Of a stretch of 60,354 nucleotides of DNA, positions 1-60,354 are shown one piece after another. Numbering within the stretch: position 1 is the first letter of the stretch; the number at the start of each line of letters is the position of its first letter. The position numbers were made by a program, and so were the translations under genes. Origin of the DNA: a virus (taxonomy: Duplodnaviria; Caudoviricetes); IMG/VR virus record IMGVR_UViG_3300037520_000542, positions 1-60,354 of that record. The stretch is one strand, 5' to 3'. The notes under the pieces are model-generated. The model worked only from the letters and a program-made list of their open reading frames with translations. It did not search any database and had not been told where the DNA came from.

Positions 1-127
1 AGTTCGTGGCCCGCCGCGAAGGCGGAATCCCGCTCTCGGTCGGTACCGTGAAGCGGAAACCCTTGCGGCGTAAGGATGGAACGCGGGGGATGAAGGAGCG
101 GCCCCCGAAGCCCCCCACTCGCGCGCG
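1..127. repeat. Terminal direct repeat, copy 1 (identical to 60228-60354)
   Basis: Exact 127-nt match between the two window ends; 127 is a common assembler k-mer, implying a circular contig of 60227 bp. Confidence 0.95.
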
Positions 128-225
128 TGATTAGTTACGTCCCCCTCCTGCAACTTTTCTGAAAACACCTCGATCCCTGCCCGCTCTGACTATCTGCCTC
201 TTTCCCGCCCGTGACGATTGGTGGC

Positions 226-1092
226 ATGGATGTCACCGATCTGCCGGTCAGGTACGACGACAAGTTCGCTGACCGGGTGCAGCGGATGAGTTGGCAGCGA
301 TCCGCCACTGGGTACGCCCGCTACTGCTGGGTGGAGGACGGTCGCGTCCGCTGGGTGTCGATGCACCGGCTCGTCTGGGCGTGGGAGCATGGCTGGGAGA
401 ACGTGCCCCGCTACATCGACCACATCAACGGCGACCGGATGGACAACCGGCTGGAGAACCTGCGTCCGGCCACCCTGTCGCTGAACGCCCACAATGCCCG
501 CCGCAAATCGAGGCATCTCCCGCAGGGCGTTTTCGTCAACAAGGGGTCGGCCCTGAACCCGTACTACTCTGCGATAAACCACCGCAACCGGCTGCATCAC
601 TTGGGGGTGTTCGCGACCGTCGAGGACGCTCGTGCGGCGTATGACCGTGCCCGCTCCCGGATCATGGAGTACGAGGTGGCGATGGCGTGCGGGGAGCCGT
701 GCGAGCCTCCCGTGATCGAGGTGAAGCGTGGTCGTCTCGGTCGCCCTCCGATTGGCGGCGGAGAGACGGCGGTGGCTCTCTACCGTTCCGGGCTGACGGT
801 CAAGCAGGTCGCCTCCCGTATGGGCATCAGTGATCGCACCGCGAGCCGTTTGCTGAGGTCTCTGGGAGTTCCTCTCACTCGCGGGCGGCGAGCCACCGTT
901 GACAGCATCCCCCCGTCCGGTACACTGGACGCCCGTTCAGCATCCCAACAGGAGCAGTCGGATGATTACGGCAACAATCACTGGGAACGTGGGCAAGGAG
1001 CCGACCCTGCGGACGACGCAGAGCGGCAAGACGATGGCGACCTTCTCGGTGGCCTCGACGGAGAAGAAGGACGGGCCGACGACTTGGGTTGA
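226..1092 (+). CDS. HNH homing-type endonuclease with AP2 and C-terminal HTH DNA-binding domains
   Basis: IDHINGDRMDNRLENLR (HNH_3-type), YYSAINHRNRLHHLGVFATVEDARAAYD (AP2-like), GLTVKQVASRMGISDRTASRLL (HTH); start 211 or 226; tail overlaps ssb. Confidence 0.85.
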   Translation: MDVTDLPVRYDDKFADRVQRMSWQRSATGYARYCWVEDGRVRWVSMHRLVWAWEHGWENVPRYIDHINGDRMDNRLENLRPATLSLNAHNARRKSRHLPQGVFVNKGSALNPYYSAINHRNRLHHLGVFATVEDARAAYDRARSRIMEYEVAMACGEPCEPPVIEVKRGRLGRPPIGGGETAVALYRSGLTVKQVASRMGISDRTASRLLRSLGVPLTRGRRATVDSIPPSGTLDARSASQQEQSDDYGNNHWERGQGADPADDAERQDDGDLLGGLDGEEGRADDLG

Positions 1093-1321
1093 GGTCGCCT
1101 GCTTTGACGAGCAGGCCGACATGGTGTCCCAGAGCCTCCACAAGGGCGACAGGGTGGTCGTCACGGGACGGGCGGCTCTGGAGACGTACGAGAAGAAGGA
1201 CGGCTCTCAGGGCTTCTCATTGCGCCTGATGGCGGATGAGGTCGGCAAGTCGCTGCGGTGGCCCAAGCGGCAGGCGGTGGCGGCTGGCGTCGAAGAGGCG
1301 GATGAGGTCATTCCGTTCTAG
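962..1321 (+). CDS. ssb: Single-stranded DNA-binding protein
   Basis: ITGNVGKEPTLRTTQSGK...LHKGDRVVVTG, acidic C-terminus DEVIPF; RBS CAGGAG before ATG 962. Confidence 0.95.
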   Translation: MITATITGNVGKEPTLRTTQSGKTMATFSVASTEKKDGPTTWVEVACFDEQADMVSQSLHKGDRVVVTGRAALETYEKKDGSQGFSLRLMADEVGKSLRWPKRQAVAAGVEEADEVIPF

Positions 1322-1351
1322 TTTCGCGATTCGCGAATACCGAACGCTTCA

Positions 1352-1384
1352 GACCGGCAGGGGAAGGGATGCCCCTGACCGGTC
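1352..1384 (+). terminator. Hairpin downstream of ssb (possible terminator or processing site)
   Basis: GACCGG-CAGGGG...CCCCTG-A-CCGGTC inverted repeat; no U-tract. Confidence 0.35.
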
Positions 1385-1402
1385 GCCACGCACGGAGGTG
1401 TC

Positions 1403-1615
1403 ATGCGGGCCAGCCTGAACTTCACTCTCCCGGACGACCAGTTCGCGTTCGACGCCGCCCTCTCTGGGCAGCGGGCACTGGTGGTGCTGGCCGAGATCGA
1501 CAGCCGCTGCCGGAAGATCATCCAGCACAGCGCGTCGTCAGATGGCGAGGCGGAACTCGCCCGCCGTGTCCGGATGATGATTCCCGCCGACCTGCTGGAG
1601 GTGCTGCATGACTGA
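1403..1615 (+). CDS. Hypothetical phage protein (70 aa)
   Basis: RBS GGAGG; coupled to the next ORF. Confidence 0.75.
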   Translation: MRASLNFTLPDDQFAFDAALSGQRALVVLAEIDSRCRKIIQHSASSDGEAELARRVRMMIPADLLEVLHD

Positions 1616-1979
1616 CGACATCGTGACGCGACTTCGCGGCTGGCACTGGCTGCACCTTTCGAGGATTGGCGAGTTGTTTGATGAGGCGGCAGGCGAGATC
1701 AAGCGGCTGCGAGGCGATGCCGAGATCGCGAGGCTGCGACTGGAGGCGGCGCACGGTGAGGTCGCCCTTCTTCGCGAGGCTATTCACCGTCTTGCTCAAC
1801 AGGACGCCACGTTGTCGGTGAGCGGTGGAAACGTGACCGTGACGATGGACGCCACGCTCAACGACGAGGAGCGTGAGGCGATCTGGACTGTTGCGGAGGC
1901 ATACGCTGAGAACGACGGTGACCCGGATTGCGAGCGGATCGCCAGAATCATGCAAGGGCTGTGGCAGCGGACGAAGTGA
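1608..1979 (+). CDS. Hypothetical phage protein (123 aa)
   Basis: RBS GGAGG; DIVTRLR...EAAGEIKRLR pattern typical of small phage proteins; stop codon forms part of an attC R box. Confidence 0.8.
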   Translation: MTDDIVTRLRGWHWLHLSRIGELFDEAAGEIKRLRGDAEIARLRLEAAHGEVALLREAIHRLAQQDATLSVSGGNVTVTMDATLNDEEREAIWTVAEAYAENDGDPDCERIARIMQGLWQRTK

Positions 1980-2066
1980 GAACGCCAGCGATCAGCGGCA
2001 TCGAACGCAGGAGACGACCATGACAGACGAGGTAGATGAGATGTCCGCTGCATCGCGTGGTTCTCA
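1977..2066 (-). mobile_element. attC: attC site (integron cassette recombination site) B
   Basis: Minus strand: TGAGAAC-CACGC-GAT(G)CAGC-GG(A)CATC...GATG-CC-GCTGATC-GCTGGC-GTTCTCA. AAC/GTT core triplets, 5/6-nt spacers, 8/7-nt L boxes, two extrahelical bases. Confidence 0.88.
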
Positions 2067-2079
2067 ATGGGAGAAGTGA
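2020..2079 (+). CDS. 19-aa mini-ORF starting inside the attC B loop (MTDEVDEMSAASRGSQWEK)
   Basis: RBS CAGGAG at 2008-2013, ATG 2020, stop just before the ATG at 2081. Confidence 0.45.
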   Translation: MTDEVDEMSAASRGSQWEK

Positions 2080-2080
2080 A

Positions 2081-2347
2081 ATGGACGTTGTGAGTCGCAT
2101 CAACCGCTGGCTGGAGGACGAGGACGCGGCCGACGCAGACGAGACGCTGCATGATGCACGCGACGAGATCGTAGCCCTTCGGGCGTTGCTAAAGCGGCAG
2201 AGCGAGGCAGCGCATCAAGCGGTCACAATGATGGGCCGGTACGCCGAGCAAACCGGCTTTCTGCTTGGCGGATTGGAGATGACGGCGGCTGGACACACCA
2301 CAGCCGACAAGGTCTTGAAGGCGCTCAAGGCGAAGTATCGGGACTGA
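2081..2347 (+). CDS. Hypothetical protein, cargo of cassette 2 (88 aa)
   Basis: RBS GGAG; its TGA is the first 3 nt of attC A. Confidence 0.8.
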   Translation: MDVVSRINRWLEDEDAADADETLHDARDEIVALRALLKRQSEAAHQAVTMMGRYAEQTGFLLGGLEMTAAGHTTADKVLKALKAKYRD

Positions 2348-2435
2348 GAACGCGGAAGATGATCGGCCCGCGAAGGAGGGGCCATGCTATGACGAACGAC
2401 GAAGATCGCGGGTCCGATCCATCGACTGGTTCTGG
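2345..2435 (-). mobile_element. attC: attC site A
   Basis: Minus strand: CCAGAAC-CAGTC-GAT(G)GATC-GG(A)CCCGCGA...TCGCGGG-CC-GATCATC-TTCCGC-GTTCTCA; same geometry as site B with covarying L-box sequence. Confidence 0.9.
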
Positions 2436-2640
2436 CTCGGGGTTGCCAGCACACCTGATTCAGCCGGAGTGGACGGAACTAGCGCGAGCCGTGACGTTCT
2501 TTGGCGTGCCGCTAGATAGACTCAGCCGTGACGAGTTGATTGCCAACATTGGATACCTCCTTACTCAAGTTGAGGATGTGAAGCGGATGCACCGCGCAAC
2601 GCTGGAAATCTTGAAGGAGAGGCACCCGGTTTCTTGGTAG
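2389..2640 (+). CDS. Hypothetical protein, cargo of cassette 1 (83 aa)
   Basis: RBS AAGGAGG and ATG lie in the attC A loop; TAG abuts CCAGAAC. Confidence 0.75.
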   Translation: MTNDEDRGSDPSTGSGSGLPAHLIQPEWTELARAVTFFGVPLDRLSRDELIANIGYLLTQVEDVKRMHRATLEILKERHPVSW

Positions 2641-2678
2641 CCAGAACCAGCGTTTATGCAGCAGCCTGCTGCGTAACA
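2641..2678 (-). mobile_element. attI-like site heading the cassette array
   Basis: Minus strand: TGTTACGCAGCAGG-CTGC-TGCATAA-ACGCTG-GTTCTGG; has an R box and an L-like box but no distal R'' arm. Confidence 0.6.
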
Positions 2679-2748
2679 CCCCTGTCGCCGCGAGCGACGT
2701 GACCCCAGAACGTGTCCCAAAAAAGACGAACCGGCGACACTTCCCAAT

Positions 2749-2892
2749 ATGAGTAGCCCGCTCATCGCCCTGACCGGAGTCATCTACCTCTACGTCTCGG
2801 TGGAGCAGTTCTGGCGCGGCAATCCCGGCATGGGGATCGCCTATCTGGGGTACGCCTTCGCCAACGTGGGCCTGTTTCTTATGGCCCGGTAG
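2749..2892 (+). CDS. Small two-helix membrane protein (47 aa), absent from the ORF track
   Basis: MSSPLIALTGVIYLYVSVEQFWRGNPGMGIAYLGYAFANVGLFLMAR. Confidence 0.75.
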   Translation: MSSPLIALTGVIYLYVSVEQFWRGNPGMGIAYLGYAFANVGLFLMAR

Positions 2893-2903
2893 GGCGGACG
2901 CCG

Positions 2904-2914
2904 GGACATAAGTC
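2904..2914 (+). promoter_or_regulatory. Putative late-promoter motif GGMCAYRARYC
   Basis: GGACATAAGTC, 17 nt before ATG 2932; related copies at 3222, 6298, 14387, 22357, 42199. Confidence 0.55.
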
Positions 2915-2931
2915 ATTCGGAGGACGAGAAC

Positions 2932-3201
2932 ATGCAGCCGCGACAGATGTACGAAGTCGCTGATGGTGGTCCGGAGATCATGCGCCAGACGGTGCCGGGC
3001 TACGGCTACATCCGCAAGTCCACGCCGACAGAACAGATGGTGGGTGGCATGGGTCGCGGTCAACTCCCGTCCGCCGACATGCTCATGGACGTTGGTGGCG
3101 ATGCCTACACGCAGGGCCGGTCGCTTCTTCGCGGCCTTCTTGGTCGCCCGGACCCAGACGGACTCCAGAACCGACGCGACACGAGCGTTTGGGTTCAGTA
3201 G
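2932..3201 (+). CDS. Hypothetical protein (89 aa)
   Basis: RBS GGAGGA; follows the promoter-like motif. Confidence 0.7.
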   Translation: MQPRQMYEVADGGPEIMRQTVPGYGYIRKSTPTEQMVGGMGRGQLPSADMLMDVGGDAYTQGRSLLRGLLGRPDPDGLQNRRDTSVWVQ

Positions 3202-3221
3202 GCCCGTTGCGGGGAGCCGAA

Positions 3222-3232
3222 GGCCATAAATC
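3222..3232 (+). promoter_or_regulatory. Putative late-promoter motif
   Basis: GGCCATAAATC upstream of GTG 3252. Confidence 0.55.
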
Positions 3233-3251
3233 CCTGTGAAGGGAGACTGGC

Positions 3252-5048
3252 GTGGGCATAGGCGACTGGATCAGCAACGCAGCGAAGTTTGCCAAGAAGG
3301 CACCCCCAGCCGTCCCGGCGGCGCGGATGGCGGAGTTGGCGAAGAAGGCCCGCGAGGCCGCACCTGCCCAGTCGGCATCTCTGGCCGACAAGTTTCCGCT
3401 GCTGGATGACGCTGCCGTTCCGCAAGCCATCGACATGGCGTCAGTCTCGTACCCAAAGAAGGGTCAGTTTCCATTCATTCCGGGCGTCAAGTGGACGCAA
3501 AGCGACGGCTATTTCGTTCCCGACAACCCGCAACTCGTGGCGGAAGCCATTGCCGGTGGGTTCATCGAACCGCCAATGGGCGTCAAGCCTGTAAGCGGAA
3601 ACGCCGGGCCCGTAGGCAGCGTGCCCAAGCAAGCCGACAAAGGCCCGGAGGGCTACACGCTCGCGCCGCTCGATGATGACGACCCAGCAGACGTAAGCGA
3701 TGGCGGATTTGAAAGTCAAGATTACGCCAGCCGGGTGGCCTCCGACTTGGGCGTGATTGACTGGGACGAGATTTTAGGTGGGTTTGTTGACCCTGACAGC
3801 GGCGACGCGCTGGTTGGAAAGAAGTTGAAAAAGAAGATGAAAGAGGCCAAAGAGATGGCCGGGACGCTTGGCATTTACTGGCCGGGCGATCCAAAGCCTG
3901 TTGACAGGAGGCCGGAAGAGAACATCCGCGACTACATCGCCCGCCTTCGCGAGATGGACAAGAACGAGGAGTACAAGCCTGCGGTCGCAAAGGCCGTGTC
4001 CGACCTTGAGGAGCGACTGGCTGGTCACGTCAGTAAAGGAAACATCCGGCCTCTAGAGCCCGGCTCCGAAGACGTGATCTCCGCCACCACGACTGCCGAT
4101 AAGGTGGACGCCGCCAAGAGAGGCACTCGGAATCAGATTACTCGGGACTACATCGACTACCTCGCCTCCAGCGGCGTGGATCAGAGGACATTAGACGACA
4201 TCGCGTCCGGTGCCCTGCCGATGGACCCGCAGTCACGGATGGCTCGTGCCGAGCAGCACGACCTCGATCCGAAGGCGATCTGGTTCCGCTGGGACAGGCC
4301 GCTGAAGACCGACATGAAGGGCTTTACCGGCGCGGCACTGGCACAGCCAGAACTGCGTCGATACAAGAGCGGCCAACTGGGGTTCATTGACCTCGCGCCC
4401 AGCAAGGAAGGGCTGGTCTACACGTCGCACAACCCGGGCTTCGCGAAGCGCGGCGTCCAGATGCCGTATGACGAAGTGATTTCCTACCCCCTGCTGGGCC
4501 CGAAGGAGGGCATCGCTGGCATCGACAACATGCCGCCCTCCGCCTACGACACATTTCGCAGCCGCATGCAATCGCTGCTGCTCAAGAAGTTCCCTGACAA
4601 GCATCTGTATCCTGAGAATCCCGGCATCCGTCGCGCTCACATGCGAAGCCATCATCTGGCAGAGCCGTTAGTGGAGCCGCAGTATGTTCAGGGGCCGCTG
4701 CGCGAGGCCACGCTCGACTCGCTGAGACGAATAGGGCCGAGTAGTCATGCGACGCACGAGGCGCAGGGAACTATTCCGCACTTTTCGACCGCAGAGGATC
4801 GCAAGGTCTACACTGAGCCGCTGATGGCATCGGGCGCGAAGGGCACCCTTGTCAGGGACGAGACGGGCTTTGCCACTGCGTTCACGCCCGCAGGGGCGAG
4901 GATGCTGCGGCGCGCCGACCTTGCCCCGCTCGACACTCGATTCAAGGGTGCGAGAAACCTTCTCCAGTCGCTGCTCGTTCCGGCTGTGATTGCGGGCGGT
5001 GCGTCCAGCCTGCCCTCGACCGATAGCCGACGCACGGAGAATCGCTAG
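3252..5048 (+). CDS. Protein with a putative divergent ADP-ribosyltransferase-like (ART-PolyVal-like) C-terminal domain
   Basis: LPMDPQSRMARA..D....WFRW / GLVYTSHNP / SYPL / GAKGTLVRD / LDTRFKGARNLL parallels the motif order of phage polyvalent-protein ART domains. Confidence 0.5.
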   Translation: MGIGDWISNAAKFAKKAPPAVPAARMAELAKKAREAAPAQSASLADKFPLLDDAAVPQAIDMASVSYPKKGQFPFIPGVKWTQSDGYFVPDNPQLVAEAIAGGFIEPPMGVKPVSGNAGPVGSVPKQADKGPEGYTLAPLDDDDPADVSDGGFESQDYASRVASDLGVIDWDEILGGFVDPDSGDALVGKKLKKKMKEAKEMAGTLGIYWPGDPKPVDRRPEENIRDYIARLREMDKNEEYKPAVAKAVSDLEERLAGHVSKGNIRPLEPGSEDVISATTTADKVDAAKRGTRNQITRDYIDYLASSGVDQRTLDDIASGALPMDPQSRMARAEQHDLDPKAIWFRWDRPLKTDMKGFTGAALAQPELRRYKSGQLGFIDLAPSKEGLVYTSHNPGFAKRGVQMPYDEVISYPLLGPKEGIAGIDNMPPSAYDTFRSRMQSLLLKKFPDKHLYPENPGIRRAHMRSHHLAEPLVEPQYVQGPLREATLDSLRRIGPSSHATHEAQGTIPHFSTAEDRKVYTEPLMASGAKGTLVRDETGFATAFTPAGARMLRRADLAPLDTRFKGARNLLQSLLVPAVIAGGASSLPSTDSRRTENR

Positions 5049-6298
5049 TGGCCGACCCCAACGAACTCCGGGCCAAGATGATCCTCAAGGACATCTACGC
5101 CCGTCATGGCATCGACCCCTCCATGCCGCTTGAGGAGCAACTCAATGCGGTGCAGATGAGTGCCATGATGGGTGGCAACGTCCAGTCCGCATGGTCGAAC
5201 CCGGAGGAGCGTGCCCGTGCGAGGGCGGAGTACGCCGCAAAGGGCAGGACCGACCAAGAGAAGGAGCAGCGGTGGCAGCAGTCGGCGCATCTGCTCGACC
5301 CGGACACCTACCAGTACCAGCAGAACGCAGGCCGAGACATCGACTTCCTGCTGGCGATGGATCAAGCCTCGCGCCGCGACCCGGATGCGGCGAGGGGTGC
5401 TGCGGCTGTTGGAGCGGCTGGCGGAACGTCAGCGTACGCACAGACGCCCCAGTCCGGAGTTGCCGAAGCACTGGCCTATTGGGACTCCAGCAACAACAGT
5501 CCGCTGTTCAGGGAGTCGCTGACCACCTCCAACTACCAGTCGCAGAGCCCGCTGCTCATGGGCCTGCTCAATGCCACGACGAACCCCGATGTTCCCGCCG
5601 GGAACTACATGAACTTCTCGGAGGTGATCCCCGACTGGGTTCGCATGTGGGGCTCTGGCGAGACGGGCTCCAGCGGCGAGGCGTACGAGGCGGCTCAGGC
5701 CAAGCGGATGGCGACCAACCGCTACCGTCTTTCGTCTCCCTCGCCAGTCCTTGACCTCCCAGACGGCGCAGATGTGGTGGCAAAGGACAATCGCATCCGG
5801 GAACTGCGTGACCTGACGCAGAAGGCAGACATCCCAAGCGCCTCGCAGCGGTGGGCGAGAACGGCAGGGGTCGTGCCGCCGGGATGGCTTACGGATTCGC
5901 TGGACTTTGCGACCAGTTGGCTCGACCCGACTGCCGTGATCCCAGTTGGCGGGGTTGCGGCCGGTGCCGCGAAGGCTGGAGTGAAGGGCAGCGTCAAGCC
6001 GCTACTGGCGGGCCTAAGTTCCGGGCTGTCCAACTTTGCGTCAGACATGGGCGTTGAGCAAGCCATCGGTCACGGCATCGGCGGCGTGACCGGAGGTCGC
6101 CCTGAGCGCTCTTGGAAAGAGTGGGCGTTAGGCGACTGGAGCCCCAGCCAAAAGAGCGAAGAAGAGGTTGCCGCATCCCGTCAGGCACGCACGCAACTCT
6201 ACGACCAACTCAAGGACGACGACAGAGTATCGAGAGCCGACTCGGAGGCGTACAAGGGTTTGGGACTGCGGGTCCATGTCCCGTACTCATACCGGTAG
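5048..6298 (+). CDS. Probable virion or ejection-type protein (416 aa)
   Basis: Ala/Gly-rich, LDFATSWLDPTAVIPVGG motif; lies in the structural block. Confidence 0.5.
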   Translation: MADPNELRAKMILKDIYARHGIDPSMPLEEQLNAVQMSAMMGGNVQSAWSNPEERARARAEYAAKGRTDQEKEQRWQQSAHLLDPDTYQYQQNAGRDIDFLLAMDQASRRDPDAARGAAAVGAAGGTSAYAQTPQSGVAEALAYWDSSNNSPLFRESLTTSNYQSQSPLLMGLLNATTNPDVPAGNYMNFSEVIPDWVRMWGSGETGSSGEAYEAAQAKRMATNRYRLSSPSPVLDLPDGADVVAKDNRIRELRDLTQKADIPSASQRWARTAGVVPPGWLTDSLDFATSWLDPTAVIPVGGVAAGAAKAGVKGSVKPLLAGLSSGLSNFASDMGVEQAIGHGIGGVTGGRPERSWKEWALGDWSPSQKSEEEVAASRQARTQLYDQLKDDDRVSRADSEAYKGLGLRVHVPYSYR

Positions 6299-6308
6299 GC
6301 CACGAATC
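6298..6308 (+). promoter_or_regulatory. Putative late-promoter motif
   Basis: GGCCACGAATC before the scaffold-capsid operon. Confidence 0.45.
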
Positions 6309-6325
6309 CCGAAGGGAAGGAACTC

Positions 6326-7465
6326 ATGTCGGACGACGTTGCGGTTGCGGATGTTGACGAGTCGGTCGATTCCACGCCGGACACCAGCACTCCCGAGACG
6401 AGCGTAGCCAGTGAGCCTGCATCTTCAGCATCGCCGCAGGCTTCGGCTGCACCACAGCAGTCGGTGTGGGACGCCTTCAAGAATCTCGATGAGTTTCGCG
6501 GGCAAGACGACATTGCAATCGCTCGCCGCCTCTATGCCTCGATGGAGCGAGAGAAAGCAGCAACAAACGCTCTTGCCCAGTACCAGCAGTACGTCCCCAT
6601 CGCCCAGCAGTACCTCCAAAACCGAGAACCCTTTGAGCAGTTCCAGCAGCACCGAGAATCCTTCCAGCGATGGCTCGCCTCCCAGCAGCAGCCCGCCGCC
6701 CAGCAAGTAGAGAAGACCTCTGCTTCGGAGGCGATGAAGAAGTGGTGGAACCCTCCGGAGGTTCGCGACTCCTACCGGCAGTACCTCGTCAAGGACGAGA
6801 ACGGGCGGGAGGTCATCTCTCCGGATGCCCCGCTCGACGCCAAGCACGCCCTGTACGAGTACCAGAAGTACAAGGCCGACTTCGCCCAGAAGTTCCTCAC
6901 CAACCCGGAGGAAGCGCTGGGGCCGATGATCCAAGAGATCGCCCAGCGGCAGGCCCAGCAGATCGTGGAGTCGCAGTTCGCGGAGGTGCATCAGCAGCAG
7001 TACGTCTCCGGGCTGGAGCAGGAGAACCGCGACTGGCTCTACGACCAGAGCGGGCGACCGACCGAAGAGGGGCTCGCGGCCCAGCGCTACATTGACGAAG
7101 CCGCGTCGATGGGGATTCAGGGCGCTGAAATGCGGTGGGCGTACGCTACGAAAATGATCGAGCGTGACCTGCTTGAGCGGCTGCGAACGATGGGTGCCGA
7201 GCAGACGCAGCGAAGTGCGTTTGAGGCTGGATTACCGCAGCAGATGCACGCTGCCGCCATGCAGCAGCAGGCCCCTGCTGCGCCTCTTTCGCAACCCGCC
7301 TCTGCGCCAAGTAAGGCCGAGAGGGACATAGAGTTCCTTAGAAGGGAAGCGTCCCGCAGTCCGAGCAAGGCTGCGGGCAACGACGACCCGAGAACCCCGC
7401 AGGCTCCACTGACGTTTGAGCAGCGACTCGCACGTCAGTTGGCCCGAGACGGCATCACCTCCTGA
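6326..7465 (+). CDS. Probable capsid scaffolding protein
   Basis: Acidic disordered N-terminus, Gln-rich coiled coil, directly upstream of the capsid gene. Confidence 0.7.
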   Translation: MSDDVAVADVDESVDSTPDTSTPETSVASEPASSASPQASAAPQQSVWDAFKNLDEFRGQDDIAIARRLYASMEREKAATNALAQYQQYVPIAQQYLQNREPFEQFQQHRESFQRWLASQQQPAAQQVEKTSASEAMKKWWNPPEVRDSYRQYLVKDENGREVISPDAPLDAKHALYEYQKYKADFAQKFLTNPEEALGPMIQEIAQRQAQQIVESQFAEVHQQQYVSGLEQENRDWLYDQSGRPTEEGLAAQRYIDEAASMGIQGAEMRWAYATKMIERDLLERLRTMGAEQTQRSAFEAGLPQQMHAAAMQQQAPAAPLSQPASAPSKAERDIEFLRREASRSPSKAAGNDDPRTPQAPLTFEQRLARQLARDGITS

Positions 7466-7482
7466 AGCGCGAAAGGTAAGAC

Positions 7483-8634
7483 ATGGCGTCGTCAGTTGAC
7501 TGGGCTCGTTCTATCGGCACTACCCTGACCCTGCATCTCCGTGAGGAGGAGCAGACGACCTTCCGTCGCTACAAGGTATTCGCCGCGCTTCAGGCCAACG
7601 GCAACGTGGCGATGAATCAGGGCGGTCGCGGTTTCGACTGGCAGGTCCGCTGGCGGAACGTCCCGGTTTCGACGTACACGGGCGAGTCGCCGCGAGTCTT
7701 CGCACGCCACGCGCTCTGGCAGCGCGCGACCCTCCCGTATCGCGGGTACAGCGTGCAGGATCAGATCACCAAGCGGGAGATGCTGGAGAACAGGGGTCAG
7801 GCCCAACTCATCGACGTGGCCGGGAAGATGGCGAACCGTCTTCGCGAGTCGATGGAGCAGCACCTGAGCCGTGAAGTTTTCATTGACGGCGAACAGGCTG
7901 GGAACGAGAACCGGTGGCACGGCCTTGAGTCGATGTTCGGCATCGACGGCACCGTGAATGTCGGCACCGGTGCCAAGCGAGGCTCTGGCGCTTCGCCCGG
8001 TTCCGGCTCCGCCCCTGACCCGTTCGGCTTCCCGACCGACACCTACGCGGGCCTCGACACCGCTCTTGGCAAGTACGCGGGCTCGCAGTTGGCATCGACC
8101 GGCTCGTGGCCTTCCGTGCCGGTCGATCCGGAGTACGACTTCTGGTCGCCCCTCGTCTGCAACTACACCAGCACCTACTTCGGTACGGCTGCTGCGACTC
8201 CGCTGCTGACGTGGCGGCAGAACTGCATCGAGGCGATCCGGCTCTCGGTGAACCACGCCAAGCGGAACGACACGAAGGAGAATCAGATCGACATGATCCT
8301 CCTCGACCGCTCGATGTACGTCGAGTTCCTCAACCGGCTCGACGCCCGCGAGCGTGCCATCGTCACCAAGACGAACGGCCTGAAGTCCTACGGCTTCGAC
8401 ACCGTCGAGATCGACGGCATCGAGGTGGCGAGCGACTACGGTTGCCCGTCCGGTGTCGGTTACGCCCTCTCCATCGGCAACATGGAGATGAAGGTGATGA
8501 CCGGGCAACTGATGGAGGCGGAGGGACCGTTCTACAACGAGGAACTTTCCGCGTATAGGTACAGCGTTTCGTGCCTCGCCAACATCAAGATGAAGAGTCC
8601 GCGCAACTTCGTGAAGTTCGCCGCCATCGCCTGA
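7483..8634 (+). CDS. Major capsid protein
   Basis: 383 aa; position after scaffold; FIDG...RWHGLESM and C-terminal ANIKMKSPRNFVKF pattern typical of HK97-fold capsids. Confidence 0.85.
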   Translation: MASSVDWARSIGTTLTLHLREEEQTTFRRYKVFAALQANGNVAMNQGGRGFDWQVRWRNVPVSTYTGESPRVFARHALWQRATLPYRGYSVQDQITKREMLENRGQAQLIDVAGKMANRLRESMEQHLSREVFIDGEQAGNENRWHGLESMFGIDGTVNVGTGAKRGSGASPGSGSAPDPFGFPTDTYAGLDTALGKYAGSQLASTGSWPSVPVDPEYDFWSPLVCNYTSTYFGTAAATPLLTWRQNCIEAIRLSVNHAKRNDTKENQIDMILLDRSMYVEFLNRLDARERAIVTKTNGLKSYGFDTVEIDGIEVASDYGCPSGVGYALSIGNMEMKVMTGQLMEAEGPFYNEELSAYRYSVSCLANIKMKSPRNFVKFAAIA

Positions 8635-8674
8635 CCTGTCACCCCAATCGACGTAGCAAGGAGAGTTCCAGCAG

Positions 8675-9259
8675 ATGAGTACGCAGACTTCTGATCCGGG
8701 TTTCGGTCGAGGCCAGACGCTTGGCGTCACGGTCAAGATGTACGAAGCCGAGTCGGGCGACGGTTCCACGATCATCGGCGTCCGGAAGGAGTTCCGTGAC
8801 GAGAACCCTCGCACGGGCGAGTTGCTCAGCAACCGGCCTGTCGAGTGCATCGCCGTCAAGAACGTGAGCGGCGGGGCCCTGCTTCCGGGTCAGGTCGTGA
8901 AGTTCAAGGCTGCGGCCACGAGCGGCCAGTTCTCGGGCGGGATTCTTGGCGAGGTGGACGCTACGGCGACCACTGCCAATGCCCTTCCCGCTGCCAACGG
9001 TCTGGTCGGCGTCGTGGACGAGTACCTGCCGTCCGCTGGCGTGCCGAACAATGAGGTGTTCTGGCTGGTGGTTGGCGGCCCATCGTCGGTAGTCAAGTCG
9101 TCCACGTCGGTCAGTGCGGGTGCGGCTTACGGCACCTCCACGACCGCTGGCGAGGCGGCTGCTCACACGTCTGGCACCACGTCGCTGGTCGGATACGCCA
9201 TCACCACCAGCGCCACGACGACGGGCCGTCTCCTCGTCCGGACGGTGGCGGGCTTCTGA
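8675..9259 (+). CDS. Probable capsid decoration/cement protein
   Basis: Small, Ala/Thr/Gly-rich, directly after the capsid gene; FWLVVGGP motif. Confidence 0.6.
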   Translation: MSTQTSDPGFGRGQTLGVTVKMYEAESGDGSTIIGVRKEFRDENPRTGELLSNRPVECIAVKNVSGGALLPGQVVKFKAAATSGQFSGGILGEVDATATTANALPAANGLVGVVDEYLPSAGVPNNEVFWLVVGGPSSVVKSSTSVSAGAAYGTSTTAGEAAAHTSGTTSLVGYAITTSATTTGRLLVRTVAGF

Positions 9260-9284
9260 TCCTTGTCATCACCGTCGCGACGTT

Positions 9285-9322
9285 GGCCGCAGGCAGGGTA
9301 AGGACGCCCGCCTGCGGCCTTT
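9285..9322 (+). terminator. Probable intrinsic terminator after the capsid operon
   Basis: GGCCGCAGGC...GCCTGCGGCC 10-bp stem followed by TTT. Confidence 0.65.
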
Positions 9323-9345
9323 CGCGTAGATAGGGACTTCCTTCA

Positions 9346-9555
9346 ATGGCGCTCGCCAACGACCCTAACCCCATGAGCCAGTTCGACCAGCCGGACAGGC
9401 AGGCGATCATGGTTCAGTTGCGGCGTGCGGGGCTTCTGGACTTCCCGGAGTTGTCCGACTTCAAGGTCAAGCGAGAGGTGGGTGCTGGCAACGTCCCGAC
9501 CCCGAAGGACGGCTTGGCCCCGATGGTGACTTCCGTGCCGCAGGCAGACAGGTGA
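9346..9555 (+). CDS. Hypothetical protein (69 aa)
   Basis: ORF fills the gap between the terminator and the next gene. Confidence 0.6.
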   Translation: MALANDPNPMSQFDQPDRQAIMVQLRRAGLLDFPELSDFKVKREVGAGNVPTPKDGLAPMVTSVPQADR

Positions 9556-9558
9556 CGC

Positions 9559-9834
9559 ATGGATAAGCATGGCGACCGTGTCAGGAAACTGAAGTCTGGT
9601 GCATGGGCTCGCAAGGAGGGGCAAGACCCGGAAGGCGGGCTGAACGCCGCTGGGCGTGCGGCCTACAACCGCGAGAACAACGCCAACCTCAAGCCGCCGC
9701 AGCCGGAAGGCGGGCCGCGAAAAGAGTCATTCTGTCGAAGGATGAAAGGCATGCGAGAGAAGTTGACCAGCAAGGAAACGGCCAACGACCCCGACAGCCG
9801 GATCAACAAATCCCTGCGTGCGTGGGACTGCTGA
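9559..9834 (+). CDS. Conserved basic phage protein (DUF6321-like)
   Basis: AWARKEGQDPEGGLNAAGRAAYN...RKESFCRRMKGM...DPDSRINKSLRAWDC. Confidence 0.75.
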   Translation: MDKHGDRVRKLKSGAWARKEGQDPEGGLNAAGRAAYNRENNANLKPPQPEGGPRKESFCRRMKGMREKLTSKETANDPDSRINKSLRAWDC

Positions 9835-10538
9835 TGAGCGACAAGACCTGCACCGACTGCGGCAACGCGCTCCCGCAGACCACCGACAACTTCCGCCGCA
9901 AGCAGGACGGCACTTGGGATGCCCGCTGCCTCATCTGCCGTGCGAAGGTCAATCGCGGCAAGAAGAAGAAGCGGAAGGAAGCCGACATGCGTGCCATCGA
10001 GGATGGTGCGGTCAACACCTTCCTTCAGGGTGCAACGAGGGGCGGCGACAACATCCCGCACTCCAGCGAACTGCTGGAGCGACTGATGGAGTATTTCGGC
10101 GGCTCGTCTGGGTTCGCCGCCATGATGGTCAAGCAGTATTTCGACTCTCCTCCGGGAGGCTCGCACCGCACGAAGTTGCTGGAGGGCGTCGTGCGTCTTG
10201 TCACGAAGAACACCGAACTGGGCGGGGCCAAGAAGCCGCTGGCCCAGTGGACGGACGAGGAGATCGAGGCGGAACTTGACTCCCGCCTGCAAAAGATCGC
10301 CATGAGTTTTGAAGGGAGACTGCTCAATGTCCAAGTCACGCCGCAAACCCCCAGCGATATCGCCGCTGCCTTCGGTCAAGCGTTTGGGCACGTTCCAGCG
10401 GGACGAGTTGAAGGAGATGCAGGCGGAACTGGCGGGACGCCGGATCGAAGCCTTGCGGCTCTACCGTCCGACCGACCAGCAGGAGGCGGTGCATCAGTGC
10501 CGGGCGAGCGAGATTCTGGTGCTGGGGGGGAATCGTAG
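9834..10538 (+). CDS. Probable terminase small subunit with N-terminal Zn finger
   Basis: CxxC...CxxC, WTDEEIEAEL motif, directly upstream of and overlapping terL. Confidence 0.5.
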   Translation: MSDKTCTDCGNALPQTTDNFRRKQDGTWDARCLICRAKVNRGKKKKRKEADMRAIEDGAVNTFLQGATRGGDNIPHSSELLERLMEYFGGSSGFAAMMVKQYFDSPPGGSHRTKLLEGVVRLVTKNTELGGAKKPLAQWTDEEIEAELDSRLQKIAMSFEGRLLNVQVTPQTPSDIAAAFGQAFGHVPAGRVEGDAGGTGGTPDRSLAALPSDRPAGGGASVPGERDSGAGGES

Positions 10539-12033
10539 CGGCAAGAGTCTCTGCACGTTCGTCGAGGACGCCCGTGCGGTGTGTGGCAAAGACCCGCACG
10601 GCAAGTATGCCGAGAAAGACGGCATCCTCGTCGTGATTGGGAAGGACTGGAAGCACATCGGTCTGGTCGTCTACCCGCTCCTGTTCATGGCGGGTGCGTT
10701 CAAGATCATCCGGGACGAGAACACTGGCGAGTGGCGTGCCTACAACCCGTCCACTGACTCCGCACGCGAGAAGGAGGCCAAACCAGCGCCTCCTCTCATC
10801 CCGCCGCGAATGGTTTCTAAGAAGTCGTGGATTCTCAAGTCCGCCCGATACATCCAGTCCTGCACGCTGACGAACGGCTGGCAAATCTACTTCTTCTCGT
10901 CGGAAGGCGAACCTCCGCAGGGCTTTTCGGCCTCACGGGTCCACATTGACGAGGACGTGAACAACGGCGATGCGTGGGTTCCGGAAATGCAGGCCCGCCT
11001 CAGCGACCGCAAGGGTGTGCTGACATGGTCCGCGATGCCGCACTCAAAAAATGACGCCCTCCAGAGCCTTGCGGAGCGAGCCGACAAGTTGGTGGAGGAC
11101 GGCGTCGAGAACCCGGACATCGTCAAGTTCCAACTGCGGTTCCTCGACAACCCGCACATTGACGATGCCGAGAAGCGGAAGCGTATCGAGGCGTGGGCCG
11201 CTCTTGGCGAAGACGTTCTGCGGATGCGCAGCGAAGGAGAGTTCATCAGCGACTCGATCCTCTGCTACCCCACGTTCGCCATGCACGTTCACGGGTTTGA
11301 AAGAGGCGACCTCGACCGGAACGTCGTTCCCGAAGATTGGTGCCGCTACGCCGTCATTGATCCCGGACACGCCGTCACGTCAGTGCTGTTCGGTGCCGTG
11401 CCGCCGGACGAGTCCATGCTCCTCGTCTACGACCAACTCTACATCCGCAACTGCAACGCCATCATCTTTGGCGAGAAGATGGCGGAGAAGTGTAGGGGGC
11501 AGAGTTTTTATGCTTTTCTTATTGACATGCACGGCGGTCGCATCCGGGACATCGGCTCCGGGCGACTGCCGGTGGAGTTGTACACCGAGCAACTCAAGAA
11601 GCATGGGGTCGCCAGTGAATCGACCGGGCACAGTTTCCTTGCCGGGTGCGACGACATCTCGGCCCGCATGGCGGCGGTCCAGAACTACCTGCACATCCGC
11701 CCGCAGGGCACGCCCATGCTGCGGATTCTGCGTGGGACTTGCCCCGACCTTGAGCGGGAAATCAAGCGGTACAAGAAGCAGACCCAGTTGGTGGGCGGCG
11801 TGTACGTCGTGACCGACAGGCCGAACACCAGAGGGGAAGTCCACGCCTGCCAGTGTCTTGAGTACCTGTGTGCCTATCGGCCTCGCTACCACCGGCCTAA
11901 AAAGGATGTCGGTCCCGATCCATGGTACGTCGAGTGGGCGAGGAAGCGCAAGAAGCGCCAAGCCGCCGAAGCCGACGAGTTCATCTTCTTAGGCCCACAG
12001 TCAGGAGCGAAGTATGCCGGACGAATCCTTTAG
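10327..12033 (+). CDS. terL: Terminase large subunit
   Basis: Walker A GGNRSGKS, Walker B VHIDED, nuclease motif AVIDPG. Confidence 0.92.
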   Translation: MSKSRRKPPAISPLPSVKRLGTFQRDELKEMQAELAGRRIEALRLYRPTDQQEAVHQCRASEILVLGGNRSGKSLCTFVEDARAVCGKDPHGKYAEKDGILVVIGKDWKHIGLVVYPLLFMAGAFKIIRDENTGEWRAYNPSTDSAREKEAKPAPPLIPPRMVSKKSWILKSARYIQSCTLTNGWQIYFFSSEGEPPQGFSASRVHIDEDVNNGDAWVPEMQARLSDRKGVLTWSAMPHSKNDALQSLAERADKLVEDGVENPDIVKFQLRFLDNPHIDDAEKRKRIEAWAALGEDVLRMRSEGEFISDSILCYPTFAMHVHGFERGDLDRNVVPEDWCRYAVIDPGHAVTSVLFGAVPPDESMLLVYDQLYIRNCNAIIFGEKMAEKCRGQSFYAFLIDMHGGRIRDIGSGRLPVELYTEQLKKHGVASESTGHSFLAGCDDISARMAAVQNYLHIRPQGTPMLRILRGTCPDLEREIKRYKKQTQLVGGVYVVTDRPNTRGEVHACQCLEYLCAYRPRYHRPKKDVGPDPWYVEWARKRKKRQAAEADEFIFLGPQSGAKYAGRIL

Positions 12034-12379
12034 CCCGCCGAAGGTTCAGATTGGGGACTGCGTGTACTGGTACAGCGATCCGCTGACGTGCGCCGAGCCG
12101 TCGCTGGGGTGGATTTGCGAGCGTCCGGGCGTGCAGACCCTGAGCATCCTCTCGTTCAGCACCAACACCGGTTTCATCGAGCGGCCGAGCGTGCGTCACC
12201 GCGACGATCCCGGCCTGCTGGAGAACGCCGAGTGGCGGAAGTGGGGCTGCTGGGAGTTCGCTCCGCAGACCGCCGCCCTCAAGAAACTCGACGGCATGAT
12301 GGCACAGATTGCCGCCGCTACGGAGCAGTTGTCGCTTGCAAGGAAGCAGAACGGTGGAAACGCAGCCCAGAACCGGTGA
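12014..12379 (+). CDS. Hypothetical protein (121 aa)
   Basis: RBS AGGAG; between terL and portal. Confidence 0.7.
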   Translation: MPDESFSPPKVQIGDCVYWYSDPLTCAEPSLGWICERPGVQTLSILSFSTNTGFIERPSVRHRDDPGLLENAEWRKWGCWEFAPQTAALKKLDGMMAQIAAATEQLSLARKQNGGNAAQNR

Positions 12380-14384
12380 AGACGCCCTGCGGTCGATTGC
12401 GCAAGGGTGGCTGAAGAAGATCGAACTGAGCCTCAAGCACAAGCGTCCCTTCAGTGAGGACGGCAGGGAGGCGATGTCGTTTTTCGACGGCCCGCACAAC
12501 TGGTTCTGGAAGGACACCTACGCACGGCACGAGTACGGGTACAGCCGTGCGATTGCCCCGCCTGCGTTTCGCATGCAGGTGAACCGCGTGTTTGAGGCGG
12601 TCAAACTGTTCGGCTCCGTGATCTACCACCGCAACCCGGTGCGGAACGTCTCTCCCGCCCGCTACCCGTTCGTCACGCCGGAAGTCGTCGGCGTGGTGGA
12701 CGAGCCGTCCATGATGGCGTACCAGCAGGCGGCTCAGGAGACGATGAGGCGTTCGGAGGTTCGCAAGGCCGTTGCCATGCTGATGGAGCGGTACTTGAAC
12801 TACACCCCCAACGAACTGGACTTGAAGACGCACAGTCGCCGCGTGGTTGACGAAGCGATCATCAAGGGCATGGGCGTGTGGTGGACGGAGTTGGTGACGC
12901 CTCCGGGCTCCAACGTGTCGTTCGTCGGCTCATTCGCGGACAGCGTGGACAACTTCACGATGGACCCGGACGCCACCGAGATCGAGGACATCACTTGGTG
13001 TGCGAGGCGGTGCGTCCACCCCATCGACCAAGTCGCCAGCAAGTACGGGCTCGACCGCGAGCAGTTGAAGGGGCATCTGGAGGGAGCGAAGCCGCTCGAC
13101 CAAGAGTCGGAGGCCCAGATTTTCTCGGACACGGAGTACCCCTACAAGGGACGCCGCGTCGGCAAGTCCAACGAGTTGGTGACGTACTGGAAGATTTGGA
13201 GCAAGACGGGACTGGGCGACCGCCTCAAGGACACGCCGAAGGAACTGGTCGGTGCGTTCGATGGGCTGGGTGAGAACTGCTACATCGTGATCTGCGAGGG
13301 GGTCGATTTCCCCCTCAACATGCCGCCCGCCATGCTGGAGGAGCCTGCGGACGAGCAGTCTGGCGTGCCCGAGTCCTTGTTCCGTGCGGCCCAGTGGCCG
13401 ATCCCGTTCTGGGCGGAGTCCAACGGCTGGCCGTTCGTGCATCTCGACTTCCATCGCAAGCCGGGATACGTCTGGCCGATCTCCCACATCAAGCCGGGCA
13501 TTGGCGAGTTGCGGTTCCTGAACTTCGCCATGTCGTTCATCGCCCAGCGTGTCGCCACGAGTTGCGAGACGCTGCTGGGCGTGAGCAAGGCTGCGGATCA
13601 AGACATCAAGGATCAGATACTCGCGAACTCCGAGAAGGGGTTCAAGGTCATCGAGATCAGCGAGACGCTTGGCCGCAGTGTCAACGACCTCATCAGCGTA
13701 TTCCAGTTGCCAGAGGTGACGCCGGAACTCTGGCGAATCGTGGACGCTGTGGCACAGCAGTTCGACAAGCGGGTGGGCCTGACCGAACTCGCGTACGCCA
13801 TGACCTCCAGCCAGATACGGAGTGCCACAGAGGCCAACGTGAAGGCGGAGCAACTGTCGGTACGCCCAGACGACATGGCGAACCGGCTGGAGGACTCCAT
13901 GAGCCTTCTGGCCCGCCGAGAGGCGTTTGCCGCCCGCTGGCTCCTGAACCCGCAGGACGTGGAGCCGGTCATCGGCCCGCTGGGTGCGGCGGCGTGGGCA
14001 CAGCACGTCGTGACGATGGACCCGACCATCATTGCCCGTGAGTTTGAGTACCGAATCGAGTCTGGCAGTGCCCGGAAGCCCAACAAGGCGACGAGGGTCG
14101 AGCAGATGCAAGCGGCCCTCCAGACGCTGGGGCCGATCCTTCAGGGGCTGGTGCCGATGGGCGTGGTGGACCCGCTCAACGCCCTCATCTCCGACTGGGC
14201 GGACAGCCTCGACATCGACGCCAAGCCGTACCTCATTCCGCCCCCTCCGCCGCCTCCGGAGCCGCCCGCTGCCCCATCCCAGCAGCCGCCGCCTGCTGGC
14301 GCGGAGGGGGCGAGTGGCCCTCTCCCCGAAGAACTGCCTCCAGATGGGCCTCCCCCGCAGGTTCCGCCAGAAATGAGCCCGTGA
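12354..14384 (+). CDS. Portal protein
   Basis: ~676 aa after the terminase; IRSATEANVK and FEYRIESGS portal-like motifs; Pro-rich tail. Confidence 0.8.
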   Translation: METQPRTGEDALRSIAQGWLKKIELSLKHKRPFSEDGREAMSFFDGPHNWFWKDTYARHEYGYSRAIAPPAFRMQVNRVFEAVKLFGSVIYHRNPVRNVSPARYPFVTPEVVGVVDEPSMMAYQQAAQETMRRSEVRKAVAMLMERYLNYTPNELDLKTHSRRVVDEAIIKGMGVWWTELVTPPGSNVSFVGSFADSVDNFTMDPDATEIEDITWCARRCVHPIDQVASKYGLDREQLKGHLEGAKPLDQESEAQIFSDTEYPYKGRRVGKSNELVTYWKIWSKTGLGDRLKDTPKELVGAFDGLGENCYIVICEGVDFPLNMPPAMLEEPADEQSGVPESLFRAAQWPIPFWAESNGWPFVHLDFHRKPGYVWPISHIKPGIGELRFLNFAMSFIAQRVATSCETLLGVSKAADQDIKDQILANSEKGFKVIEISETLGRSVNDLISVFQLPEVTPELWRIVDAVAQQFDKRVGLTELAYAMTSSQIRSATEANVKAEQLSVRPDDMANRLEDSMSLLARREAFAARWLLNPQDVEPVIGPLGAAAWAQHVVTMDPTIIAREFEYRIESGSARKPNKATRVEQMQAALQTLGPILQGLVPMGVVDPLNALISDWADSLDIDAKPYLIPPPPPPPEPPAAPSQQPPPAGAEGASGPLPEELPPDGPPPQVPPEMSP

Positions 14385-14386
14385 CG

Positions 14387-14397
14387 GGACACAAACC
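14387..14397 (+). promoter_or_regulatory. Putative late-promoter motif
   Basis: GGACACAAACC in a 22-nt intergenic gap. Confidence 0.45.
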
Positions 14398-14406
14398 TAT
14401 AGAGCC

Positions 14407-14955
14407 ATGAAGCACGACCTGCCACACGACATCGCGAACGCCCCGCACGACGTGCAGGTTCACTACCTGCGAATGATCGAGGCTGGGCAGCATCCGCAGT
14501 TTGCGGAGATGTGCGCCCTTCAGCAGCCTCCGGGAACGCGAGGCACTGATCGGGCCTTCATGCAGGGGCGGCTGAACGGCAACTGGATGGACGGCATGCC
14601 CAAGAAGGTGGCAAACGCGATGCTGCGTGAGGCGGCACTGGCAGGGATCAGCACGACCGGCAAGTTCTTCATGGGCGGCATTGCGGACAAGCGTGGCTTC
14701 AAAGACCCGGAGGCGTGGGTTGATGGCGCTGGCGATGTGCTGCGGGTCGCCAAGAAGCGTGACCTAGAGGTGCATGGGGCCGTCGAGTACGTCCCGCCGC
14801 AGAAGGGTCCGCCGAAGGAGGTGGACATCAACCCCCGCATCCTTCGCGAGCATGTCCGCGAGGCCATGCGTGCCGACCCCAAACTCAAGCGGGGCGAAGC
14901 CATCGAAAAGGTCAAGGACAAGATCGTTCCCCACTGGAAACGGAAGAAGCAGTAA
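14407..14955 (+). CDS. Hypothetical protein (182 aa)
   Basis: ORF in the structural block, coupled to the next gene. Confidence 0.75.
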   Translation: MKHDLPHDIANAPHDVQVHYLRMIEAGQHPQFAEMCALQQPPGTRGTDRAFMQGRLNGNWMDGMPKKVANAMLREAALAGISTTGKFFMGGIADKRGFKDPEAWVDGAGDVLRVAKKRDLEVHGAVEYVPPQKGPPKEVDINPRILREHVREAMRADPKLKRGEAIEKVKDKIVPHWKRKKQ

Positions 14956-15284
14956 TGCCCAACAAGATCGAGCGACTGAGCGTCGTGAGTGCCCCGCTGG
15001 CGTTGACCGCCAGCGCCAGCACGACCGCCCGCATCCCGTTTTCGTCCACTGCCGGTGCCATCTTCACCGTCGAGGCGGTCAGCGGGGCGACCACCATCAA
15101 CTGGTTCGTTGCGATGGGCACGGAACTGACTCCGATTGTCGCGAACGACGGGAGTGCCGCCGTCACCACCACCATCACCAACAACACCGCGTACCCAGTG
15201 CCTGACGCCCTGTTCGCGGCACCGTTCATCGTGCCGGTGCTGAACTCCGGAACCGCCACCATCCGCATGGCGTTCAAGGGCTGA
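14955..15284 (+). CDS. Small beta-rich virion protein (109 aa)
   Basis: TAATG coupling; Thr/Ala-rich. Confidence 0.65.
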   Translation: MPNKIERLSVVSAPLALTASASTTARIPFSSTAGAIFTVEAVSGATTINWFVAMGTELTPIVANDGSAAVTTTITNNTAYPVPDALFAAPFIVPVLNSGTATIRMAFKG

Positions 15285-16171
15285 TGTATTACGCTGCGCA
15301 GGACATCATCGAGTATCTGATGGCGTCCACGAACGGCGGCGCTCAGGACAGCGAGCATCGACTGCTGCGCGCAGCCGCCCACAACGGCTACCGGGACGTG
15401 ATCCACGCCCGCGACTGGAACTGGCACATCAGCGAGGCCACGCTGTCCGACGACACGCTTGTCGGCAGCGGCGACGGCATCACGACCTACACGCTGCCCG
15501 AGAACGTCAAGAACATCGACGCCCTCGTGCCGCCGCAGAACGTCTCGACGCCCACCGTCTACGTCACCCCGACTGACTGGTATCGGGTGGACATCAAACT
15601 GCCGACGCTCAACTCGCCAATCTACTGGACGATCATCAAAGACCCAGCCGCTGCGGATCGCTGGCTCCTGAAGTTGGCGGGCGACCCCCAGACGGCGACC
15701 TACAAGTACACGTTCCGCCGCAAGCCCAAGATGCTCAAGCACATGGGCTATGAGCCGCAGGTGCGGGCTGCTGGCTTCACTGCGCCCGGTGCCGTGAAGC
15801 GATACGGAACCGTCAACACGTTTCCCGAGTCCATGTACGGCATCAATCCGTTCACGGCTCAGGAGATCATCGGGCTGGCTGGCAGTCTGGTCGGCACACC
15901 TCCAGCCAGTGCCAAGACCGCCGTGTCGGACTACCTCGACGTGTCCGAGAATATGTACACGGCAGTGTTGAGTGCGGCGGAGATGTGGATGGCACGGCTG
16001 ATGGGCAAGAACATCGAGGGCGCCACAGCACTCTACAACCGCGACCTCCGCATGGCGTTTGAGTCCGACACCACTGCTCCGCTGTCCGGCACCCGCAATG
16101 GCGGCATGTTCATTGGCACCGCGAGGGCACTGGGCTACTACTCGCCAAGTGGGCCTGACACGGGGGTTTGA
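15284..16171 (+). CDS. Probable head-tail adaptor (tail tubular protein A-like)
   Basis: AAHNGYRDVIHARDWNW...YTLPEN pattern and position. Confidence 0.65.
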   Translation: MYYAAQDIIEYLMASTNGGAQDSEHRLLRAAAHNGYRDVIHARDWNWHISEATLSDDTLVGSGDGITTYTLPENVKNIDALVPPQNVSTPTVYVTPTDWYRVDIKLPTLNSPIYWTIIKDPAAADRWLLKLAGDPQTATYKYTFRRKPKMLKHMGYEPQVRAAGFTAPGAVKRYGTVNTFPESMYGINPFTAQEIIGLAGSLVGTPPASAKTAVSDYLDVSENMYTAVLSAAEMWMARLMGKNIEGATALYNRDLRMAFESDTTAPLSGTRNGGMFIGTARALGYYSPSGPDTGV

Positions 16172-16174
16172 CGC

Positions 16175-16561
16175 ATGCGAGCGCAGGACTGGAAGGGGCT
16201 CGTCACTGACGCCAGCCCGTACGCACTTCCTCCGGGAGCGGCGACCGAGCAGGTCAACCTTCGCTCCAACACCTCCGGGCAACTCACCTGTCGCGGCGGC
16301 ATGCGAGTCGTCGCGTTTGGTAATCAAGTTGGCGAGGAGGTGATCGACATTTACCCGCACATCTGTGTGGGCCTTGCCCCTGCCATTACTGACGCCCTGA
16401 TTGTGCTGAAGCCCAGCGGCGGGATTGAGGCATGGAGCGGCGCAGCGCTGCACACCCCGCCCGGACAGCCGGTGCTTCCTGCGCTGGCTCCACCCAGCGG
16501 TGAGATTCAAAGCAACTACATCGGACAGTTCAGGGCGCACGGGGGCGAGCCGCCGGTATGA
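16175..16561 (+). CDS. N-terminal segment of a nozzle/stabilisation-like protein, encoded separately
   Basis: WKGLVTDASPYALPPGAATEQVNLR...LTCRGG resembles nozzle N-termini. Confidence 0.5.
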   Translation: MRAQDWKGLVTDASPYALPPGAATEQVNLRSNTSGQLTCRGGMRVVAFGNQVGEEVIDIYPHICVGLAPAITDALIVLKPSGGIEAWSGAALHTPPGQPVLPALAPPSGEIQSNYIGQFRAHGGEPPV

Positions 16562-19500
16562 AGAAACTGCTCACGGCTGGCTTCAATCCCGCGAAGCCTA
16601 TCTCCTGCGCCCGGAGCCGCTACGGCGAAGTCATCATCGCGCAGGGCGGCGGCGTGCGGCCCAGACGATGGTCAGGCGCTTTGGCTGACGTGGCGGCCAA
16701 AGCGGGGCTTGAGGCTCCTCGCGACCCGCCCACCATTATCGTTGATCCCGCCAAGCGGTACTACGTTGCTCGCGTCGATGTGACCAAGCCGGGAGCCTGC
16801 TACAACGCGCCACCCGCCGTCACGTTTGCCACGCCATCGCCGCTGCCAACTGGCTTTCGGGCCGCAAAGGCCACGTCCTACCTGAGCCAGTCGTCGGTGG
16901 GCGAAATCCTCGTTACCGATGGGGGCAAGAACTACCTTGAGCCCCCAGCGGTGTCGCTGGGCAGCACGCACGGCACCGGTGCAGTTCTGACCGCATCGCT
17001 CGATGGCACGCCGCCGAGTGCTGACGGGTTGCATCACTGGGAGATCGTGGACGGCCCGCCGTTCGCAGATGAAACGGAGAACGACGTTCTGTCGCGCACG
17101 GCGTTCGCCGCGTGGCGGCCCCTTGAACTGACCATCTCCGGAAGCGGCGGCACCGTAACTGATACGTTTGGCGTTGCCGGATGGGACTGCGGGCCACCGG
17201 TCCCAATGCCGATCTACTACACGCTGAACCTCGCCTACACCGTAACTGGCGCGGGCTCTGGGACGGGTTGCAAGATTCGGGTCGGCTTCTACGGAGCCAA
17301 CTACTGGACATCTTCCACGAACCCGTGCGTCATCAAATGGAATCTTGCGTGGGGGGTTTCCGGCATTTCGCTCATCTCGCCCGGCACAGGGTATTCCGCA
17401 AACTCTGTTGTTCGCGTTGAGATTCGCAGCGGCTATTCGCAGTCTGGTGCCACGCTCACGACCAATCCGTCAGGGGCGAGAAAAATCGTCCTAGAGGGCT
17501 GCACTCCCGGCAATGCCCGAAACACGACGACGCCGCGATTCAAGGTCGCCAACCTCGCCATCAGCAACGCTGGCTCCGGCTACACGGTCGCTCCGGAAAT
17601 CCAGATTCGCTCCACCACCGGCTTCGGGGCATCTGCCGAGTCCACCGTCACTAACGGCAAGATCACTGCCTTGTCGCTTCAGAGCGGCGGAGGCGGATAC
17701 CGCACCGTGCCGTCTGTCACTGCGGTGTCGGGCCAAGCGGAGGCGTTCGCGGTCGCCCGCCCGCACCTTCGTGGCAAGTACCAGTGCTACTACAGGTTCA
17801 TCACTGTTCCCACTTTGGATGATCGCGCTCCGGCTGCGCCCGGCAATCTTTCGCCAGTTGCAGAGGTTGATACAGGCGAAGGGACGCGGCTAATACAGTG
17901 GCAGTGGGGCGGGCCTCTGTATGCGGACAAGCCCGTGAAGGTGGAGTTGTGGAGGACAACCAGCAACCAAGCCACCACTCTCTACAGGGTCGCCACTGTC
18001 GATCAATCTTCAGGATCGCAGGCCGATCCCGAATCCGGCTTCTTTGACAACCTGACTGACGAAGAGTTGCGCGACGCCAACCGCGCAGGCTACGCCGCCA
18101 TGCCAATCGTCATGCCGAATGGCGACCTAAATGCCATGCGATTCGGGGTGCCGCCTTTCGACAAGGCGGTGGTGGTGCATTTCCAAGATCGCATGTGGTA
18201 CGCCGTAGATGTTCCGCCCCCTACTCCTGAACCGGGCTACTTGGGGCCAGAGCCGAACAGCATCTACTTCTCGGAGGTGGACGAGCCGGAAAGCGTGCCG
18301 AAGACCAACGAGATTGTGCTGCAACAGAACTCCCGAGACGGCGACTCCATAACGGCACTCATGCCCTTCGGTGCGTCTCTGATAATCATGCAGAACCGCC
18401 GATGCTATTCGTTGAGTTTCGCACGCAAGCCGCTTCTGGACGCGGACATTACCCCGCTCGCGTATCGCGGATGCCTGAACCAGCGATGCTGGGACACGCA
18501 TGGCGGAATCGGATACGCAATGGATCGGTCTGGCATCTACGCCATTGCTGGCTCTGGCGAAGTGCAGGACTTGTCGGCTCCAATCGCGGATATGTTTCGC
18601 TCGCGGATTGACTTCTCTCGCTCGACGTGGAACTTCCTCGTCATCGACCCCGTCACGAGGATTCTCCGGGCCTTTGTTTTCTTCACCGGAGACGGAGACG
18701 ATCCGTTCAACGCCCCTACGCGGGTGCTGTGCTACAGCATCGACACGAAGACGTGGTGGGTCGAGCGTTACCCGCACCGCATCACGGCGGGCGTGCCGAT
18801 GCGTCTCGGCAATGACTACCGGTGCGCCTACGCGGGCAAGGGCGGGGTGTACCTACTCGATCACGGCTCCACCGACTTGGCTCGCGGGACCATCACGCTC
18901 GTGTCGGTCATGGATCGCGGTGCTGGGTATCGGACGCCGCCCGCCGTGACATCCGAAGGCATTGTCGGAGCGGAAATGCAGGCCGTCGTGGACGGTCAGG
19001 GCGGGGTTAGCGGAGTCTGGATTCTGCATGGCGGACGAGATGCCGATGGTCCCGAGATTGCGTTGGGGCCACCGAACGACCCCACCTGCCAATCCCCGCG
19101 ACAGGCGACCGTGTATTGCATAGCCACGTCGCCAGATTCGGACACTCCGACGTGCCCGGCCTATCGCTACAAGACCGGCAACTACGAATACCCCACTGAC
19201 GCCACAAAGGGCGGCGACGTTGAGAATCCTCGATCCGTGTCGCTGACCTACAAGCCGCAGCCGTCTGCGTGCGAAATCTCGATGAAGATGTACTACAACA
19301 ACTCGCCGCACCCGAGACCCAACATCGCGCCGCGAACGCGGAACGCAGGCTTCCGGGCCACGACGCCGGACGCTGCGTCACGGTTGGACATGGGCAAACT
19401 CACGGCTGAGTACGGCTACGACAGCGGCGTGGCAACGTCGGTGTTCTCTGGCAAGACGCTGGAGGACATGCGATCCGCAGACCGGCATGTGTCTGTGGAA

Positions 19501-19578
19501 CTCATCGGTGCCCGTCGCACAAGCGACCCTGTCATCGTCTATCAGTTGGACGTTTTCGGCACCACAGGGGGTGCGTAA
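16558..19578 (+). CDS. Tail nozzle/stabilisation-like protein with inserted GxGY..PxV repeats
   Basis: Propeller-like VVHFQDRMWY...IYFSEVDEPES...ITALMPFG; repeats such as AGSGYTVAPEI, GGGYRTVPSV, GAGYRTPPAV. Confidence 0.7.
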   Translation: MKKLLTAGFNPAKPISCARSRYGEVIIAQGGGVRPRRWSGALADVAAKAGLEAPRDPPTIIVDPAKRYYVARVDVTKPGACYNAPPAVTFATPSPLPTGFRAAKATSYLSQSSVGEILVTDGGKNYLEPPAVSLGSTHGTGAVLTASLDGTPPSADGLHHWEIVDGPPFADETENDVLSRTAFAAWRPLELTISGSGGTVTDTFGVAGWDCGPPVPMPIYYTLNLAYTVTGAGSGTGCKIRVGFYGANYWTSSTNPCVIKWNLAWGVSGISLISPGTGYSANSVVRVEIRSGYSQSGATLTTNPSGARKIVLEGCTPGNARNTTTPRFKVANLAISNAGSGYTVAPEIQIRSTTGFGASAESTVTNGKITALSLQSGGGGYRTVPSVTAVSGQAEAFAVARPHLRGKYQCYYRFITVPTLDDRAPAAPGNLSPVAEVDTGEGTRLIQWQWGGPLYADKPVKVELWRTTSNQATTLYRVATVDQSSGSQADPESGFFDNLTDEELRDANRAGYAAMPIVMPNGDLNAMRFGVPPFDKAVVVHFQDRMWYAVDVPPPTPEPGYLGPEPNSIYFSEVDEPESVPKTNEIVLQQNSRDGDSITALMPFGASLIIMQNRRCYSLSFARKPLLDADITPLAYRGCLNQRCWDTHGGIGYAMDRSGIYAIAGSGEVQDLSAPIADMFRSRIDFSRSTWNFLVIDPVTRILRAFVFFTGDGDDPFNAPTRVLCYSIDTKTWWVERYPHRITAGVPMRLGNDYRCAYAGKGGVYLLDHGSTDLARGTITLVSVMDRGAGYRTPPAVTSEGIVGAEMQAVVDGQGGVSGVWILHGGRDADGPEIALGPPNDPTCQSPRQATVYCIATSPDSDTPTCPAYRYKTGNYEYPTDATKGGDVENPRSVSLTYKPQPSACEISMKMYYNNSPHPRPNIAPRTRNAGFRATTPDAASRLDMGKLTAEYGYDSGVATSVFSGKTLEDMRSADRHVSVELIGARRTSDPVIVYQLDVFGTTGGA

Positions 19579-21308
19579 TGTCGTACGCCGACCAGCGCGC
19601 ACAGTTGCGGAACGCGCTCGTGTCTGCCGGGCTCAACCCTGACGCCGCGAGCAGCATCGCGAGCATCCTCGCCAACACGGCTCAGGACTCGCTTCAGTCG
19701 GCACGCACACGCAAGGACACGACGCCGGACGGCTTGCGAATGGTTGGGCCAGACGACCGCAAGCACGTCTTCCAGAACCTCGACTTTCGGGCTGGCGACC
19801 CCGACTATCGGCAGCAGCGAGTGCCTTCCTCTGAGCAGGACGTTCGCCCGCAGCCAGCACCGAACGTGACGGAGAACACTGCGCCTCAGCAGACCCCCGC
19901 TACTTTCCGCGTGGCTGGCGGCAATCTTTCGGATGCGGCTGGTGCTGGCGACTCCGTTCAGGTTGGCGTCCGCTCGCGAGTGGCGAAGCAGCCTCCCGGA
20001 CGGCTTCCGATCACGATGCTGGACAAGCAGTCCAACACGCTCGTCGGCAAGGAGTTGAGGACAGTATCCGGCGGAGACGACGGTCGCGTTCGCTTCGACG
20101 TTAGCGAAGGCCCGAGAGAGGTTGGGGTTGGCCTGCAACTGGAGAACATCTCCCGCTATCGCGTCATCACCGGCATCGAGTACGAGCCGGGCATGGGCCT
20201 TCGCATCCAATACTCCACCATCTCCGCATGGGACGAGCGAGACAAGGAGACGCGGTGGCTGCACATGAACGAGCAGCGGGTCGTCACGGAGATCGTAGAC
20301 GACCTCAAGGGGCCGCGAGCCCATACGGCATACGTCCCCACGTTCCGCTCTCGCCCGCGAGTCAACGGCGGCGACCCGTCTGTGCGTGGCAATCTGGGCG
20401 ACGACTTGTTCTTCAACCTCGTCCGCGTCGGCACCTTCACTGGCGGCTGGAACATCGGGTCCACGAAGACCGTCACGCAGGTCTGGCCCGAGAGCGGCCG
20501 GAACGTGCAGGTGATGAACGGGACGCTTGCGGTGGCCGACACTGCCGAGACGAAGTACGTCCTGTTCTTTGCCCGCACCGAAGACAAGAAGGCTCCGGAA
20601 GAGGTTCGCGGCGAGGACGAGAACCCGCTCCCCAAGATTGTCGCTGGCACTGAACCGGCGGTGGCGTATTACGCCATCGAGATTCAGCACGCCACTGAGT
20701 GCATCGCCTTCTCGTCGCTCAACGGGAAGCGAGTGCAAGACCTTACAGGCTTCGACAGCACCAAGATTCAGGCGCTCACGCACGCCGTTGGCAGTCCTGC
20801 GTGCCTGCGATGGGATGGTGCCAAGATTGATGTGGTCACGGACGTGCAGTTCGAGGGAGGGTCGATTGTTGTCACCAAGACCCCTATCTACATCCTAAAG
20901 GCCGACGCTCCCTATGAGAGTAACTCGCTGGAGTTCAGCCCCGTGACCGCAGTCGAGGAACTGGGATTCGACGGCACCAACCTGTATGGCGACCGCAAGA
21001 CGTTCTATGCCCTTTCGCCATCGACCGCCTCCGACACTACTGTTTCGACCTACGCGATAAACGCCCTAGAAAATCTGTCTCTCGGCGGTGTCGGGCTCTA
21101 TGCGGATGTCAACGAGTTGCGTGTGTTCCAAGTCACTCCGCAAAGCGCAGCGGAAGTGCCGCTGGACGACGTGGAGGCTGGCGACTGCGTTGTGCTGGGC
21201 GAATCTTCCTTGACGCAGAACAGCGTGACCTTCCGTGCTTTCAATGCCGGGTCTGGCTATTGCACGTCGATTCCGCTGACGGATTGCGAAGAGCCGCCTC
21301 CTGAGTGA
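19578..21308 (+). CDS. Probable tail or fibre-associated protein (576 aa)
   Basis: Position; beta-rich repeats (VVTDVQF, VITGIEY). Confidence 0.55.
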   Translation: MSYADQRAQLRNALVSAGLNPDAASSIASILANTAQDSLQSARTRKDTTPDGLRMVGPDDRKHVFQNLDFRAGDPDYRQQRVPSSEQDVRPQPAPNVTENTAPQQTPATFRVAGGNLSDAAGAGDSVQVGVRSRVAKQPPGRLPITMLDKQSNTLVGKELRTVSGGDDGRVRFDVSEGPREVGVGLQLENISRYRVITGIEYEPGMGLRIQYSTISAWDERDKETRWLHMNEQRVVTEIVDDLKGPRAHTAYVPTFRSRPRVNGGDPSVRGNLGDDLFFNLVRVGTFTGGWNIGSTKTVTQVWPESGRNVQVMNGTLAVADTAETKYVLFFARTEDKKAPEEVRGEDENPLPKIVAGTEPAVAYYAIEIQHATECIAFSSLNGKRVQDLTGFDSTKIQALTHAVGSPACLRWDGAKIDVVTDVQFEGGSIVVTKTPIYILKADAPYESNSLEFSPVTAVEELGFDGTNLYGDRKTFYALSPSTASDTTVSTYAINALENLSLGGVGLYADVNELRVFQVTPQSAAEVPLDDVEAGDCVVLGESSLTQNSVTFRAFNAGSGYCTSIPLTDCEEPPPE

Positions 21309-21318
21309 GAGACTGACT

Positions 21319-21936
21319 GTGGGCCTGTACCGATACGAAGGCAAGTTGTTGGTTCGCGGTGGCGCGCTAGCCACGTCCAGCGATTGTTGTTGCGGCGGCC
21401 CGCCACCGTGCGTGCCGTGCCCCGAAAATGTCTGCGACTTTCCGGCGGGGATCTTGTACGACTATCTCAATGTGCCGGGACTAAACTGTCAGGCGTTCAC
21501 CACTTGGGACTCCCAAGTCTATCGCGTCATCAATAAGGCCAGCGCGGGGACGCCCGGAAATCCGTTCTTGCTGCCAGAGGGCCTGTCGTGGAAGAGTGGA
21601 TACCCAGACGCGCTTTTCGGGTGTACATGGGCAAGTGTGGTACATCGTCGGCTTCGTGCCCAGTGTTATCAGTGCGGCGATGAAATAACGAACGACGGCA
21701 GCGAACAGCAGTTTTTCGGCCAGCAGTCGAAGTTCAGAATCGTACAACTCGTCTGCGCTGGCGGGCCTGAGTCAGCGGAAATCCTCGATCTCACCTCCGA
21801 CGCCGTCGAGGGCGACGTGGACCGTGACGACACCGTTTTTCAAGGCAATCCCGGCTGCTCTAGCACGCCGTTTGCAGTCACCCCATGGTTGCCGTTCTTT
21901 CCCGACCCCGAGCCCGTCTGCAACGAGTTCCCATGA
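21319..21936 (+). CDS. Cys-rich protein (205 aa)
   Basis: GKLLVRGGALATSSDCCCG N-terminus. Confidence 0.65.
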   Translation: MGLYRYEGKLLVRGGALATSSDCCCGGPPPCVPCPENVCDFPAGILYDYLNVPGLNCQAFTTWDSQVYRVINKASAGTPGNPFLLPEGLSWKSGYPDALFGCTWASVVHRRLRAQCYQCGDEITNDGSEQQFFGQQSKFRIVQLVCAGGPESAEILDLTSDAVEGDVDRDDTVFQGNPGCSSTPFAVTPWLPFFPDPEPVCNEFP

Positions 21937-22331
21937 TTACTGGTCGCCGCACATCTTTTGAAGCCCGATGCCGTGAGCGTGGCACCACACTCGACGCGGT
22001 GCGTGCGTGCATCGTCAGCGAGGACGGTGACAAGATCACGGTGGACGAAACGCACGAGGCATACCCGAAGGCACCTCCACCGCCGACGCTTCCCGAGCGG
22101 GTGGCGAACTTCGCGGTAGCCGCCGCCCAGCACGTCGCCGCCGGTGCCCCTCTGGCCTCCGAAGGCGAGGTTGAGCGTCGTCACGCGATCTGCCAGTCCT
22201 GCGAGTTTTTCGACGGGAAAGCCTGCTCTAAGTGCGGGTGCCCGGTCGTCCGGGAGCGGCAGTACATCAGCAAACTGTCGTGGGCCGAACAGTCCTGCCC
22301 GGTCGGGAAGTGGGGTCCAGAGCCCCACTAA
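21933..22331 (+). CDS. Cys-rich small protein (DUF6171-like C-terminus)
   Basis: RHAICQSCEFF...CSKCGC...KLSWAEQSCPVGKW. Confidence 0.7.
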   Translation: MITGRRTSFEARCRERGTTLDAVRACIVSEDGDKITVDETHEAYPKAPPPPTLPERVANFAVAAAQHVAAGAPLASEGEVERRHAICQSCEFFDGKACSKCGCPVVRERQYISKLSWAEQSCPVGKWGPEPH

Positions 22332-22356
22332 CTCCGCCGTTCCGCCTGCCCCTCGC

Positions 22357-22367
22357 GGACATAAATC
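22357..22367 (+). promoter_or_regulatory. Putative late-promoter motif
   Basis: GGACATAAATC, 17 nt before ATG 22385. Confidence 0.6.
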
Positions 22368-22384
22368 TAGCGAGAGGCAGGCAC

Positions 22385-22900
22385 ATGCAGGTCAACAAGC
22401 GACTACAGGCTCCCACGTCCGCCATTCAGTCGAGTCGTTCATCGACGTACGACTACAGCGGCCTTGAGGACTTGGTGAAGCGTCAGGACGCCGTTGCTCC
22501 GCTGCGTGAGCAGAAGTACGCGGCCCTGTACAGCGGCGACATTCCCGGCTCTGTGACGGCAGGCCAGAAGATTCGCGACCTGCTGAAGGTCATCCAGCGG
22601 CACAACCCCAACGCGACTGAACGTGACCCCGTTGCGTTCTCGCAAGACCTGAAGCGGCCGGGCCGGGAAGAGTCCTCGTCCAGCGGCTCCTACAGGGGCG
22701 CCGTGATGGAGGAGGGCGCTCCGCCCGCCATCGAGATGCCGCAGGGTGGCAAGCGGGCCGTCGCTCCCATTGCTCCGGTCGCTGCCCCAGCACTCGCTCT
22801 CCCTGCGTCGGCGGTGAAGCGAAAGGCGGTCCCCGCCATTACGGACGTGATTGACGACCCGACCGGCGAGCGTCTTCGCCGGATCGCCGCAACTGCATGA
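22385..22900 (+). CDS. Hypothetical protein (171 aa)
   Basis: ATG after the promoter motif and a GAGG RBS. Confidence 0.7.
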   Translation: MQVNKRLQAPTSAIQSSRSSTYDYSGLEDLVKRQDAVAPLREQKYAALYSGDIPGSVTAGQKIRDLLKVIQRHNPNATERDPVAFSQDLKRPGREESSSSGSYRGAVMEEGAPPAIEMPQGGKRAVAPIAPVAAPALALPASAVKRKAVPAITDVIDDPTGERLRRIAATA

Positions 22901-22908
22901 GGTAAGCG

Positions 22909-23280
22909 ATGTACTACGGACCCAGAAAAGCATCGGTGTACGACCCGCAGGACGTGAAGTCCGCGATGTGGAGCGGCAGTTCTCTCGGCAGGCAGATTGG
23001 CACCGAGATGGACAAGTGGCACGGTGCCTTCGACGCACAGGACGCGCAGGCTCGTGCCGCTCAGCAGCGGCAGCAGGCCCAGCAGGCCCAGCAGGCCCAG
23101 CACGAGCAGTCTCTTCAGGCCGCAGAGCAGCAGCGGCGGGCGTACGAGTCCGAAACCAACCGCATGGGGCAGAGCCAGAAGTACAGCCTTCTCGGCGGGC
23201 TTCTGGGCGGCGGCATGGGCGGCATGGGCGGCATGAGGCGGACGTTTGGGGATCGGCCCGCATCGCAGAGGCGTTACTGA
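22909..23280 (+). CDS. Probable internal virion protein (Gln/Gly-rich)
   Basis: RBS GAGG; low-complexity helical sequence. Confidence 0.6.
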   Translation: MYYGPRKASVYDPQDVKSAMWSGSSLGRQIGTEMDKWHGAFDAQDAQARAAQQRQQAQQAQQAQHEQSLQAAEQQRRAYESETNRMGQSQKYSLLGGLLGGGMGGMGGMRRTFGDRPASQRRY

Positions 23281-23281
23281 C

Positions 23282-23653
23282 GTGGCGTACAGCACCGGAT
23301 ACAGCGCTGGCGGTCGCCTTCTCGGGGGACTGAGCAAGAACCCCAACGTGGCGGCGTTTGGCAAGGCAAAAGCCATGTCGAGCGCTGCCGGTCTTGGCAT
23401 GCAGAAGGCGTCCGACGACCAGCGGATGGCTCTCGACCAGATGCAGGAGGACAGCCAGCAGCGCATGCGTCAGGCGGGCAACGCTGCAACCCGTGCGTCA
23501 AACGAGTCGCAGCAGCGGATTCAGGAAGGCAACCTCAACAACCGCAGGTCCGTCTTCGACATGGATATGTCCTACGACTACGCCCGCCAGCGCCGAAAGA
23601 AGGACATGGACTTCCGGCAGATGCTGTTCGACGGCCTCACGAGGGACTTCTGA
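23282..23653 (+). CDS. Probable internal virion protein
   Basis: Coiled-coil, Gln/Arg-rich; GTG start inferred. Confidence 0.55.
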   Translation: MAYSTGYSAGGRLLGGLSKNPNVAAFGKAKAMSSAAGLGMQKASDDQRMALDQMQEDSQQRMRQAGNAATRASNESQQRIQEGNLNNRRSVFDMDMSYDYARQRRKKDMDFRQMLFDGLTRDF

Positions 23654-24193
23654 ATGGCTGTCGGCTCTGACTCTCGTCTTGGCCCGGTGCCCCGTATGAA
23701 CAAGCCGATGGGCCCGCCGCGTCCTGCTGCGCCCACGTCTCAGCAGCCACGCAGGTACTCCGGTGCGCCGCAGGTCAACGACAACGCGATGGCGGACATG
23801 GCGAACAACCGGCTGGCCGAAGCGGTCGGTGCCGGGAGTTCTGCCAGAAGTGCGATGGACCGTGCGGGCATCTCTCGCGGCAAGGGGCACCAGTACGCCG
23901 CCGACATGGCTGAGGCCGCATCGGACGCTCAGGCTCGCGCCGAAGTAGCCCAGATGGAGCAGGGCGCTGCCAAGCAGAACGCGATGTCGCGTCAGGCGTA
24001 CGACAACATGCGATCCAACGAGCGGCTCCAGTACGACGGGCTGCTTGAGAACCTCCGCAGCAACCAAGCGTCGGAGCGGACGGCTCGTCGCGGCTGGGGG
24101 CAAGACCTGTACGAGACGATGCGTCGGGGCCAGTTCGGGCTCGATGGAATCCAACTCGACTACATGCCGCTTTTGGCTCGCCTTTTCCAGTAG
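23654..24193 (+). CDS. Probable internal virion protein
   Basis: Ala/Gln-rich helical ORF in the operon. Confidence 0.6.
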   Translation: MAVGSDSRLGPVPRMNKPMGPPRPAAPTSQQPRRYSGAPQVNDNAMADMANNRLAEAVGAGSSARSAMDRAGISRGKGHQYAADMAEAASDAQARAEVAQMEQGAAKQNAMSRQAYDNMRSNERLQYDGLLENLRSNQASERTARRGWGQDLYETMRRGQFGLDGIQLDYMPLLARLFQ

Positions 24194-24201
24194 GAGTTCC
24201 C

Positions 24202-24510
24202 ATGTCTCAGGAAGGTATGGACGAGAAAGTTCTGTCGCAGATGAACGCCCCTGCGCTGCGTGAGTACATCCGCAGCCTGCTGGCGAAGCGCGGCAAGCCC
24301 CGTAGCGACAAGGAGTCGAAGGAGGCGGACAAGGAGCGGGAAGACCTTGCTGACCTGCACGAAGAGACGAAGGGCAAGACCGCTGGCGTTCCTGTGACTG
24401 ACGAGGACATGCCGTTCGATCTTGGCGGCGACGAGGAATCAGACGGCGACGAGGAAGACTCGCAGGCCAGCGAGCCGCCCGCCCCGCCCAAGAAGAAGAA
24501 GGACAAGTAA
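24202..24510 (+). CDS. Highly charged hypothetical protein (102 aa)
   Basis: RBS AGGAG. Confidence 0.7.
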   Translation: MSQEGMDEKVLSQMNAPALREYIRSLLAKRGKPRSDKESKEADKEREDLADLHEETKGKTAGVPVTDEDMPFDLGGDEESDGDEEDSQASEPPAPPKKKKDK

Positions 24511-27500
24511 TGGGCGTAGGCAGTCAGGTACAGACCGCAGTTGGTGCAGCCGCATCAGCCGGTCGTGGCGTGCAGGCTGTTCCCAGCAACACCCTGACCA
24601 AACTGATCGCCATAGTCCGCGCTCGCCGTGCCGGTCGTGCGGCGGGCCCGCTCACAGACGGCGAACTGAAGGACATTATGGCCGCAGTGCAGCGCGGCGA
24701 GATGACCGACCTTCAGGCTGCGGAGTACGTCCAGCGACTTCAGCAGACTTCCGCCCCAGTGGACGAGGCTGTCGAGGCTCCCGCTGCCGCTGTCGTGACG
24801 CCGCCTGCGGAGCCGACCGCCGCCCGGCCTTTCTCGCAGGGTGAGGGCGGACGGCTTTTCAGCGACACGGAGCCCTCCATCGAGGTTCGTCCTTCCGGTG
24901 ACGGCGAGACGTTTGTCTATCCGGACGGCACCGTCGTGGACGTGTTTGGCAACGTCGTCGGCACGCGGGCGGTGGACGAGGGCATCGACAACCTCGATGC
25001 GTCGGCCACCGATCTTGGGCCAGAGAGCGGAAAGCCTTCGCCTGCCCGACGTGGCGGCAAGTCAAACCTGACTCCCAACACCGCCAAGACCGATCCGCAG
25101 GAGTTTCTGGCGCAGTCCATCTTCCAGATGACGGCTCGTGCCGACACTGAGCCCGTCAACACGCAGTCGCTCAAGCGCCTTCTGAGTCAGGCCCAGAAGT
25201 ACCGCACCGGCGATACCAACTGGATGCAGTTGAGCGAAGCGTTCAGCAAGATGGACGCCAACCAGCGCGCTGCGGCATTGGCGGCGCTGCCCGAAAACAC
25301 GCGGCAGTTCCTCGCCTCTGTCAACCGCGACCCGGAGGTGGCAGCGGCCCGCCTCGCGCGACTTGAGGAGATGGCTGGCGTCAGCAATGCCGACCGTGCC
25401 GCCGAGCAGATCGACACTGCCGCACAGGCTCGTGCCGCTGCCAACACGCCTCGCCCCGCATCTGGCGACCGTGCTGGTGCTGTGGCCGACATCGGGGCCG
25501 CGAGGGAGTTGCTTGGGGAATCCCTGCCTGCTGGCGACTGGAACGCCCTGACTTCCGCCTTCAACAAACTGGACGACGAGCAGCGTGCCGCCGTGTTTGC
25601 GGCCCTGCCTGCGGACACGAGGAAGTTTCTGTCCGGCATGGTCGATCCGAGCCAGCCGACGCCTGCGTTCCTGCCGAATCTCGTGGCCGAGCGAACCCGA
25701 CGATCCGACGTGTCTGGACTGCCCGACCCGCTGGCCGCGAGACAGGCGGCCCCGCAGGGGAACACCGACACCGCCGCCATGCTGATCGACCTGACGGCAT
25801 CCCGCGTGGCCGCTCAGAAGCAGTCTGCCATGCTGGCGATTGGCGACGAGATCGAGGCCGCTCGCGGCAACAAGGAGGCGATGGACTCTCTCGTCGCCCG
25901 ACGCGAAGAGATCAAGTCGGAGTTTGACGCCATCCTCTCGTCACGCGAGCGGCTTGCAGCGATTGCGGCACGGCAGGCGGACGACGAGTCAATGGCCGCA
26001 ATGGAGTCCCTTGACGCTGCGGCCCGAAAGGCGGACAGCGAAGGGGATGCGGCTCGTGCTGTTGAGTTGCGCCGCAAGATCGGCCTCGTTGAGCGTCAGG
26101 TTGCGGAGAGGGCTCAGTCGTTTGAGGCGGCTCTTTCTCCTGCGCCGTCCACAGCAGCGGCAGGGCTGGACGAATCTGTCGATGCTGCACGTTTTGACAA
26201 CGAGAACTTGCAGGCTGCGACCGCCCTTCGCAACGCCATCATCGGCACCGACCCGATGTATCGTGCCGAGCAACGCCGACTTCTCGACGCCAGCCGTCCG
26301 CAGCCCCAGCCCGCCGCCATCACGCCGGGTGCCCGCACGCCCGTTTTCGCAACAGATGTTCCTGCGGCCGAAATGCCGACGCAGTTCGATGCGGCTCTGG
26401 CTGCTGCTGGCGAGGCACAGACTCGCCGCGATGCCCGTGCGCCCGGCGGCGGCTTGAGCGAGGCGGATCGGCTGGACGCTGGTCAGGCCGCTTCGCAGCG
26501 CGAACTCCCGTTCTTCTTGCGTGGCCGCGACCGCAACGACCCGTTTGAGACTCGCCCTCGTGGGTCGCGTGGCATTGAGGGCAATGACCTCCGAGCCATC
26601 GAGAAGGCAACGGAGATGGAGCGCCAGATCGAAAGCGCTCAGGGCGAACTCGACGCCGCACTTGCCGACGCCGCAAAGGCTTCCGGCGTCCCGGCGATGG
26701 CTGCTGCCAAGTCGCGTGTCGAGCAGGCGGAGGCCCGCGTTCGGGCAGCGATGAACGCCATGGACGAGGCGTACCCCCCGCGTCTCGTAAACCCCAAGAC
26801 GGGGCAGTGGAAGCCGTACAAGGGCGGCGAAGTTCCGAAGGGCATGTACGTCGAGCGTGGCCGCAAGGCGATGGCGGAGTCGCGGCTCAACAAGGGAGGC
26901 CAGCAGGAAACTTACGACGACCTTGTTCTGGGGATGGTGGGCGCAAGACCGAAGGCCAAGCGAAACCTAGACAGGGCCAGCGAGGGGCTTTCGTCTGAGG
27001 ACGTGACCAACCTGACCTCTGACGCCGAGCGTGTATTTGGGGACGACGCCGACGAGTTCTTCGACGTTGACTTTGACGACGACTGGGCTGTTGACCCTCT
27101 CGACCTTGAGACGGCGGGAAGGCCCAAGAAGGGCCGACTTGGCGGGCAGCAGCAGCAGAGCCGGATTGAGTCCGCCATGCAGCGCATGTTTGGCGACACC
27201 AATCCGTTTGAACTTACGGACGCCGAGTTCAATCCCTTGTTCGCAAACGGCGAGGCGGTCGCGGAGGAGATTCTCGCCAAGAACACCATCTTCAAGCCGG
27301 GAACCGCGAACTACGAGTTAGCGAAGTCTCGCATTGGGCAACTGGTGGACCGCAAGTTCCAGTCTGCCGCGAAGAGGAATCCGCGAGACGCACAGTTCAT
27401 TCCCGACGACGACAGCATTGACGCTGTTGCGAACTCTGCCACCAATCTCGGTGACGATGCCATCGCACCAACGGGCGGAAGCACTGCGCAAATCGGTGAC

Positions 27501-28469
27501 GCGACTGCCGCTGACGCATCCGCGCCGAAGAAGGGCGGCAAGCGTTCTTCGGGTCGCAAGAAGGCTGAGGCCGATACTGCCGCACCGGCTACGGACGCTG
27601 CGTCGGAGGTGGCCCCGATCACTGGCCGCACGAAGACCGTCAAGGAGATTCAGGACGAGGCCAACGAGATCGAGCGTGAGGCTCGCAAGGCGGCGATTGA
27701 CGAAGGCATGGACGTGGACGATGCCGACGCCATTGCCCGCAAGGCCCGCAAGGATCACGTTGACCGGGAGATGGCGGCTCAGAAGGAGATTGCCGCCAAG
27801 ACCGGCAGCGGTAAGCCCGTGACCGATCCCGCTCCCGCAGCGGCAACTGCACGGACCCCCACGAAGATGACTGTTGGCGAGTTGCTTGCCGCTGCCCGCG
27901 AAAAGGATGGTGCTGTCGCGGACGCTGCCGACAACGTCACCGACAATCTCGACGCCTCTGCGACCGAGATCGACGGCACCATCCAGCCCAACACGACCCG
28001 CACCAAGACGTACGACACCGGCACCCCTCCCGCCGATGAGGCTCCCGGCTCGACGGTGCGCACGAAGCAGTACGACGTTGGAGATCAGGCCCAGCCGCCG
28101 AAAACCAACACTGACAGCGGCACTCAGCAGGCCGCTCCCCCTGCCACGAAGCCGTCTTGGATGAAGAGGATTCTGGTCGGCGGTGGCATCGCTGGGGGCA
28201 TCGCCGCCCTCAACAACATGACCCGCCCGTCCGGGCCGTTCCAACTGCCTCCCGGCGTTGGGCCTGCCGGTGGCGCGGGGCCGCAGGACGTGCCGGTTTC
28301 CTTCCCGCCGGGAGCGGCTGGCATGGGCGAGGGCTCGATGGACGACACCGCCGCAGCCGTAGAAGTAGAGCGGCTGACCCGTGCGTTGAACCGCGTGCGG
28401 GGCCAGCAGGCCATGAATCCTAGTGAGACATCGCAGACGCTACTGAACTACAACGCCGGGTACAGATAG
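24510..28469 (+). CDS. Large Ala-rich probable DNA-ejection protein (1319 aa)
   Basis: Size, composition, C-terminal hydrophobic GGGIAGGIAAL segment, internal duplications. Confidence 0.65.
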   Translation: MGVGSQVQTAVGAAASAGRGVQAVPSNTLTKLIAIVRARRAGRAAGPLTDGELKDIMAAVQRGEMTDLQAAEYVQRLQQTSAPVDEAVEAPAAAVVTPPAEPTAARPFSQGEGGRLFSDTEPSIEVRPSGDGETFVYPDGTVVDVFGNVVGTRAVDEGIDNLDASATDLGPESGKPSPARRGGKSNLTPNTAKTDPQEFLAQSIFQMTARADTEPVNTQSLKRLLSQAQKYRTGDTNWMQLSEAFSKMDANQRAAALAALPENTRQFLASVNRDPEVAAARLARLEEMAGVSNADRAAEQIDTAAQARAAANTPRPASGDRAGAVADIGAARELLGESLPAGDWNALTSAFNKLDDEQRAAVFAALPADTRKFLSGMVDPSQPTPAFLPNLVAERTRRSDVSGLPDPLAARQAAPQGNTDTAAMLIDLTASRVAAQKQSAMLAIGDEIEAARGNKEAMDSLVARREEIKSEFDAILSSRERLAAIAARQADDESMAAMESLDAAARKADSEGDAARAVELRRKIGLVERQVAERAQSFEAALSPAPSTAAAGLDESVDAARFDNENLQAATALRNAIIGTDPMYRAEQRRLLDASRPQPQPAAITPGARTPVFATDVPAAEMPTQFDAALAAAGEAQTRRDARAPGGGLSEADRLDAGQAASQRELPFFLRGRDRNDPFETRPRGSRGIEGNDLRAIEKATEMERQIESAQGELDAALADAAKASGVPAMAAAKSRVEQAEARVRAAMNAMDEAYPPRLVNPKTGQWKPYKGGEVPKGMYVERGRKAMAESRLNKGGQQETYDDLVLGMVGARPKAKRNLDRASEGLSSEDVTNLTSDAERVFGDDADEFFDVDFDDDWAVDPLDLETAGRPKKGRLGGQQQQSRIESAMQRMFGDTNPFELTDAEFNPLFANGEAVAEEILAKNTIFKPGTANYELAKSRIGQLVDRKFQSAAKRNPRDAQFIPDDDSIDAVANSATNLGDDAIAPTGGSTAQIGDATAADASAPKKGGKRSSGRKKAEADTAAPATDAASEVAPITGRTKTVKEIQDEANEIEREARKAAIDEGMDVDDADAIARKARKDHVDREMAAQKEIAAKTGSGKPVTDPAPAAATARTPTKMTVGELLAAAREKDGAVADAADNVTDNLDASATEIDGTIQPNTTRTKTYDTGTPPADEAPGSTVRTKQYDVGDQAQPPKTNTDSGTQQAAPPATKPSWMKRILVGGGIAGGIAALNNMTRPSGPFQLPPGVGPAGGAGPQDVPVSFPPGAAGMGEGSMDDTAAAVEVERLTRALNRVRGQQAMNPSETSQTLLNYNAGYR

Positions 28470-28471
28470 AC

Positions 28472-30865
28472 ATGGCTGACACCGTTATCGACCGCATCCG
28501 AAAGTTCCGCGAGTTGGCATCTCCTGCCGTATCGCAGAACTCTGAGATGACCACATGGGAGCCGACCGGCGAGGTTATCCCCGTGTCGGAGTACACCCAC
28601 CGACAGGCCGAGCAGGGGCGTGCGACGAAGTCTGCCCCGATGCCGGGCGACGACGAGGTCGTTGTCGGCGTTCCGAACTGGCTGCGTGAGGAGCGGGCGA
28701 TGGGCGTTCGCTCGACCCCAACGCGGCTTTCTGACACGCTGCCCGCTCCCGGTGCAGCCTCAGCACGTCGGCAGGCTGGCGCTAAGCCCCCGACGCTGTC
28801 GCACGACGCGATGCGTGCCGAGTGGCAGCACGCCAACGCTGGAAATGCGTCGTATGACGACTACCTCAAAAGCATGACCGTATGGGAGCCGACCGGCGAA
28901 GTCATTCCCGTGTCGGAGTACAACCGCCGACAGGCCGCTGCTGGCCGTGCGACCAAAGAGCAGTGGCTGGCAGGCGATCCCAACGAACTGGAGAACGGAG
29001 TCCCGAAGTGGCTGCGATACGAACGAAGCACTGGTGCCATCCCGTCGCCGCAGACGCTAGCCGACCGCATGCCCGCTCCGGGCGCTGCTGCGGCGGCTGC
29101 ACAGCAGGCCGCTGCCGGTAAGCCTGTCGCTCGTCCCGCTGCCGGTAAGCGTGCCGCCCGGCCACCCGCCCCCCAGCAGCCAGTTGGGCCAGTTGCCCAG
29201 TTAGTCTCTGAACTGTCGCAGCGAGGGGCACCGCCCCGCATGCCAGCGCCGGGCGAAGCGTACGCCGCCGCGAGGCAGGCTATCGACGCTGAGAAGTCTG
29301 CTGGTAAGCCCGCCGCTCCCGAGCCAGAGCGAGGCATCTTGCCCGGCGAGGAGCAGGTTACGACGTTCGATACATTCCGCATGCTGAACCCATCCATGCG
29401 AAAGGGCGTCGAGTCGGTCTACGCTGCCAGCGGCCACGAGGGCGGCATCCCGTTTGAGGACTGGCTGTCGGAAACCTACGGCGACCTTCCTCCCGCCGCT
29501 CGCACTGCGGCGATGGAGGCCACTGCTATCGAGCATGGCGTATCGCTAGACGAGCCTGCTGGCTTGCCCGCCAATGCTGCCAGCCCGCTGGCGAGAGATC
29601 GTGTTGCCCGAGATATGCCGCTCCCAGAGGGGCGTGACCTGCGGCAATACAGCCCCGAGCAGCGCAAGGTGATGGCGGAGAATCTGCACAACCCCGAAGT
29701 GCCGATGACTCCGTTTGGCGGCACCTTCACGCTGACAAGCGAGGGAGCCAAGTCGATTCGGGCACCCGACCCGAACCTCATTGCCACTGCCGAAGCAGCC
29801 GCCCGCATGCACGGCGAAGGCTCGCAGCCGCACATCATCGCGCTTGCGAAGGCGATGCACATTGACACGTCGAAGTATCGGCAGCGTGACTACGACATGC
29901 TTGTTGCAGACACGATGCGGGAGAAGGCCCGGTATGACGCCAAGCAGGCGTCGAGCGACATCGAGCGGATGCCGACCGGTGCGTTCCGGTACGTCCCCAA
30001 TGAGCGCACTCAGGAGAACGTCGCCACTCGCAACCGACAGGCGATGGCTCGCACTATCGGCAACCGGTACGCCCGCATGCTGACGCCAGAGCAGGCGCAG
30101 ATGCTGGACGATGCCGCCAATAGCGAGAGCGGCGTGGAGGTCATGCGTGGTTTGAACGAGCAACTGCGTCGGCAGTACGAACGCGACCGGCACCGTGACG
30201 TTGGCAACCGTGCCGCCAACTACAACATCTCGCAAGACCTGCGAAACCCCAACTACGCTCCGGGAATGAACGTCCGGACGCTGATCGAGGCCGTTCGGTC
30301 TGGCGACCCGCAGATGGCTGGTGCTGCCTATGACATCATGGGCAACCCGGCGGCTGCGGCCCAGAGCCGACAACTGGCTGCGTCGTTTGCCAACGCGGAC
30401 GCTACTTCCAATGCCGCGCAGGTCGAGGCGGCGAACAGCATGGCTATGGCTCGACTGGAGGCCGAAACGCAGAAGGCGGTGGCTGGCATGCGGGAGGGCA
30501 CTCCGGAGGATGCCAAGATGGTTGCCGACCTCCAGCAGGAGCAGATGAATAGCATCTACGCTCTTGAGACGCCGGACGAGCAACTCAACGCCATGCGGAC
30601 GTTTGTGCAGCGAGTCAGCCCCGACCTTCCTGCGCCGCAGGTTGAGGCCAGAGCGATGGCGAACATTGCGGCACACCGTGCCAGAAAGCACGGTATCAAC
30701 GACCCGGTGGTTCAGGCGCACCTGACAAACCTGTTCAACACCGACAGGAACGCCTTCATGCAGTTCGCTCAGATCAGTCTTGGCATGACGCTGCCGCAGG
30801 CAAAGGAGTTCTACACCAGCCAGCGAACTTTGCTTGGCAAGGCGGCTGGCCTCGTGGGGTTCTAG
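28472..30865 (+). CDS. Probable ejection protein (797 aa) with an N-terminal tandem duplication
   Basis: WEPTGEVIPVSEY module occurs twice. Confidence 0.65.
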   Translation: MADTVIDRIRKFRELASPAVSQNSEMTTWEPTGEVIPVSEYTHRQAEQGRATKSAPMPGDDEVVVGVPNWLREERAMGVRSTPTRLSDTLPAPGAASARRQAGAKPPTLSHDAMRAEWQHANAGNASYDDYLKSMTVWEPTGEVIPVSEYNRRQAAAGRATKEQWLAGDPNELENGVPKWLRYERSTGAIPSPQTLADRMPAPGAAAAAAQQAAAGKPVARPAAGKRAARPPAPQQPVGPVAQLVSELSQRGAPPRMPAPGEAYAAARQAIDAEKSAGKPAAPEPERGILPGEEQVTTFDTFRMLNPSMRKGVESVYAASGHEGGIPFEDWLSETYGDLPPAARTAAMEATAIEHGVSLDEPAGLPANAASPLARDRVARDMPLPEGRDLRQYSPEQRKVMAENLHNPEVPMTPFGGTFTLTSEGAKSIRAPDPNLIATAEAAARMHGEGSQPHIIALAKAMHIDTSKYRQRDYDMLVADTMREKARYDAKQASSDIERMPTGAFRYVPNERTQENVATRNRQAMARTIGNRYARMLTPEQAQMLDDAANSESGVEVMRGLNEQLRRQYERDRHRDVGNRAANYNISQDLRNPNYAPGMNVRTLIEAVRSGDPQMAGAAYDIMGNPAAAAQSRQLAASFANADATSNAAQVEAANSMAMARLEAETQKAVAGMREGTPEDAKMVADLQQEQMNSIYALETPDEQLNAMRTFVQRVSPDLPAPQVEARAMANIAAHRARKHGINDPVVQAHLTNLFNTDRNAFMQFAQISLGMTLPQAKEFYTSQRTLLGKAAGLVGF

Positions 30866-30868
30866 TCC

Positions 30869-33800
30869 ATGAGCCTCCCGCTGTTTGAGCCCGCACCGAG
30901 ACGCAAGCGGCCAGCGGGCTACATCCCGCTGTTCGATGAGGCCACGCTCGCGGACGAGCCCGTCATGGCGGACAGCGTCACGCCAGAGGAGCGTGACTCC
31001 ATTCTCCAGAGCGTTGGAGAACTGACCGGCGGCACCGTCTCCCGCGTGGCCGACCTGCTCGCGATTCCCGGCGACTACACTCGCGGCTTCCTCACTGGTC
31101 GTCCCGGCGACCGCGTGACCGGCCGAGAGATGCTGCGATCCGCTGGGCTCGTCGGCTCGCAAGACAACTGGGGCAACTTCTTTGGCGGGCTCGCAGCCGA
31201 AACCGTTACCGACCCGCTCGCCCTCCTGTCCGGCCCAGCGAAAGCCCTGACCCCAGCAGGCAATGCAGCAAAAATGGCTGGGGTGCTGGACAATGCCGCC
31301 ACCGCTGCCACCCGGAAGGCGATTGCGGAAGGGCTCGACAACGTGGCCCTGCCGATGGTCGCCAGACGCAATAGGGAGGCTCTGGAAGCCACTGGCCGCA
31401 ACCTGACGACATTCGACCCGGCAACTGTCGGTCGCCCTCTGTACGGCAAGCGGACGGGCCAGCGGGCGGTATCGCTGGACGACCTCATCCGCTACTCCGA
31501 CGACCAAGTCGGCACGGAGCGGTCGCTTCGCGGCGTGCTGGGGGATGCCGAGTTTGAGCGGCTGCGTGGCGAACGCGGCTTGTCCAAGTCCTTCGGATTT
31601 GGTGCCCCTTTCTCGGAGCCGTCCGTTGTGGGCGACTTTCTGGGCGAGCGGTTTGGCGACACCTACGCCGACGCCCTCGACACGCTGGGTGCTGCATACC
31701 GATGGAGCCCTGTCGGCAGAGCGAGCGCTGCGATGTTTGACAGCAAGGCTGGCGGTGCCCTCGACGCCGAAGATCAACTGACCAACATCGCCAACCTCAC
31801 CGCGAAGGAGCGGATGGGTGGCATCGCCACCGGTGCCCACACCTACCAACTCGCCCGCCTGCGTGCCCAGCACCCGGACGTGTTCAGCGAGGAAGGCAAT
31901 CTCGCGTTGGGCCGGTACATCGAGGGCTACAGCGCCGCAGAGTCTGGGGCTCCCAGCGTGATGACGGCTGCGGACAAGGCATACGTCGAGAGTCGGCCCG
32001 CACTCAAGGAGTACGCCGACAACTGGATCAACAACCGGCAGGACTACCTCAGCGAGTCGAGGCGCGCAGGGCTCTCGGCCAACGAGATGCGTGACGCCTA
32101 CGGCATCGACTACCTGCCCCGCAAAGCGGAGGCGTTGCTGGAGATGGAGGGCAAGGCCAACCGCAAGGTCGGCAACGCCCTGTCCGCAATGACGGGCGAC
32201 ATGATGGGCCGCACCGCCGCAATGCAGGTTCCGGGCGGTCGCGACACCATCATCGAACTGTCCCGAGACAAGTTCGTTTCCGGCGGAAAGCGTCTCGCCG
32301 CCACTGACGATGATGCCGCCCAGCATTTGGTGGGCGTGCTGAACGCCAAACTCGCTCCGGGCCAGCCGCCCATCGAGATGAAGCAGGCCCGCAACCTCGC
32401 TCGCGTGCTGCACTCGCTGCCAGCGGAGGTCGTGGATCGTGCGCCGCTGTTCGGACAGCACCCGACCGAGATGATCGGCTCGTACATGCGCGGCCGCAAC
32501 GAAGCGATGGCGACGGCCAGAACGCTCACGGACTCGCTTGCCACGATGGCGACCAACCAAGCCTACGGCGAGGTTCCCGGCGGCAGGCACATCTCGCTCG
32601 CTGACGCCATCGAGCGGCTGGGGCTCAAGACGTACGACAACGCCAACTTCGACGTGCTGGATGACTTCGGCAACGCCGCTCGCCCGCTGCAAGGGGCGGC
32701 AAACAACGTCCGCCAGCGGCTCGCCCAGATATTCGGCGGCGACCCCGACGCGATGAAACTGTCGGAGTTCTCCATCCCGGAAGAACACGTCAACCGGCTG
32801 CTGCGTGCCCGCGATGCGTTCAGCAATGGCGAGGTGGCCGGGAAACTGGTGCAGTATCTGGACTGGTACACGCAGGCGTGGCGTGGCTCGATCTTGACGT
32901 GGCCCGCCCGAGCGGTGCGTGATCTCTATTCCGGAGCCGTCAGCAACTGGCTGGAGGGTGCCCTCAGTGCCGATGGCGTCATGGCGGCGAGGGCGCTGAT
33001 GCAGGAGGGGCCGCAGAGCCCTCGCTTCTTGAGGACGCTCAAGAGCATCTCGCGGTACGCAGGCGACGACGGGGTCGAGTTGTTCTACGCCGACCTCGCC
33101 CAGAGCGGGCTCATCGGGGCGAATCAACTCAACGAGGCAGGGGCCAGCGTGCTGGGGAAGGGGGCTCTGTCCGCACTGCCGGGCGATACGCCCATCACCA
33201 CAGGCACCATTCTCAGCGAGTTGGCACCACAATCCGGCAGGTCATGGCAGCAGTTCGGCAAGGACTTCGGGACGTGGCGGTCCAAACTGAATCCGCTGGC
33301 CGAGACGCGGAACCCGATCCTCCGGGCTGGCGAGCAGATGAACACGCTGACGGACGGCATCAACCGCCTCAGCGGGTACATCGAACTGCTCAAGCAGGGG
33401 TACGATCCGCAGGCGGCGGCGAGGGCGATGAAGCGTGCCCATGTGGACTATTCGTCGCTCACGGAGTTTGAGAAGAAGTACCTGAAGGGAATCTTCCCAT
33501 GGTACTCCTTCCAGAGCCGCATCTTCCGTGAAGTGCTGCGGCAGTTATCGGAGCAGCCGGGCGGACGGTACGGCCAACTGCTTCAGGCGTCGGAGGCTGT
33601 GCAGGATGAGGGCGAGGGAACCTACGTCCCGTCCGGGCTGCGGTCACAGTTTGCGTTTCCGATCCCAGAGGAGTTCGGTGGCGTCCCGTCTCCGGGCACG
33701 CAGGCGTACCTGACCGACATCGACTTTCCCGGCTTCGACCAGATCAACATGATCGCCACTCCGGGCACGCTCAGCGGTGCCGCTGCGGGGACTGGGCGGC

Positions 33801-34351
33801 AGGTTGCGATGCAACTGCACCCGCTGTATCGCATGGCAGTCGAGGGAATGGTCAACACCGACCTGTTCACCAACCGCCCACTGGGAGACTCCACGTCCTC
33901 GCTCGACGCCATCGCCCGCAGCGTGACGGGCGACCAGACCGCCGACGTGCCGTTCCTCGTGGAGAAGACAGTCGAGAACCTGCCGTTCGCTGGTCGTCCA
34001 CTCTATGCCGCCCGCTCGCTGCTCGACACGCGAGGCGACCGCCCGCTCTCCGACCGCGTGTTCACCACCGGGTTCAACGCACTGACAGGCGTCAAGCGAC
34101 GAACGGTCGCGGAGCAAGACGCACTGGCCGATGCGATGCGTGAGATCGAGACGAGCATCGACCCGTACACCCGTGAGTTCAAGCAGGTCTTCATACCCGA
34201 AGCGATGCAGCCGATGGTGCCGAACTGGGCACTGCGTCGTCTGGCCGTTCACCGGGCACTGGGCCGCGAGCGCAGGGAGGCACGCAAGCCCGCTGCGAAG
34301 AAGGGCAAGAAGCGGCAGTCCGACACCGGTGCGGTGACGCTATTCGATTAG
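30869..34351 (+). CDS. Large probable ejection protein (1160 aa)
   Basis: AETVTDPL motif; VDYSSLTEFEKKYLKGIFPWYSF motif typical of the terminal ejection proteins of podoviruses. Confidence 0.7.
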   Translation: MSLPLFEPAPRRKRPAGYIPLFDEATLADEPVMADSVTPEERDSILQSVGELTGGTVSRVADLLAIPGDYTRGFLTGRPGDRVTGREMLRSAGLVGSQDNWGNFFGGLAAETVTDPLALLSGPAKALTPAGNAAKMAGVLDNAATAATRKAIAEGLDNVALPMVARRNREALEATGRNLTTFDPATVGRPLYGKRTGQRAVSLDDLIRYSDDQVGTERSLRGVLGDAEFERLRGERGLSKSFGFGAPFSEPSVVGDFLGERFGDTYADALDTLGAAYRWSPVGRASAAMFDSKAGGALDAEDQLTNIANLTAKERMGGIATGAHTYQLARLRAQHPDVFSEEGNLALGRYIEGYSAAESGAPSVMTAADKAYVESRPALKEYADNWINNRQDYLSESRRAGLSANEMRDAYGIDYLPRKAEALLEMEGKANRKVGNALSAMTGDMMGRTAAMQVPGGRDTIIELSRDKFVSGGKRLAATDDDAAQHLVGVLNAKLAPGQPPIEMKQARNLARVLHSLPAEVVDRAPLFGQHPTEMIGSYMRGRNEAMATARTLTDSLATMATNQAYGEVPGGRHISLADAIERLGLKTYDNANFDVLDDFGNAARPLQGAANNVRQRLAQIFGGDPDAMKLSEFSIPEEHVNRLLRARDAFSNGEVAGKLVQYLDWYTQAWRGSILTWPARAVRDLYSGAVSNWLEGALSADGVMAARALMQEGPQSPRFLRTLKSISRYAGDDGVELFYADLAQSGLIGANQLNEAGASVLGKGALSALPGDTPITTGTILSELAPQSGRSWQQFGKDFGTWRSKLNPLAETRNPILRAGEQMNTLTDGINRLSGYIELLKQGYDPQAAARAMKRAHVDYSSLTEFEKKYLKGIFPWYSFQSRIFREVLRQLSEQPGGRYGQLLQASEAVQDEGEGTYVPSGLRSQFAFPIPEEFGGVPSPGTQAYLTDIDFPGFDQINMIATPGTLSGAAAGTGRQVAMQLHPLYRMAVEGMVNTDLFTNRPLGDSTSSLDAIARSVTGDQTADVPFLVEKTVENLPFAGRPLYAARSLLDTRGDRPLSDRVFTTGFNALTGVKRRTVAEQDALADAMREIETSIDPYTREFKQVFIPEAMQPMVPNWALRRLAVHRALGRERREARKPAAKKGKKRQSDTGAVTLFD

Positions 34352-35155
34352 TTGCGGCGGCTGAGGGATGTCCCTCCGCACCTGCGTCCAGTCGATGTAG
34401 GCACGCTCTGCGAGCCCCATCGTTCGGTGCCCGAGATGAAGCCTGCCCTTGCCGGGATGGAGCATCTCGATGTGCGTGGCACTGGATCGCCTCAGCCATT
34501 TACTCGACCCGCCGATGTTCAGGCTCTTGAGGTAGGCGAACATCACCTTGTTGCCACCGCTTGCCGTGATAGCCCACGCCAGCACCGTCCGGTCAGTGGA
34601 GAGTGACAGCATCTGCTTGACAGCATCGACGCACGGCTGCGACAGAAGTTTCGGCAGCGGGTCGCCCGTCTTGTGCTGCGTCCACCACAGAGTGTCGCCG
34701 CTGAAGTTGCCTGCCGTCATCCTCCAGAGGTCGCCACGCCTCGCCCCCGACTCGTAGCCGAGCAGCAGCCAGCACCGGAGGAATAGCCCCACCGGGCACC
34801 CCGAGCGAAGACGCTTTTCATCCAGCGAGAAAGTCCCCTTGACAGCCGTACAGCACTGTTCTAAAGTCCACGCCCTAGTTGGCGGTCGATGGGCCTTGAT
34901 CTTGACGATTCCTCTGGGGATCGACTTCACTAGCCCGCGATCAACGGCGTAGTTCCACAGCACCATGAGCATGGCACGCTCATACGAGACTGTTACGGAG
35001 GACACGACTTCCAGCCGCTGCTTCAGGTAGCGGTTGCAGGATGGGGCCGACAACTCTCCCAAGTTGCGGGCCAGCCGTCGCAGGCTGTGCGAGTAGAGCC
35101 TGCTGACAGCACGTTCACTGAGATACCTTTCCGCCAAACGAGACGCTGAAATCAT
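34340..35155 (-). CDS. Tyrosine recombinase
   Basis: YESGARRGDL (R), HKTG (K), KWLRRS (HxxR variant), HLGH, ERAY (Y); start uncertain (35155 or upstream). Confidence 0.85.
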   Translation of the reverse strand: MISASRLAERYLSERAVSRLYSHSLRRLARNLGELSAPSCNRYLKQRLEVVSSVTVSYERAMLMVLWNYAVDRGLVKSIPRGIVKIKAHRPPTRAWTLEQCCTAVKGTFSLDEKRLRSGCPVGLFLRCWLLLGYESGARRGDLWRMTAGNFSGDTLWWTQHKTGDPLPKLLSQPCVDAVKQMLSLSTDRTVLAWAITASGGNKVMFAYLKSLNIGGSSKWLRRSSATHIEMLHPGKGRLHLGHRTMGLAERAYIDWTQVRRDIPQPPQLIE

Positions 35156-36140
35156 GGACGCACCCCTCATCGAGCAGGCCGAAAGTATCGAGGACATGCA
35201 GGGCATCAACCCCCCTGCAATGAGCCCCGATAGTGGCAACCCGCTCGCTATGGGCGCACAAGCAGCATGTAGAGCCGGGCTTTCACGCCCCTACATGGTT
35301 CCTGTGCGACCGGTCGATATTCGGCGACAAGAGACGAACGCCGACTACCACGCTGACGAAACCCACAGGTCTTGCAGCCGAGTCAAAACGCTCCTTGACT
35401 CGACCACCCTGTACCACCAGCGGTACGTCGCCAAAACCCTCCCGCCCTACCAGAGCAGTGCCCTCGATCACGGCACTCTCATGCACCGGTGGCTGGAGGA
35501 AGGCGATGCCTTCCTTGAGACGCTGGTGTCTCCTCCGCCAGACACACTAACAGCCACCGGACAGGTTGGCAAAGAAGCCAAGAAGTGGGCTGAAAACGAG
35601 GCTCCCGCAGGGGCGACAGTCGTCGGCCCGAAGGAGCGTGCCCAGATTCTGGCGGAAGTCGCCGCCATCAAGGCGAACCCTGCCGCCGTCGAACTGATCG
35701 ACGCCATCATCGACCACGAGGTGTCGGTGCGATGGACGACGCCGCAGGGCGACCGGCTGAAGTGCCGGTACGACGCACGCACTCCCGACGTGTGGATCGA
35801 CCTCAAGACGACGAGCGACGAGGACATCCGCAGTCAGTGGCCCGCGAGCGTCATTCGCTTCAAGTACCACCTCCAAGATGCGTGGTATCGGCTGGGCATG
35901 GAGGCGTGTGGCCTTGAGCCACGCCCGCTGCACTTCATCGTCATCAGCACCAGCATCTCGCACGACTGCCAAGTCGTGACGCTGCCCGAAGTCGTCGTTG
36001 CCGAAGGGCGGCGGCTCATGGACCGGGCTCTCGCTGACCTTCGCCTGCGTGAAGACCTCGACTGGTGGTTGCCGGACCATCACGGCGAGGTGTTTGAGTT
36101 GGAGTTTCCGGCGTACTTACTGAGGAGTTTCCAGTCGTGA
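35154..36140 (+). CDS. RecE/ExoVIII-like PD-(D/E)xK exonuclease (DUF3799-like)
   Basis: HGTLMHRWL, LKCRYD, IDLKTT, YHLQDAWY; true start may be downstream. Confidence 0.9.
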   Translation: MDAPLIEQAESIEDMQGINPPAMSPDSGNPLAMGAQAACRAGLSRPYMVPVRPVDIRRQETNADYHADETHRSCSRVKTLLDSTTLYHQRYVAKTLPPYQSSALDHGTLMHRWLEEGDAFLETLVSPPPDTLTATGQVGKEAKKWAENEAPAGATVVGPKERAQILAEVAAIKANPAAVELIDAIIDHEVSVRWTTPQGDRLKCRYDARTPDVWIDLKTTSDEDIRSQWPASVIRFKYHLQDAWYRLGMEACGLEPRPLHFIVISTSISHDCQVVTLPEVVVAEGRRLMDRALADLRLREDLDWWLPDHHGEVFELEFPAYLLRSFQS

Positions 36141-36793
36141 AGACCCAATCGCTTTGGACTGAGGCCAGCGAGCATCTCGACCAGTTGTTTGCGGCACACG
36201 CCGCTGCTCTCGGTCAGTTGAAGAACGCACCGCGAACGTGCGTCAGCCACTTCGCGAAGAAGGGGCCGGACGGCAAGCCGATCCCCGACTACGCGGACCT
36301 CGCCACCGTGTTCGACACGATCCGTGCGGCCCTCGCCGCCAACGGCCTGAGCGTCACGCAGACGTTCATGCCGTTCGGAGAGGACGGCTCGACGCTGATG
36401 CTGGTGACGACGCTTGGTCACAAGAGCGGCCAGTTCCAGCGGTCGTACCTGCCGATGAAGGCGAACGTCCCACCGCAGCAGTTGGCGTCCACCGCCACCT
36501 ACCTGAAGCGTGTGGCGTTGTGTGCGGTCGTGGGCATCGCTGCCGACGACGACGACGACGGCCAGCAGGCCAACGCCACGCACGCCACTGCGACGGTGAG
36601 CGACGAGCCGCGAATCGTCGCTGCCCTCCAGAAGAAGTTGAAGGCGGCGAAGGACGCGAAGGGCAGGGCGGCAGAGATCGCCCGTGCCCAGAAGGGTCTG
36701 TCAGAGGGGCTTCTGAGCCAGAAGTCGTTCGACCAGATCAAGGACTTGGCTGACGCACTGGACGAGCAGCAGGAGCCAGCGTTGGCGTCCTGA
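36137..36793 (+). CDS. erf: ERF-family ssDNA annealing protein
   Basis: YADLATV...NGLSVTQ...LGHKSGQ...STATYLKRVAL..VGIAADDDDDG. Confidence 0.9.
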   Translation: MKTQSLWTEASEHLDQLFAAHAAALGQLKNAPRTCVSHFAKKGPDGKPIPDYADLATVFDTIRAALAANGLSVTQTFMPFGEDGSTLMLVTTLGHKSGQFQRSYLPMKANVPPQQLASTATYLKRVALCAVVGIAADDDDDGQQANATHATATVSDEPRIVAALQKKLKAAKDAKGRAAEIARAQKGLSEGLLSQKSFDQIKDLADALDEQQEPALAS

Positions 36794-36829
36794 CCACACA
36801 AGGAGGTTGGGCCTACCCCTCAGCGCCGC

Positions 36830-36862
36830 GCCGGACGGCGTCCCATCCATCCGGCACTTTTT
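36830..36862 (+). terminator. Possible intrinsic terminator after erf
   Basis: GCCGGA...TCCGGC followed by ACTTTTT. Confidence 0.4.
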
Positions 36863-36865
36863 CCC

Positions 36866-37198
36866 ATGAACCAGAAACTCCTCGACTACAGCCGCGTCAT
36901 CAGCGTCATGGCTCAGCAAGACGTGCTGGGCTCTGACGTGGCCGACCACTTCTGCAAGGCGATCCTGCCGCAGTTGCTTGCGGAACTCGACGTAATGACC
37001 CGGCTCGCTGACGTACGCATCGCGGCGGCACTCGACATCCCGCAGCCTGTCGCTCCGCAAGAGCCGCAGGAGTGCGAGGCGACCGTCTGCTCCAGCCGCT
37101 GGGCCACGAACCAAGAGAAGGTGCCCGCCAAAAAGGCGAAGAAGGCACGCAAGAGAACCCGTGCAAGGAAGCCGAAGAATGAACACGCTGACGCATGA
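36866..37198 (+). CDS. Hypothetical protein (110 aa)
   Basis: ORF fills the gap; basic tail. Confidence 0.65.
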   Translation: MNQKLLDYSRVISVMAQQDVLGSDVADHFCKAILPQLLAELDVMTRLADVRIAAALDIPQPVAPQEPQECEATVCSSRWATNQEKVPAKKAKKARKRTRARKPKNEHADA

Positions 37199-38714
37199 GC
37201 CAGTCGTCCTCCGCGACTACCAGCAGGACACCGTCCGCAGCATCTGCCTCGCCGCGAAGGGGGGTGCCCGCCGCATCACCGTCGCCCTGCCCACTGGTGC
37301 TGGCAAGACGGAGGTGTTCGCGGAGTTGTGTCGGATCGCACGGTTCCCGCTCGTCATCGCTCCGCTCATCGAACTCATGCGGCAGGCTCGCGACCGCCTG
37401 CAACTGCGTCTCGGCGAGGGCTGTGACATCGAGCAGGGGGCGAACTTCGCGGAGTGGATCGAGGGTCTTCGTCGCCGTGTCATCGTCGGCTCGCGGGACT
37501 CGCTGCTCTCTGGCGACCGCTACAAGATGGCGGCGTATGACCGCGTGACGCTGGTCGTCGTGGACGAGTGCCACATCGGGACCACGCCAGCGTTTGAGAG
37601 GCTGCTGAACCACTTTGAGTCGCGAGGGGCGACCATCGTGGGCTTCTCCGCAACGCCCTTCAAAAAGAAGGGGAAGGCTCTGCGGTATTGGCCCCGCCCC
37701 GAAATCTCCTACGGCATGGCGGACTTCATCCGGCAGGGCTGGCTGGTCGGCCCGACGTGCCATCTCTCGGAGAGCAAGGCGTTCGACCTGACGCTGGTGG
37801 ACGAGGTGGCTCACGAATGGGATCAGAGGCAACTCGCAGCCGTCCTGACCGGCGAGCATTTCGCTCAGGAGATCAGCAGCCTCGTCCTCCAGACGCATGC
37901 CCGCATGCCCAGCGTTATCTACGCTGGCAAACTCAAGCAACTGCACCTGCTGCAAGACGTGTTCGCCCGCTACGGGTGCCGGGTGGCCGTCGTCCACAGC
38001 CGCCAGAACGAGGTCGAGCGTGCCGCCAACATGGAGGCGTTCCGGTGCGGTGACGCGAGAATCATCATCAACGTCGGCGTCCTGAGTTGCGGCTGGGACC
38101 ACCCCGAAGTCCGGAACATCTACTTCGCCGCACCGCAGCGATCCCTCTCGCGGTATGAGCAGCGTCTGGGTCGAGGCACACGCCCACTGCCGGGCGTGTT
38201 GCAGCCGGGCATGACGCTGGACGAGCGGCTGGCGGCTATCGCAGCGAGCGATAAGCCCACGTTCCATGTCTACGACATCACGGACTCCAGCCGCAACCAC
38301 CAGATTCTCAACGCCCTCGACGTTCTGGACGCCAAGACGCGGAAGTCGAAGGCCCGCCGGGAGCGTGTCGCCTCTGCCATTGGCAGCGAGGGTGTCAATG
38401 CGATGGATGCCATCGCCGCTCAGGACGCACACGACCTCGCGGAACTGGAGGCGAAGACCGCCGCCATCATCGAGAAGCGGAAGCGTCTGATCGTGGGCGT
38501 GACGTTTGACCACACGACACGCGACCTGTTCGCCGCACCGACCGGCCCCAAGAAGCGGGGCTGGCGGATGCTCTACGGCAAGTACGAGGGCGTGCCGCTC
38601 ACCGACATCCCTGCCGACTACCTGTCGTGGGTTCTCAACTCCACGAAGAAGGAGTCGCCGTTCAAGTCCGCTGTGCGCCGGGAACTGGTCGCACGCAAAA
38701 CGAAGGGCAAGTAA
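37179..38714 (+). CDS. Superfamily 2 (DExH) helicase with a C-terminal DUF3820-like motif
   Basis: LRDYQ, PTGAGKT, DECH, SATP, QRLGRGTR; GKYEGVPLTDIPADYLSW. Confidence 0.92.
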   Translation: MNTLTHEPVVLRDYQQDTVRSICLAAKGGARRITVALPTGAGKTEVFAELCRIARFPLVIAPLIELMRQARDRLQLRLGEGCDIEQGANFAEWIEGLRRRVIVGSRDSLLSGDRYKMAAYDRVTLVVVDECHIGTTPAFERLLNHFESRGATIVGFSATPFKKKGKALRYWPRPEISYGMADFIRQGWLVGPTCHLSESKAFDLTLVDEVAHEWDQRQLAAVLTGEHFAQEISSLVLQTHARMPSVIYAGKLKQLHLLQDVFARYGCRVAVVHSRQNEVERAANMEAFRCGDARIIINVGVLSCGWDHPEVRNIYFAAPQRSLSRYEQRLGRGTRPLPGVLQPGMTLDERLAAIAASDKPTFHVYDITDSSRNHQILNALDVLDAKTRKSKARRERVASAIGSEGVNAMDAIAAQDAHDLAELEAKTAAIIEKRKRLIVGVTFDHTTRDLFAAPTGPKKRGWRMLYGKYEGVPLTDIPADYLSWVLNSTKKESPFKSAVRRELVARKTKGK

Positions 38715-38715
38715 C

Positions 38716-39002
38716 CGCACACGCGCTGTTCATTTTCTCGTACCAGCCAGCGCATCGAAATCAAAACGGTCGAGCCAAAACAAACCGCCCTGAACTTGAT
38801 CGGGCGGCTGGGTGATGGCAGCACGAAATCCGGGCAACGGGCAGGTACTTGATCCTGCCATGCCGCCGCAAGGCCGCATGACTCGCTACGTCCCGGTGGT
38901 TTGCTGAAGAGGGGCCGAATAAGGCTGTCCATCGCCACCCCGTATGGGGTTGCTGAGCAGGGCTCCCGGCCCTCTTCAGCACGGAAGCGATGCGCACACG
39001 CG
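38716..39002 (+). ncRNA. Candidate structured non-coding RNA or origin element
   Basis: Nine complementary segments, a GCAA tetraloop, two ACTTGAT loops, flanking CGCACACGCG direct repeats. Confidence 0.55.
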
Positions 39003-39013
39003 GAGACATAACG

Positions 39014-39283
39014 ATGCCGAAAGACCTGATCCTGCTGCGGTACACCGACGCCAACAACCGGCGGCTCGCCGCTCTCTGTCGCCCGTCGAACGGCGTGGAG
39101 GTGCTGCGTGACGTTCTCGGCGCGGAGACGGAGTCCGACGAGGAGTGGTTTGCACAGCCTCACCAGTCGGCTGTGGTGATCGACACGGATGGCGCAGTGA
39201 CCATCACGTCGCAAGAGGACATGGCGAGCCTGTGCCTGTGGCTCGCTGTGGCTAGGCAATGGCTACAGGCTCATGGAGGGTGA
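39014..39283 (+). CDS. Hypothetical protein (89 aa)
   Basis: RBS GGAG. Confidence 0.7.
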   Translation: MPKDLILLRYTDANNRRLAALCRPSNGVEVLRDVLGAETESDEEWFAQPHQSAVVIDTDGAVTITSQEDMASLCLWLAVARQWLQAHGG

Positions 39284-39539
39284 GATGGGAAACATCATGG
39301 CAGCGGCTCTGAGCAAGTTGTTCAAGGAGAACTCCGACCTCGTCGCGGCTGCACACGCCGCTGCGGAGGTGCTGGCTCGTGGCAAGCAGTCCAGCGAGCA
39401 GGTGATGGACGTTGGCGACACGGGCTCTGGCCTGCGTCACGCGACGTTCCAGTGGCGGGTGGAGTTCCAGTCCCTCAACGACCTCAAGGACTTTGACAAC
39501 GCCATGACGGCGATCCTTGAGACGGTGCTGGAGGCATGA
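39273..39539 (+). CDS. Hypothetical protein (88 aa or shorter)
   Basis: Coupled ORF. Confidence 0.7.
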   Translation: MEGEMGNIMAAALSKLFKENSDLVAAAHAAAEVLARGKQSSEQVMDVGDTGSGLRHATFQWRVEFQSLNDLKDFDNAMTAILETVLEA

Positions 39540-40234
39540 GCAATGAAGTGCTGTCGGCGTTCGCAGACGAGTACCCGTTCTGTGCCGTGTGCTGGGCACG
39601 GCACCTGCCGCTGCACATCCACCATCTCCAGCAAGGTGCTGGGAGGGTCCACGACAGGCGTTGCCTCCTCCGTCTCTGCATGTATTGCCATGACGGGCTG
39701 CACAGCGGAGGCAAGCACGACCTCACCAAGTCCATGTGCCTCACCGCCAAGCGGGAGGTGGACGACGCCAACTACGACCCTGCGTTTTTGGCTTCGCTAC
39801 GTCGGAAGGTGCATCTCGGGTATGGGCCCGGACGCTACCCCTTCAGGGTCTTCATGTGGCGAGAGCGGAACGGAACCCCACCGGAGATAGAGCGCATGGC
39901 GATCAACAGCAGGCAGAAAGGCAAGCGTGGCGAGTTGGAGGCGGCGGCGGAATGGAACCGCCACCTCCCGCAGGCCCATGCCCGCCGGTCGCAGCAGCAC
40001 AGCGGCACGGAGTCGGCCAGCGACCTCATCTCGCCGGGCACGCCGCACCTCTGGCTGGAGGTGAAGCGTGTCGAGCGGGGGCTGAACCTCCACGCCGTCA
40101 TGGACAAGTCTCGCGAGCAGTGCGGCGACCTCTGCCCGGTGGTGCTGCACCGTCAGAACGAGAAGGAGTGGCTCGTGACGTTCCCGCTGGAGCAGATCGA
40201 GCGGTTCATCCAACAGGTGCAGGGGGCTCGGTGA
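39536..40234 (+). CDS. HNH-like Zn domain fused to an Hjc-type Holliday junction resolvase
   Basis: CAVC..HIHH..LCMYCHDGLH, then NSRQKGKRGELE...SDL...LEVKR. Confidence 0.75.
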   Translation: MSNEVLSAFADEYPFCAVCWARHLPLHIHHLQQGAGRVHDRRCLLRLCMYCHDGLHSGGKHDLTKSMCLTAKREVDDANYDPAFLASLRRKVHLGYGPGRYPFRVFMWRERNGTPPEIERMAINSRQKGKRGELEAAAEWNRHLPQAHARRSQQHSGTESASDLISPGTPHLWLEVKRVERGLNLHAVMDKSREQCGDLCPVVLHRQNEKEWLVTFPLEQIERFIQQVQGAR

Positions 40235-40527
40235 TGGCTGAAGACCACTCGTTCCTCATCAACGGCGTGCGGTGGCTGTGGCGCTACACCCGCCTGAAGG
40301 GTCAGGCTATTGGGTGGACGTTCATGCCTGACCCCAAGAATCAGTTGGTCCGCAAGAAGGTGTTGATTGACGAGAGGCTCAAGGGGCGTGCCCGTCTGAA
40401 TACGGAGATTCACGAGTTTCTGCACGCCGCCAACCCCACGCACAGCGAGGAGCATGTCACCCAGCAGGGCGACGATCTCACCCGCATCCTGTGGTCGCTC
40501 GGATACCGTCGCAAGGAGGACGCATGA
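40234..40527 (+). CDS. Small HExxH metallopeptidase-like protein
   Basis: TEIHEFLHA. Confidence 0.65.
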   Translation: MAEDHSFLINGVRWLWRYTRLKGQAIGWTFMPDPKNQLVRKKVLIDERLKGRARLNTEIHEFLHAANPTHSEEHVTQQGDDLTRILWSLGYRRKEDA

Positions 40528-40991
40528 ACGTCTCTCTGGAATGGTTTGAGGTGTCGCGTGCCGCCCTCGTCGGCGTGTCTCGCAACGTCGAGGCGATGCG
40601 GAAGGGCTGCGTCAGCAGGCTCTCGATCAGCGACGAGTGGAGTGCCCACATTCTGGGTGCGTTGGGCGAGGCAGCGTTTGCGAAGGCGACCAATCGCTAC
40701 TGGAGCGGAAGCGTCAACACCTTCAAGGCTGCGGACGTTGGCGACAACATTCAGATTCGCACGCGGAGCAAGCACTCCTACGACCTCATCGTCCGCGACG
40801 GCGACCGTGACGACGACGTGTATGTCCTCGTCACCGGAGGCCCAAACGACTTCACGCTGCACGGCTGGATGCGGTGCGGCGATGCCAAGCGTCCGCAGTT
40901 CAAGGCGAACTACGGCAACTACGGGGAGGCGTACTTCGTGCCGAAGTCTGCCCTGCACCCGATGGACCCCCTCATCTGCAAGGAGTGCTGA
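40524..40991 (+). CDS. Restriction-endonuclease-fold phage protein
   Basis: GALGEAAFAK...ADVG..IQIRT. Confidence 0.55.
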   Translation: MNVSLEWFEVSRAALVGVSRNVEAMRKGCVSRLSISDEWSAHILGALGEAAFAKATNRYWSGSVNTFKAADVGDNIQIRTRSKHSYDLIVRDGDRDDDVYVLVTGGPNDFTLHGWMRCGDAKRPQFKANYGNYGEAYFVPKSALHPMDPLICKEC

Positions 40992-40992
40992 C

Positions 40993-41517
40993 ATGAGGAC
41001 TCTTGGGACGACGATGATGCAGACGTTCACCGGCAAGGTCATCGACCTGTCCGACTTCACGGTGGACGATGTTCGGCTTCCGGACATCTCGCACGCACTG
41101 TCGCTCATCAACCGGTTCACGGGTCACTCCAAGTGCCCGTATTCGGTGGCGCAGCACAGCGTCATGGTCAGCAAGATTTGCGACCAGCGACACGCCGTAT
41201 GGGGGCTTCTGCACGACGCCAGCGAGGCGTATCTGGGCGACGTTGCCACGCCGCTCAAGAACATGCTTCCGGAGTACCGCGACCTAGAGGAACACATTCA
41301 ACGCACCATCGCCTCCAAGTTCGGCTTGGTGTGGCCCATGCCCAGCGAGGTGAAGGAGGCCGACCTGCGTGCGTTGATGGCGGAGAAGCGTGACCTGCTC
41401 ACTGTCGATCACGATTGGGGCATCGACGTTGAGCCGATGGCTGGCCCCATCCTGCCGTACTGCTGGCAGCAGGCAAAGCAGTTGTTTGAGGACCGCTACA
41501 AGGAGTTGATGCCGTGA
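40993..41517 (+). CDS. HD-domain 5'-deoxynucleotidase (YfdR/YfbR-like)
   Basis: DISHALSLINRFTGH..YSVAQHS..LLHDASEAYLGD..PLK..VKEAD. Confidence 0.92.
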   Translation: MRTLGTTMMQTFTGKVIDLSDFTVDDVRLPDISHALSLINRFTGHSKCPYSVAQHSVMVSKICDQRHAVWGLLHDASEAYLGDVATPLKNMLPEYRDLEEHIQRTIASKFGLVWPMPSEVKEADLRALMAEKRDLLTVDHDWGIDVEPMAGPILPYCWQQAKQLFEDRYKELMP

Positions 41518-41873
41518 TGAAGGAAACTGAGGGTGCGTCGGTCAAGTACGCCAGTGGTGCCGTCCGGTCGAGCGATGCGGAGTTGACGAGGTACGACCTC
41601 ATCAGCCCCATCGGTCTGGCTGCGGTCGCTGCGGCGTGCGCTGAGGGTGCGGCCAAGTATGGCGACTTCAACTGGGAGAGGGGCATGCCAGCCAGCGACA
41701 TGCTGAACCACGCCATCCGTCACCTCTACCTGTTTCTGGGCGGGGACCGAAATGAGGATCATCTCGGACATGCAGCATGGAATGTCATGGCTGCGATTCA
41801 CTCGCTGGAGGTGTGGCCGCACCTCAACGAGGGCACGTTGCGAAGCGGCTACTGCGAGGCACCAACAAAATAA
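41514..41873 (+). CDS. dATP/dGTP diphosphohydrolase (DUF5664-like)
   Basis: RYDLI...GAAKYGDFNWERG...HAIRHL...EDHLGHAAWN. Confidence 0.85.
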   Translation: MMKETEGASVKYASGAVRSSDAELTRYDLISPIGLAAVAAACAEGAAKYGDFNWERGMPASDMLNHAIRHLYLFLGGDRNEDHLGHAAWNVMAAIHSLEVWPHLNEGTLRSGYCEAPTK

Positions 41874-42400
41874 TGATTGCTCTCGTCGTAAAGGACTACG
41901 ACGACCAGAACATCACTGAGGACTGCGAGGCCGGATGGAGGCGGCTTTGCAGCGAGGTTCTCGTCAGGACTCACTACCACCTTGTCGAACTGTGCCGCCG
42001 ACACAGGCGTCTCGGGCGGTTCGGCATGCAGCCGTCGTCTCGCCGGGAGTGGGAAGACCTGCGCCGCCAGATTGCGTCGTACCGCTGGGTGTTTTGCGGC
42101 ACCGGCGGGGAGTTCAAGTTTGAGCAGACGTGCGAAGACGTGGGGCTCGACCCCGATCTCGTGCGACGGCAACTCCTGTCCCAGTGCCGCCCACGCCGGG
42201 ACATAAATCTTCTGGTGGACTGGGTAGTTCGCCAAGAGAAATCGCAGGACACGCGGTCGCGAACATGCAGCCGCCGTCGTGCGAGCGAGCCGTTCAATCT
42301 GGTGGATGCCGTGAGGGAGTTTCGCTCGGAGCATGCGGATCGAGAGGGCCGTAGAGGCGCTCAGACCCATGCGGTGTGTCGCTACGGAAGGAAGCGTTGA
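41873..42400 (+). CDS. Hypothetical protein (175 aa)
   Basis: TAATG coupling; FEQTCEDVGLDPD motif. Confidence 0.65.
   Translation: MIALVVKDYDDQNITEDCEAGWRRLCSEVLVRTHYHLVELCRRHRRLGRFGMQPSSRREWEDLRRQIASYRWVFCGTGGEFKFEQTCEDVGLDPDLVRRQLLSQCRPRRDINLLVDWVVRQEKSQDTRSRTCSRRRASEPFNLVDAVREFRSEHADREGRRGAQTHAVCRYGRKR
42199..42209 (+). promoter_or_regulatory. Putative late-promoter motif upstream of the membrane-protein module
   Basis: GGACATAAATC, identical to the copy at 22357. Confidence 0.5.
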
Positions 42401-42951
42401 TGCTCTCAGTGCTGCTCGTTGCCGCTGCTGCGGCCCTGTTCTTCGGCGTGGACGCCGAGAAACTGCGAAAGGTTGCGGACGCCGTGAAGGCCCGGTTCGA
42501 CGCCAAGACGGCACTTGCCTGCGGGCTGGTGCTGTTGGCGGCGCTGCTCCTGCCGTCGTGGGGAGGGCGAGACGATGGGCCGACGCCGGTGCCTGACGCT
42601 GGCCCGCTGTCGCTGAAGGGCGACTTTCGTGGCGACACGGCCAGTTCGGACGCCGCCATCATCGGCTCGCTCCTGAAGGAGTTGGCCGACGAGATCGAGT
42701 ACGACGGCATGCAGTCGGAGCCTGCTATCCGCACTGGCACGCAGATCGACCAGTTGCGGAAAGCCGCCCGGACGCTGCGATGCAGGGGGGAGAGCGTGGG
42801 CGAACGCCAGCCGGTGGCCCGAGACAAGATCGCCGCCTATCTGGAGGCGAACGTTGGCACCGATGGTGGACCCCTGACCCCCGAGACGCGGGCGCTCTGG
42901 GTGTCGGCGTTCCGTGACGTTGGGGAGGCGGCAAGTGACGCAGCGCAGTGA
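42400..42951 (+). CDS. Membrane protein with two N-terminal hydrophobic helices
   Basis: MLSVLLVAAAAALFFG...ALACGLVLLAALLL. Confidence 0.75.
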   Translation: MLSVLLVAAAAALFFGVDAEKLRKVADAVKARFDAKTALACGLVLLAALLLPSWGGRDDGPTPVPDAGPLSLKGDFRGDTASSDAAIIGSLLKELADEIEYDGMQSEPAIRTGTQIDQLRKAARTLRCRGESVGERQPVARDKIAAYLEANVGTDGGPLTPETRALWVSAFRDVGEAASDAAQ

Positions 42952-44059
42952 TTCGTCTTGGTCGTGGTCCGCGATCTCGTTCGTGATCTTCGCGGCCGTA
43001 CTGGGGACGGTCGTCTCCCGGTACGTCTCTCGGCTGGCGGATGGCGTCGAGAACAACTTCGGCTACCTGCCGGACCCGGTGGCAACGGCAGAGTTCCTCA
43101 GCGAACTTGACCAGCCACGATTCGCGCAGGCCGGTTCCGACTGCATGCAGAACGTGAAGCGGCAGGACACGTTCCTGTATCGCTACGCAAGCGACGCACA
43201 CCTTGCGGTGTATGGAAAGCCATTCACCGCATGGGATCAAGGCTCTGCCGGGACGTGCGTCAGTTTCGGGTGGGGCGTTGGTTCGTACATCGGGCAGGCG
43301 GTCGCATGGAAGCAGGGCGAGTTGCCTGCGCCGCCTAAACTCGTCGCGACTGAGCCCATTTACGCAGGTTCCAGAACGCTCGCGAGGCTCCCGCCGGTCA
43401 AGTTCGCGGGGTTCAGCGACGGCTCTTATGGAGCGGCAGCGGCTCGATGGGTGTCGGGCAAGTGCAAAGACCCGGCGGTCGGCGGGATTCTGTACCGGGA
43501 GGTGGTCGGCACCCACGACCTGACCCGCTACTCGATAGCACTGTCGCGTGAGTGGGGTGCCTATGGCCCGCCGCGTGACATCGCCATTGCCGCCGCCAAC
43601 AACCGTGCCCTCGCTGTGGCTCAGGTCACGACGTGGGACGAACTGGTCGCCGCGATCACGTCCGGCTACTGCGTGCCGATTTGCAGTGACGTTGGCTTCG
43701 CCGCCACGAAGGTGAGGGACAAGGATGGGTTCCTTCCCAGAGGCGGGCAGTGGAATCACTGCATGTGCTGCATTTCGATTCGCTTCGCAGACGGTCCCGG
43801 CAAGCGAGATGGCGTCCTCATCCTGAACTCGTGGCACCTCAACTGGGTGACGGGTCCGAAGTGGCCTGCCGACCAGCCCGATGGCTCGTTCTGGTGCAGC
43901 CGTGCCGACATTGAGGCGATCCTGCGGCAGGGCGATTCGTTCGCCATCGGGAGCGTCAACGGTTTCCCCTTCCGAGAGTTGGAGCATAGAGAATGGATGC
44001 AGCCGGTGCCTCAGCAGGCACGAGCGGCCACGCGAATCAACCATGCGTTGGCCCTGTGA
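42935..44059 (+). CDS. Membrane-anchored papain-like (C1) cysteine peptidase
   Basis: DQGSAGTCVSFG (catalytic Cys), NHCM (His), LILNSW (Asn); N-terminal TM helix. Confidence 0.85.
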   Translation: MTQRSDSSWSWSAISFVIFAAVLGTVVSRYVSRLADGVENNFGYLPDPVATAEFLSELDQPRFAQAGSDCMQNVKRQDTFLYRYASDAHLAVYGKPFTAWDQGSAGTCVSFGWGVGSYIGQAVAWKQGELPAPPKLVATEPIYAGSRTLARLPPVKFAGFSDGSYGAAAARWVSGKCKDPAVGGILYREVVGTHDLTRYSIALSREWGAYGPPRDIAIAAANNRALAVAQVTTWDELVAAITSGYCVPICSDVGFAATKVRDKDGFLPRGGQWNHCMCCISIRFADGPGKRDGVLILNSWHLNWVTGPKWPADQPDGSFWCSRADIEAILRQGDSFAIGSVNGFPFRELEHREWMQPVPQQARAATRINHALAL

Positions 44060-44067
44060 GCCCTGCC

Positions 44068-44331
44068 ATGTCGAAGCGAACTCTGGTTGCGGTCGGGGCT
44101 GCGTGCCTCATCGCCGGGTATCTGATCTCCTGCGTGCCGGGATTTGATCCTGTCAACCCGTTCGTTCCCAAGCGGCCGGACAGGCCAGTGGCGAGGCTGC
44201 TGGCCCGCATGGCGAAACTGGGGCTCTGGGTCATGGTGTTCGCGGAGCCCGCACCGCAGAGGTATCCGCAGCCGCAGTACGCACGGATGATCGAGTGCAG
44301 CAATGGTGTGTGTCATTCGGAGGGCTGGTGA
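44068..44331 (+). CDS. Small membrane or exported protein
   Basis: Signal-like N-terminus MSKRTLVAVGAACLIAGYLISC. Confidence 0.65.
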   Translation: MSKRTLVAVGAACLIAGYLISCVPGFDPVNPFVPKRPDRPVARLLARMAKLGLWVMVFAEPAPQRYPQPQYARMIECSNGVCHSEGW

Positions 44332-44579
44332 TGATTAGCGTCGTCTTGTGGCTGGTGTTCGGGTTCATCGCTGGGTCCATCGCAGAGTGGCTGTACCCGC
44401 CTGCGGCTCCGCAGCCCCGCTGGAAGACCATTGCCATCGGGGTAGTGGGCTCAGTGTGCGGTGGCCTACTGGGTTCCATCATTACGGGCAGCAGGTACGC
44501 TCCGGGTGGGCTCGTGATGAGCGTTGCAGGCGCCTTGCTCTGCATGTTTGTCTGGGCCAAATACAACGAGGTGCATTGA
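44331..44579 (+). CDS. GlsB/YeaQ/YmgE (transglycosylase-associated) membrane protein
   Basis: WLVFGFIAGSIA..L.P...TIAIGVVGSVCGG...SVAGA. Confidence 0.88.
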   Translation: MISVVLWLVFGFIAGSIAEWLYPPAAPQPRWKTIAIGVVGSVCGGLLGSIITGSRYAPGGLVMSVAGALLCMFVWAKYNEVH

Positions 44580-44905
44580 TGGCGTGGTTCTGGTCGTGGA
44601 TCGTATCGCTCTTGGTGTGGCTTTCTGCTGACCCCAGACAGATCGCCACTGAGCCCGCTCGATGCGCCGCTGCGGTTGCTGTTGCAAGGGCAACCGTTGT
44701 GGGTTCGCCTTCTGTTCGTGCTGGCGTGGAGAGCGTGGAGAAGGTGCCGACGCCGCAGTTCGACGCCCACGCCGCCAAGTGCAAGCGGTGTTTCAACAGG
44801 AACCCCAACGGGCCGGGCCTCTGTGACGAAGGGTTCCGGCTCCTGCAAGCGGACTTGAAGGACGCGAAGAAAACCTGCACGACCGGCACCTGCCCCACGA
44901 AGTAA
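44579..44905 (+). CDS. Exported Cys-containing protein
   Basis: Hydrophobic N-terminus, CxxC, C-terminal CTTGTCP. Confidence 0.65.
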   Translation: MAWFWSWIVSLLVWLSADPRQIATEPARCAAAVAVARATVVGSPSVRAGVESVEKVPTPQFDAHAAKCKRCFNRNPNGPGLCDEGFRLLQADLKDAKKTCTTGTCPTK

Positions 44906-44912
44906 GGCGTCC

Positions 44913-47201
44913 ATGCCCCTCTCCCCACGCACCCTCCGACCGGCGAGCAGCGGCTTCAACCCCCGCCAGATCAGCGGCCTCGCGCTGTGGCTGGACGGCG
45001 CGGATGCTTCGTCTCTCTACACCACCGATGCCGGGCCGGTGAGTGCGGTGAGTTCGCCGACGGAGATCAGCGGGTGCGTGCTGTGGCTGGATGGCGCAGA
45101 CAACGCAACCATCACGGCAAGCGGCGGGCTTGTCAGCCAGTGGACTGACAAGAGCGCGTCCGGCGCAGTCCTTCAGGCATCCGGCTCGGCAAGACCAACC
45201 CTGTCCAGCACCGGCTTCAACGGCAGGCAAGCGTTGATGTTCAACGGCACTTCGACAAACATGGCGTCGGTGTCCGCGTACACCGCGACGAATGGGCTGT
45301 CTGGAATGACGCGGATAGCCGTGTGCCAGAACGCAAACACAAACGCATGTGTCGCCCGAGTCTGGAATGGCGGCAGCGATATGTTTATGGTGATGAACGG
45401 AAGTTGGAGATCGCCGGTTGATCCAGCGGGCGGAACAAACTTCGCATCATCAACCACCTTCTCAGCCTCAAGTTCCCTCCCGGCTGGCGTCTACGCTGAC
45501 GTATTTGCATCGTCTGCCATTACGCAGTACGGATTTGGGTCTTCCGCCACAACAACAGTCAATGGCACAATCCCGTCTGTGACTGGATCGGGAACTCCGA
45601 CACTCCATGTCGGCAGCAACATCGGGGCGAACTTCTTCTGGAGCGGCCCGGTTGCCGAAGTCATCTACTTCAGCCGCGCATTGACTCGCGCAGAGTTGGC
45701 CCGCGTCGAATCCTACCTCGCCGCCAAGTGGGGCATCAGCGGCGTCCACGCACAGGCCACCGCGACCAGCGATCCGGTGGGGTACTGGGGGGACAAGAGT
45801 GGGAACGCGAGGCACGCGGTGCAGGCGACGGCGGGGAGTCGGCCGACCGTGAGTGCGACGGCACTCAACGGCAAGAGGCAACTCAGCCTTTTATCACAGC
45901 ACCTTCGCGGGCCATCCACAACGTGGGCAGGCAGCGCGTCGATCTACTGGGTCGGCAAGACGGGTAATGCGTCGAACGGCGCGTTTGTTTTTTCAGACAG
46001 TACGACTGACCAGACGGATGGATTCCAGGCAGGGTGGTTGAACACGCAAGGCGTAGGCGCGTATGGAAATGGCTGGCAGGCCGGTTTGGCCCCCCGCGCC
46101 GAGTCGCCCTCTGCTTGGAGAAACGCCGACATTGTCGCCGGCATCACGCTTTCGTCCACCGAAGCGATTGCCCGCGTCAACGGCGCAACGACAAGCACTA
46201 CGGCAGCGTTGACCGGAACGCTCTCACAATCGGCGGCGGCGCAGTTCTACGTCGGGCGAGACGGCGCGAATGTCTGGAATAACCTCAATGGGTCGTTGGC
46301 TGAACTGCTGATCTACCAACCTGCACTCAACGCATCGCAGAGGTTGAGGCTGGAGAGATACTTAGCCTCCAAGTGGGGCATCACGCTCGCCCCGCAAGTC
46401 GCCAACGCCGACGCGCAGGATTGGGTCAACCGCGTCTACGCCAACGGCGGCACGGTGAGCGCCAGCACGGCGAGCGCGGTGAATACGTTCTGCAACGCGA
46501 TCGACGCGGCTGGGATTCGCTCGCTCATGTACCGTGCGAATCTCTTCTGCGGCACGGGCCTCAATGCCTGCCTCGTTCCGCTCTACAGAGGGCCGTCGCT
46601 TGGCGGCACGCAGTTTGGCAACACCGTTGACACCAACGTCGGCCCGTTCGTCAGCGGGGACTACGCGGAGACAACGGGCCTCGCGGCTGGCTCTGGCAAG
46701 TATCTCCGCACTGGGCTGACGCAGGCAAACGTCGGAGTCGCCAGCCATCTCGCGTTCTACGATTGCGTCAAGGCCACTAACGCCTACGCGAACAGAATCG
46801 GATCGCGTGGTGCCGGCGATACGCATGAGCATGCGATTACGAATCTTGATGTCGCAACGTCGATGGATTACGCATCGTCGGCCACTGCCGGAACCGGGCG
46901 CGCAAGAACAACTGGATACACGCAAGCGGGTGCGTTCTGGCTCGGCGTCAATCCCTCCGCAACGTCTGCGATCCTCTACAGAAACGGCGTGTCGGCGGCC
47001 ACTTCAACGCCATCGGCTCGCACCGCACAGAACCTTGAGTATTGGGCGTTTGCCCTAAATAACAACGGAACGCTGGACTCCAGTCAGACGACGGGGCGGA
47101 GCGGTGGCTACAGCATCGGAACCGCGATGGATGCCACCCAAGTCGCCGCCTACTACAACGCCATGCAGGCGTTCCAAACCGCCCTGACGAGGAATGCGTG
47201 A
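44913..47201 (+). CDS. LamG/concanavalin-like multi-domain protein (probable receptor-binding or adhesion protein)
   Basis: Repeated LWLDGAD, W.DKS, YLA.KWGI modules. Confidence 0.75.
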   Translation: MPLSPRTLRPASSGFNPRQISGLALWLDGADASSLYTTDAGPVSAVSSPTEISGCVLWLDGADNATITASGGLVSQWTDKSASGAVLQASGSARPTLSSTGFNGRQALMFNGTSTNMASVSAYTATNGLSGMTRIAVCQNANTNACVARVWNGGSDMFMVMNGSWRSPVDPAGGTNFASSTTFSASSSLPAGVYADVFASSAITQYGFGSSATTTVNGTIPSVTGSGTPTLHVGSNIGANFFWSGPVAEVIYFSRALTRAELARVESYLAAKWGISGVHAQATATSDPVGYWGDKSGNARHAVQATAGSRPTVSATALNGKRQLSLLSQHLRGPSTTWAGSASIYWVGKTGNASNGAFVFSDSTTDQTDGFQAGWLNTQGVGAYGNGWQAGLAPRAESPSAWRNADIVAGITLSSTEAIARVNGATTSTTAALTGTLSQSAAAQFYVGRDGANVWNNLNGSLAELLIYQPALNASQRLRLERYLASKWGITLAPQVANADAQDWVNRVYANGGTVSASTASAVNTFCNAIDAAGIRSLMYRANLFCGTGLNACLVPLYRGPSLGGTQFGNTVDTNVGPFVSGDYAETTGLAAGSGKYLRTGLTQANVGVASHLAFYDCVKATNAYANRIGSRGAGDTHEHAITNLDVATSMDYASSATAGTGRARTTGYTQAGAFWLGVNPSATSAILYRNGVSAATSTPSARTAQNLEYWAFALNNNGTLDSSQTTGRSGGYSIGTAMDATQVAAYYNAMQAFQTALTRNA

Positions 47202-47524
47202 TGTGGCTCTCTGACCTCTCCCTCCCCCTGCCCTACGCCGATTGCAAAGACCTCGCTCTCGTCTACCCCTACGAGGTCGCCGTCACGCTGTACGGCGTGC
47301 AGGAGGAGCATGGCGATCCGCGTCACGTTCCGGCTGGGCGGCAGTTGAGCGATGGCAGGTGGATGCTGTGCGGCGACGTTCTGAGCGAGGTCGGCGAGGG
47401 CGGGATTCTGGCGCAGGCGTTCGCCTACATGACGCCTGAGATCATGGCGCAGGTGGAGGTGCTGCCGATGAGCGAGGTGGCGGGGCTGGTGCCGAAGGAG
47501 GAGGCTGAGCCGCCCGCTTCCTAA
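47198..47524 (+). CDS. Hypothetical protein (108 aa)
   Basis: Coupled to the LamG gene. Confidence 0.65.
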   Translation: MMWLSDLSLPLPYADCKDLALVYPYEVAVTLYGVQEEHGDPRHVPAGRQLSDGRWMLCGDVLSEVGEGGILAQAFAYMTPEIMAQVEVLPMSEVAGLVPKEEAEPPAS

Positions 47525-47529
47525 GTGGC

Positions 47530-48072
47530 GTGGCCCGCCAGCGTGCAAGGATGCACCTGACAGAGGCACAACAACTGCTGGCCGAAGAGGCTATGGCTGT
47601 CGTGCCAAAAGCCATCATCGCCTTTCGCTGTCGATACCCGTCACTGCGGAAGCCGCTGCGACAGATCGACTCCACGAGCGTGGCCTATCTCGCCATCTGC
47701 CGTGCCGCCACGACGTACAACCCGGACGTGAGCAAGGTCACGACCTACTTCTCGATGGCGATTCGCAACGCCCTGCTCAAGGAGATCGACCGCAATCGCA
47801 GGGCACGGTACGACTCGCCGGACAGGGTGCCGATGGAGTTGGCGGAGGCTCTCGCCATTGCACCGCATAGCATGGCAACGAAACTCCAGACTGCCATCGC
47901 ACGCCTGCCCGGCAAGTACCGGAAACTGATTCACATGCGGTACTACAAGGGGCTGAGCCTGCGGGAGATTGGCGAACACGCACGCTGTGACCCACGCACC
48001 ATTAGGCGGAGACTCGCCGCCGCTTTGGAGGTGCTTGGAACTCTTTTGGGAAGCGAGCCGCTGCTGCCTTGA
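47530..48072 (+). CDS. Sigma-70 family sigma factor (regions 2 and 4 only)
   Basis: AICRAATTYNPD.SKVTTY...IRNAL; IARLPGKYRKLIHMRYYKGLSLREIG. Confidence 0.85.
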   Translation: MARQRARMHLTEAQQLLAEEAMAVVPKAIIAFRCRYPSLRKPLRQIDSTSVAYLAICRAATTYNPDVSKVTTYFSMAIRNALLKEIDRNRRARYDSPDRVPMELAEALAIAPHSMATKLQTAIARLPGKYRKLIHMRYYKGLSLREIGEHARCDPRTIRRRLAAALEVLGTLLGSEPLLP

Positions 48073-48739
48073 GGGCACGGGTGATGGAGTTGATGTTCCA
48101 TCGCTTCCCGTTGGTGCGCCGCTCTCCCCAGAACGCCAGCGTGATCCGCTCCAGACTCTTGCCATCACTCCGCATGGCGACCATGCGTTCCACCTGAGCC
48201 CGCTCGTACGGGTCCGGCAGGTAGTAGGAGTCCTTCTTGGTGCCGATCTTCTTCCAGCCGATGGGGGCATGGGGGTTGATGGGCTTGCCGCTTCGCCGCT
48301 TCTGGCCCAGACCGTTGCGGGTGCGCTCCCGGATGAACTCTCGCTCCAGTTCTGCGAACGCCGCCATGATGGTGAACACGCACCGGCCAATGGGCGTGCC
48401 GCTGTCGAGCCCGATGTCGAGGGACGTGAACGACACGCCCTTCGCCTGCAACAGCATCATCGTGTGGACGAAGTCGTATGACGAGCGGAACGCACGGTCG
48501 AGTTTCGCCCACACGATCCTGTCTCCGGGCTGCACGAGAGCCCATAGCCCCCGCCCCTTGTCCCGCTCAAACATCTGCGTGCTGCCAGAGGTGGCGGCGT
48601 CGTACATCCAGCCGCCGTACTCGTAGCCCTGCGGCTTGAGCGAGCGGTCAACGTACTCCTCGCAGGCAGAACGCTGGGCATCTTCCGTGACCGCCTGCTT
48701 GTCGGTCGAGGCCCGTCCGTAGCAATAAACAGTAGGCAT
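48002..48739 (-). CDS. Serine recombinase (resolvase domain plus short C-terminal domain)
   Basis: YGRASTDKQ, SG, VWAKLDRAFRS, AAFAELEREFIRERT. Confidence 0.92.
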   Translation of the reverse strand: MPTVYCYGRASTDKQAVTEDAQRSACEEYVDRSLKPQGYEYGGWMYDAATSGSTQMFERDKGRGLWALVQPGDRIVWAKLDRAFRSSYDFVHTMMLLQAKGVSFTSLDIGLDSGTPIGRCVFTIMAAFAELEREFIRERTRNGLGQKRRSGKPINPHAPIGWKKIGTKKDSYYLPDPYERAQVERMVAMRSDGKSLERITLAFWGERRTNGKRWNINSITRALKAAAARFPKEFQAPPKRRRVSA

Positions 48740-48754
48740 GATGAATCTCCTGTG

Positions 48755-48961
48755 TCACGAGGGATACCAGTACCAGAGGGCATAGATCAGCACCCACCAG
48801 CCGGGTGCGATATGGAACGATGCCTCTGGGTAACTCATGGTGTAGGCCGCAAATGCCATGACGCAGATGCGGAGGAAGGTGAAGAATGGCGTGTCGTGGT
48901 AGCCCCACATCTGCTCCCACCGCTCGCGAACTGTGAATCGACCGTACTTGTAGTCCCACAT
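48755..48961 (-). CDS. Small membrane protein (68 aa)
   Basis: Two hydrophobic segments; RBS GGAGG. Confidence 0.6.
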   Translation of the reverse strand: MWDYKYGRFTVRERWEQMWGYHDTPFFTFLRICVMAFAAYTMSYPEASFHIAPGWWVLIYALWYWYPS

Positions 48962-48963
48962 GG

Positions 48964-49896
48964 TCAAGCCTCCGGGCCGGGAATATGGATCGAGCCAAGC
49001 ACCCACTCAACGACGCCGTTCAGGGCGTCCTTGCCGCACTTCCACCTCGCCACTGTCCTGCCGTTCTCGTAGGCAAAGTATTGCGAGTGGCGTGGACTGT
49101 AGTCCCCGTCAACGTGATGAAACGCACGAGACTCATCGCTGTGCATGGCAGCGGAGACGACGAGCCGCCTGCCGTCCTTCGTTCGGGTCGGAGGAAGGCA
49201 GACTTGCAGGCTCAGTCGCTTGTCGTACAGCCCCTCGCCTCCGTGCAGGAGTTGCACGACTGCCATCGGCCCGTCAGCCAGCCGCTTCCGCAAGTCGGCA
49301 GCGAACCGCACCGAGCGGGCCTGAAACTTGGGGTACAGTTTCGTCCAGTTGTTATGGCCCGCCCGCCAATGCTTAGTGGCAGGCCGTGTTACGGCTGGCA
49401 GCATTACCCACGAACCGGGAATCCGGTGTTCTTTGTTGGAGAACACGACGGGCTGCTGGCCTAAGACTCCCGTGCTGGTCACACGATAGCCAACGTGATC
49501 GCTGTCCGTCAGCCGGTGCTTCGGGTCGTGAGGCGTGAACACGCCGACGTACCTTCGCCACACCTTGATGCAGGCCCGCTCAAGCCGAGAGTTGTTGCGG
49601 GCCTTGCCAACCCCATGCACGACGTACCCGGTGTCGCCGTCTGACATTGAGTACACGGTGGCGAGCGTGATGAATCGGGATTCGTCAGGCCCGCCAGCCC
49701 TGCGGAGACTCCCGAACCACCGAATCTCGTAGCCGTTGACCAGAGTGCCTGCCGACGACACGGTCACGCCGCCGTACAGCGTGCAGGGCGGGCGTCGTGG
49801 TGCGCTTCGGTGCTTCTTCTGGTGGCGGAGAAGCCGCCGCTCGATGTCGGAGTAGGTAAGAATCTTTTGCTTGAGTTTCTTACGTCGCTTCGCCAT
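48964..49896 (-). CDS. Basic hypothetical protein (310 aa)
   Basis: RBS AGGAGG before MAKRRKK. Confidence 0.7.
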   Translation of the reverse strand: MAKRRKKLKQKILTYSDIERRLLRHQKKHRSAPRRPPCTLYGGVTVSSAGTLVNGYEIRWFGSLRRAGGPDESRFITLATVYSMSDGDTGYVVHGVGKARNNSRLERACIKVWRRYVGVFTPHDPKHRLTDSDHVGYRVTSTGVLGQQPVVFSNKEHRIPGSWVMLPAVTRPATKHWRAGHNNWTKLYPKFQARSVRFAADLRKRLADGPMAVVQLLHGGEGLYDKRLSLQVCLPPTRTKDGRRLVVSAAMHSDESRAFHHVDGDYSPRHSQYFAYENGRTVARWKCGKDALNGVVEWVLGSIHIPGPEA

Positions 49897-49897
49897 G

Positions 49898-51358
49898 TCA
49901 CGCCTCCTGCGTGTTGAGGACAACGGTGCGGCACCAAGACGGGATTGCCTTGTGCCACTGCGATCCGACCCTGCCCGTGTATGCCACGACGACACGGGCA
50001 CGGGGCTTCTCGCTCCGCCAATGCGTCTCGGCGTCGGTGATGAGGACGATGGAGTCAGGCCGGTCGGCCTTGTCCACCTCCGCAACGGCGGTCGCCATGT
50101 CGGTGCCACCGCCGCCGTGCCAGTCGAACGTGCGGGCGTTGGTCACGGTGGCGTGCGACTGCACCTTCGTGTCGGCGCAGTACACCTTGACCCTGCCCAA
50201 CTTCCGCAGCCCCTGAGCGATCACCGACAACGCACGGGCGTGGATGTCGGTGGTCATCATGGACGCACTCGTGTCCACGATCACGACAGCGTGCGGCTGC
50301 ACCGTGATGCGACCGTGCAGCAGCGGCTGGTCATCGCCGGGCGGCTGCTTCTTGGATCGCCTGCGGTGCGAGAAGTCCCGCCCGCCGACAGGCGATGCCA
50401 CGCTGGTGCAGACGGCAGACCGCAGTTGGGCGAACGGGTCCGGCGTCGGGTGGAGCCGGGCCTTGATCGCCGCCTTGATGCTGCCGGGAACCGAGCCGGG
50501 ATTGTCGGACTCGTACTTCTCGACAGCCGCTGCGGCTATGTCCTGACCGTACGTTTCCCACGAGCCGTCGCTTTCGACTTCGTACCTGCGGGGGACGCCG
50601 TCCGCACACGAGCCGCCCGAGCCGGGCGAGCATGGGCTGCGTCCAGCAGGGCCGTCGTCATGTCCAGCAGCCCCGTTCCCGTTGGCTTGCCCGTTGGTGG
50701 AGTCGTCGTCGCCCCCTTCGCCAGCGCCTCCCTGCGAATCGCCTTCGCCATCTTCGGGTTCGCCATCACCATCACCTCCCCGTCCGCCAGTGCCCCTGTC
50801 TCCACCAGCGTCATCTTCACCGTCCCCGTCATTGCCTTGCGAGTCATCGTCGCTCTCCTGCTGCTGGGTGTTGCTGCCGCTCTCGTCCTGCGGCGGCTTG
50901 GGAAGCCGGTCAAGGATGAGCCTGTAGTATTCCTGCATCGACTTGTTCGCCGGGAAGTCGAGCGTAATCCCCATCGAGGGAACTTGACACCCGAGATGCA
51001 CGGCACCGTCTGGTCGCAGGTGACGCATGTGGGCGAGCGTCTGCTCGATCACAAGGTCGGCTGCGAGGTTGAGGATGAACTGCTGCTGGGGCGTGGGGTT
51101 GGGCACCATCTCCCTTGCACGGGCATGATGCTCAAAGATGAGGTGCAGTACCTCGTGCGTGACGAGGTACGCCCCTTGATCCACGCCGATCTTGGAGATG
51201 AAGTTGGCATCCCAGTACAGGTTGCCAGCGTCATCGACCGCAGCGGTCCCGATGCCGGGAGTCTCACGCTCCCGGAGTGAGTAGATGTACGAGGCGAGGT
51301 ACGGGACGTACTCAAAGGTACGAACCCGTGCCTGTCCGAGCAGTTGTCGTGGGGTCAT
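49898..51358 (-). CDS. DUF2201-like metallopeptidase plus VWA domain protein
   Basis: HEVLH zinc motif, acidic Gly linker, VDTSASM MIDAS, GGGGTD, LITD. Confidence 0.88.
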   Translation of the reverse strand: MTPRQLLGQARVRTFEYVPYLASYIYSLRERETPGIGTAAVDDAGNLYWDANFISKIGVDQGAYLVTHEVLHLIFEHHARAREMVPNPTPQQQFILNLAADLVIEQTLAHMRHLRPDGAVHLGCQVPSMGITLDFPANKSMQEYYRLILDRLPKPPQDESGSNTQQQESDDDSQGNDGDGEDDAGGDRGTGGRGGDGDGEPEDGEGDSQGGAGEGGDDDSTNGQANGNGAAGHDDGPAGRSPCSPGSGGSCADGVPRRYEVESDGSWETYGQDIAAAAVEKYESDNPGSVPGSIKAAIKARLHPTPDPFAQLRSAVCTSVASPVGGRDFSHRRRSKKQPPGDDQPLLHGRITVQPHAVVIVDTSASMMTTDIHARALSVIAQGLRKLGRVKVYCADTKVQSHATVTNARTFDWHGGGGTDMATAVAEVDKADRPDSIVLITDAETHWRSEKPRARVVVAYTGRVGSQWHKAIPSWCRTVVLNTQEA

Positions 51359-51570
51359 GTGTCTCTCCCGTGAGGGGGTTGGGGAATGTCGGCCCATGAA
51401 TCAACGTCGCTGAGGCGTCGATGCGTGGGCAAGTCGTCGGGGACAAAGTAGTCGCCGTTCCAGAGTGCGATCTGGACGTACCCGTGCGAGCGTGCCACGA
51501 GGTAGCGGCCGACCTTGATGGGGACTTTGCCGTAGTCGGGCTGAAAGAGATTCCAAATCATTTCTTGCAT
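51355..51570 (-). CDS. Hypothetical protein (71 aa, DUF551-like)
   Basis: GRYLV...W.G..F....VDSWADIPQPP. Confidence 0.6.
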   Translation of the reverse strand: MQEMIWNLFQPDYGKVPIKVGRYLVARSHGYVQIALWNGDYFVPDDLPTHRRLSDVDSWADIPQPPHGRDT

Positions 51571-51589
51571 GCTCCTGTTTCCTGTGGGG

Positions 51590-52705
51590 TCACGACTGAA
51601 CCAGAGCCATCAACTTACCGAGTGTCTCCTTCGGCGGGGTCCAGCCATCGGGCCGCACGCCACCGTCCTTGACCGGCTTCCAGAAGGACTTGAACTGCAT
51701 GAGGAAGGACTCGATCTCGTGCGAGCCGACCTCGATGAACGCCTCAGCAGCCCGCGTCCACCGCTCCTTCGTCGGGTTGGCACGCAGGCACTTCACGATG
51801 CCGGTGAGCAGGCAGATGTTGGCGTCCGGCCTGTTCTCGTAGGTGTAGTTCACGCTGCCGGACAGGAACTCCTCCGGGTTGAGCAGGTCGAGTTTCTGTG
51901 CGTACTGGAGGAACATCGACGCATGCTCAGTGCCGACCGCACCCGCACACAGCGTGCGGTAGATGGGGTCTTTGCGTTCCTTCCGCCACTCATACCCGCA
52001 GGCTTCGGCCGCAGCACAGACCTTGACGAGGTACGTCCACGTTCGCGGGTTGGGAAACGAGAGCGTCTCGTCATCCTGCGGCAACTTCTCAAGGGCATCG
52101 GGTGCCGACCGAAGGAACGCCTCGACCAGCGACCCGAACTGCGGGAGCATGTCAGCCCAGTGATCGGGCACGACCGGAAAGGACGGTGCCGTCCACTCGC
52201 AGCCAGCCCGCAGGCCAGAGAACCAGTGTTCGCGATCCACCTCCCAGTCGAAGTGAACGAACCGCGACCGCATCGCAGGCGACAGCGGCACTGCGTTGGG
52301 GCACAGTTCGGGCGGGTTCATGGCACCCACCATGAGCGTGGATGCGGGCATCTGGTAGCCGCCGACACGACGTTCGGTGAGGACCGAGAGCAGGCCAGCC
52401 TGCGTGGCAGACGGGACGTTCGTCACCTCGTCCACCACAACGAGGGCACGACCGTCCTTCGTCTTGTCCCACAGTTCGGTGGGCAGCATGCGAACCACCC
52501 CAGCCTTGTGGTCGGGGGTGGGGTAGCCCGAGAAATCTTCGGGCAGGTGAGTGGCACCGAGCAGGGGGACGAACGTCCGCTCCAGTGCAGCACACAGTGC
52601 CTCCAGAGAGGACGACTTGCCGACGCCGGTGCCGCCGCGAAACAGGACGGGAGCCACCTGAAGGGCGAGGAAGCCGGGCGTGTTTCCAAGATTGACGCGA
52701 GCCAT
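51590..52705 (-). CDS. MoxR-like AAA+ ATPase
   Basis: GGTGVGKS, VVDE, GAMNP, AMRSRF, NPRTW. Confidence 0.9.
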   Translation of the reverse strand: MARVNLGNTPGFLALQVAPVLFRGGTGVGKSSSLEALCAALERTFVPLLGATHLPEDFSGYPTPDHKAGVVRMLPTELWDKTKDGRALVVVDEVTNVPSATQAGLLSVLTERRVGGYQMPASTLMVGAMNPPELCPNAVPLSPAMRSRFVHFDWEVDREHWFSGLRAGCEWTAPSFPVVPDHWADMLPQFGSLVEAFLRSAPDALEKLPQDDETLSFPNPRTWTYLVKVCAAAEACGYEWRKERKDPIYRTLCAGAVGTEHASMFLQYAQKLDLLNPEEFLSGSVNYTYENRPDANICLLTGIVKCLRANPTKERWTRAAEAFIEVGSHEIESFLMQFKSFWKPVKDGGVRPDGWTPPKETLGKLMALVQS

Positions 52706-52815
52706 GATGAAGATGCTCCTCAGTAGGGGAACCAATAGGACAGGGGGAGGGGCAGCACGATGCTACCCCTTCCCCCTGAGAACCAGACTCCGCAGCGGGA
52801 AAACTGCGGGGAAAA

Positions 52816-53178
52816 CTAGAAGCCGGTGCCGACGCAGACCGTGAACACCAGCGGCTGCTTGACGGGTGGCGGTGCCTGCTCGACGGGCTCGACCGCCACC
52901 GCATCCACGACGACGGGCTTGGGCACGACGAGGGCCGTTGACTTGGACTCCTCGATGCCCATGAGCCGCCGTCCCATGCGGGACTTCTTCCTCATGCCCT
53001 TGAGCAGGGGAAGAATGACGCCCCGCTTGGCGAGCGTCTCGATCCTGCCGTGCAGGGTGGAGATGTGCAGCCCTGTCACTTGGCAGAACTCACTGACCGT
53101 GATGCCGCTCTCCACTGCGTCGTGGTAGTCGCGGAGAAAACCGGAAACGTCAATCGTCAGGCGGCGCAACTTTCGCAT
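52816..53178 (-). CDS. Possible HTH DNA-binding protein (120 aa)
   Basis: TVSEFCQVTGLHISTLHGRI; RBS AGGAG. Confidence 0.55.
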   Translation of the reverse strand: MRKLRRLTIDVSGFLRDYHDAVESGITVSEFCQVTGLHISTLHGRIETLAKRGVILPLLKGMRKKSRMGRRLMGIEESKSTALVVPKPVVVDAVAVEPVEQAPPPVKQPLVFTVCVGTGF

Positions 53179-53207
53179 CGCAACTCTCCTTGTTGGGTGG
53201 GGAATCC

Positions 53208-54077
53208 TCAGACACTGGCAGACAGCAGGCGATGGACGGCGACCGCCTGCTTGGCCTGCTCGATGGCGTCGGTCAACTCGGGCATGTCCACGCCCATGAG
53301 TTGCCGATACTCATTGACCATTGACAGCAGCCGATTGGCACGACCGAGCCTCACCTTGATCGACCGCTCGCTGAACCCGTCCGTTGCGTTGGCGATGTCG
53401 TCCATGATCTCCGCCACGCCAGCCTTCACTGTCTCCCGCACCTTGCTCAGCACGTCGCCTGCCGTCTCCGGGTTGGCGTCGATGTCGAACGTGGTGAGGG
53501 TGAACAGCGGGCCACGCCCGTCGTCACGCAGGATGTCAGCGAACCTGCGGTACTTGTCGAGGTGCGACTCGCCAAGAAACCACACGCCGCCACCCTCCGC
53601 CATCGGCACCGCCTTCCACGATTGCAGGATGCGGACGGCAGTCCTGCTCACGATGGGGGCGGGCAGGTAGTCACGCAACTGCACGACGGCGGACTGAAGG
53701 GCGGGCTCCACGAACGCACTGTTGGCGTCGTGGTTGTGGGCCAGCACCGTCACCTTCCAGTTCGTGTCGATGGTCGCACTGAACAGGTGGTGGTACTCGT
53801 TGCGGTCGCCATTGGGCACGACCCGCACGCACTCAAAGTCGTTGCCATCGATGTGCTTTGCACTGATCGGCTGCTTCCGTCGCTTGCCGAACAGGCCGAT
53901 GCCGACGCCGTGCATGGCAAGGCGAAGGGTGGTCGTGACCGGCGGCTGAGTGGGCACGAACTTGCTGGCGTCAACGGCATCCGCCGCACGCTGCAACGTG
54001 TCACGCAGTGCAGTGCGGGTGTTGAGGATGCAGATGCCGCCGCAGCGGGAGCCAACGGACAGTGTCGTCGGGGTCAT
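53208..54077 (-). CDS. Hypothetical protein (289 aa)
   Basis: RBS AAGGAG; GGGVWF motif and helical C-terminus. Confidence 0.8.
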   Translation of the reverse strand: MTPTTLSVGSRCGGICILNTRTALRDTLQRAADAVDASKFVPTQPPVTTTLRLAMHGVGIGLFGKRRKQPISAKHIDGNDFECVRVVPNGDRNEYHHLFSATIDTNWKVTVLAHNHDANSAFVEPALQSAVVQLRDYLPAPIVSRTAVRILQSWKAVPMAEGGGVWFLGESHLDKYRRFADILRDDGRGPLFTLTTFDIDANPETAGDVLSKVRETVKAGVAEIMDDIANATDGFSERSIKVRLGRANRLLSMVNEYRQLMGVDMPELTDAIEQAKQAVAVHRLLSASV

Positions 54078-54089
54078 GGGTTGCTCCTT

Positions 54090-54266
54090 TCAGTGAGCGA
54101 TGAGTTGGGTGTGGGCCTTGACGAACCTGCGTTGCAGCGTGGTGAACGCCGCTGCCTGCTCTGGTTCATCGAACTGCTCACGGTCCTCCGCACTCTCGTG
54201 CAGTGCCGTGATGATGAGGTCGAGTTCCATCGGCGTGAGTGTCACGGTAGTAGTCGGGTGTGGCAT
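54090..54266 (-). CDS. Hypothetical protein (58 aa)
   Basis: RBS AAAGGA; VTLTPMELDLIITAL. Confidence 0.65.
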   Translation of the reverse strand: MPHPTTTVTLTPMELDLIITALHESAEDREQFDEPEQAAAFTTLQRRFVKAHTQLIAH

Positions 54267-54303
54267 ACCCGTCCTTTCGTGTGAGTGTACTAATGTGCAT
54301 GCG

Positions 54304-54462
54304 TTAGTCAATGGGCGTGACCGGCAGCGTGCCGTGCTGCCAGTCGTCGTCCGGGTCGGCGGCGACTCCCAAGTACACGACCACCTCCCCCGTTTCGCAC
54401 TCGTCGAACATTGCGTCCGGGAAGGTGGAGAGAACGTGATCCATCAGTTCCTTGAGCGTCAT
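54304..54462 (-). CDS. Acidic hypothetical protein (52 aa)
   Basis: RBS AAGGAG; MTLKELMDHV. Confidence 0.6.
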   Translation of the reverse strand: MTLKELMDHVLSTFPDAMFDECETGEVVVYLGVAADPDDDWQHGTLPVTPID

Positions 54463-54688
54463 CGCTCTGCTCCTTGAGGTAAGACTTCCAGTCGAACAGG
54501 ACGGCACGACTGCCGACTCGCTCGATGATTCCCTTGCGTTCCAGTCTGTTCATCACGACCGTGACATAGCCTGCCGACCGCCAGCCGAAGGCCGTTGCGA
54601 TGTCCCGGTAGGACGGCTGCACGCCGCACAACTCGATGTCGCTGGCGATAAGGTGAAGGACTCGCCACTCCGTGTCGGTCAGTTGCAT
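54308..54688 (-). CDS. LexA-type winged-HTH DNA-binding protein without a peptidase domain
   Basis: LTDTEWRVLHLI...QPSYRDIATAFGWRS.GYV...LERKGIIER. Confidence 0.8.
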   Translation of the reverse strand: MQLTDTEWRVLHLIASDIELCGVQPSYRDIATAFGWRSAGYVTVVMNRLERKGIIERVGSRAVLFDWKSYLKEQSDDAQGTDGSRSLHLPGRNVRRVRNGGGGRVLGSRRRPGRRLAARHAAGHAH

Positions 54689-54912
54689 GCGTCACCTCCG
54701 TAGCCCGGCAGTCCGATGGCGGTGGCAACACGGCAGAACGCCATGCGTGCAGTGACTAGGTAGTCCGTTGGGATCATGTACTCCCCGTCGCTGGCGGAAA
54801 TGTCCAGCGGGTTGTCGGTCAGGAAAGCGAACGGCTCCAGTGCCTCAAGCAGCAGCCGAACGTGCGAGTCAGTGGCGGCTGGCGACGGGTACTTAGCGTC
54901 GGGGTATGGCAT
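54679..54912 (-). CDS. Hypothetical protein (77 aa)
   Basis: RBS AAGGAG; LLEALEPFA. Confidence 0.65.
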   Translation of the reverse strand: MPYPDAKYPSPAATDSHVRLLLEALEPFAFLTDNPLDISASDGEYMIPTDYLVTARMAFCRVATAIGLPGYGGDACN

Positions 54913-54915
54913 GGG

Positions 54916-54990
54916 TCAGGCTCCTTTGCGAATGAGTTCAAGCACGATGCGAACAATCAACAGAACCAGTTCCATCTGGTCGGGGTTCAT
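54916..54990 (-). CDS. 24-aa hydrophobic peptide, absent from the ORF track
   Basis: MNPDQMELVLLIVRIVLELIRKGA; RBS AAGGAGG. Confidence 0.6.
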   Translation of the reverse strand: MNPDQMELVLLIVRIVLELIRKGA

Positions 54991-55061
54991 GTCACGCCTC
55001 CTTGCGTGGGGTGGTGGGCCAGTGGGCTCATCCCACTAGCCAGACTCCGCAGCGGGAAAAA

Positions 55062-55433
55062 CTAGACCGACACGCCGAGCAGGCGCGTCATGTCGGGGTG
55101 GTGGGCCAGCCCGAACTGAGCGAACTTTTGCAGTTCAAATCGGCCCACTCGGACCATCTCCTGCGTCGGCAGCGGGCGTGCGTAGTTCCTTTGATCCCAT
55201 CGCCTGCGACGATGGCTGAACGGCAGGTCAGCGCACTCGTACCACTTGCCGTCGCAGCACACGAACAACGTGCAGGGGTATGCGTCGTGCCCTCGCCGTC
55301 TCATCTCTGAGTACACGACGTAGAGTTCGGTGCCGTCGTCGGCTGTCCTCCACTTGCCGTGTAGCGTGGACGCACGGAAGGGCTTGCACTCCTGCACCAT
55401 CTTGCGGCAGGTGCGAATCGAAACACTTGGCAT
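55062..55433 (-). CDS. Hypothetical protein, paralogue of 57942-58280
   Basis: W.TA.DG..YVVYS...LFV..DG.WYE shared with the paralogue. Confidence 0.75.
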   Translation of the reverse strand: MPSVSIRTCRKMVQECKPFRASTLHGKWRTADDGTELYVVYSEMRRRGHDAYPCTLFVCCDGKWYECADLPFSHRRRRWDQRNYARPLPTQEMVRVGRFELQKFAQFGLAHHPDMTRLLGVSV

Positions 55434-55516
55434 GGGTCGTCCTTTCTTGTGATGGGTCCGGGTGGGTCAGGCTCACCGTGAGACTGGCCCACCCAACGGA
55501 CTCCGCAGCGGGGAAA

Positions 55517-56338
55517 TCAAGTGACCGGAGCGAGGTTGCCACCGACGATGCCGATGGCGTCCGGCTCAGCGATGGCGACTGCGACCTGCTCGTCGTCCAT
55601 CATCTCGGGCACTGGGGCAGGGGCGATCACCTTGCCCGTCGTCACGTTGACCGTCTCGCCCGGAACACGGCGACCGTCCGGGTAGACGGTCGTGTTCTGC
55701 ACGATCATCTCCCGCTTCTTCTTGGGCTTGGCCTCCGCCTGCTCAGCCGGTGCCTCTCCGGGTCGGGGCGGGAACGTGTATCGCTTCCCGTCGTCCGCCG
55801 CACGCGGCATGATCGCCATGCGTGCGACGTGCCCCTCGTTGCTACGGCAGGTGGCGAACACGCACGACTGCTGGTCTTTCACGAACAGCGTGATGCCTTT
55901 CGTCTCGCTGCCCTCGCTCATCGTCGCCGCCAAGTCCGCCAACTTGCGGAGCAGGGCACCGTCGAGTTTGACGCAGGCGTAGCCGTCCGTCCCGTTGTCG
56001 TGAACGGCATTGAACACGTCCTCGATGCGGGGGAACCGGCCCTCGACCAGAGTCGCCTTCGACTCTGTGCCGCCGTGACGCAGCGTCGAGCCGTCGAACT
56101 CGACCGACTTCTTGAACGCAGCCGCAGGCGGTGAGGAGATCGCCTTCCCGTCCACGATGGCGGATACGGGCTTCTCATCCTCGTCTGGGTAGTAGACGTT
56201 GGCGAGGATGCGACCGTCTGTCGCCGTGAGTTGGGCAGTCTTGCCATCGCTGAGACACTGCACTCCGCCCAGTGCGTATCGGACGGCGTCGCTGTCGCAG
56301 CACTTGGCGAGTTGCTTGATGAACGCAGGAATCCTCAT
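55517..56338 (-). CDS. DNA polymerase III beta-clamp-like domain protein
   Basis: RYALGGV...LTATDGRIL...EGRFP; RBS GGAGGA. Confidence 0.65.
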   Translation of the reverse strand: MRIPAFIKQLAKCCDSDAVRYALGGVQCLSDGKTAQLTATDGRILANVYYPDEDEKPVSAIVDGKAISSPPAAAFKKSVEFDGSTLRHGGTESKATLVEGRFPRIEDVFNAVHDNGTDGYACVKLDGALLRKLADLAATMSEGSETKGITLFVKDQQSCVFATCRSNEGHVARMAIMPRAADDGKRYTFPPRPGEAPAEQAEAKPKKKREMIVQNTTVYPDGRRVPGETVNVTTGKVIAPAPVPEMMDDEQVAVAIAEPDAIGIVGGNLAPVT

Positions 56339-56415
56339 GTCATCCTCCGGGAAAAAAGAAAGCCGATGGCACCATGCCACCGGCCACTACCGAACAGACT
56401 CCGCAGCGGGGAAAC

Positions 56416-57090
56416 TCAGGACTTCACGATGGACTTGGCGAAGCACTTGAGCAGGGCCTTCGCAAGTTCCTCGTAGTCCAGAACGTCCGCATCCCAGTCG
56501 ATGTTCTCCGCCACCTTCTCGATCACACTGTCGATGTCGATGTCGTCCTTCGCCAGTTCGGCGGCACGCTCGACCACGTCGTCGCTGTCGATGTTTGCCG
56601 ACACGTTCTGTGCAATGTCGTCCGCGTCGATGTTCTCTGCCACCTTCTCAGCGATGTCGCTCTCGCTGATGTTGCAGGACATCATCTCCGCCGTCCGCTC
56701 CACCACCTTGTCCTCGTCCACCTCGATCTTCTCGGCACACTGCTCGCACACCTGCCCCATGTCGATCTCATCCACGACGCGGGACACGATGTCGTCCATG
56801 TCGATGTTGCGGGTCACGTTGCGGGCAATCTCGGACGTGTCGATGTCCACCCTCTCCGCCACCCTCTCCGCCACGTCATCGAGGTCGATGCTGTACGCAA
56901 CGTCCTGCTGTATCTCCTTCGCAACCGTGCGGAGTTGCGCGGTGGTCAGGGACGCAGCGACCGCCGCACTGTTGGGGCCGCATGACGCACGCACACGGTC
57001 AATCACCTCCGCCCAGAAGGCTGGGCTGTCCATGAAGCGGGCAACGGCACGATCAACGACCGACTCGATCCAGTTGGTGAAGAAACGCAT
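56416..57090 (-). CDS. Acidic protein with ~13-aa helical repeats
   Basis: About ten ID.DD[IV]A..VA.. units; RBS AAGGAG. Confidence 0.8.
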   Translation of the reverse strand: MRFFTNWIESVVDRAVARFMDSPAFWAEVIDRVRASCGPNSAAVAASLTTAQLRTVAKEIQQDVAYSIDLDDVAERVAERVDIDTSEIARNVTRNIDMDDIVSRVVDEIDMGQVCEQCAEKIEVDEDKVVERTAEMMSCNISESDIAEKVAENIDADDIAQNVSANIDSDDVVERAAELAKDDIDIDSVIEKVAENIDWDADVLDYEELAKALLKCFAKSIVKS

Positions 57091-57173
57091 GACGAAACTC
57101 CTTATGTAGAAACGCAAACGGCCAGCCGCACAGTGCGACTGGCCTCCAGAAACAAGACTCCGCAGCGGGGAAA

Positions 57174-57623
57174 TCACCGCTTGCGGGGATCTTCCTCAAG
57201 CCACGCCAGATAGTCCTCGTACACGGGCGGCTCGATGCCTTCCGTCGGGAGGCCGTCGCCGTAGTACCGGCACGCGAAGGGCTGTCCCTTCGTGCGGCTC
57301 GTGCCCTCGTCGCCGTGAACGGCAACGTGATCGAGGTCGATCACCCTGCCGCTGCCGTCGTAGTGACGGGCGTCCTCCGGGTAATCGTCAAGGTCGCTGT
57401 CCGGGACATGGATGAGGTGCCCGTACTGCTCGTTGTCGGAGAACTCCTCGATGGCGTCCTCGACACTGCCTGCCTCGACTACCAGAAACAGCGGCCAGTA
57501 CGAGCCGCCGATCTCCAGCAGCCATGTCCGCCCGAACCAGCCTCCGGGATTGAGGGCGAGGGCGTCGATGTCGTGATCGCCCAGCCGCCCTTTTGCCCGC
57601 ACCTGCTGCACGCTTTCGCTCAT
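57174..57623 (-). CDS. Acidic hypothetical protein (149 aa)
   Basis: RBS AAGGAG; stop abuts the repeat motif. Confidence 0.75.
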   Translation of the reverse strand: MSESVQQVRAKGRLGDHDIDALALNPGGWFGRTWLLEIGGSYWPLFLVVEAGSVEDAIEEFSDNEQYGHLIHVPDSDLDDYPEDARHYDGSGRVIDLDHVAVHGDEGTSRTKGQPFACRYYGDGLPTEGIEPPVYEDYLAWLEEDPRKR

Positions 57624-57701
57624 CGCCAATCTCCTTGTGCTTCTCGGCCTTGACCAGTGACCACCACTGGTCGTTCCACCGCTTCGCCTTCTCGCTCGCC
57701 A

Positions 57702-57860
57702 TCACGCCTCCGTTGCCGCGATCATGTCAGCAATCTCTCGCCGCTCGTGATCGTTGAGGGTACGAAGGTCGGCAACGAATCGAGTGACAGACGCTGCGCC
57801 CATGATGCGGGCGGCGTCAATCAGCCGGACGAACTTCAGCGTGTCATTGGTCGTGGACAT
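57702..57860 (-). CDS. Hypothetical protein (52 aa), absent from the ORF track
   Basis: MSTTNDTLKFVRLIDAARIMG...; RBS GAGGAG. Confidence 0.65.
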   Translation of the reverse strand: MSTTNDTLKFVRLIDAARIMGAASVTRFVADLRTLNDHERREIADMIAATEA

Positions 57861-57941
57861 GGGAACTCCTCAGTGACAGGGACAAGGGACGGGTGGCGGC
57901 AACGTGCCGACCACCGAGAGGCAGACTCCGCAGCGGCGGAA

Positions 57942-58280
57942 TCAGCCAGCCGAGACAGCGAGCAGCCGCTGCACGCCCGGAAGGTGTTCGATGCCGTGAA
58001 GGATGAACGTCCTGAGGGCCAAGCCGAGAACCTTCACCGTGTCGCAACGCGGGTGGGCCTGCGAGCGGTGCTTGCTTGTGGTCACGCTGTAGCGGTCCTT
58101 GTTTTCGTACCACACGCCGTCGTGCCACACGAACAGCGGCCAGTGCGGGCCGTACGAATACACGACGTACATTCGTGAGCCGTCGCTGGCAGTCTCCCAT
58201 CGGGAGAACAGGTTGCCGTGACACTTGAACTCGGCAAGTGCCTTGACGTGCGGGAGGCAGGAAAAAGTGGGGATCTTCAT
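57942..58280 (-). CDS. Hypothetical protein (112 aa)
   Basis: RBS AAGGAG; YVVYSYGPHWPLFV..YSVTTSKH. Confidence 0.8.
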   Translation of the reverse strand: MKIPTFSCLPHVKALAEFKCHGNLFSRWETASDGSRMYVVYSYGPHWPLFVWHDGVWYENKDRYSVTTSKHRSQAHPRCDTVKVLGLALRTFILHGIEHLPGVQRLLAVSAG

Positions 58281-58367
58281 GCGAATCTCCTTCGTGCATG
58301 GGTAGAAACGAAACGAGCCAGCCGCACAGTGCGACCGGCCTTCACCGAACAGACTCCGCAGCGGGAA

Positions 58368-58601
58368 TCACTCGCTGTTTTTCGCGTCGGCTTCGGCCTC
58401 GTCCTCCGTGTCGAAGGGTCCGTGCGGGTCAGAGTCGGGCATGCAGCCGGGAAAGCACGCCCACCAGTACCATCCGGCGGGCACGGGATTGCCGTCCTCG
58501 TCCGCCCAGCAGTCGCCGTCCGCGACACGCTGGCCGTCGTGATAGAACACCTCAAACGAGCCGTGTTCCTGCCCGATCTCGTCAATGAACTGCCCGTACA
58601 T
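58368..58601 (-). CDS. Hypothetical protein (77 aa)
   Basis: GWYWWACFPGCMPDSDPHGPFDTEDEA. Confidence 0.75.
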   Translation of the reverse strand: MYGQFIDEIGQEHGSFEVFYHDGQRVADGDCWADEDGNPVPAGWYWWACFPGCMPDSDPHGPFDTEDEAEADAKNSE

Positions 58602-58690
58602 GGCATCGCTCCTCGTGGGTGAAATGCGACGGGGCCAGCCGCCACCGTGACGACTGGCCCCGTTCGCAATACGGACTCCGCAGCGGTGAA

Positions 58691-58924
58691 TCACCGCAGA
58701 CTGCGACGAACACCGACCATCGGCGTGAGCATGGCGTCGATCTCGCGGTCGATCTCGACGTTGATGTCGGCGGACTCCTCCGCACGCTCGCGGGTTGCGA
58801 AGGGGCCGACCGGCATGGCGGCAGTGCGCACGTCCATGAAGTAGAAGCCTCCGTTGCCGGGAAACACGACGGCTTCCGGCTTGTTGCGGGTGTTGCGAAC
58901 GACGGACAGGTTGGGATCACGCAT
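58691..58924 (-). CDS. Hypothetical protein (77 aa)
   Basis: RBS AAGGAG; VGPFATRERA. Confidence 0.7.
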   Translation of the reverse strand: MRDPNLSVVRNTRNKPEAVVFPGNGGFYFMDVRTAAMPVGPFATRERAEESADINVEIDREIDAMLTPMVGVRRSLR

Positions 58925-59056
58925 GGGAATCTCCTTCGGAACAGGGATAGAAACACAAACGCCCACCGCGAAGTGCGATGGGCGAGAGCCTGCGAGTGCA
59001 GGATTGGGGGCTGGCTGGCAGCACAGCCCCGTATCCCAGACTCCGCAGCGGCGGAA

Positions 59057-59500
59057 TCAGCCGTTGAAGGCGTTGCGGACGGCGGTCCACATGGCCTTGC
59101 ACTCGTCGTCGTTACGGAACACTCCGTTGATGGCGGCGAGCATGTCCTTCATGCGGGCCTCGTCGCCCTTGTAGGCCCACGCGGAGAAGGGGCCGACCGT
59201 CACGGACACGCCGCTCTTGCCGTTCTTCTTCGCCACCCGGACGTTGACTTCCCACGCCTTGCGAACCTTCGCGGGCTTCTCGGCCTTCGGGGAGTCGATC
59301 ACGACCGTCGCGGGGGCGTCGGCCTTCGCAGCGGCGGCACGCTTGCGACCCTCCGCCATCTTGGCCTTCTGCTCGGGGCTGAGCGTCCGCTTGCCCTTCG
59401 CGGGGGCCTCGATAACCGCAGGGGCAGCGGCAGCGGTCTGGAACTTCATCGCCTCCGCGATACCGGCAGCGATCATGGAACGGATGTCAGAAGCAGTCAT
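59057..59500 (-). CDS. Lys/Ala-rich hypothetical protein (147 aa)
   Basis: RBS GAGGAG; KRTLSPEQKAKMAEGRKRA. Confidence 0.75.
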   Translation of the reverse strand: MTASDIRSMIAAGIAEAMKFQTAAAAPAVIEAPAKGKRTLSPEQKAKMAEGRKRAAAAKADAPATVVIDSPKAEKPAKVRKAWEVNVRVAKKNGKSGVSVTVGPFSAWAYKGDEARMKDMLAAINGVFRNDDECKAMWTAVRNAFNG

Positions 59501-59613
59501 GGCAAATCTCCTCAGAAACAGGGATAGAAACCGATCCCGACTCAACGTGAGTACGGGTGGAGGCGATGCCGCATGGGCCAGCATCGCTACCATCCAGACT
59601 CCGCAGCGGCGAA

Positions 59614-59802
59614 TCACTCCACCAGCAGCACGGGCCACGCCGACTCCACGATCACTTCGCCGTCCGGGCCTTCCAGCGTGTAGACCTGCCAGCCATTGGC
59701 ACGAGCGTTGATCCACTCGCGGGCCTTACGCTCCGTGTCGAACGCGATGGCGTCACCGCAGTCGCCGCGTGAATCGCTCCAGAGGTAGGACACGATGAAC
59801 AT
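59614..59802 (-). CDS. Hypothetical protein (62 aa)
   Basis: RBS GAGGAG; AFDTERKAREW. Confidence 0.7.
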   Translation of the reverse strand: MFIVSYLWSDSRGDCGDAIAFDTERKAREWINARANGWQVYTLEGPDGEVIVESAWPVLLVE

Positions 59803-59881
59803 GAGATGCTCCTCAGCATGAGACGCAGAACACGGTGAGCCGAACGTCGGCCACCGAAAGACAGACTCCGCAGCGGTGAAA

Positions 59882-60097
59882 TCAGCCGAACGAGACTTGA
59901 TCGGCTTCGTGGATAGAGCCGTCCGGGCGGCGGATCGTGTGGCCGAACTCCCCGCTACGGCACAACTCACGAGCAGCATCCGAAGCGCTGTCGTAGTCGG
60001 GGAACGATTCCCGGCTGGTTTCGTAACGACGCTCCACCCAAGTGCCGTCGAACATTCGGTAGCCGGGAATCGTCCAGTTGTGTTCCAGAACCCACAT
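59882..60097 (-). CDS. Hypothetical protein (71 aa)
   Basis: RBS AAAGGA; stop abuts the repeat motif. Confidence 0.7.
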   Translation of the reverse strand: MWVLEHNWTIPGYRMFDGTWVERRYETSRESFPDYDSASDAARELCRSGEFGHTIRRPDGSIHEADQVSFG

Positions 60098-60227
60098 GCA
60101 GCACCGTCCTTTCGTGCCGGTCACTGGACGATCACATTTGCCGTCCGTCGTGCCGACACAATCCAGACTCCGCAGCGGGGAATCGTGGATCGGTGAGCGA
60201 CGGTGTAGAGACGGAGGGGACGGACAT

Positions 60228-60354
60228 AGTTCGTGGCCCGCCGCGAAGGCGGAATCCCGCTCTCGGTCGGTACCGTGAAGCGGAAACCCTTGCGGCGTAA
60301 GGATGGAACGCGGGGGATGAAGGAGCGGCCCCCGAAGCCCCCCACTCGCGCGCG
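60228..60354. repeat. Terminal direct repeat, copy 2
   Basis: Identical to 1-127. Confidence 0.95.

Follow-up and report, generated by a model that had tools for sequence, protein, structure and literature searches.

Introduction

Integrons are known as gene-capture devices of bacteria. Recent work describes many anti-phage defence genes among integron cassettes. Parts of integrons have also been reported from phages: Qi et al. 2023 (PMC9892861) list 17 CALINs (clusters of attC sites lacking an integrase) in phages and 21 phages with integron parts, and the phage attC sites presented there are rare cases with few sites each. The attC consensus, as quoted by the same authors (PMC9892861), is RYYYAAC/GTTRRRY. 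The folded attC strand has an unpaired central spacer and two to three extrahelical bases, on one arm only; among the latter a G is conserved and a T follows 6-8 nt further on, and a G stands directly after the AAC on the cleaved bottom strand (Bouvier et al. 2009). An atypical layout, in which intI is transcribed toward the array, is described for the Treponema chromosomal integron (PMC3607928). Meanwhile, promoter-stem-loop "mobile regulatory cassettes" are described for T4-type phages by Arbiol et al. 2010 (PMC2839356).

In this study, we analysed a locus in a complete phage genome from lake water (IMG/VR record IMGVR_UViG_3300037520_000542; "the window" refers to this whole stretch of 60,354 nt). 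Two hairpins of the locus are very probably integron attC sites, which together with a half-site at 2641-2647 delimit two gene cassettes. The complete window genome has no match to PF00589, hence no integrase, and the locus would therefore be a CALIN rather than a complete integron.

Two hairpins in the window

An earlier note on this DNA had pointed to two imperfect inverted repeats, and both are present. Site A (1977-2066; its + strand corresponds to the attC bottom strand) has AAC at 1981-1983 and GTT at 2060-2062, with a predicted cut at 1982/1983. Sequence inspection places its outer boxes, TGAGAAC and GTTCTCA, opposite each other at 1977-1983 and 2060-2066; the inner stems are GCGAT/ATCGC and CAGCGG/CCGCTG, and the 3' arm of the + strand has two bulged bases, C and T. 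In the case of site B (2345-2435, + strand; AAC 2349-2351, GTT 2429-2431, predicted cut 2350/2351), TGAGAAC (2345-2351) is opposite GTTCTGG (2429-2435), and the inner stems are GATG/CATC, ATCGG/CCGAT and CCCGCGA/TCGCGGG. These are unlike the stems of site A in sequence, and two bulges are found as in A; the L boxes thus differ between the sites yet pair, as the earlier note had remarked. The loop of site B contains a GGAGG Shine-Dalgarno sequence and the start codon of the gene g83.

The pattern GAGAAC-N50-80-GTTCT has four matches in the window against 0.69 expected, a number reached in none of 100 shuffles. Single-strand folding only moderately beats shuffled sequences (z -2.5, -2.9, -2.0 and -1.4), so the reality of the sites was decided by family comparison. 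Two candidates were rejected at this locus. A third site at 2707-2812, flagged by a regular expression, could not be aligned with the family and was missed by the covariance model R1 described below. AGAAC-N17-18-CG was considered as a possible ECF-type promoter for the sigma factor of the phage, owing to an apparent resemblance; such a promoter would leave the flank rule described below unexplained.

A conserved hairpin family

Sites A and B belong to a large conserved family of hairpins with the form AAC-core-GTT and a length of 41-95 nt. A covariance model, R1, was built from 33 copies taken from the window and from viral contigs. On the 60-kb window it found only site A (match 1973-2070, 94.5 bits, E 2.9e-24) and site B (2341-2439, 75.1 bits, E 7.9e-19), the next-best match having 14.2 bits (E 0.079). 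Both sites retain every conserved feature, and their scores are as high as those of any family member.

AAC and GTT are invariant in all 33 aligned copies, and each window site has both triplets; in an alignment of 110 sequences the three AAC/GTT pairs are preserved in 104/104-105 cells. The consensus has 17 pairs, of which 8 show compensatory changes among the 33 sequences and 12 among the 110. In the larger alignment (108 distinct rows), 96.7% of the cells are paired against 80.6% after shuffling, the alignment being fitted to the model and hence leaning toward the structure. All five pairing measures beat 500 of 500 shuffles, and in slid controls at most 50% of the cells are paired. In the family, an asymmetric spacer is followed by the bulged C and, 7 positions further on, the bulged T, both on the 3' arm (+ strand). 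In addition, both window sites and at least 90% of the 33 copies have a G directly after AAC. The outer four box bases (TGAG and CCAG; CTCA and CTGG) deviate from the RYYYAAC/GTTRRRY consensus; after GTT, the family most often has CTCA (41/108) or CTGT (23/108).

Compact forms of 41 nt, which is below the usual size of attC sites, have the same arms and bulges without translation signals. Long forms have a tight length of 79-84 nt, and the loop of the long attC often holds a Shine-Dalgarno sequence, a start codon and the first 14-19 codons. Within each of the 87 loci with matches, all sites lie on one strand, which is the coding strand at the loci inspected (the window, L008, L063, G007 and L179). 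No relevant Rfam family matches the hairpins.

Relation to canonical attC sites and integron integrases

As a yardstick only, R1 was applied to the class 1 integron dfrA12-gcuF-aadA2 of a Klebsiella plasmid. The three best of 16 matches in 2.5 kb are exactly its three attC sites, with E-values of 9e-6, 0.027 and 0.36 (23.3, 10.9 and 6.9 bits), and in each case the match is on the strand that does not encode the genes, i.e., the attC bottom strand. The first bulged base of the phage sites is a C instead of the conserved attC G; R1 aligns the two phage bulges, in register, to the G and the T that bulge in attC(aadA2). The earlier note had read the repeats as attC geometry with the minus strand as top strand. 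The geometry holds, and so does the strand assignment, since R1 matches canonical attC on the strand opposite their genes; the outer four bases and the first bulge, C and not G, depart from canonical attC.

The association of the family with integron integrases was examined with TIGR02249 (cut-off 265 bits). Matches above the cut-off occur in 4/4 examined genome assemblies that hold the family versus 0/14 control genomes; none occurs in four related viral records. In two assemblies, intI and the sites are on one contig (G001:C39, 457 bits, with 4-6 sites; G004:C92, 444 bits, with 2 sites). Chromosomal genes on these contigs encode an ABC transporter, lipoyl synthase, a rhodanese and a ROK kinase, and the integrase of G001:C39 shares 50.6% identity with IntI1. 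The assemblies in which the family occurs are assigned to four different phyla, a spread that may reflect mis-binned contigs. In a scan of bacterial genomes with the exact pattern, 29 matches were obtained; 20 of them were rejected as chance matches that R1 did not confirm.

The phage sites hardly differ from the sites of chromosomal integrons in bacteria from the same kind of habitat, and some array cassettes of viral records share 88-94% identity with cassettes that lie on contigs of bacterial assemblies. Together, these likenesses point to a direct path of gene traffic between phages and host integrons.

Cassettes and genes of the locus

If each AAC is cut between its second A and the C, the two cassettes have the bounds that the earlier note had proposed. 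Cassette 2 (1983-2350, + strand, 368 nt) would comprise the core of attC A, a leader ORF of 19 codons and the gene g88; cassette 1 (2351-2646, + strand, 296 nt) would comprise the core of attC B and g83. Upstream, the small gene g123 (1608-1979, + strand; from the ORF list) has its stop codon TGA at 1977-1979, within the outer box of attC A. The leader ORF (2020-2079, + strand) starts in the loop of attC A, where its GGAG Shine-Dalgarno sequence is also found upstream of the start, and stops 1 nt before the start of g88. The locus L063 has an identical leader-ORF layout with, in contrast, a different attC upstream.

g88 (2081-2347, + strand; 88 aa, from the ORF list) has no Pfam or PHROG match, and none of its 44 metagenomic homologues has a functional name. 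Most of the differences between the window and the L063 copy that were inspected by eye are synonymous in the + frame, which supports the reading of g88 on the + strand. A search with g88 as query did not find the gene in four bacterial assemblies holding the family. g83 (2389-2640, + strand; 83 aa) has its first 15 codons encoded by attC B, and a search for its function found metagenomic homologues only, none of them named. Among 18 g83 homologues, the body after Gly-Ser is conserved and the attC-encoded N-terminus is variable. Close homologues bear different attC-encoded N-termini, so GTT-side exchange, or homologous recombination in the conserved arms, takes place as well. For g123, Pfam and PHROG gave no match either; its homologues end with TGA-GAAC at 6 of the 13 loci listed, the window among them, and in the phage record G007 a homologue sits between two attC sites. 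The relatives of g123 are cassette-borne in other phages.

The cassette genes are on the + strand, which corresponds to the attC bottom strand of canonical sites, so that each attC is 5' of its gene; canonical cassettes have the gene on the top strand and the attC at its 3' side. At its right-hand end (2641-2680, + strand), the array closes with CCAGAAC, the end of cassette 1 (predicted cut 2646/2647), after which come CAG and, at about 2655-2676, a hairpin. The same closing layout, AAC, (C/A)AG and a hairpin, is found in L008 and G007, and this junction is a candidate insertion site, possibly attI-like or secondary.

Complementarity between cassette ends

The earlier note had stressed that each R'' box is the exact complement of the start of its own cassette, and this proved to hold for both cassettes and for most neighbouring sites of the family. 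In the window, the end box of cassette 2 (TGAGAAC, 2345) complements the start GTTCTCA (2060) at 7/7 positions, and that of cassette 1 (CCAGAAC, 2641) complements GTTCTGG (2429), likewise at 7/7. For cassette 1, the complementarity extends to a perfect 12-nt inverted repeat around the gene body (2426-2437 with 2639-2650). Among 108 unique adjacent pairs of sites, the 5' flank of a site complements the 3' flank of the preceding one over a mean of 4.61 nt beyond AAC/GTT, and over at least 4 nt in 87 pairs. The control means were 1.83 for the flanks of the same hairpin, 1.98 for random pairs, 1.82 and 1.73 for sites two and three steps apart within a locus, and 1.92 for reversed pairing; the observed mean was reached in none of 10,000 permutations. 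An end box that complements the start of its own cassette is a signature of exchange at the conserved triplet.

Cassette content in related phages

The close relative G007 (62.5 kb; portal protein 86% and helicase 67% identical) has nine R1 matches at the equivalent place, between the homologues of SSB and g47. These correspond to seven distinct sites once the terminal overlap of the record is allowed for, compared with two in the window. Two incomplete records have 16 (G005) and 9 (G006) sites, and neither portal nor helicase was found in them. Searches of a cultured-phage collection, by nucleotide and by protein, gave no relatives of the locus or of the portal protein, and a neighbouring protein of 598 aa has no relatives in viral contigs.

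The window was also compared with assembled metagenome contigs. A 522-nt contig from a lake metagenome (X11) matches 2347-2650 with 0 differences and has other sequence on both sides, i.e., cassette 1 occurs in another context. Other metagenome contigs part from the window at 1978-1981 and at 2062-2066. Joints at 1999-2043 that appeared to skip 43 nt were rejected as phage deletions; they are actually compact attC copies from elsewhere that align to the arms of site A. The gain and loss of small genes proposed in the earlier note is thus supported, in that related phages differ in cassette content at the locus and cassette 1 recurs elsewhere.

Since clustering of cassette bodies gave almost only duplicates from overlapping loci, it was replaced by an analysis of breakpoints. 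Of the right-hand homology breakpoints located at a site (n = 24), 18 fall on the AAC or within the 5' arm of the following site and 6 on GTT; for the 17 left-hand ones, 10 are at AAC and 7 in the 3' arm or at GTT. These positions fit a unit made of an attC and the gene downstream of it. Some breakpoints (7/17 left-hand, 6/24 right-hand) are incompatible with one cut site.

Proposed explanation and alternatives

According to the explanation we prefer, the CALIN of the phage is presumably served by the IntI of its host. During infection, the + strand of each site, when single-stranded, would adopt the hairpin fold of an attC bottom strand. The host would provide an integron integrase, which would then cut the 5' AAC between A and C and exchange strands with a partner: a second attC, an attI or a secondary GTT site. 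In this way, whole units, each an attC with the gene 3' of it, could be excised, inserted or swapped between phages and the chromosomal integron of the host. The structure, the family membership, the flank complementarity, the linkage of the family to intI in bacterial contigs and the differing cassettes of relatives are observed; the action of host IntI on phage DNA, the exact cut site and the exchange rate are inferred. A broader proposal, to which we give an even chance, concerns a group of lake phages of about 60 kb. They would carry arrays with attC at the 5' side of the genes at a fixed locus (from 2 to at least 9 sites in complete records, 16 in a partial one) as an accessory module, with the loop as a portable translation start (Shine-Dalgarno, ATG and a leader of 14-19 codons ending in Gly-Ser), and cassettes would flow in both directions, via the host integrase, between these phages and sedentary integrons of the "intI toward the array" type.

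The translation signals could also indicate that the hairpins are RNA elements, either 5'-UTR structures presenting the Shine-Dalgarno sequence and the start codon or processing or terminator sites, and that their likeness to attC is coincidental. The loops of A and B with Shine-Dalgarno and ATG, the coding 3' arm, the tight length of the long forms (79-84 nt) and the single strand of all sites at each of the 87 loci, the coding one where inspected, agree with such a role. However, the compact 41-nt forms retain arms and bulges without translation signals, no Rfam family matches, and neither the complementarity between flanks of neighbouring sites, nor the location of the family beside integrase genes, nor the detection of canonical attC by R1 is explained; we regard this alternative as highly improbable, and a secondary RNA role beside recombination as possible. 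The hairpins might instead belong to mobile regulatory cassettes shuffled by homologous recombination through the phage ERF, exonuclease and SSB, as in the T4-type precedent, with no site-specific recombinase involved. The phage does encode an ERF annealing protein (36137-36793), a PD-(D/E)XK nuclease (35154-36140) and an SSB, some breakpoints lie within the conserved arms, and attC-encoded N-terminal peptides are swapped among g83 homologues. But exchange within the core can neither give rise to nor preserve the complementarity of a 3' flank to the next 5' flank (87/108 pairs), and the attC geometry and the linkage to bacterial integrases are left unexplained. This alternative is therefore given little probability, and homologous recombination may add to site-specific exchange.

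A different doubt accepts the sites as real attC and takes them as fossils of one old insertion after which exchange ceased, most "viral" contigs with arrays being misclassified fragments of bacterial integrons. In favour of this view, no more than two sites and no integrase are present in the window, arrays of small genes of unknown function could pass for viral DNA, and the records with 16 (G005) and 9 (G006) sites are incomplete, with no portal or helicase found. This is unlikely, though less far-fetched than the two alternatives above: both window sites are intact in every conserved feature and score with the best members, two relatives that have phage genes and are complete or nearly so possess 7-9 and 3 sites, their cassettes being different, and cassette 1 recurs with 0 differences elsewhere in the same kind of lake sample. 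Finally, as imperfect, many-times-repeated hairpins with a bulged T, the sites might derive from a single-strand transposon or a miniature inverted-repeat element (IS200/IS605, REP-like), of which they would be ends or relics. The Pfam scans of 78 window ORFs revealed no transposase of any kind, the hairpins form regular arrays in a single orientation with one site per small gene, and the family adjoins integron integrases; the probability of such an origin is next to nil.

Comparison with known systems

The statement of the earlier note that integron cassettes are normally described on chromosomes and plasmids overstated the novelty of the locus, because the 17 phage CALINs of Qi et al. 2023 (PMC9892861) had been reported before. 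What goes beyond the rare few-site cases of that report is a whole phage lineage with a cassette array at a fixed locus. If the broader proposal above is true, a bacterial gene-capture system doubles as a gene-shuffling machine of phages. The system lends itself to testing: both window sites and their predicted cut positions are known, and G001:C39 supplies the cognate integrase gene. In addition, the reversed gene orientation and the translation start in the loop, if general for this integron family, would change the view of cassette expression.

The phage locus resembles CALINs and attC sites in the AAC...GTT hairpin, the unpaired spacer, the inner stem with two bulges 7 positions apart and the variable loop; like CALINs, it has one site per small cassette, an end box complementing the cassette start and no integrase of the phage. 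Unlike canonical attC, its first bulge is C and not G, the outer box bases misfit RYYY/RRRY, and the loop often includes a Shine-Dalgarno sequence, a start codon and 14-19 codons. Unlike in canonical cassettes, each gene is encoded by the attC bottom strand, with its attC on the 5' side. The phage family also differs from known CALINs in being highly uniform in sequence and in its arrays, which reach 16 sites in viral records.

With the class 1 attC sites, the phage sites share a bulged T, 6 pairs, a bulged G or C, 4 pairs, a 4-nt spacer and GTT, according to the R1 alignment; however, the low R1 scores of the class 1 sites (6.9-23.3 bits) indicate a distant sequence family, and the class 1 genes are on the top strand with each attC after its gene, whereas the phage arrangement is reversed. 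As in Treponema, intI in G001:C39 and G004:C92 points to the array, and the attC top strand has the same direction as intI. The Treponema cassette genes, as described in PMC3607928, are codirectional with intI, whereas those of G001:C39 and G004:C92 run toward intI, on the attC bottom strand. Similar to the T4-type elements described in PMC2839356, the phage hairpins are stem-loop repeats that flank small accessory genes in a hypervariable region and mark the boundaries of insertion, deletion and replacement. However, the T4-type elements contain promoters and, according to the same report (PMC2839356), are thought to use homologous recombination, whereas the phage sites follow the cassette rule and are linked to integron integrases.

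Two attC-type hairpins and their genes

The two imperfect inverted repeats reported in the earlier note are present at 1977-2066 (site A) and 2345-2435 (site B), and are attC-type sites bounding two cassettes, cassette 2 (1983-2350) and cassette 1 (2351-2646). On the + strand, the start of both sites coincides with the stop codon of the preceding gene (TGA-GAAC); they continue into the 5' arm, carry a Shine-Dalgarno sequence and an ATG in the loop, place the 3' arm within the first codons of the following ORF, and end with TGGTTCT. The ATG of site A (2020) starts a 19-codon leader, the stop of which lies 1 base before the start codon of the small gene g88 (2081-2347), and that of site B (2389) is the start of g83 (2389-2640). 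The inner stems of the two sites differ in sequence and keep the same pairing register, and in both the 3' arm has two bulged bases, C and T. The bare motif is enriched in the window (4 matches vs 0.69 expected), and the folding energy by itself is only moderately unusual (z -1.4 to -2.9). Homologues of g83 and g88 are metagenomic only and all unnamed, and no functional name was found among them. The right end of the array consists of AAC-CAG and a hairpin, an arrangement also seen in the fetched locus L008 and the related viral record G007, and is likely the insertion point. In the loci of the homologues of g123 (1608-1979), L003-L012, many small array genes share a similar C-terminal motif, ...LLERxx, and have a stop codon overlapping the attC outer box (TGA-GAAC), suggesting that this box constrains the last codons.

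A structured hairpin family

Through homologues of the neighbouring gene g123, loci L002-L013 were found, among which L008 contains three copies of the hairpin element, one of them compact (41 nt, its 2-nt loop enclosed by the same arms as in site A). When viral contigs were scanned for the pattern, at least 136 stretches were found, many with several copies; by length the elements form two classes, of 40-43 nt and of 79-84 nt. The alignment of 33 copies gave a consensus of 17 pairs with compensatory changes in 8, in which AAC and GTT are invariant, the G after AAC is nearly so, and an asymmetric internal loop is accompanied by two conserved bulges at a spacing of 7 positions. From these copies the covariance model R1 was built. 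A larger alignment of 110 copies (108 distinct rows) showed pairing in 96.7% of cells vs 80.6% when shuffled, figures biased towards structure because the alignment was fitted to the model; covariation was found in 12 of the 17 pairs, and slid controls paired in at most 50% of cells. Within the window, R1 matched only the two reported sites (94.5 and 75.1 bits; next match 14.2 bits). Over the fetched loci it gave 250 matches, including duplicates from overlapping loci, all of them on a single strand within each of the 87 loci with matches.

Cassette ends and exchange boundaries

The complementarity between cassette end and cassette start claimed in the earlier note holds for both cassettes: TGAGAAC (2345) pairs with GTTCTCA (2060), and CCAGAAC (2641) pairs with GTTCTGG (2429) inside a perfect 12-nt inverted repeat. 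The same rule was examined by comparing the 12 nt 5' of AAC with the 12 nt 3' of GTT in 108 unique adjacent site pairs. The 5' flank of each site complements the 3' flank of the preceding one; the run of complementary bases outside the triplets averages 4.61 nt and is at least 4 nt long in 87 of the 108 pairs. Controls gave means of 1.83 nt (own flanks of one site), 1.98 nt (random pairs from different loci), 1.82 and 1.73 nt (within-locus steps 2 and 3) and 1.92 nt (reversed pairing). None of 10,000 permutations reached the observed mean, the largest permuted mean being 2.69. Hairpin sites that recombine at their conserved triplet yield such complementarity, which would not arise from a promoter, a terminator or an RNA fold.

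Breakpoints were taken from deduplicated blocks of homology shared by loci (identity at least 85%, length at least 150 bp). Homology starts at a site in 17 of 38 cases (10 at AAC, six in the 3' arm, one at GTT) and ends at a site in 24 of 42 (in the following site: eight at AAC, 10 in the 5' arm, six at GTT). Thus, the commonest shared unit runs from AAC to the next AAC and comprises an attC with the gene 3' of it. This unit is the prediction of a bottom-strand cut between A and C, in which the start codon in the loop stays with the gene. Not all breakpoints fit this unit: seven on the left point to a different attC upstream, g88 is preceded by a different attC subtype in L063, and g83 homologues are near-identical past a Gly-Ser junction and differ in their attC-encoded N-termini. 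Exchange takes place on the GTT side too, which could reflect homologous recombination within the arms or top-strand recombination, the latter reported as less frequent by Bouvier et al. 2009.

Gain and loss in relatives and in lakes

Cassette content at this locus varies among related phages. The complete 60.4-kb window has 2 R1 matches. G007 (62.5 kb, 98% complete; portal 86% and helicase 67% identical to those of the window) has nine, two of which are repeated in the terminal overlap of the record, leaving seven distinct sites; its array lies between the homologues of SSB and g47, the same position as the two sites of the window. G008 (59.2 kb, with terminal repeats; portal 56% identical) has three matches, and two partial records in which portal and helicase were not found, G005 (38.6 kb) and G006 (19.1 kb), have 16 and nine. 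The portal gene of G007 (G007:C1:50412-52475) has one in-frame TGA read through, which could be a sequencing error, a frameshift or recoding. A search for the integron integrase family TIGR02249 found it in none of the four related viral records searched.

The phage is present in lake-water metagenomes, and contigs assembled from four runs were compared with window positions 300-5300. One contig of 522 nt equals 2347-2650 with 0 differences and is unrelated in both flanks, placing cassette 1 in another context. In other contigs, similarity to the window breaks off at either end of site A (1978-1981 and 2062-2066). In one run (X9), the summed contig depth at site A is about 5x that of its flanks, as expected for a repeated family. 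The gene gain and loss proposed in the earlier note is supported by these differences in cassette content.

Integron integrases in bacteria

Scanning bacterial and archaeal genomes for an exact 19-base pattern gave 29 stretches, nine of which contain sites confirmed by the model. Four family-bearing assemblies, titled as a Cyanobium culture and as planctomycete, verrucomicrobial and acidobacterial bins, were examined and contain 6, 4, 25 and 8 sites. TIGR02249 was matched above its curated 265-bit cut-off in 4/4 of these assemblies vs 0/14 control genomes; the hairpin family is served by integron integrases in bacteria. The 15.8-kb contig G001:C39 carries an integrase (457 bits), with four strong and two weaker site matches, the nearest 2.1 kb off, together with genes for an ABC transporter, LytR, an outer-membrane efflux protein, HlyD and lipoyl synthase. 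In G004:C92, an integrase (444 bits) and two sites are 0.5 kb apart, with an ABC-F ATPase, a rhodanese, a ROK kinase and a radical-SAM gene as neighbours. With chromosomal genes beside intI and the sites, both contigs represent chromosomal integrons of bacteria. The C39 integrase shares 50.6% identity with IntI1 and 59.7% with a plasmid-borne integron integrase from a freshwater cyanobacterium. The C39 array obeys the cassette rule along its length, and its compact site differs from the commonest form on viral contigs at 1 of 41 positions (by eye, from printed sequences).

Cassettes common to the viral-record arrays and the C39 array are 92% identical over 358 bp and 88% over 183 bp, and one shared with a contig of the bacterial assembly G003 is 94.5% identical over 218 bp. 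Some of the assemblies may be mis-binned, and some 'viral' contigs with arrays may be of bacterial origin. On the reverse strand of L179, the locus from C39, two identical 95-nt attC sites of another subtype lie 762 nt apart (101-957) with identical printed 3' flanks, which looks like a tandem cassette duplication; between the last detected site of C39 and the 3' end of intI lies an AT-rich stretch of about 2 kb.

Other genes of the phage

At 60,354 bp and about 63% G+C, the window is a complete viral record that has direct terminal repeats. Among its products are a major head protein, terminase, portal and tail-like proteins, as well as SSB, HNH endonuclease, ERF annealing protein, PD-(D/E)XK nuclease, helicase and ECF-type sigma factor. 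A PF00589 search of the complete genome for a tyrosine recombinase gave 0 matches, and no cultured phage was found to be similar at the array locus or by portal protein. On the + strand, the PD-(D/E)XK nuclease and ERF-family annealing protein (35154-36793) form a recombination module with SSB (899-1321), which could be a source of single-stranded DNA for hairpin folding or a driver of homologous exchange between repeats. The HNH endonuclease gene (211-1092, +), with a C-terminal helix-turn-helix, lies just 5' of the cassette region, and its ORF shares about 190 nt with the annotated start of the SSB ORF. Between SSB and g70, an imperfect hairpin follows a GAAC (1343-1396, +; 12-nt arms, extra A on the 3' arm); it receives no score from R1 and may be a terminator or a decayed site.

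The sigma factor (47530-48072, +) has Sigma70_r2, r4 and ECF Pfam matches. The attC copies mostly start with AGAAC, followed by CG 17-18 nt further on, a pattern reminiscent of ECF promoters. An HD-domain YfbR-like deoxynucleotidase lies beside a dATP/dGTP diphosphohydrolase N-terminal domain (40546-41873, +), a pairing found in phages with 2-aminoadenine instead of adenine; Pfam scans of the window ORFs contained no adenylosuccinate-synthetase-like gene. A DUF2201 metallopeptidase/VWA-like protein and an AAA_5 (MoxR-like) ATPase form a minus-strand pair (49898-52735) in a genome otherwise on the plus strand.

Comparison with known integrons

That the locus is a real attC cassette array in a phage, of the kind lacking an integrase (CALIN), is well supported by the sequence comparisons. 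During infection, single-stranded phage DNA would let the + strand fold, a host IntI would cleave AA/C, and cassettes would then leave as circles, insert or swap. A preprint (10.1101/2022.09.11.507474) reports that cassettes can insert into genomes at positions other than attC and attI. Qi et al. 2023 (PMC9892861) reported integron parts, including 17 CALINs, in 21 phages, and found that five phage attC sites were recombined by IntI1; therefore, the kind is already known. In full-text literature other than the supplement of Qi et al., where relatives may be tabulated, our search found no phage lineage with a fixed cassette locus of up to 16 sites, no cassettes read from the attC bottom strand, and no attC loops carrying a translation start and the first codons of a gene. 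The array is of clear interest for integron and phage biologists.

R1 was calibrated, with filters off, on 2.5 kb of a class 1 integron (intI1, with dfrA12, gcuF and aadA2 on the other strand). The best three of 16 matches were its three attC sites (E 9e-6, 0.027 and 0.36), all on the strand opposite the cassette genes, so the + (coding) strand of the window corresponds to the attC bottom strand; the choice of the minus strand as attC top strand in the earlier note agrees with these matches. The window sites have the geometry of an attC, with a bulged T, six pairs, a bulged G or C, four pairs, a four-base spacer and GTT. In the R1 alignment, the phage bulges T and C are in register with the canonical T and G; Bouvier et al. 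2009 place the extrahelical bases on the R''-L'' arm and describe a conserved G and a T 6-8 nt further on. It follows from the strand assignment that the genes run antisense to those of usual cassettes, with each attC 5' of its gene. C39 and C92 are like the atypical layout described for Treponema (PMC3607928) in that the attC top strand runs the same way as intI, which is directed toward the array, but they differ from it in that the genes run toward intI.

Follow-up and report, generated by a model that had tools for sequence, protein, structure and literature searches.

Candidate integron cassettes of reversed gene polarity in a phage and their relation to the chromosomal integrons of Planctomycetota

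Are two hairpins that precede small genes in a phage the attC sites of integron cassettes, and how are such cassettes organized and exchanged? The question is raised by the window, i.e. the whole stretch of DNA analysed, which is a complete virus record of 60,354 nt with direct terminal repeats. Integrons are regarded as gene-capture devices of bacteria, and attC clusters in phages have been reported only recently and in small numbers. The original prediction, made from the letters of the window, placed the cargo genes on the + strand and the attC top strands on the - strand, with a ribosome-binding site and a start codon inside each hairpin loop, and proposed that these cassettes belong to a pool adapted to phages. 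The attC identity of the two sites, here called S1 and S2, was doubted at first, because their boxes read GTTCT and not GTTRRRY and because no recombinase is encoded.

PF00589 has no match anywhere in the complete record, and no IntI was found in any of 25 related viral records, 12 of which are at least 90% complete. A complete integron is defined by intI and attI beside the array. Since no intI was found in the window or in these viral records, the cluster is classed as a CALIN, i.e. an attC cluster without phage integrase. The comparisons described below make it very probable that positions 1977-2647 form such a cluster, with two cassettes, of the type found in the chromosomal integrons of Planctomycetota. 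All genes around it lie on the + strand (Table 1). The cargo genes of the window belong to no family in Pfam or PHROGs, and no isolate phage gave a megablast match to positions 1-8000.

Sites, genes and leaders in the window

S1 and S2 share a common plan of about 90 nt. A base of 5-6 bp (AGAAC/GTTCT) is followed inwards by spacers of 5-6 nt, a GAT/ATC stem, a bulged C, a 6-bp stem, a bulged T, a stem of 4-6 bp and a loop of about 36 nt. For S1 the pairs are GAGAAC/GTTCTC, GAT/ATC, CAGCGG/CCGCTG and CATC/GATG. Its loop contains AGGAG (within CAGGAG) and then the ATG at 2020; that of S2 contains GAAGGAGG (AAGGAGG) and then the ATG at 2389. These motifs, as well as TGAGAAC at 1977 and 2345 and TAG-CCAGAAC at 2638, are all placed as originally predicted. 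Stop codons had also been said to form or abut the R boxes, and they do: TGA 1977-1979 and TGA 2345-2347 end the upstream ORFs, the latter being the stop of gene A inside the left box of S2, and TAG 2638-2640 precedes CCAGAAC.

Several properties of attC sites can be recognized in both hairpins. The AAC and GTT triplets pair with each other at the base (1981-1983 with 2060-2062 in S1, 2349-2351 with 2429-2431 in S2). The extrahelical bases lie on the 3' arm of the + strand, opposite AAC. Spacers of 5-7 nt are unpaired, and the end of the hairpin is variable, with loops of about 5 nt in the short variants (43-50 nt) and of up to about 36 nt in others. The bulged T and C are found at approximately positions 16 and 23 from the end, which differs from the G/T pattern of studied sites, and the extended consensus RYYYAAC/GTTRRRY does not describe TGAGAAC with GTTCTCA (S1) or GTTCTGG (S2).

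Table 1. Coordinates of the features of the window and of chromosomal arrays with neighbouring intI genes (R1, covariance model of the sites)
Feature	Position	Strand	Remarks
HNH endonuclease	211-1092	+	
SSB	962-1321	+	followed by small ORFs
Upstream ORF, 123 aa	1608-1979	+	no family in Pfam or PHROGs; stop TGA (1977-1979) forms the start of the S1 left box
Candidate attC site S1, bottom strand on +	1977-2066	+	R1 93.2 bits, E 1.5e-26; covariation
S1 left box TGAGAAC	1977-1983	+	presumed cut between A1982 and C1983
S1 spacers	1984-1989 and 2055-2059	+	
S1 stems	1990-2002 with 2040-2054	+	bulged T2044 and C2051
S1 right box GTTCTCA	2060-2066	+	
Cassette A, between the AA/C cuts	1983-2350	+	
Leader ORF, 19 codons (MTDEVDEMSAASRGSQWEK)	2020-2079	+	begins in the S1 loop, crosses the 3' arm
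Cargo gene A, 88 aa, unknown family	2081-2347	+	own ribosome site GGGAGAAG; start outside S1
Candidate attC site S2, bottom strand on +	2345-2435	+	R1 78.9 bits, E 4.8e-22
S2 left box TGAGAAC	2345-2351	+	
S2 stems	2358-2370 with 2407-2423	+	bulged T2413 and C2420
S2 right box GTTCTGG	2429-2435	+	
Cassette B, 296 nt, C of one AAC to AA of the next	2351-2646	+	absent in the relative L005
Cargo gene B, 83 aa, unknown family	2389-2640	+	start in the S2 loop
Orphan left box CCAGAAC	2641-2647	+	array end, junction with phage backbone
PD-(D/E)XK nuclease	35154-36140		
ERF	36137-36793		
Array of genome G001	2,955,272-2,978,143	+	intI 2,978,577-2,979,584 (+), 434 nt beyond the array; IntI 405 bits
Mirrored array of G001	4,633,145-4,662,487	-	intI 4,632,710 (-)
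Array of genome G002	up to 8,807,546	+	intI 8,809,994 (+)
Array of genome G004	from 1,030,557	-	intI 1,028,680 (-)

To judge from its homologues, the + strand is the coding strand of gene A: the variable columns among six homologues are concentrated at the third codon position (23, 20 and 61 columns at positions 1, 2 and 3), and every homologue has stops in at least one minus frame, none of them having all three open. Gene B has stops in all its minus frames. Cassette ORFs on the minus strand, which the prediction itself had named as fatal to the reversed arrangement, were therefore not found for either gene.

The N-termini of both genes had been described as translated attC arms, and this is true of gene B but not of gene A. 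In gene B, which starts in the S2 loop, residues 9-15 (SDPSTGS) are encoded by the 3' arm and the right box of S2. The ATG in the S1 loop, which had been taken for the start of gene A, opens only the leader ORF, whose stop (2077-2079) lies 1 nt ahead of the ATG of gene A at 2081 (TGAAATG). In other phages an S1-type leader is fused to a full-length cargo. Relatives of gene A are preceded by a 43-nt short-loop site, by a half site or by a left half fused to codon 2, and short-loop sites devoid of a ribosome-binding site stand before genes that have their own start. The existence of short-loop, half and fused sites indicates that loop signals are optional and that sites decay.

The site family and the chromosomal integrons of Planctomycetota

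Single sequences give poor support to the proposed structure. As DNA, S1 and S2 fold on either strand with z values of -0.5 to -2.9, not clearly beating shuffles. The pattern AGAAC-N60-90-GTTCT gave three matches against 0.9 expected, a number reached in 6 of 100 shuffles; an earlier pattern with a gap of 40-70 had matched two unrelated places. Relatives of genes A and B were sought in IMG/VR, where 12 loci were obtained, and a rule-based scan of the IMG/VR loci and the window detected 33 hairpins, every one of them on the gene strand. For the analysis of covariation, 23 sites from nine phage loci and the window were aligned. In this alignment 97.1% of 410 cells are paired, both-sided changes occur in 10 of the 18 pairs, and the AAC/GTT pairs are unvarying in all 23 sites. 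None of 500 shuffles was as good, and slid controls had 26-45% of their cells paired. The structure of S1 and S2 is thus supported by the relatives, since the family covaries where single-sequence folds are weak.

The covariance model R1 recognizes S1 and S2 in the window and, in relatives, arrays of up to seven sites in 2.7 kb. Its only other match in the window, at 33756-33842 (17.2 bits, E 0.016), was rejected as a site because it has no AAC/GTT boxes. A third attC hairpin was sought at 2630-2720 by folding and with R1 and was not found, this region containing the orphan box and a small backbone hairpin instead. Rfam, which holds no attC family, has no family that matches the sites, and gave sub-threshold chance matches only elsewhere in the window.

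The conserved parts, written as an exact pattern, match over 140 viral stretches and over 136 bacterial ones, both figures being lower bounds. After removal of duplicates by sequence, the best 150 of 251 phage matches yielded 113 distinct sites and the best 150 of 248 bacterial matches yielded 126; the alignments A2 and A3 were fitted to the model. The two sets are not unbiased samples: R1 was built on phage sites, GAAC/GGTTC boxes were demanded in the initial retrieval of the bacterial loci, and some loci overlap. Within these best 150 of 251 and best 150 of 248 matches, the AAC and GTT triplets are kept in 112 of the 113 phage sites and in 123 and 126, respectively, of the 126 bacterial sites; the bulged T in 100 phage and 96 bacterial sites; and the bulged C in 106 and 99. 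The boxes differ between the same two sets: AGAAC and GTTCT are found in 95 and 101 of the 113 phage sites (best 150 of 251), but in only 30 and 27 of the 126 bacterial ones (best 150 of 248), in which CGAAC/GTTCG is dominant. The bacterial sites, in an alignment fitted to the model, have the same structure, with 96.1% of the cells paired. The scarcity of G-T pairs (2 of 410 cells of the phage alignment) was considered as a DNA-level signature and dropped, the bacterial set having many of them.

Among the matches listed, the lineage titles of 73 of the 79 bacterial loci indicate Planctomycetota, a phylum to which we take the genus names of those loci to belong. The search of five whole Planctomycetota genomes with R1 gave 46, 18, 27, 12 and 2 matches, each cluster being confined to one strand. 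IntI genes were called at the curated TIGR02249 cut-off of 265 bits. Two arrays in G001 and one each in G002 and G004 have an IntI gene (396-439 bits) 0.4-2.4 kb beyond their end. The IntI beside the + array of G001 (405 bits) has the domains Phage_integrase and SAM_4. Four loci of this genome hold 51 matches, those of one array all on the + strand and those of the other all on the - strand. G003 has 27 sites, yet no IntI above the TIGR02249 cut-off.

In the Pirellulaceae chromosome G001, an orphan AGCTAAC box lies between the last cassette and intI and resembles positions 2641-2647 of the window. Chromosomal sites beside intI also depart from the extended consensus, with ACGAAC/GTTCGT and CAGAAC/GTTCTG alongside GCTAAC/GTTAGC. 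Since sites adjacent to intI deviate too, the departure from the consensus is a trait of the Planctomycetota type. The formation of one-strand arrays beside intI by the family of S1 and S2 supports, at the level of sequence comparison, their assignment as integron attC sites of this type. RNase III sites, translational operators, REP/MITE-like repeats and N4-type hairpin promoters had also been considered for the two hairpins, and were dropped in view of the chromosomal arrays beside intI. A taxon-specific attC model for Planctomycetes is already in print (PMC8352920).

Reversed gene polarity and exchange of cassettes

The integron integrase cuts the bottom strand of attC at the A/C step of 5'-AAC-3'. 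The extrahelical bases occupy the arm that faces AAC in the bottom strand and the arm of AAC itself in the top strand. The extended box consensus is RYYYAAC/GTTRRRY, and recombination of the top strand inverts a cassette (PMC5027507). Because S1 and S2 have their bulges on the 3' arm and AAC on the 5' arm of the + strand, this strand corresponds to the attC bottom strand. The purine skew of the unpaired parts (0.64 in phage and 0.49 in bacterial loops) was uninformative for strand assignment.

Phage and chromosomal cassettes differ in the strand of their genes. Chromosomal intI genes share the strand of the model and point away from the arrays, which is the canonical integron layout; the chromosomal cargo (NADAR, Imm50, cytochrome P460, DUF2262) is encoded opposite to the model. 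By contrast, phage cargo is encoded on the model strand, i.e. the bottom strand. In 58 phage segments between two adjacent sites, the longest ORF occupies the model strand 37 times and the opposite strand 19 times; in 70 bacterial segments it occupies the opposite strand 55 times. The ORF of a canonical cassette lies upstream of its site, on the top strand of attC; for genes A and B the coding strand is the bottom one. The reversed polarity read from the window, with genes on the + strand and attC top strands on the - strand, is therefore a general feature that separates phage cargo from chromosomal cargo.

The same can be said of the loop signals, whose conservation in homologous sites had been made a condition of the original prediction. 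An in-frame ATG is present in the loop of 95 of the 113 phage sites (best 150 of 251), and 81 of these 113 combine the loop ATG with a Shine-Dalgarno sequence and a bottom-strand ORF of 40 aa or more. The corresponding figures for bacterial sites are 5 and 3 of 126 (best 150 of 248), and the three sites with all signals are on MAG contigs of 3.3 and 13 kb which may be phage. Among 82 phage ORFs that start in a loop there are 13 DUF551, three C5 DNA_methylase, three N6_N4_Mtase and one Dam-like protein, whose domains begin straight after the leader.

Since shared leaders blurred the clustering of ORFs around the sites, the mobility of cassettes was studied by nucleotide comparisons. In alignments of at least 85% identity between phage loci, the zone of attC +/-30 nt, which makes up 10% of the compared phage sequence, contains 60 of the 135 left and 50 of the 131 right ends. 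Breakpoints peak at the left AAC box, where offsets 0-4 account for 30 left ends and offsets 5-9 for 23 right ends. A lesser peak, with 14 right ends at offsets 85-89 and about nine left ends, is found at the right box and 3' arm, which account for about one third of the attC-linked breakpoints. One cargo was found behind at least four different leaders.

Six homologues of gene A are identical through TGAGAAC and thereafter have six different continuations. In one relative, L005, the TGAGAAC that follows gene A runs into the backbone which, in the window, follows CCAGAAC after gene B. This junction means that the window equals L005 plus one unit of 296 nt (2351-2646) with AAC on both sides. 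The breakpoint peak, the six-way divergence and the 296-nt unit all locate the cassette boundary at the A/C step of the box, BLAST ends being not base-precise. Cassettes also travel between phages that differ in their terminase: a homologue of the window terminase is present in 4 of 25 site-bearing viral records and in 3 of the 12 near-complete ones, and gene A occurs at 77-91% identity in some phages in which no such homologue is detectable. In contigs of lake-water metagenomes, the depth of S1 is several-fold above that of its flanks; S1 joins at least four upstream and at least six downstream sequences at its boxes (contexts, not events), and short-loop site variants are present.

Our tentative interpretation, one to which we would not give quite an even chance, is that phages of Planctomycetota maintain an integron economy of their own by means of the host integrase, in which unrelated phage lineages share a large pool of mirror-image cassettes whose attC serves as 5' leader, ribosome site and N-terminal codons. 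The bottom-strand activity of IntI alone would be insufficient, because its cuts yield neither breakpoints at the right box nor swaps of leaders. Right-box breakpoints and the finding of one cargo behind differing leaders indicate that homologous or top-strand exchange must also act.

These last observations lend some credit to a different explanation, according to which the sites are relics of attC and the cassettes are shuffled by general homologous or single-strand-annealing recombination, with the conserved arms of about 20 nt as homology. The window does encode proteins that would suit such a process, namely an ERF and a PD-(D/E)XK nuclease. However, breakpoints accumulate mainly at the 6-nt left box (53 ends), and less at the longer conserved 3' arm (about 23 ends). 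Moreover, the 296-nt insertion is flanked by AAC on both sides, as expected of an integrase product, and compensatory changes maintain a structure with bulges that mere homology tracts would not need. Shuffling of relics thus appears unlikely, although it is the strongest of the alternatives.

Quite improbable is a function of the hairpins in RNA only, as exapted attC-like mRNA stems that tune translation or stability with no integrase acting. They could hold the Shine-Dalgarno sequence and the AUG in an open loop, couple translation to the upstream stop or constitute a processing site. The loop signals of the 81 phage sites among 113 (best 150 of 251), the overlap of the upstream stop codon with the 5' arm, the location of every site on the transcribed strand and the failure to find an integrase in the window or the 25 viral records are all in keeping with such a role. 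But it leaves features of the DNA level without a purpose, such as the nearly invariant AAC/GTT and the T and C bulges of chromosomal type. Neither does it account for the retention of short-loop sites, with no ribosome-binding site, before genes that have their own start, nor for breakpoints and the exact insertion of a cassette at AA/C; and no Rfam family matches.

The accidental capture of a piece of a host chromosomal cassette array is hardly credible: the site family is shared with host chromosomes and phages with chromosomal-integron fragments have been described (PMC9892861), but here the phage genes lie on the strand opposite to that of chromosomal cargo, the loops have been rebuilt with Shine-Dalgarno and ATG (81 of 113 against 3 of 126 sites; best 150 of 251 and of 248), the boxes are AGAAC/GTTCT in phages and CGAAC/GTTCG in bacteria, and the cargo is typical of phages. 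On the same grounds, i.e. the difference in loop signals and a cargo of DUF551 proteins and DNA methyltransferases, the idea of a phage-adapted pool put forward in the original prediction has gained support, and also from the presence of common cassettes in phages with no detectable homologue of the window terminase.

Proposed mechanism, known systems and significance

Along phage transcription, a cassette consists of an attC site, the rest of an ORF and a stop codon that lies within the following AAC box or immediately ahead of it. The variable loop is filled, in most phage cassettes, with a Shine-Dalgarno sequence and an ATG, so that the 3' arm and right box would be translated as a common 'S-x-A-S-x-G-S' leader. 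Gene B is of this kind, and gene A keeps its own start just behind S1. A host that expresses its integron integrase during phage replication could act on sites folded from the + strand, which would recombine as attC x attC or with a GTT site of the backbone. Whole cassettes may in this way be gained, lost or swapped among co-infecting phages. Once transcribed, the hairpin may also affect the translation of the gene that begins in its loop, for instance by presenting the ribosome-binding site as the original prediction proposed.

Top-strand recombination may be the origin of the mirror-image design. With polarity reversed, a phage cassette that entered a host array would be antisense to the array promoter, and a host cassette in a phage would be antisense to phage transcription. 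This mutual antisense placement would keep the phage and host pools functionally separate even though they use one machinery.

Repeated elements at which small accessory genes start are known in other phages, such as the promoter-stem-loop 'mobile regulatory cassettes' of T4-type phages and the start-associated sequences of cluster K mycobacteriophages. Such elements are regarded as marks of module boundaries or as aids to translation, and the T4-type cassettes are said to act as homology for shuffling. To our knowledge, neither has been tied to a family of integrase-associated sites, whereas the phage sites of S1/S2 type belong to an attC family.

The closest likeness is to the chromosomal integrons of Planctomycetota. 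Both have the same succession of AAC box, 5-7 nt spacer, GAT(C/G)A, stems, bulged T, 6 bp, bulged C, ATC, spacer and GTT box. They also have in common one-strand arrays, a cassette-sized spacing and an orphan AAC box at the integrase-side end. The phage clusters differ from them in having neither intI nor attI, in carrying their genes on the bottom strand, in the Shine-Dalgarno and ATG of the loop and in their boxes, mostly AGAAC/GTTCT. Boxes of this sequence allow TGA or TAG stops to sit in or beside them.

With the canonical cassette of mobile integrons, in which the ORF is followed by attC and driven by Pc, the phage cassettes share a unit bounded by AAC/GTT with one ORF and one site, and an imperfect hairpin that includes extrahelical bases as well as a central spacer and variable loop (PMC5027507). 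In phages, however, the site comes ahead of the ORF and part of it is translated, the boxes depart from RYYYAAC/GTTRRRY, and expression would depend on read-through transcription and not on Pc.

Phage CALINs have been described by Qi et al. (2023), who applied IntegronFinder to 10,705 isolate phage genomes and reported 17 CALINs with GTTRRRY boxes; IntI1 recombined five of six phage attC sites tested (PMC9892861). Those clusters resemble the present ones in being attC clusters without intI in virulent phages and in their DNA methyltransferase cargo. In contrast, one phylum-specific type is found here in more than 140 viral stretches, including phages with no detectable homologue of the window terminase, and its gene polarity is reversed. 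A word search of the text of PMC9892861 gave no occurrence of 'Planctomyc', 'antisense' or 'start codon'. A literature search, with subscription journals and supplements outside its scope, yielded no paper on cassettes of reversed polarity or on start codons within attC loops in phages. Integron cassettes and phage CALINs are known, and what appears to be new is a gene that is antisense to the canonical polarity of the site and starts inside the attC loop.

If host integrase drives the exchange, virulent phages would swap accessory genes, including those of DNA methyltransferases, by site-specific single-strand recombination, and the extended box consensus would be dispensable in nature. Finders of attC sites which assume that the ORF comes before the site would then mis-annotate such arrays. 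These cassettes would also offer a natural system for testing the interplay of strand choice, translation through attC hairpins and cassette silencing. For the uncultivated 60-kb lake-water phage itself, the site family points to Planctomycetota as putative hosts.

Leader ORF and decayed attC sites ahead of gene A

The stop codon of the leader ORF, which begins at the ATG in the loop of attC site S1, and the start codon of the cargo ORF, gene A, form the sequence TGAAATG (window 2077-2083). Because of this arrangement, the nucleotide sequence suggests that the 19-codon leader and gene A may be coupled by termination-reinitiation.

Decayed attC sites are present at the same end of gene A in two related viral loci. 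At L010 (2949-3031), codon 2 of gene A is joined directly to the left arm and loop of the site; at L007 (2946-3000), the right half alone has been retained, upstream of the gene.

Array end and other phage genes

The orphan left box that marks the end of the array is followed by a hairpin (see table). Sequence comparison with two other related viral loci, L002 and L005 (the latter devoid of cassette B, window 2351-2646), showed that this hairpin is kept, with small changes, at the corresponding point of the backbone. Possible roles are those of a terminator or of a piece of an attI-like landing site. With respect to other phage genes, one encodes an SSB, a protein reportedly in control of attC hairpin folding (PMC5737091).

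Features of the phage and of the arrays of the Planctomycetota genome G001 (L289 and L290, loci from G001)
Feature	Coordinates	Strand or context
HNH_3 endonuclease, resolvase-type helix-turn-helix at C-terminus	window 211-1092	left genome end
SSB gene	window 962-1321	~650 nt upstream of attC cluster
11-bp hairpin, TTATGCAGCAG / CTGCTGCGTAA, 3-nt loop	window 2654-2676	immediately 3' of orphan box
ECF-type sigma factor, phage-encoded	window 47530-48072	
DUF2201 metallopeptidase/VWA protein and adjoining 381-aa ORF	window 48964-51397	-
Repeated element (308-aa and 698-aa ORFs)	L289/L290 14306-16608 and 23800-26102; G001 4,646,544-4,650,799	
IS-like ORF, 450 aa	L290 359-1711	

Chromosomal attC sites in Planctomycetota

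Four attC sites of near-identical sequence, spaced by exactly 261-262 nt, are located at L289 9637-10513 (G001 2,959,637-2,960,513). They are tandem mini-cassettes, with only ~170 nt from site to site, in which no convincing ORF was found. Both G001 arrays also contain a repeated element, inserted more than once, on which lie two ORFs, one of 308 aa that resembles a tyrosine recombinase and one of 698 aa.

In a second Planctomycetota genome, G003, no IntI scored above the TIGR02249 curated cut-off, despite 27 matches to the attC covariance model. These are grouped in three one-strand clusters (for instance, 3,285,036-3,313,298), which represent either chromosomal CALINs or sites whose integrase has diverged.
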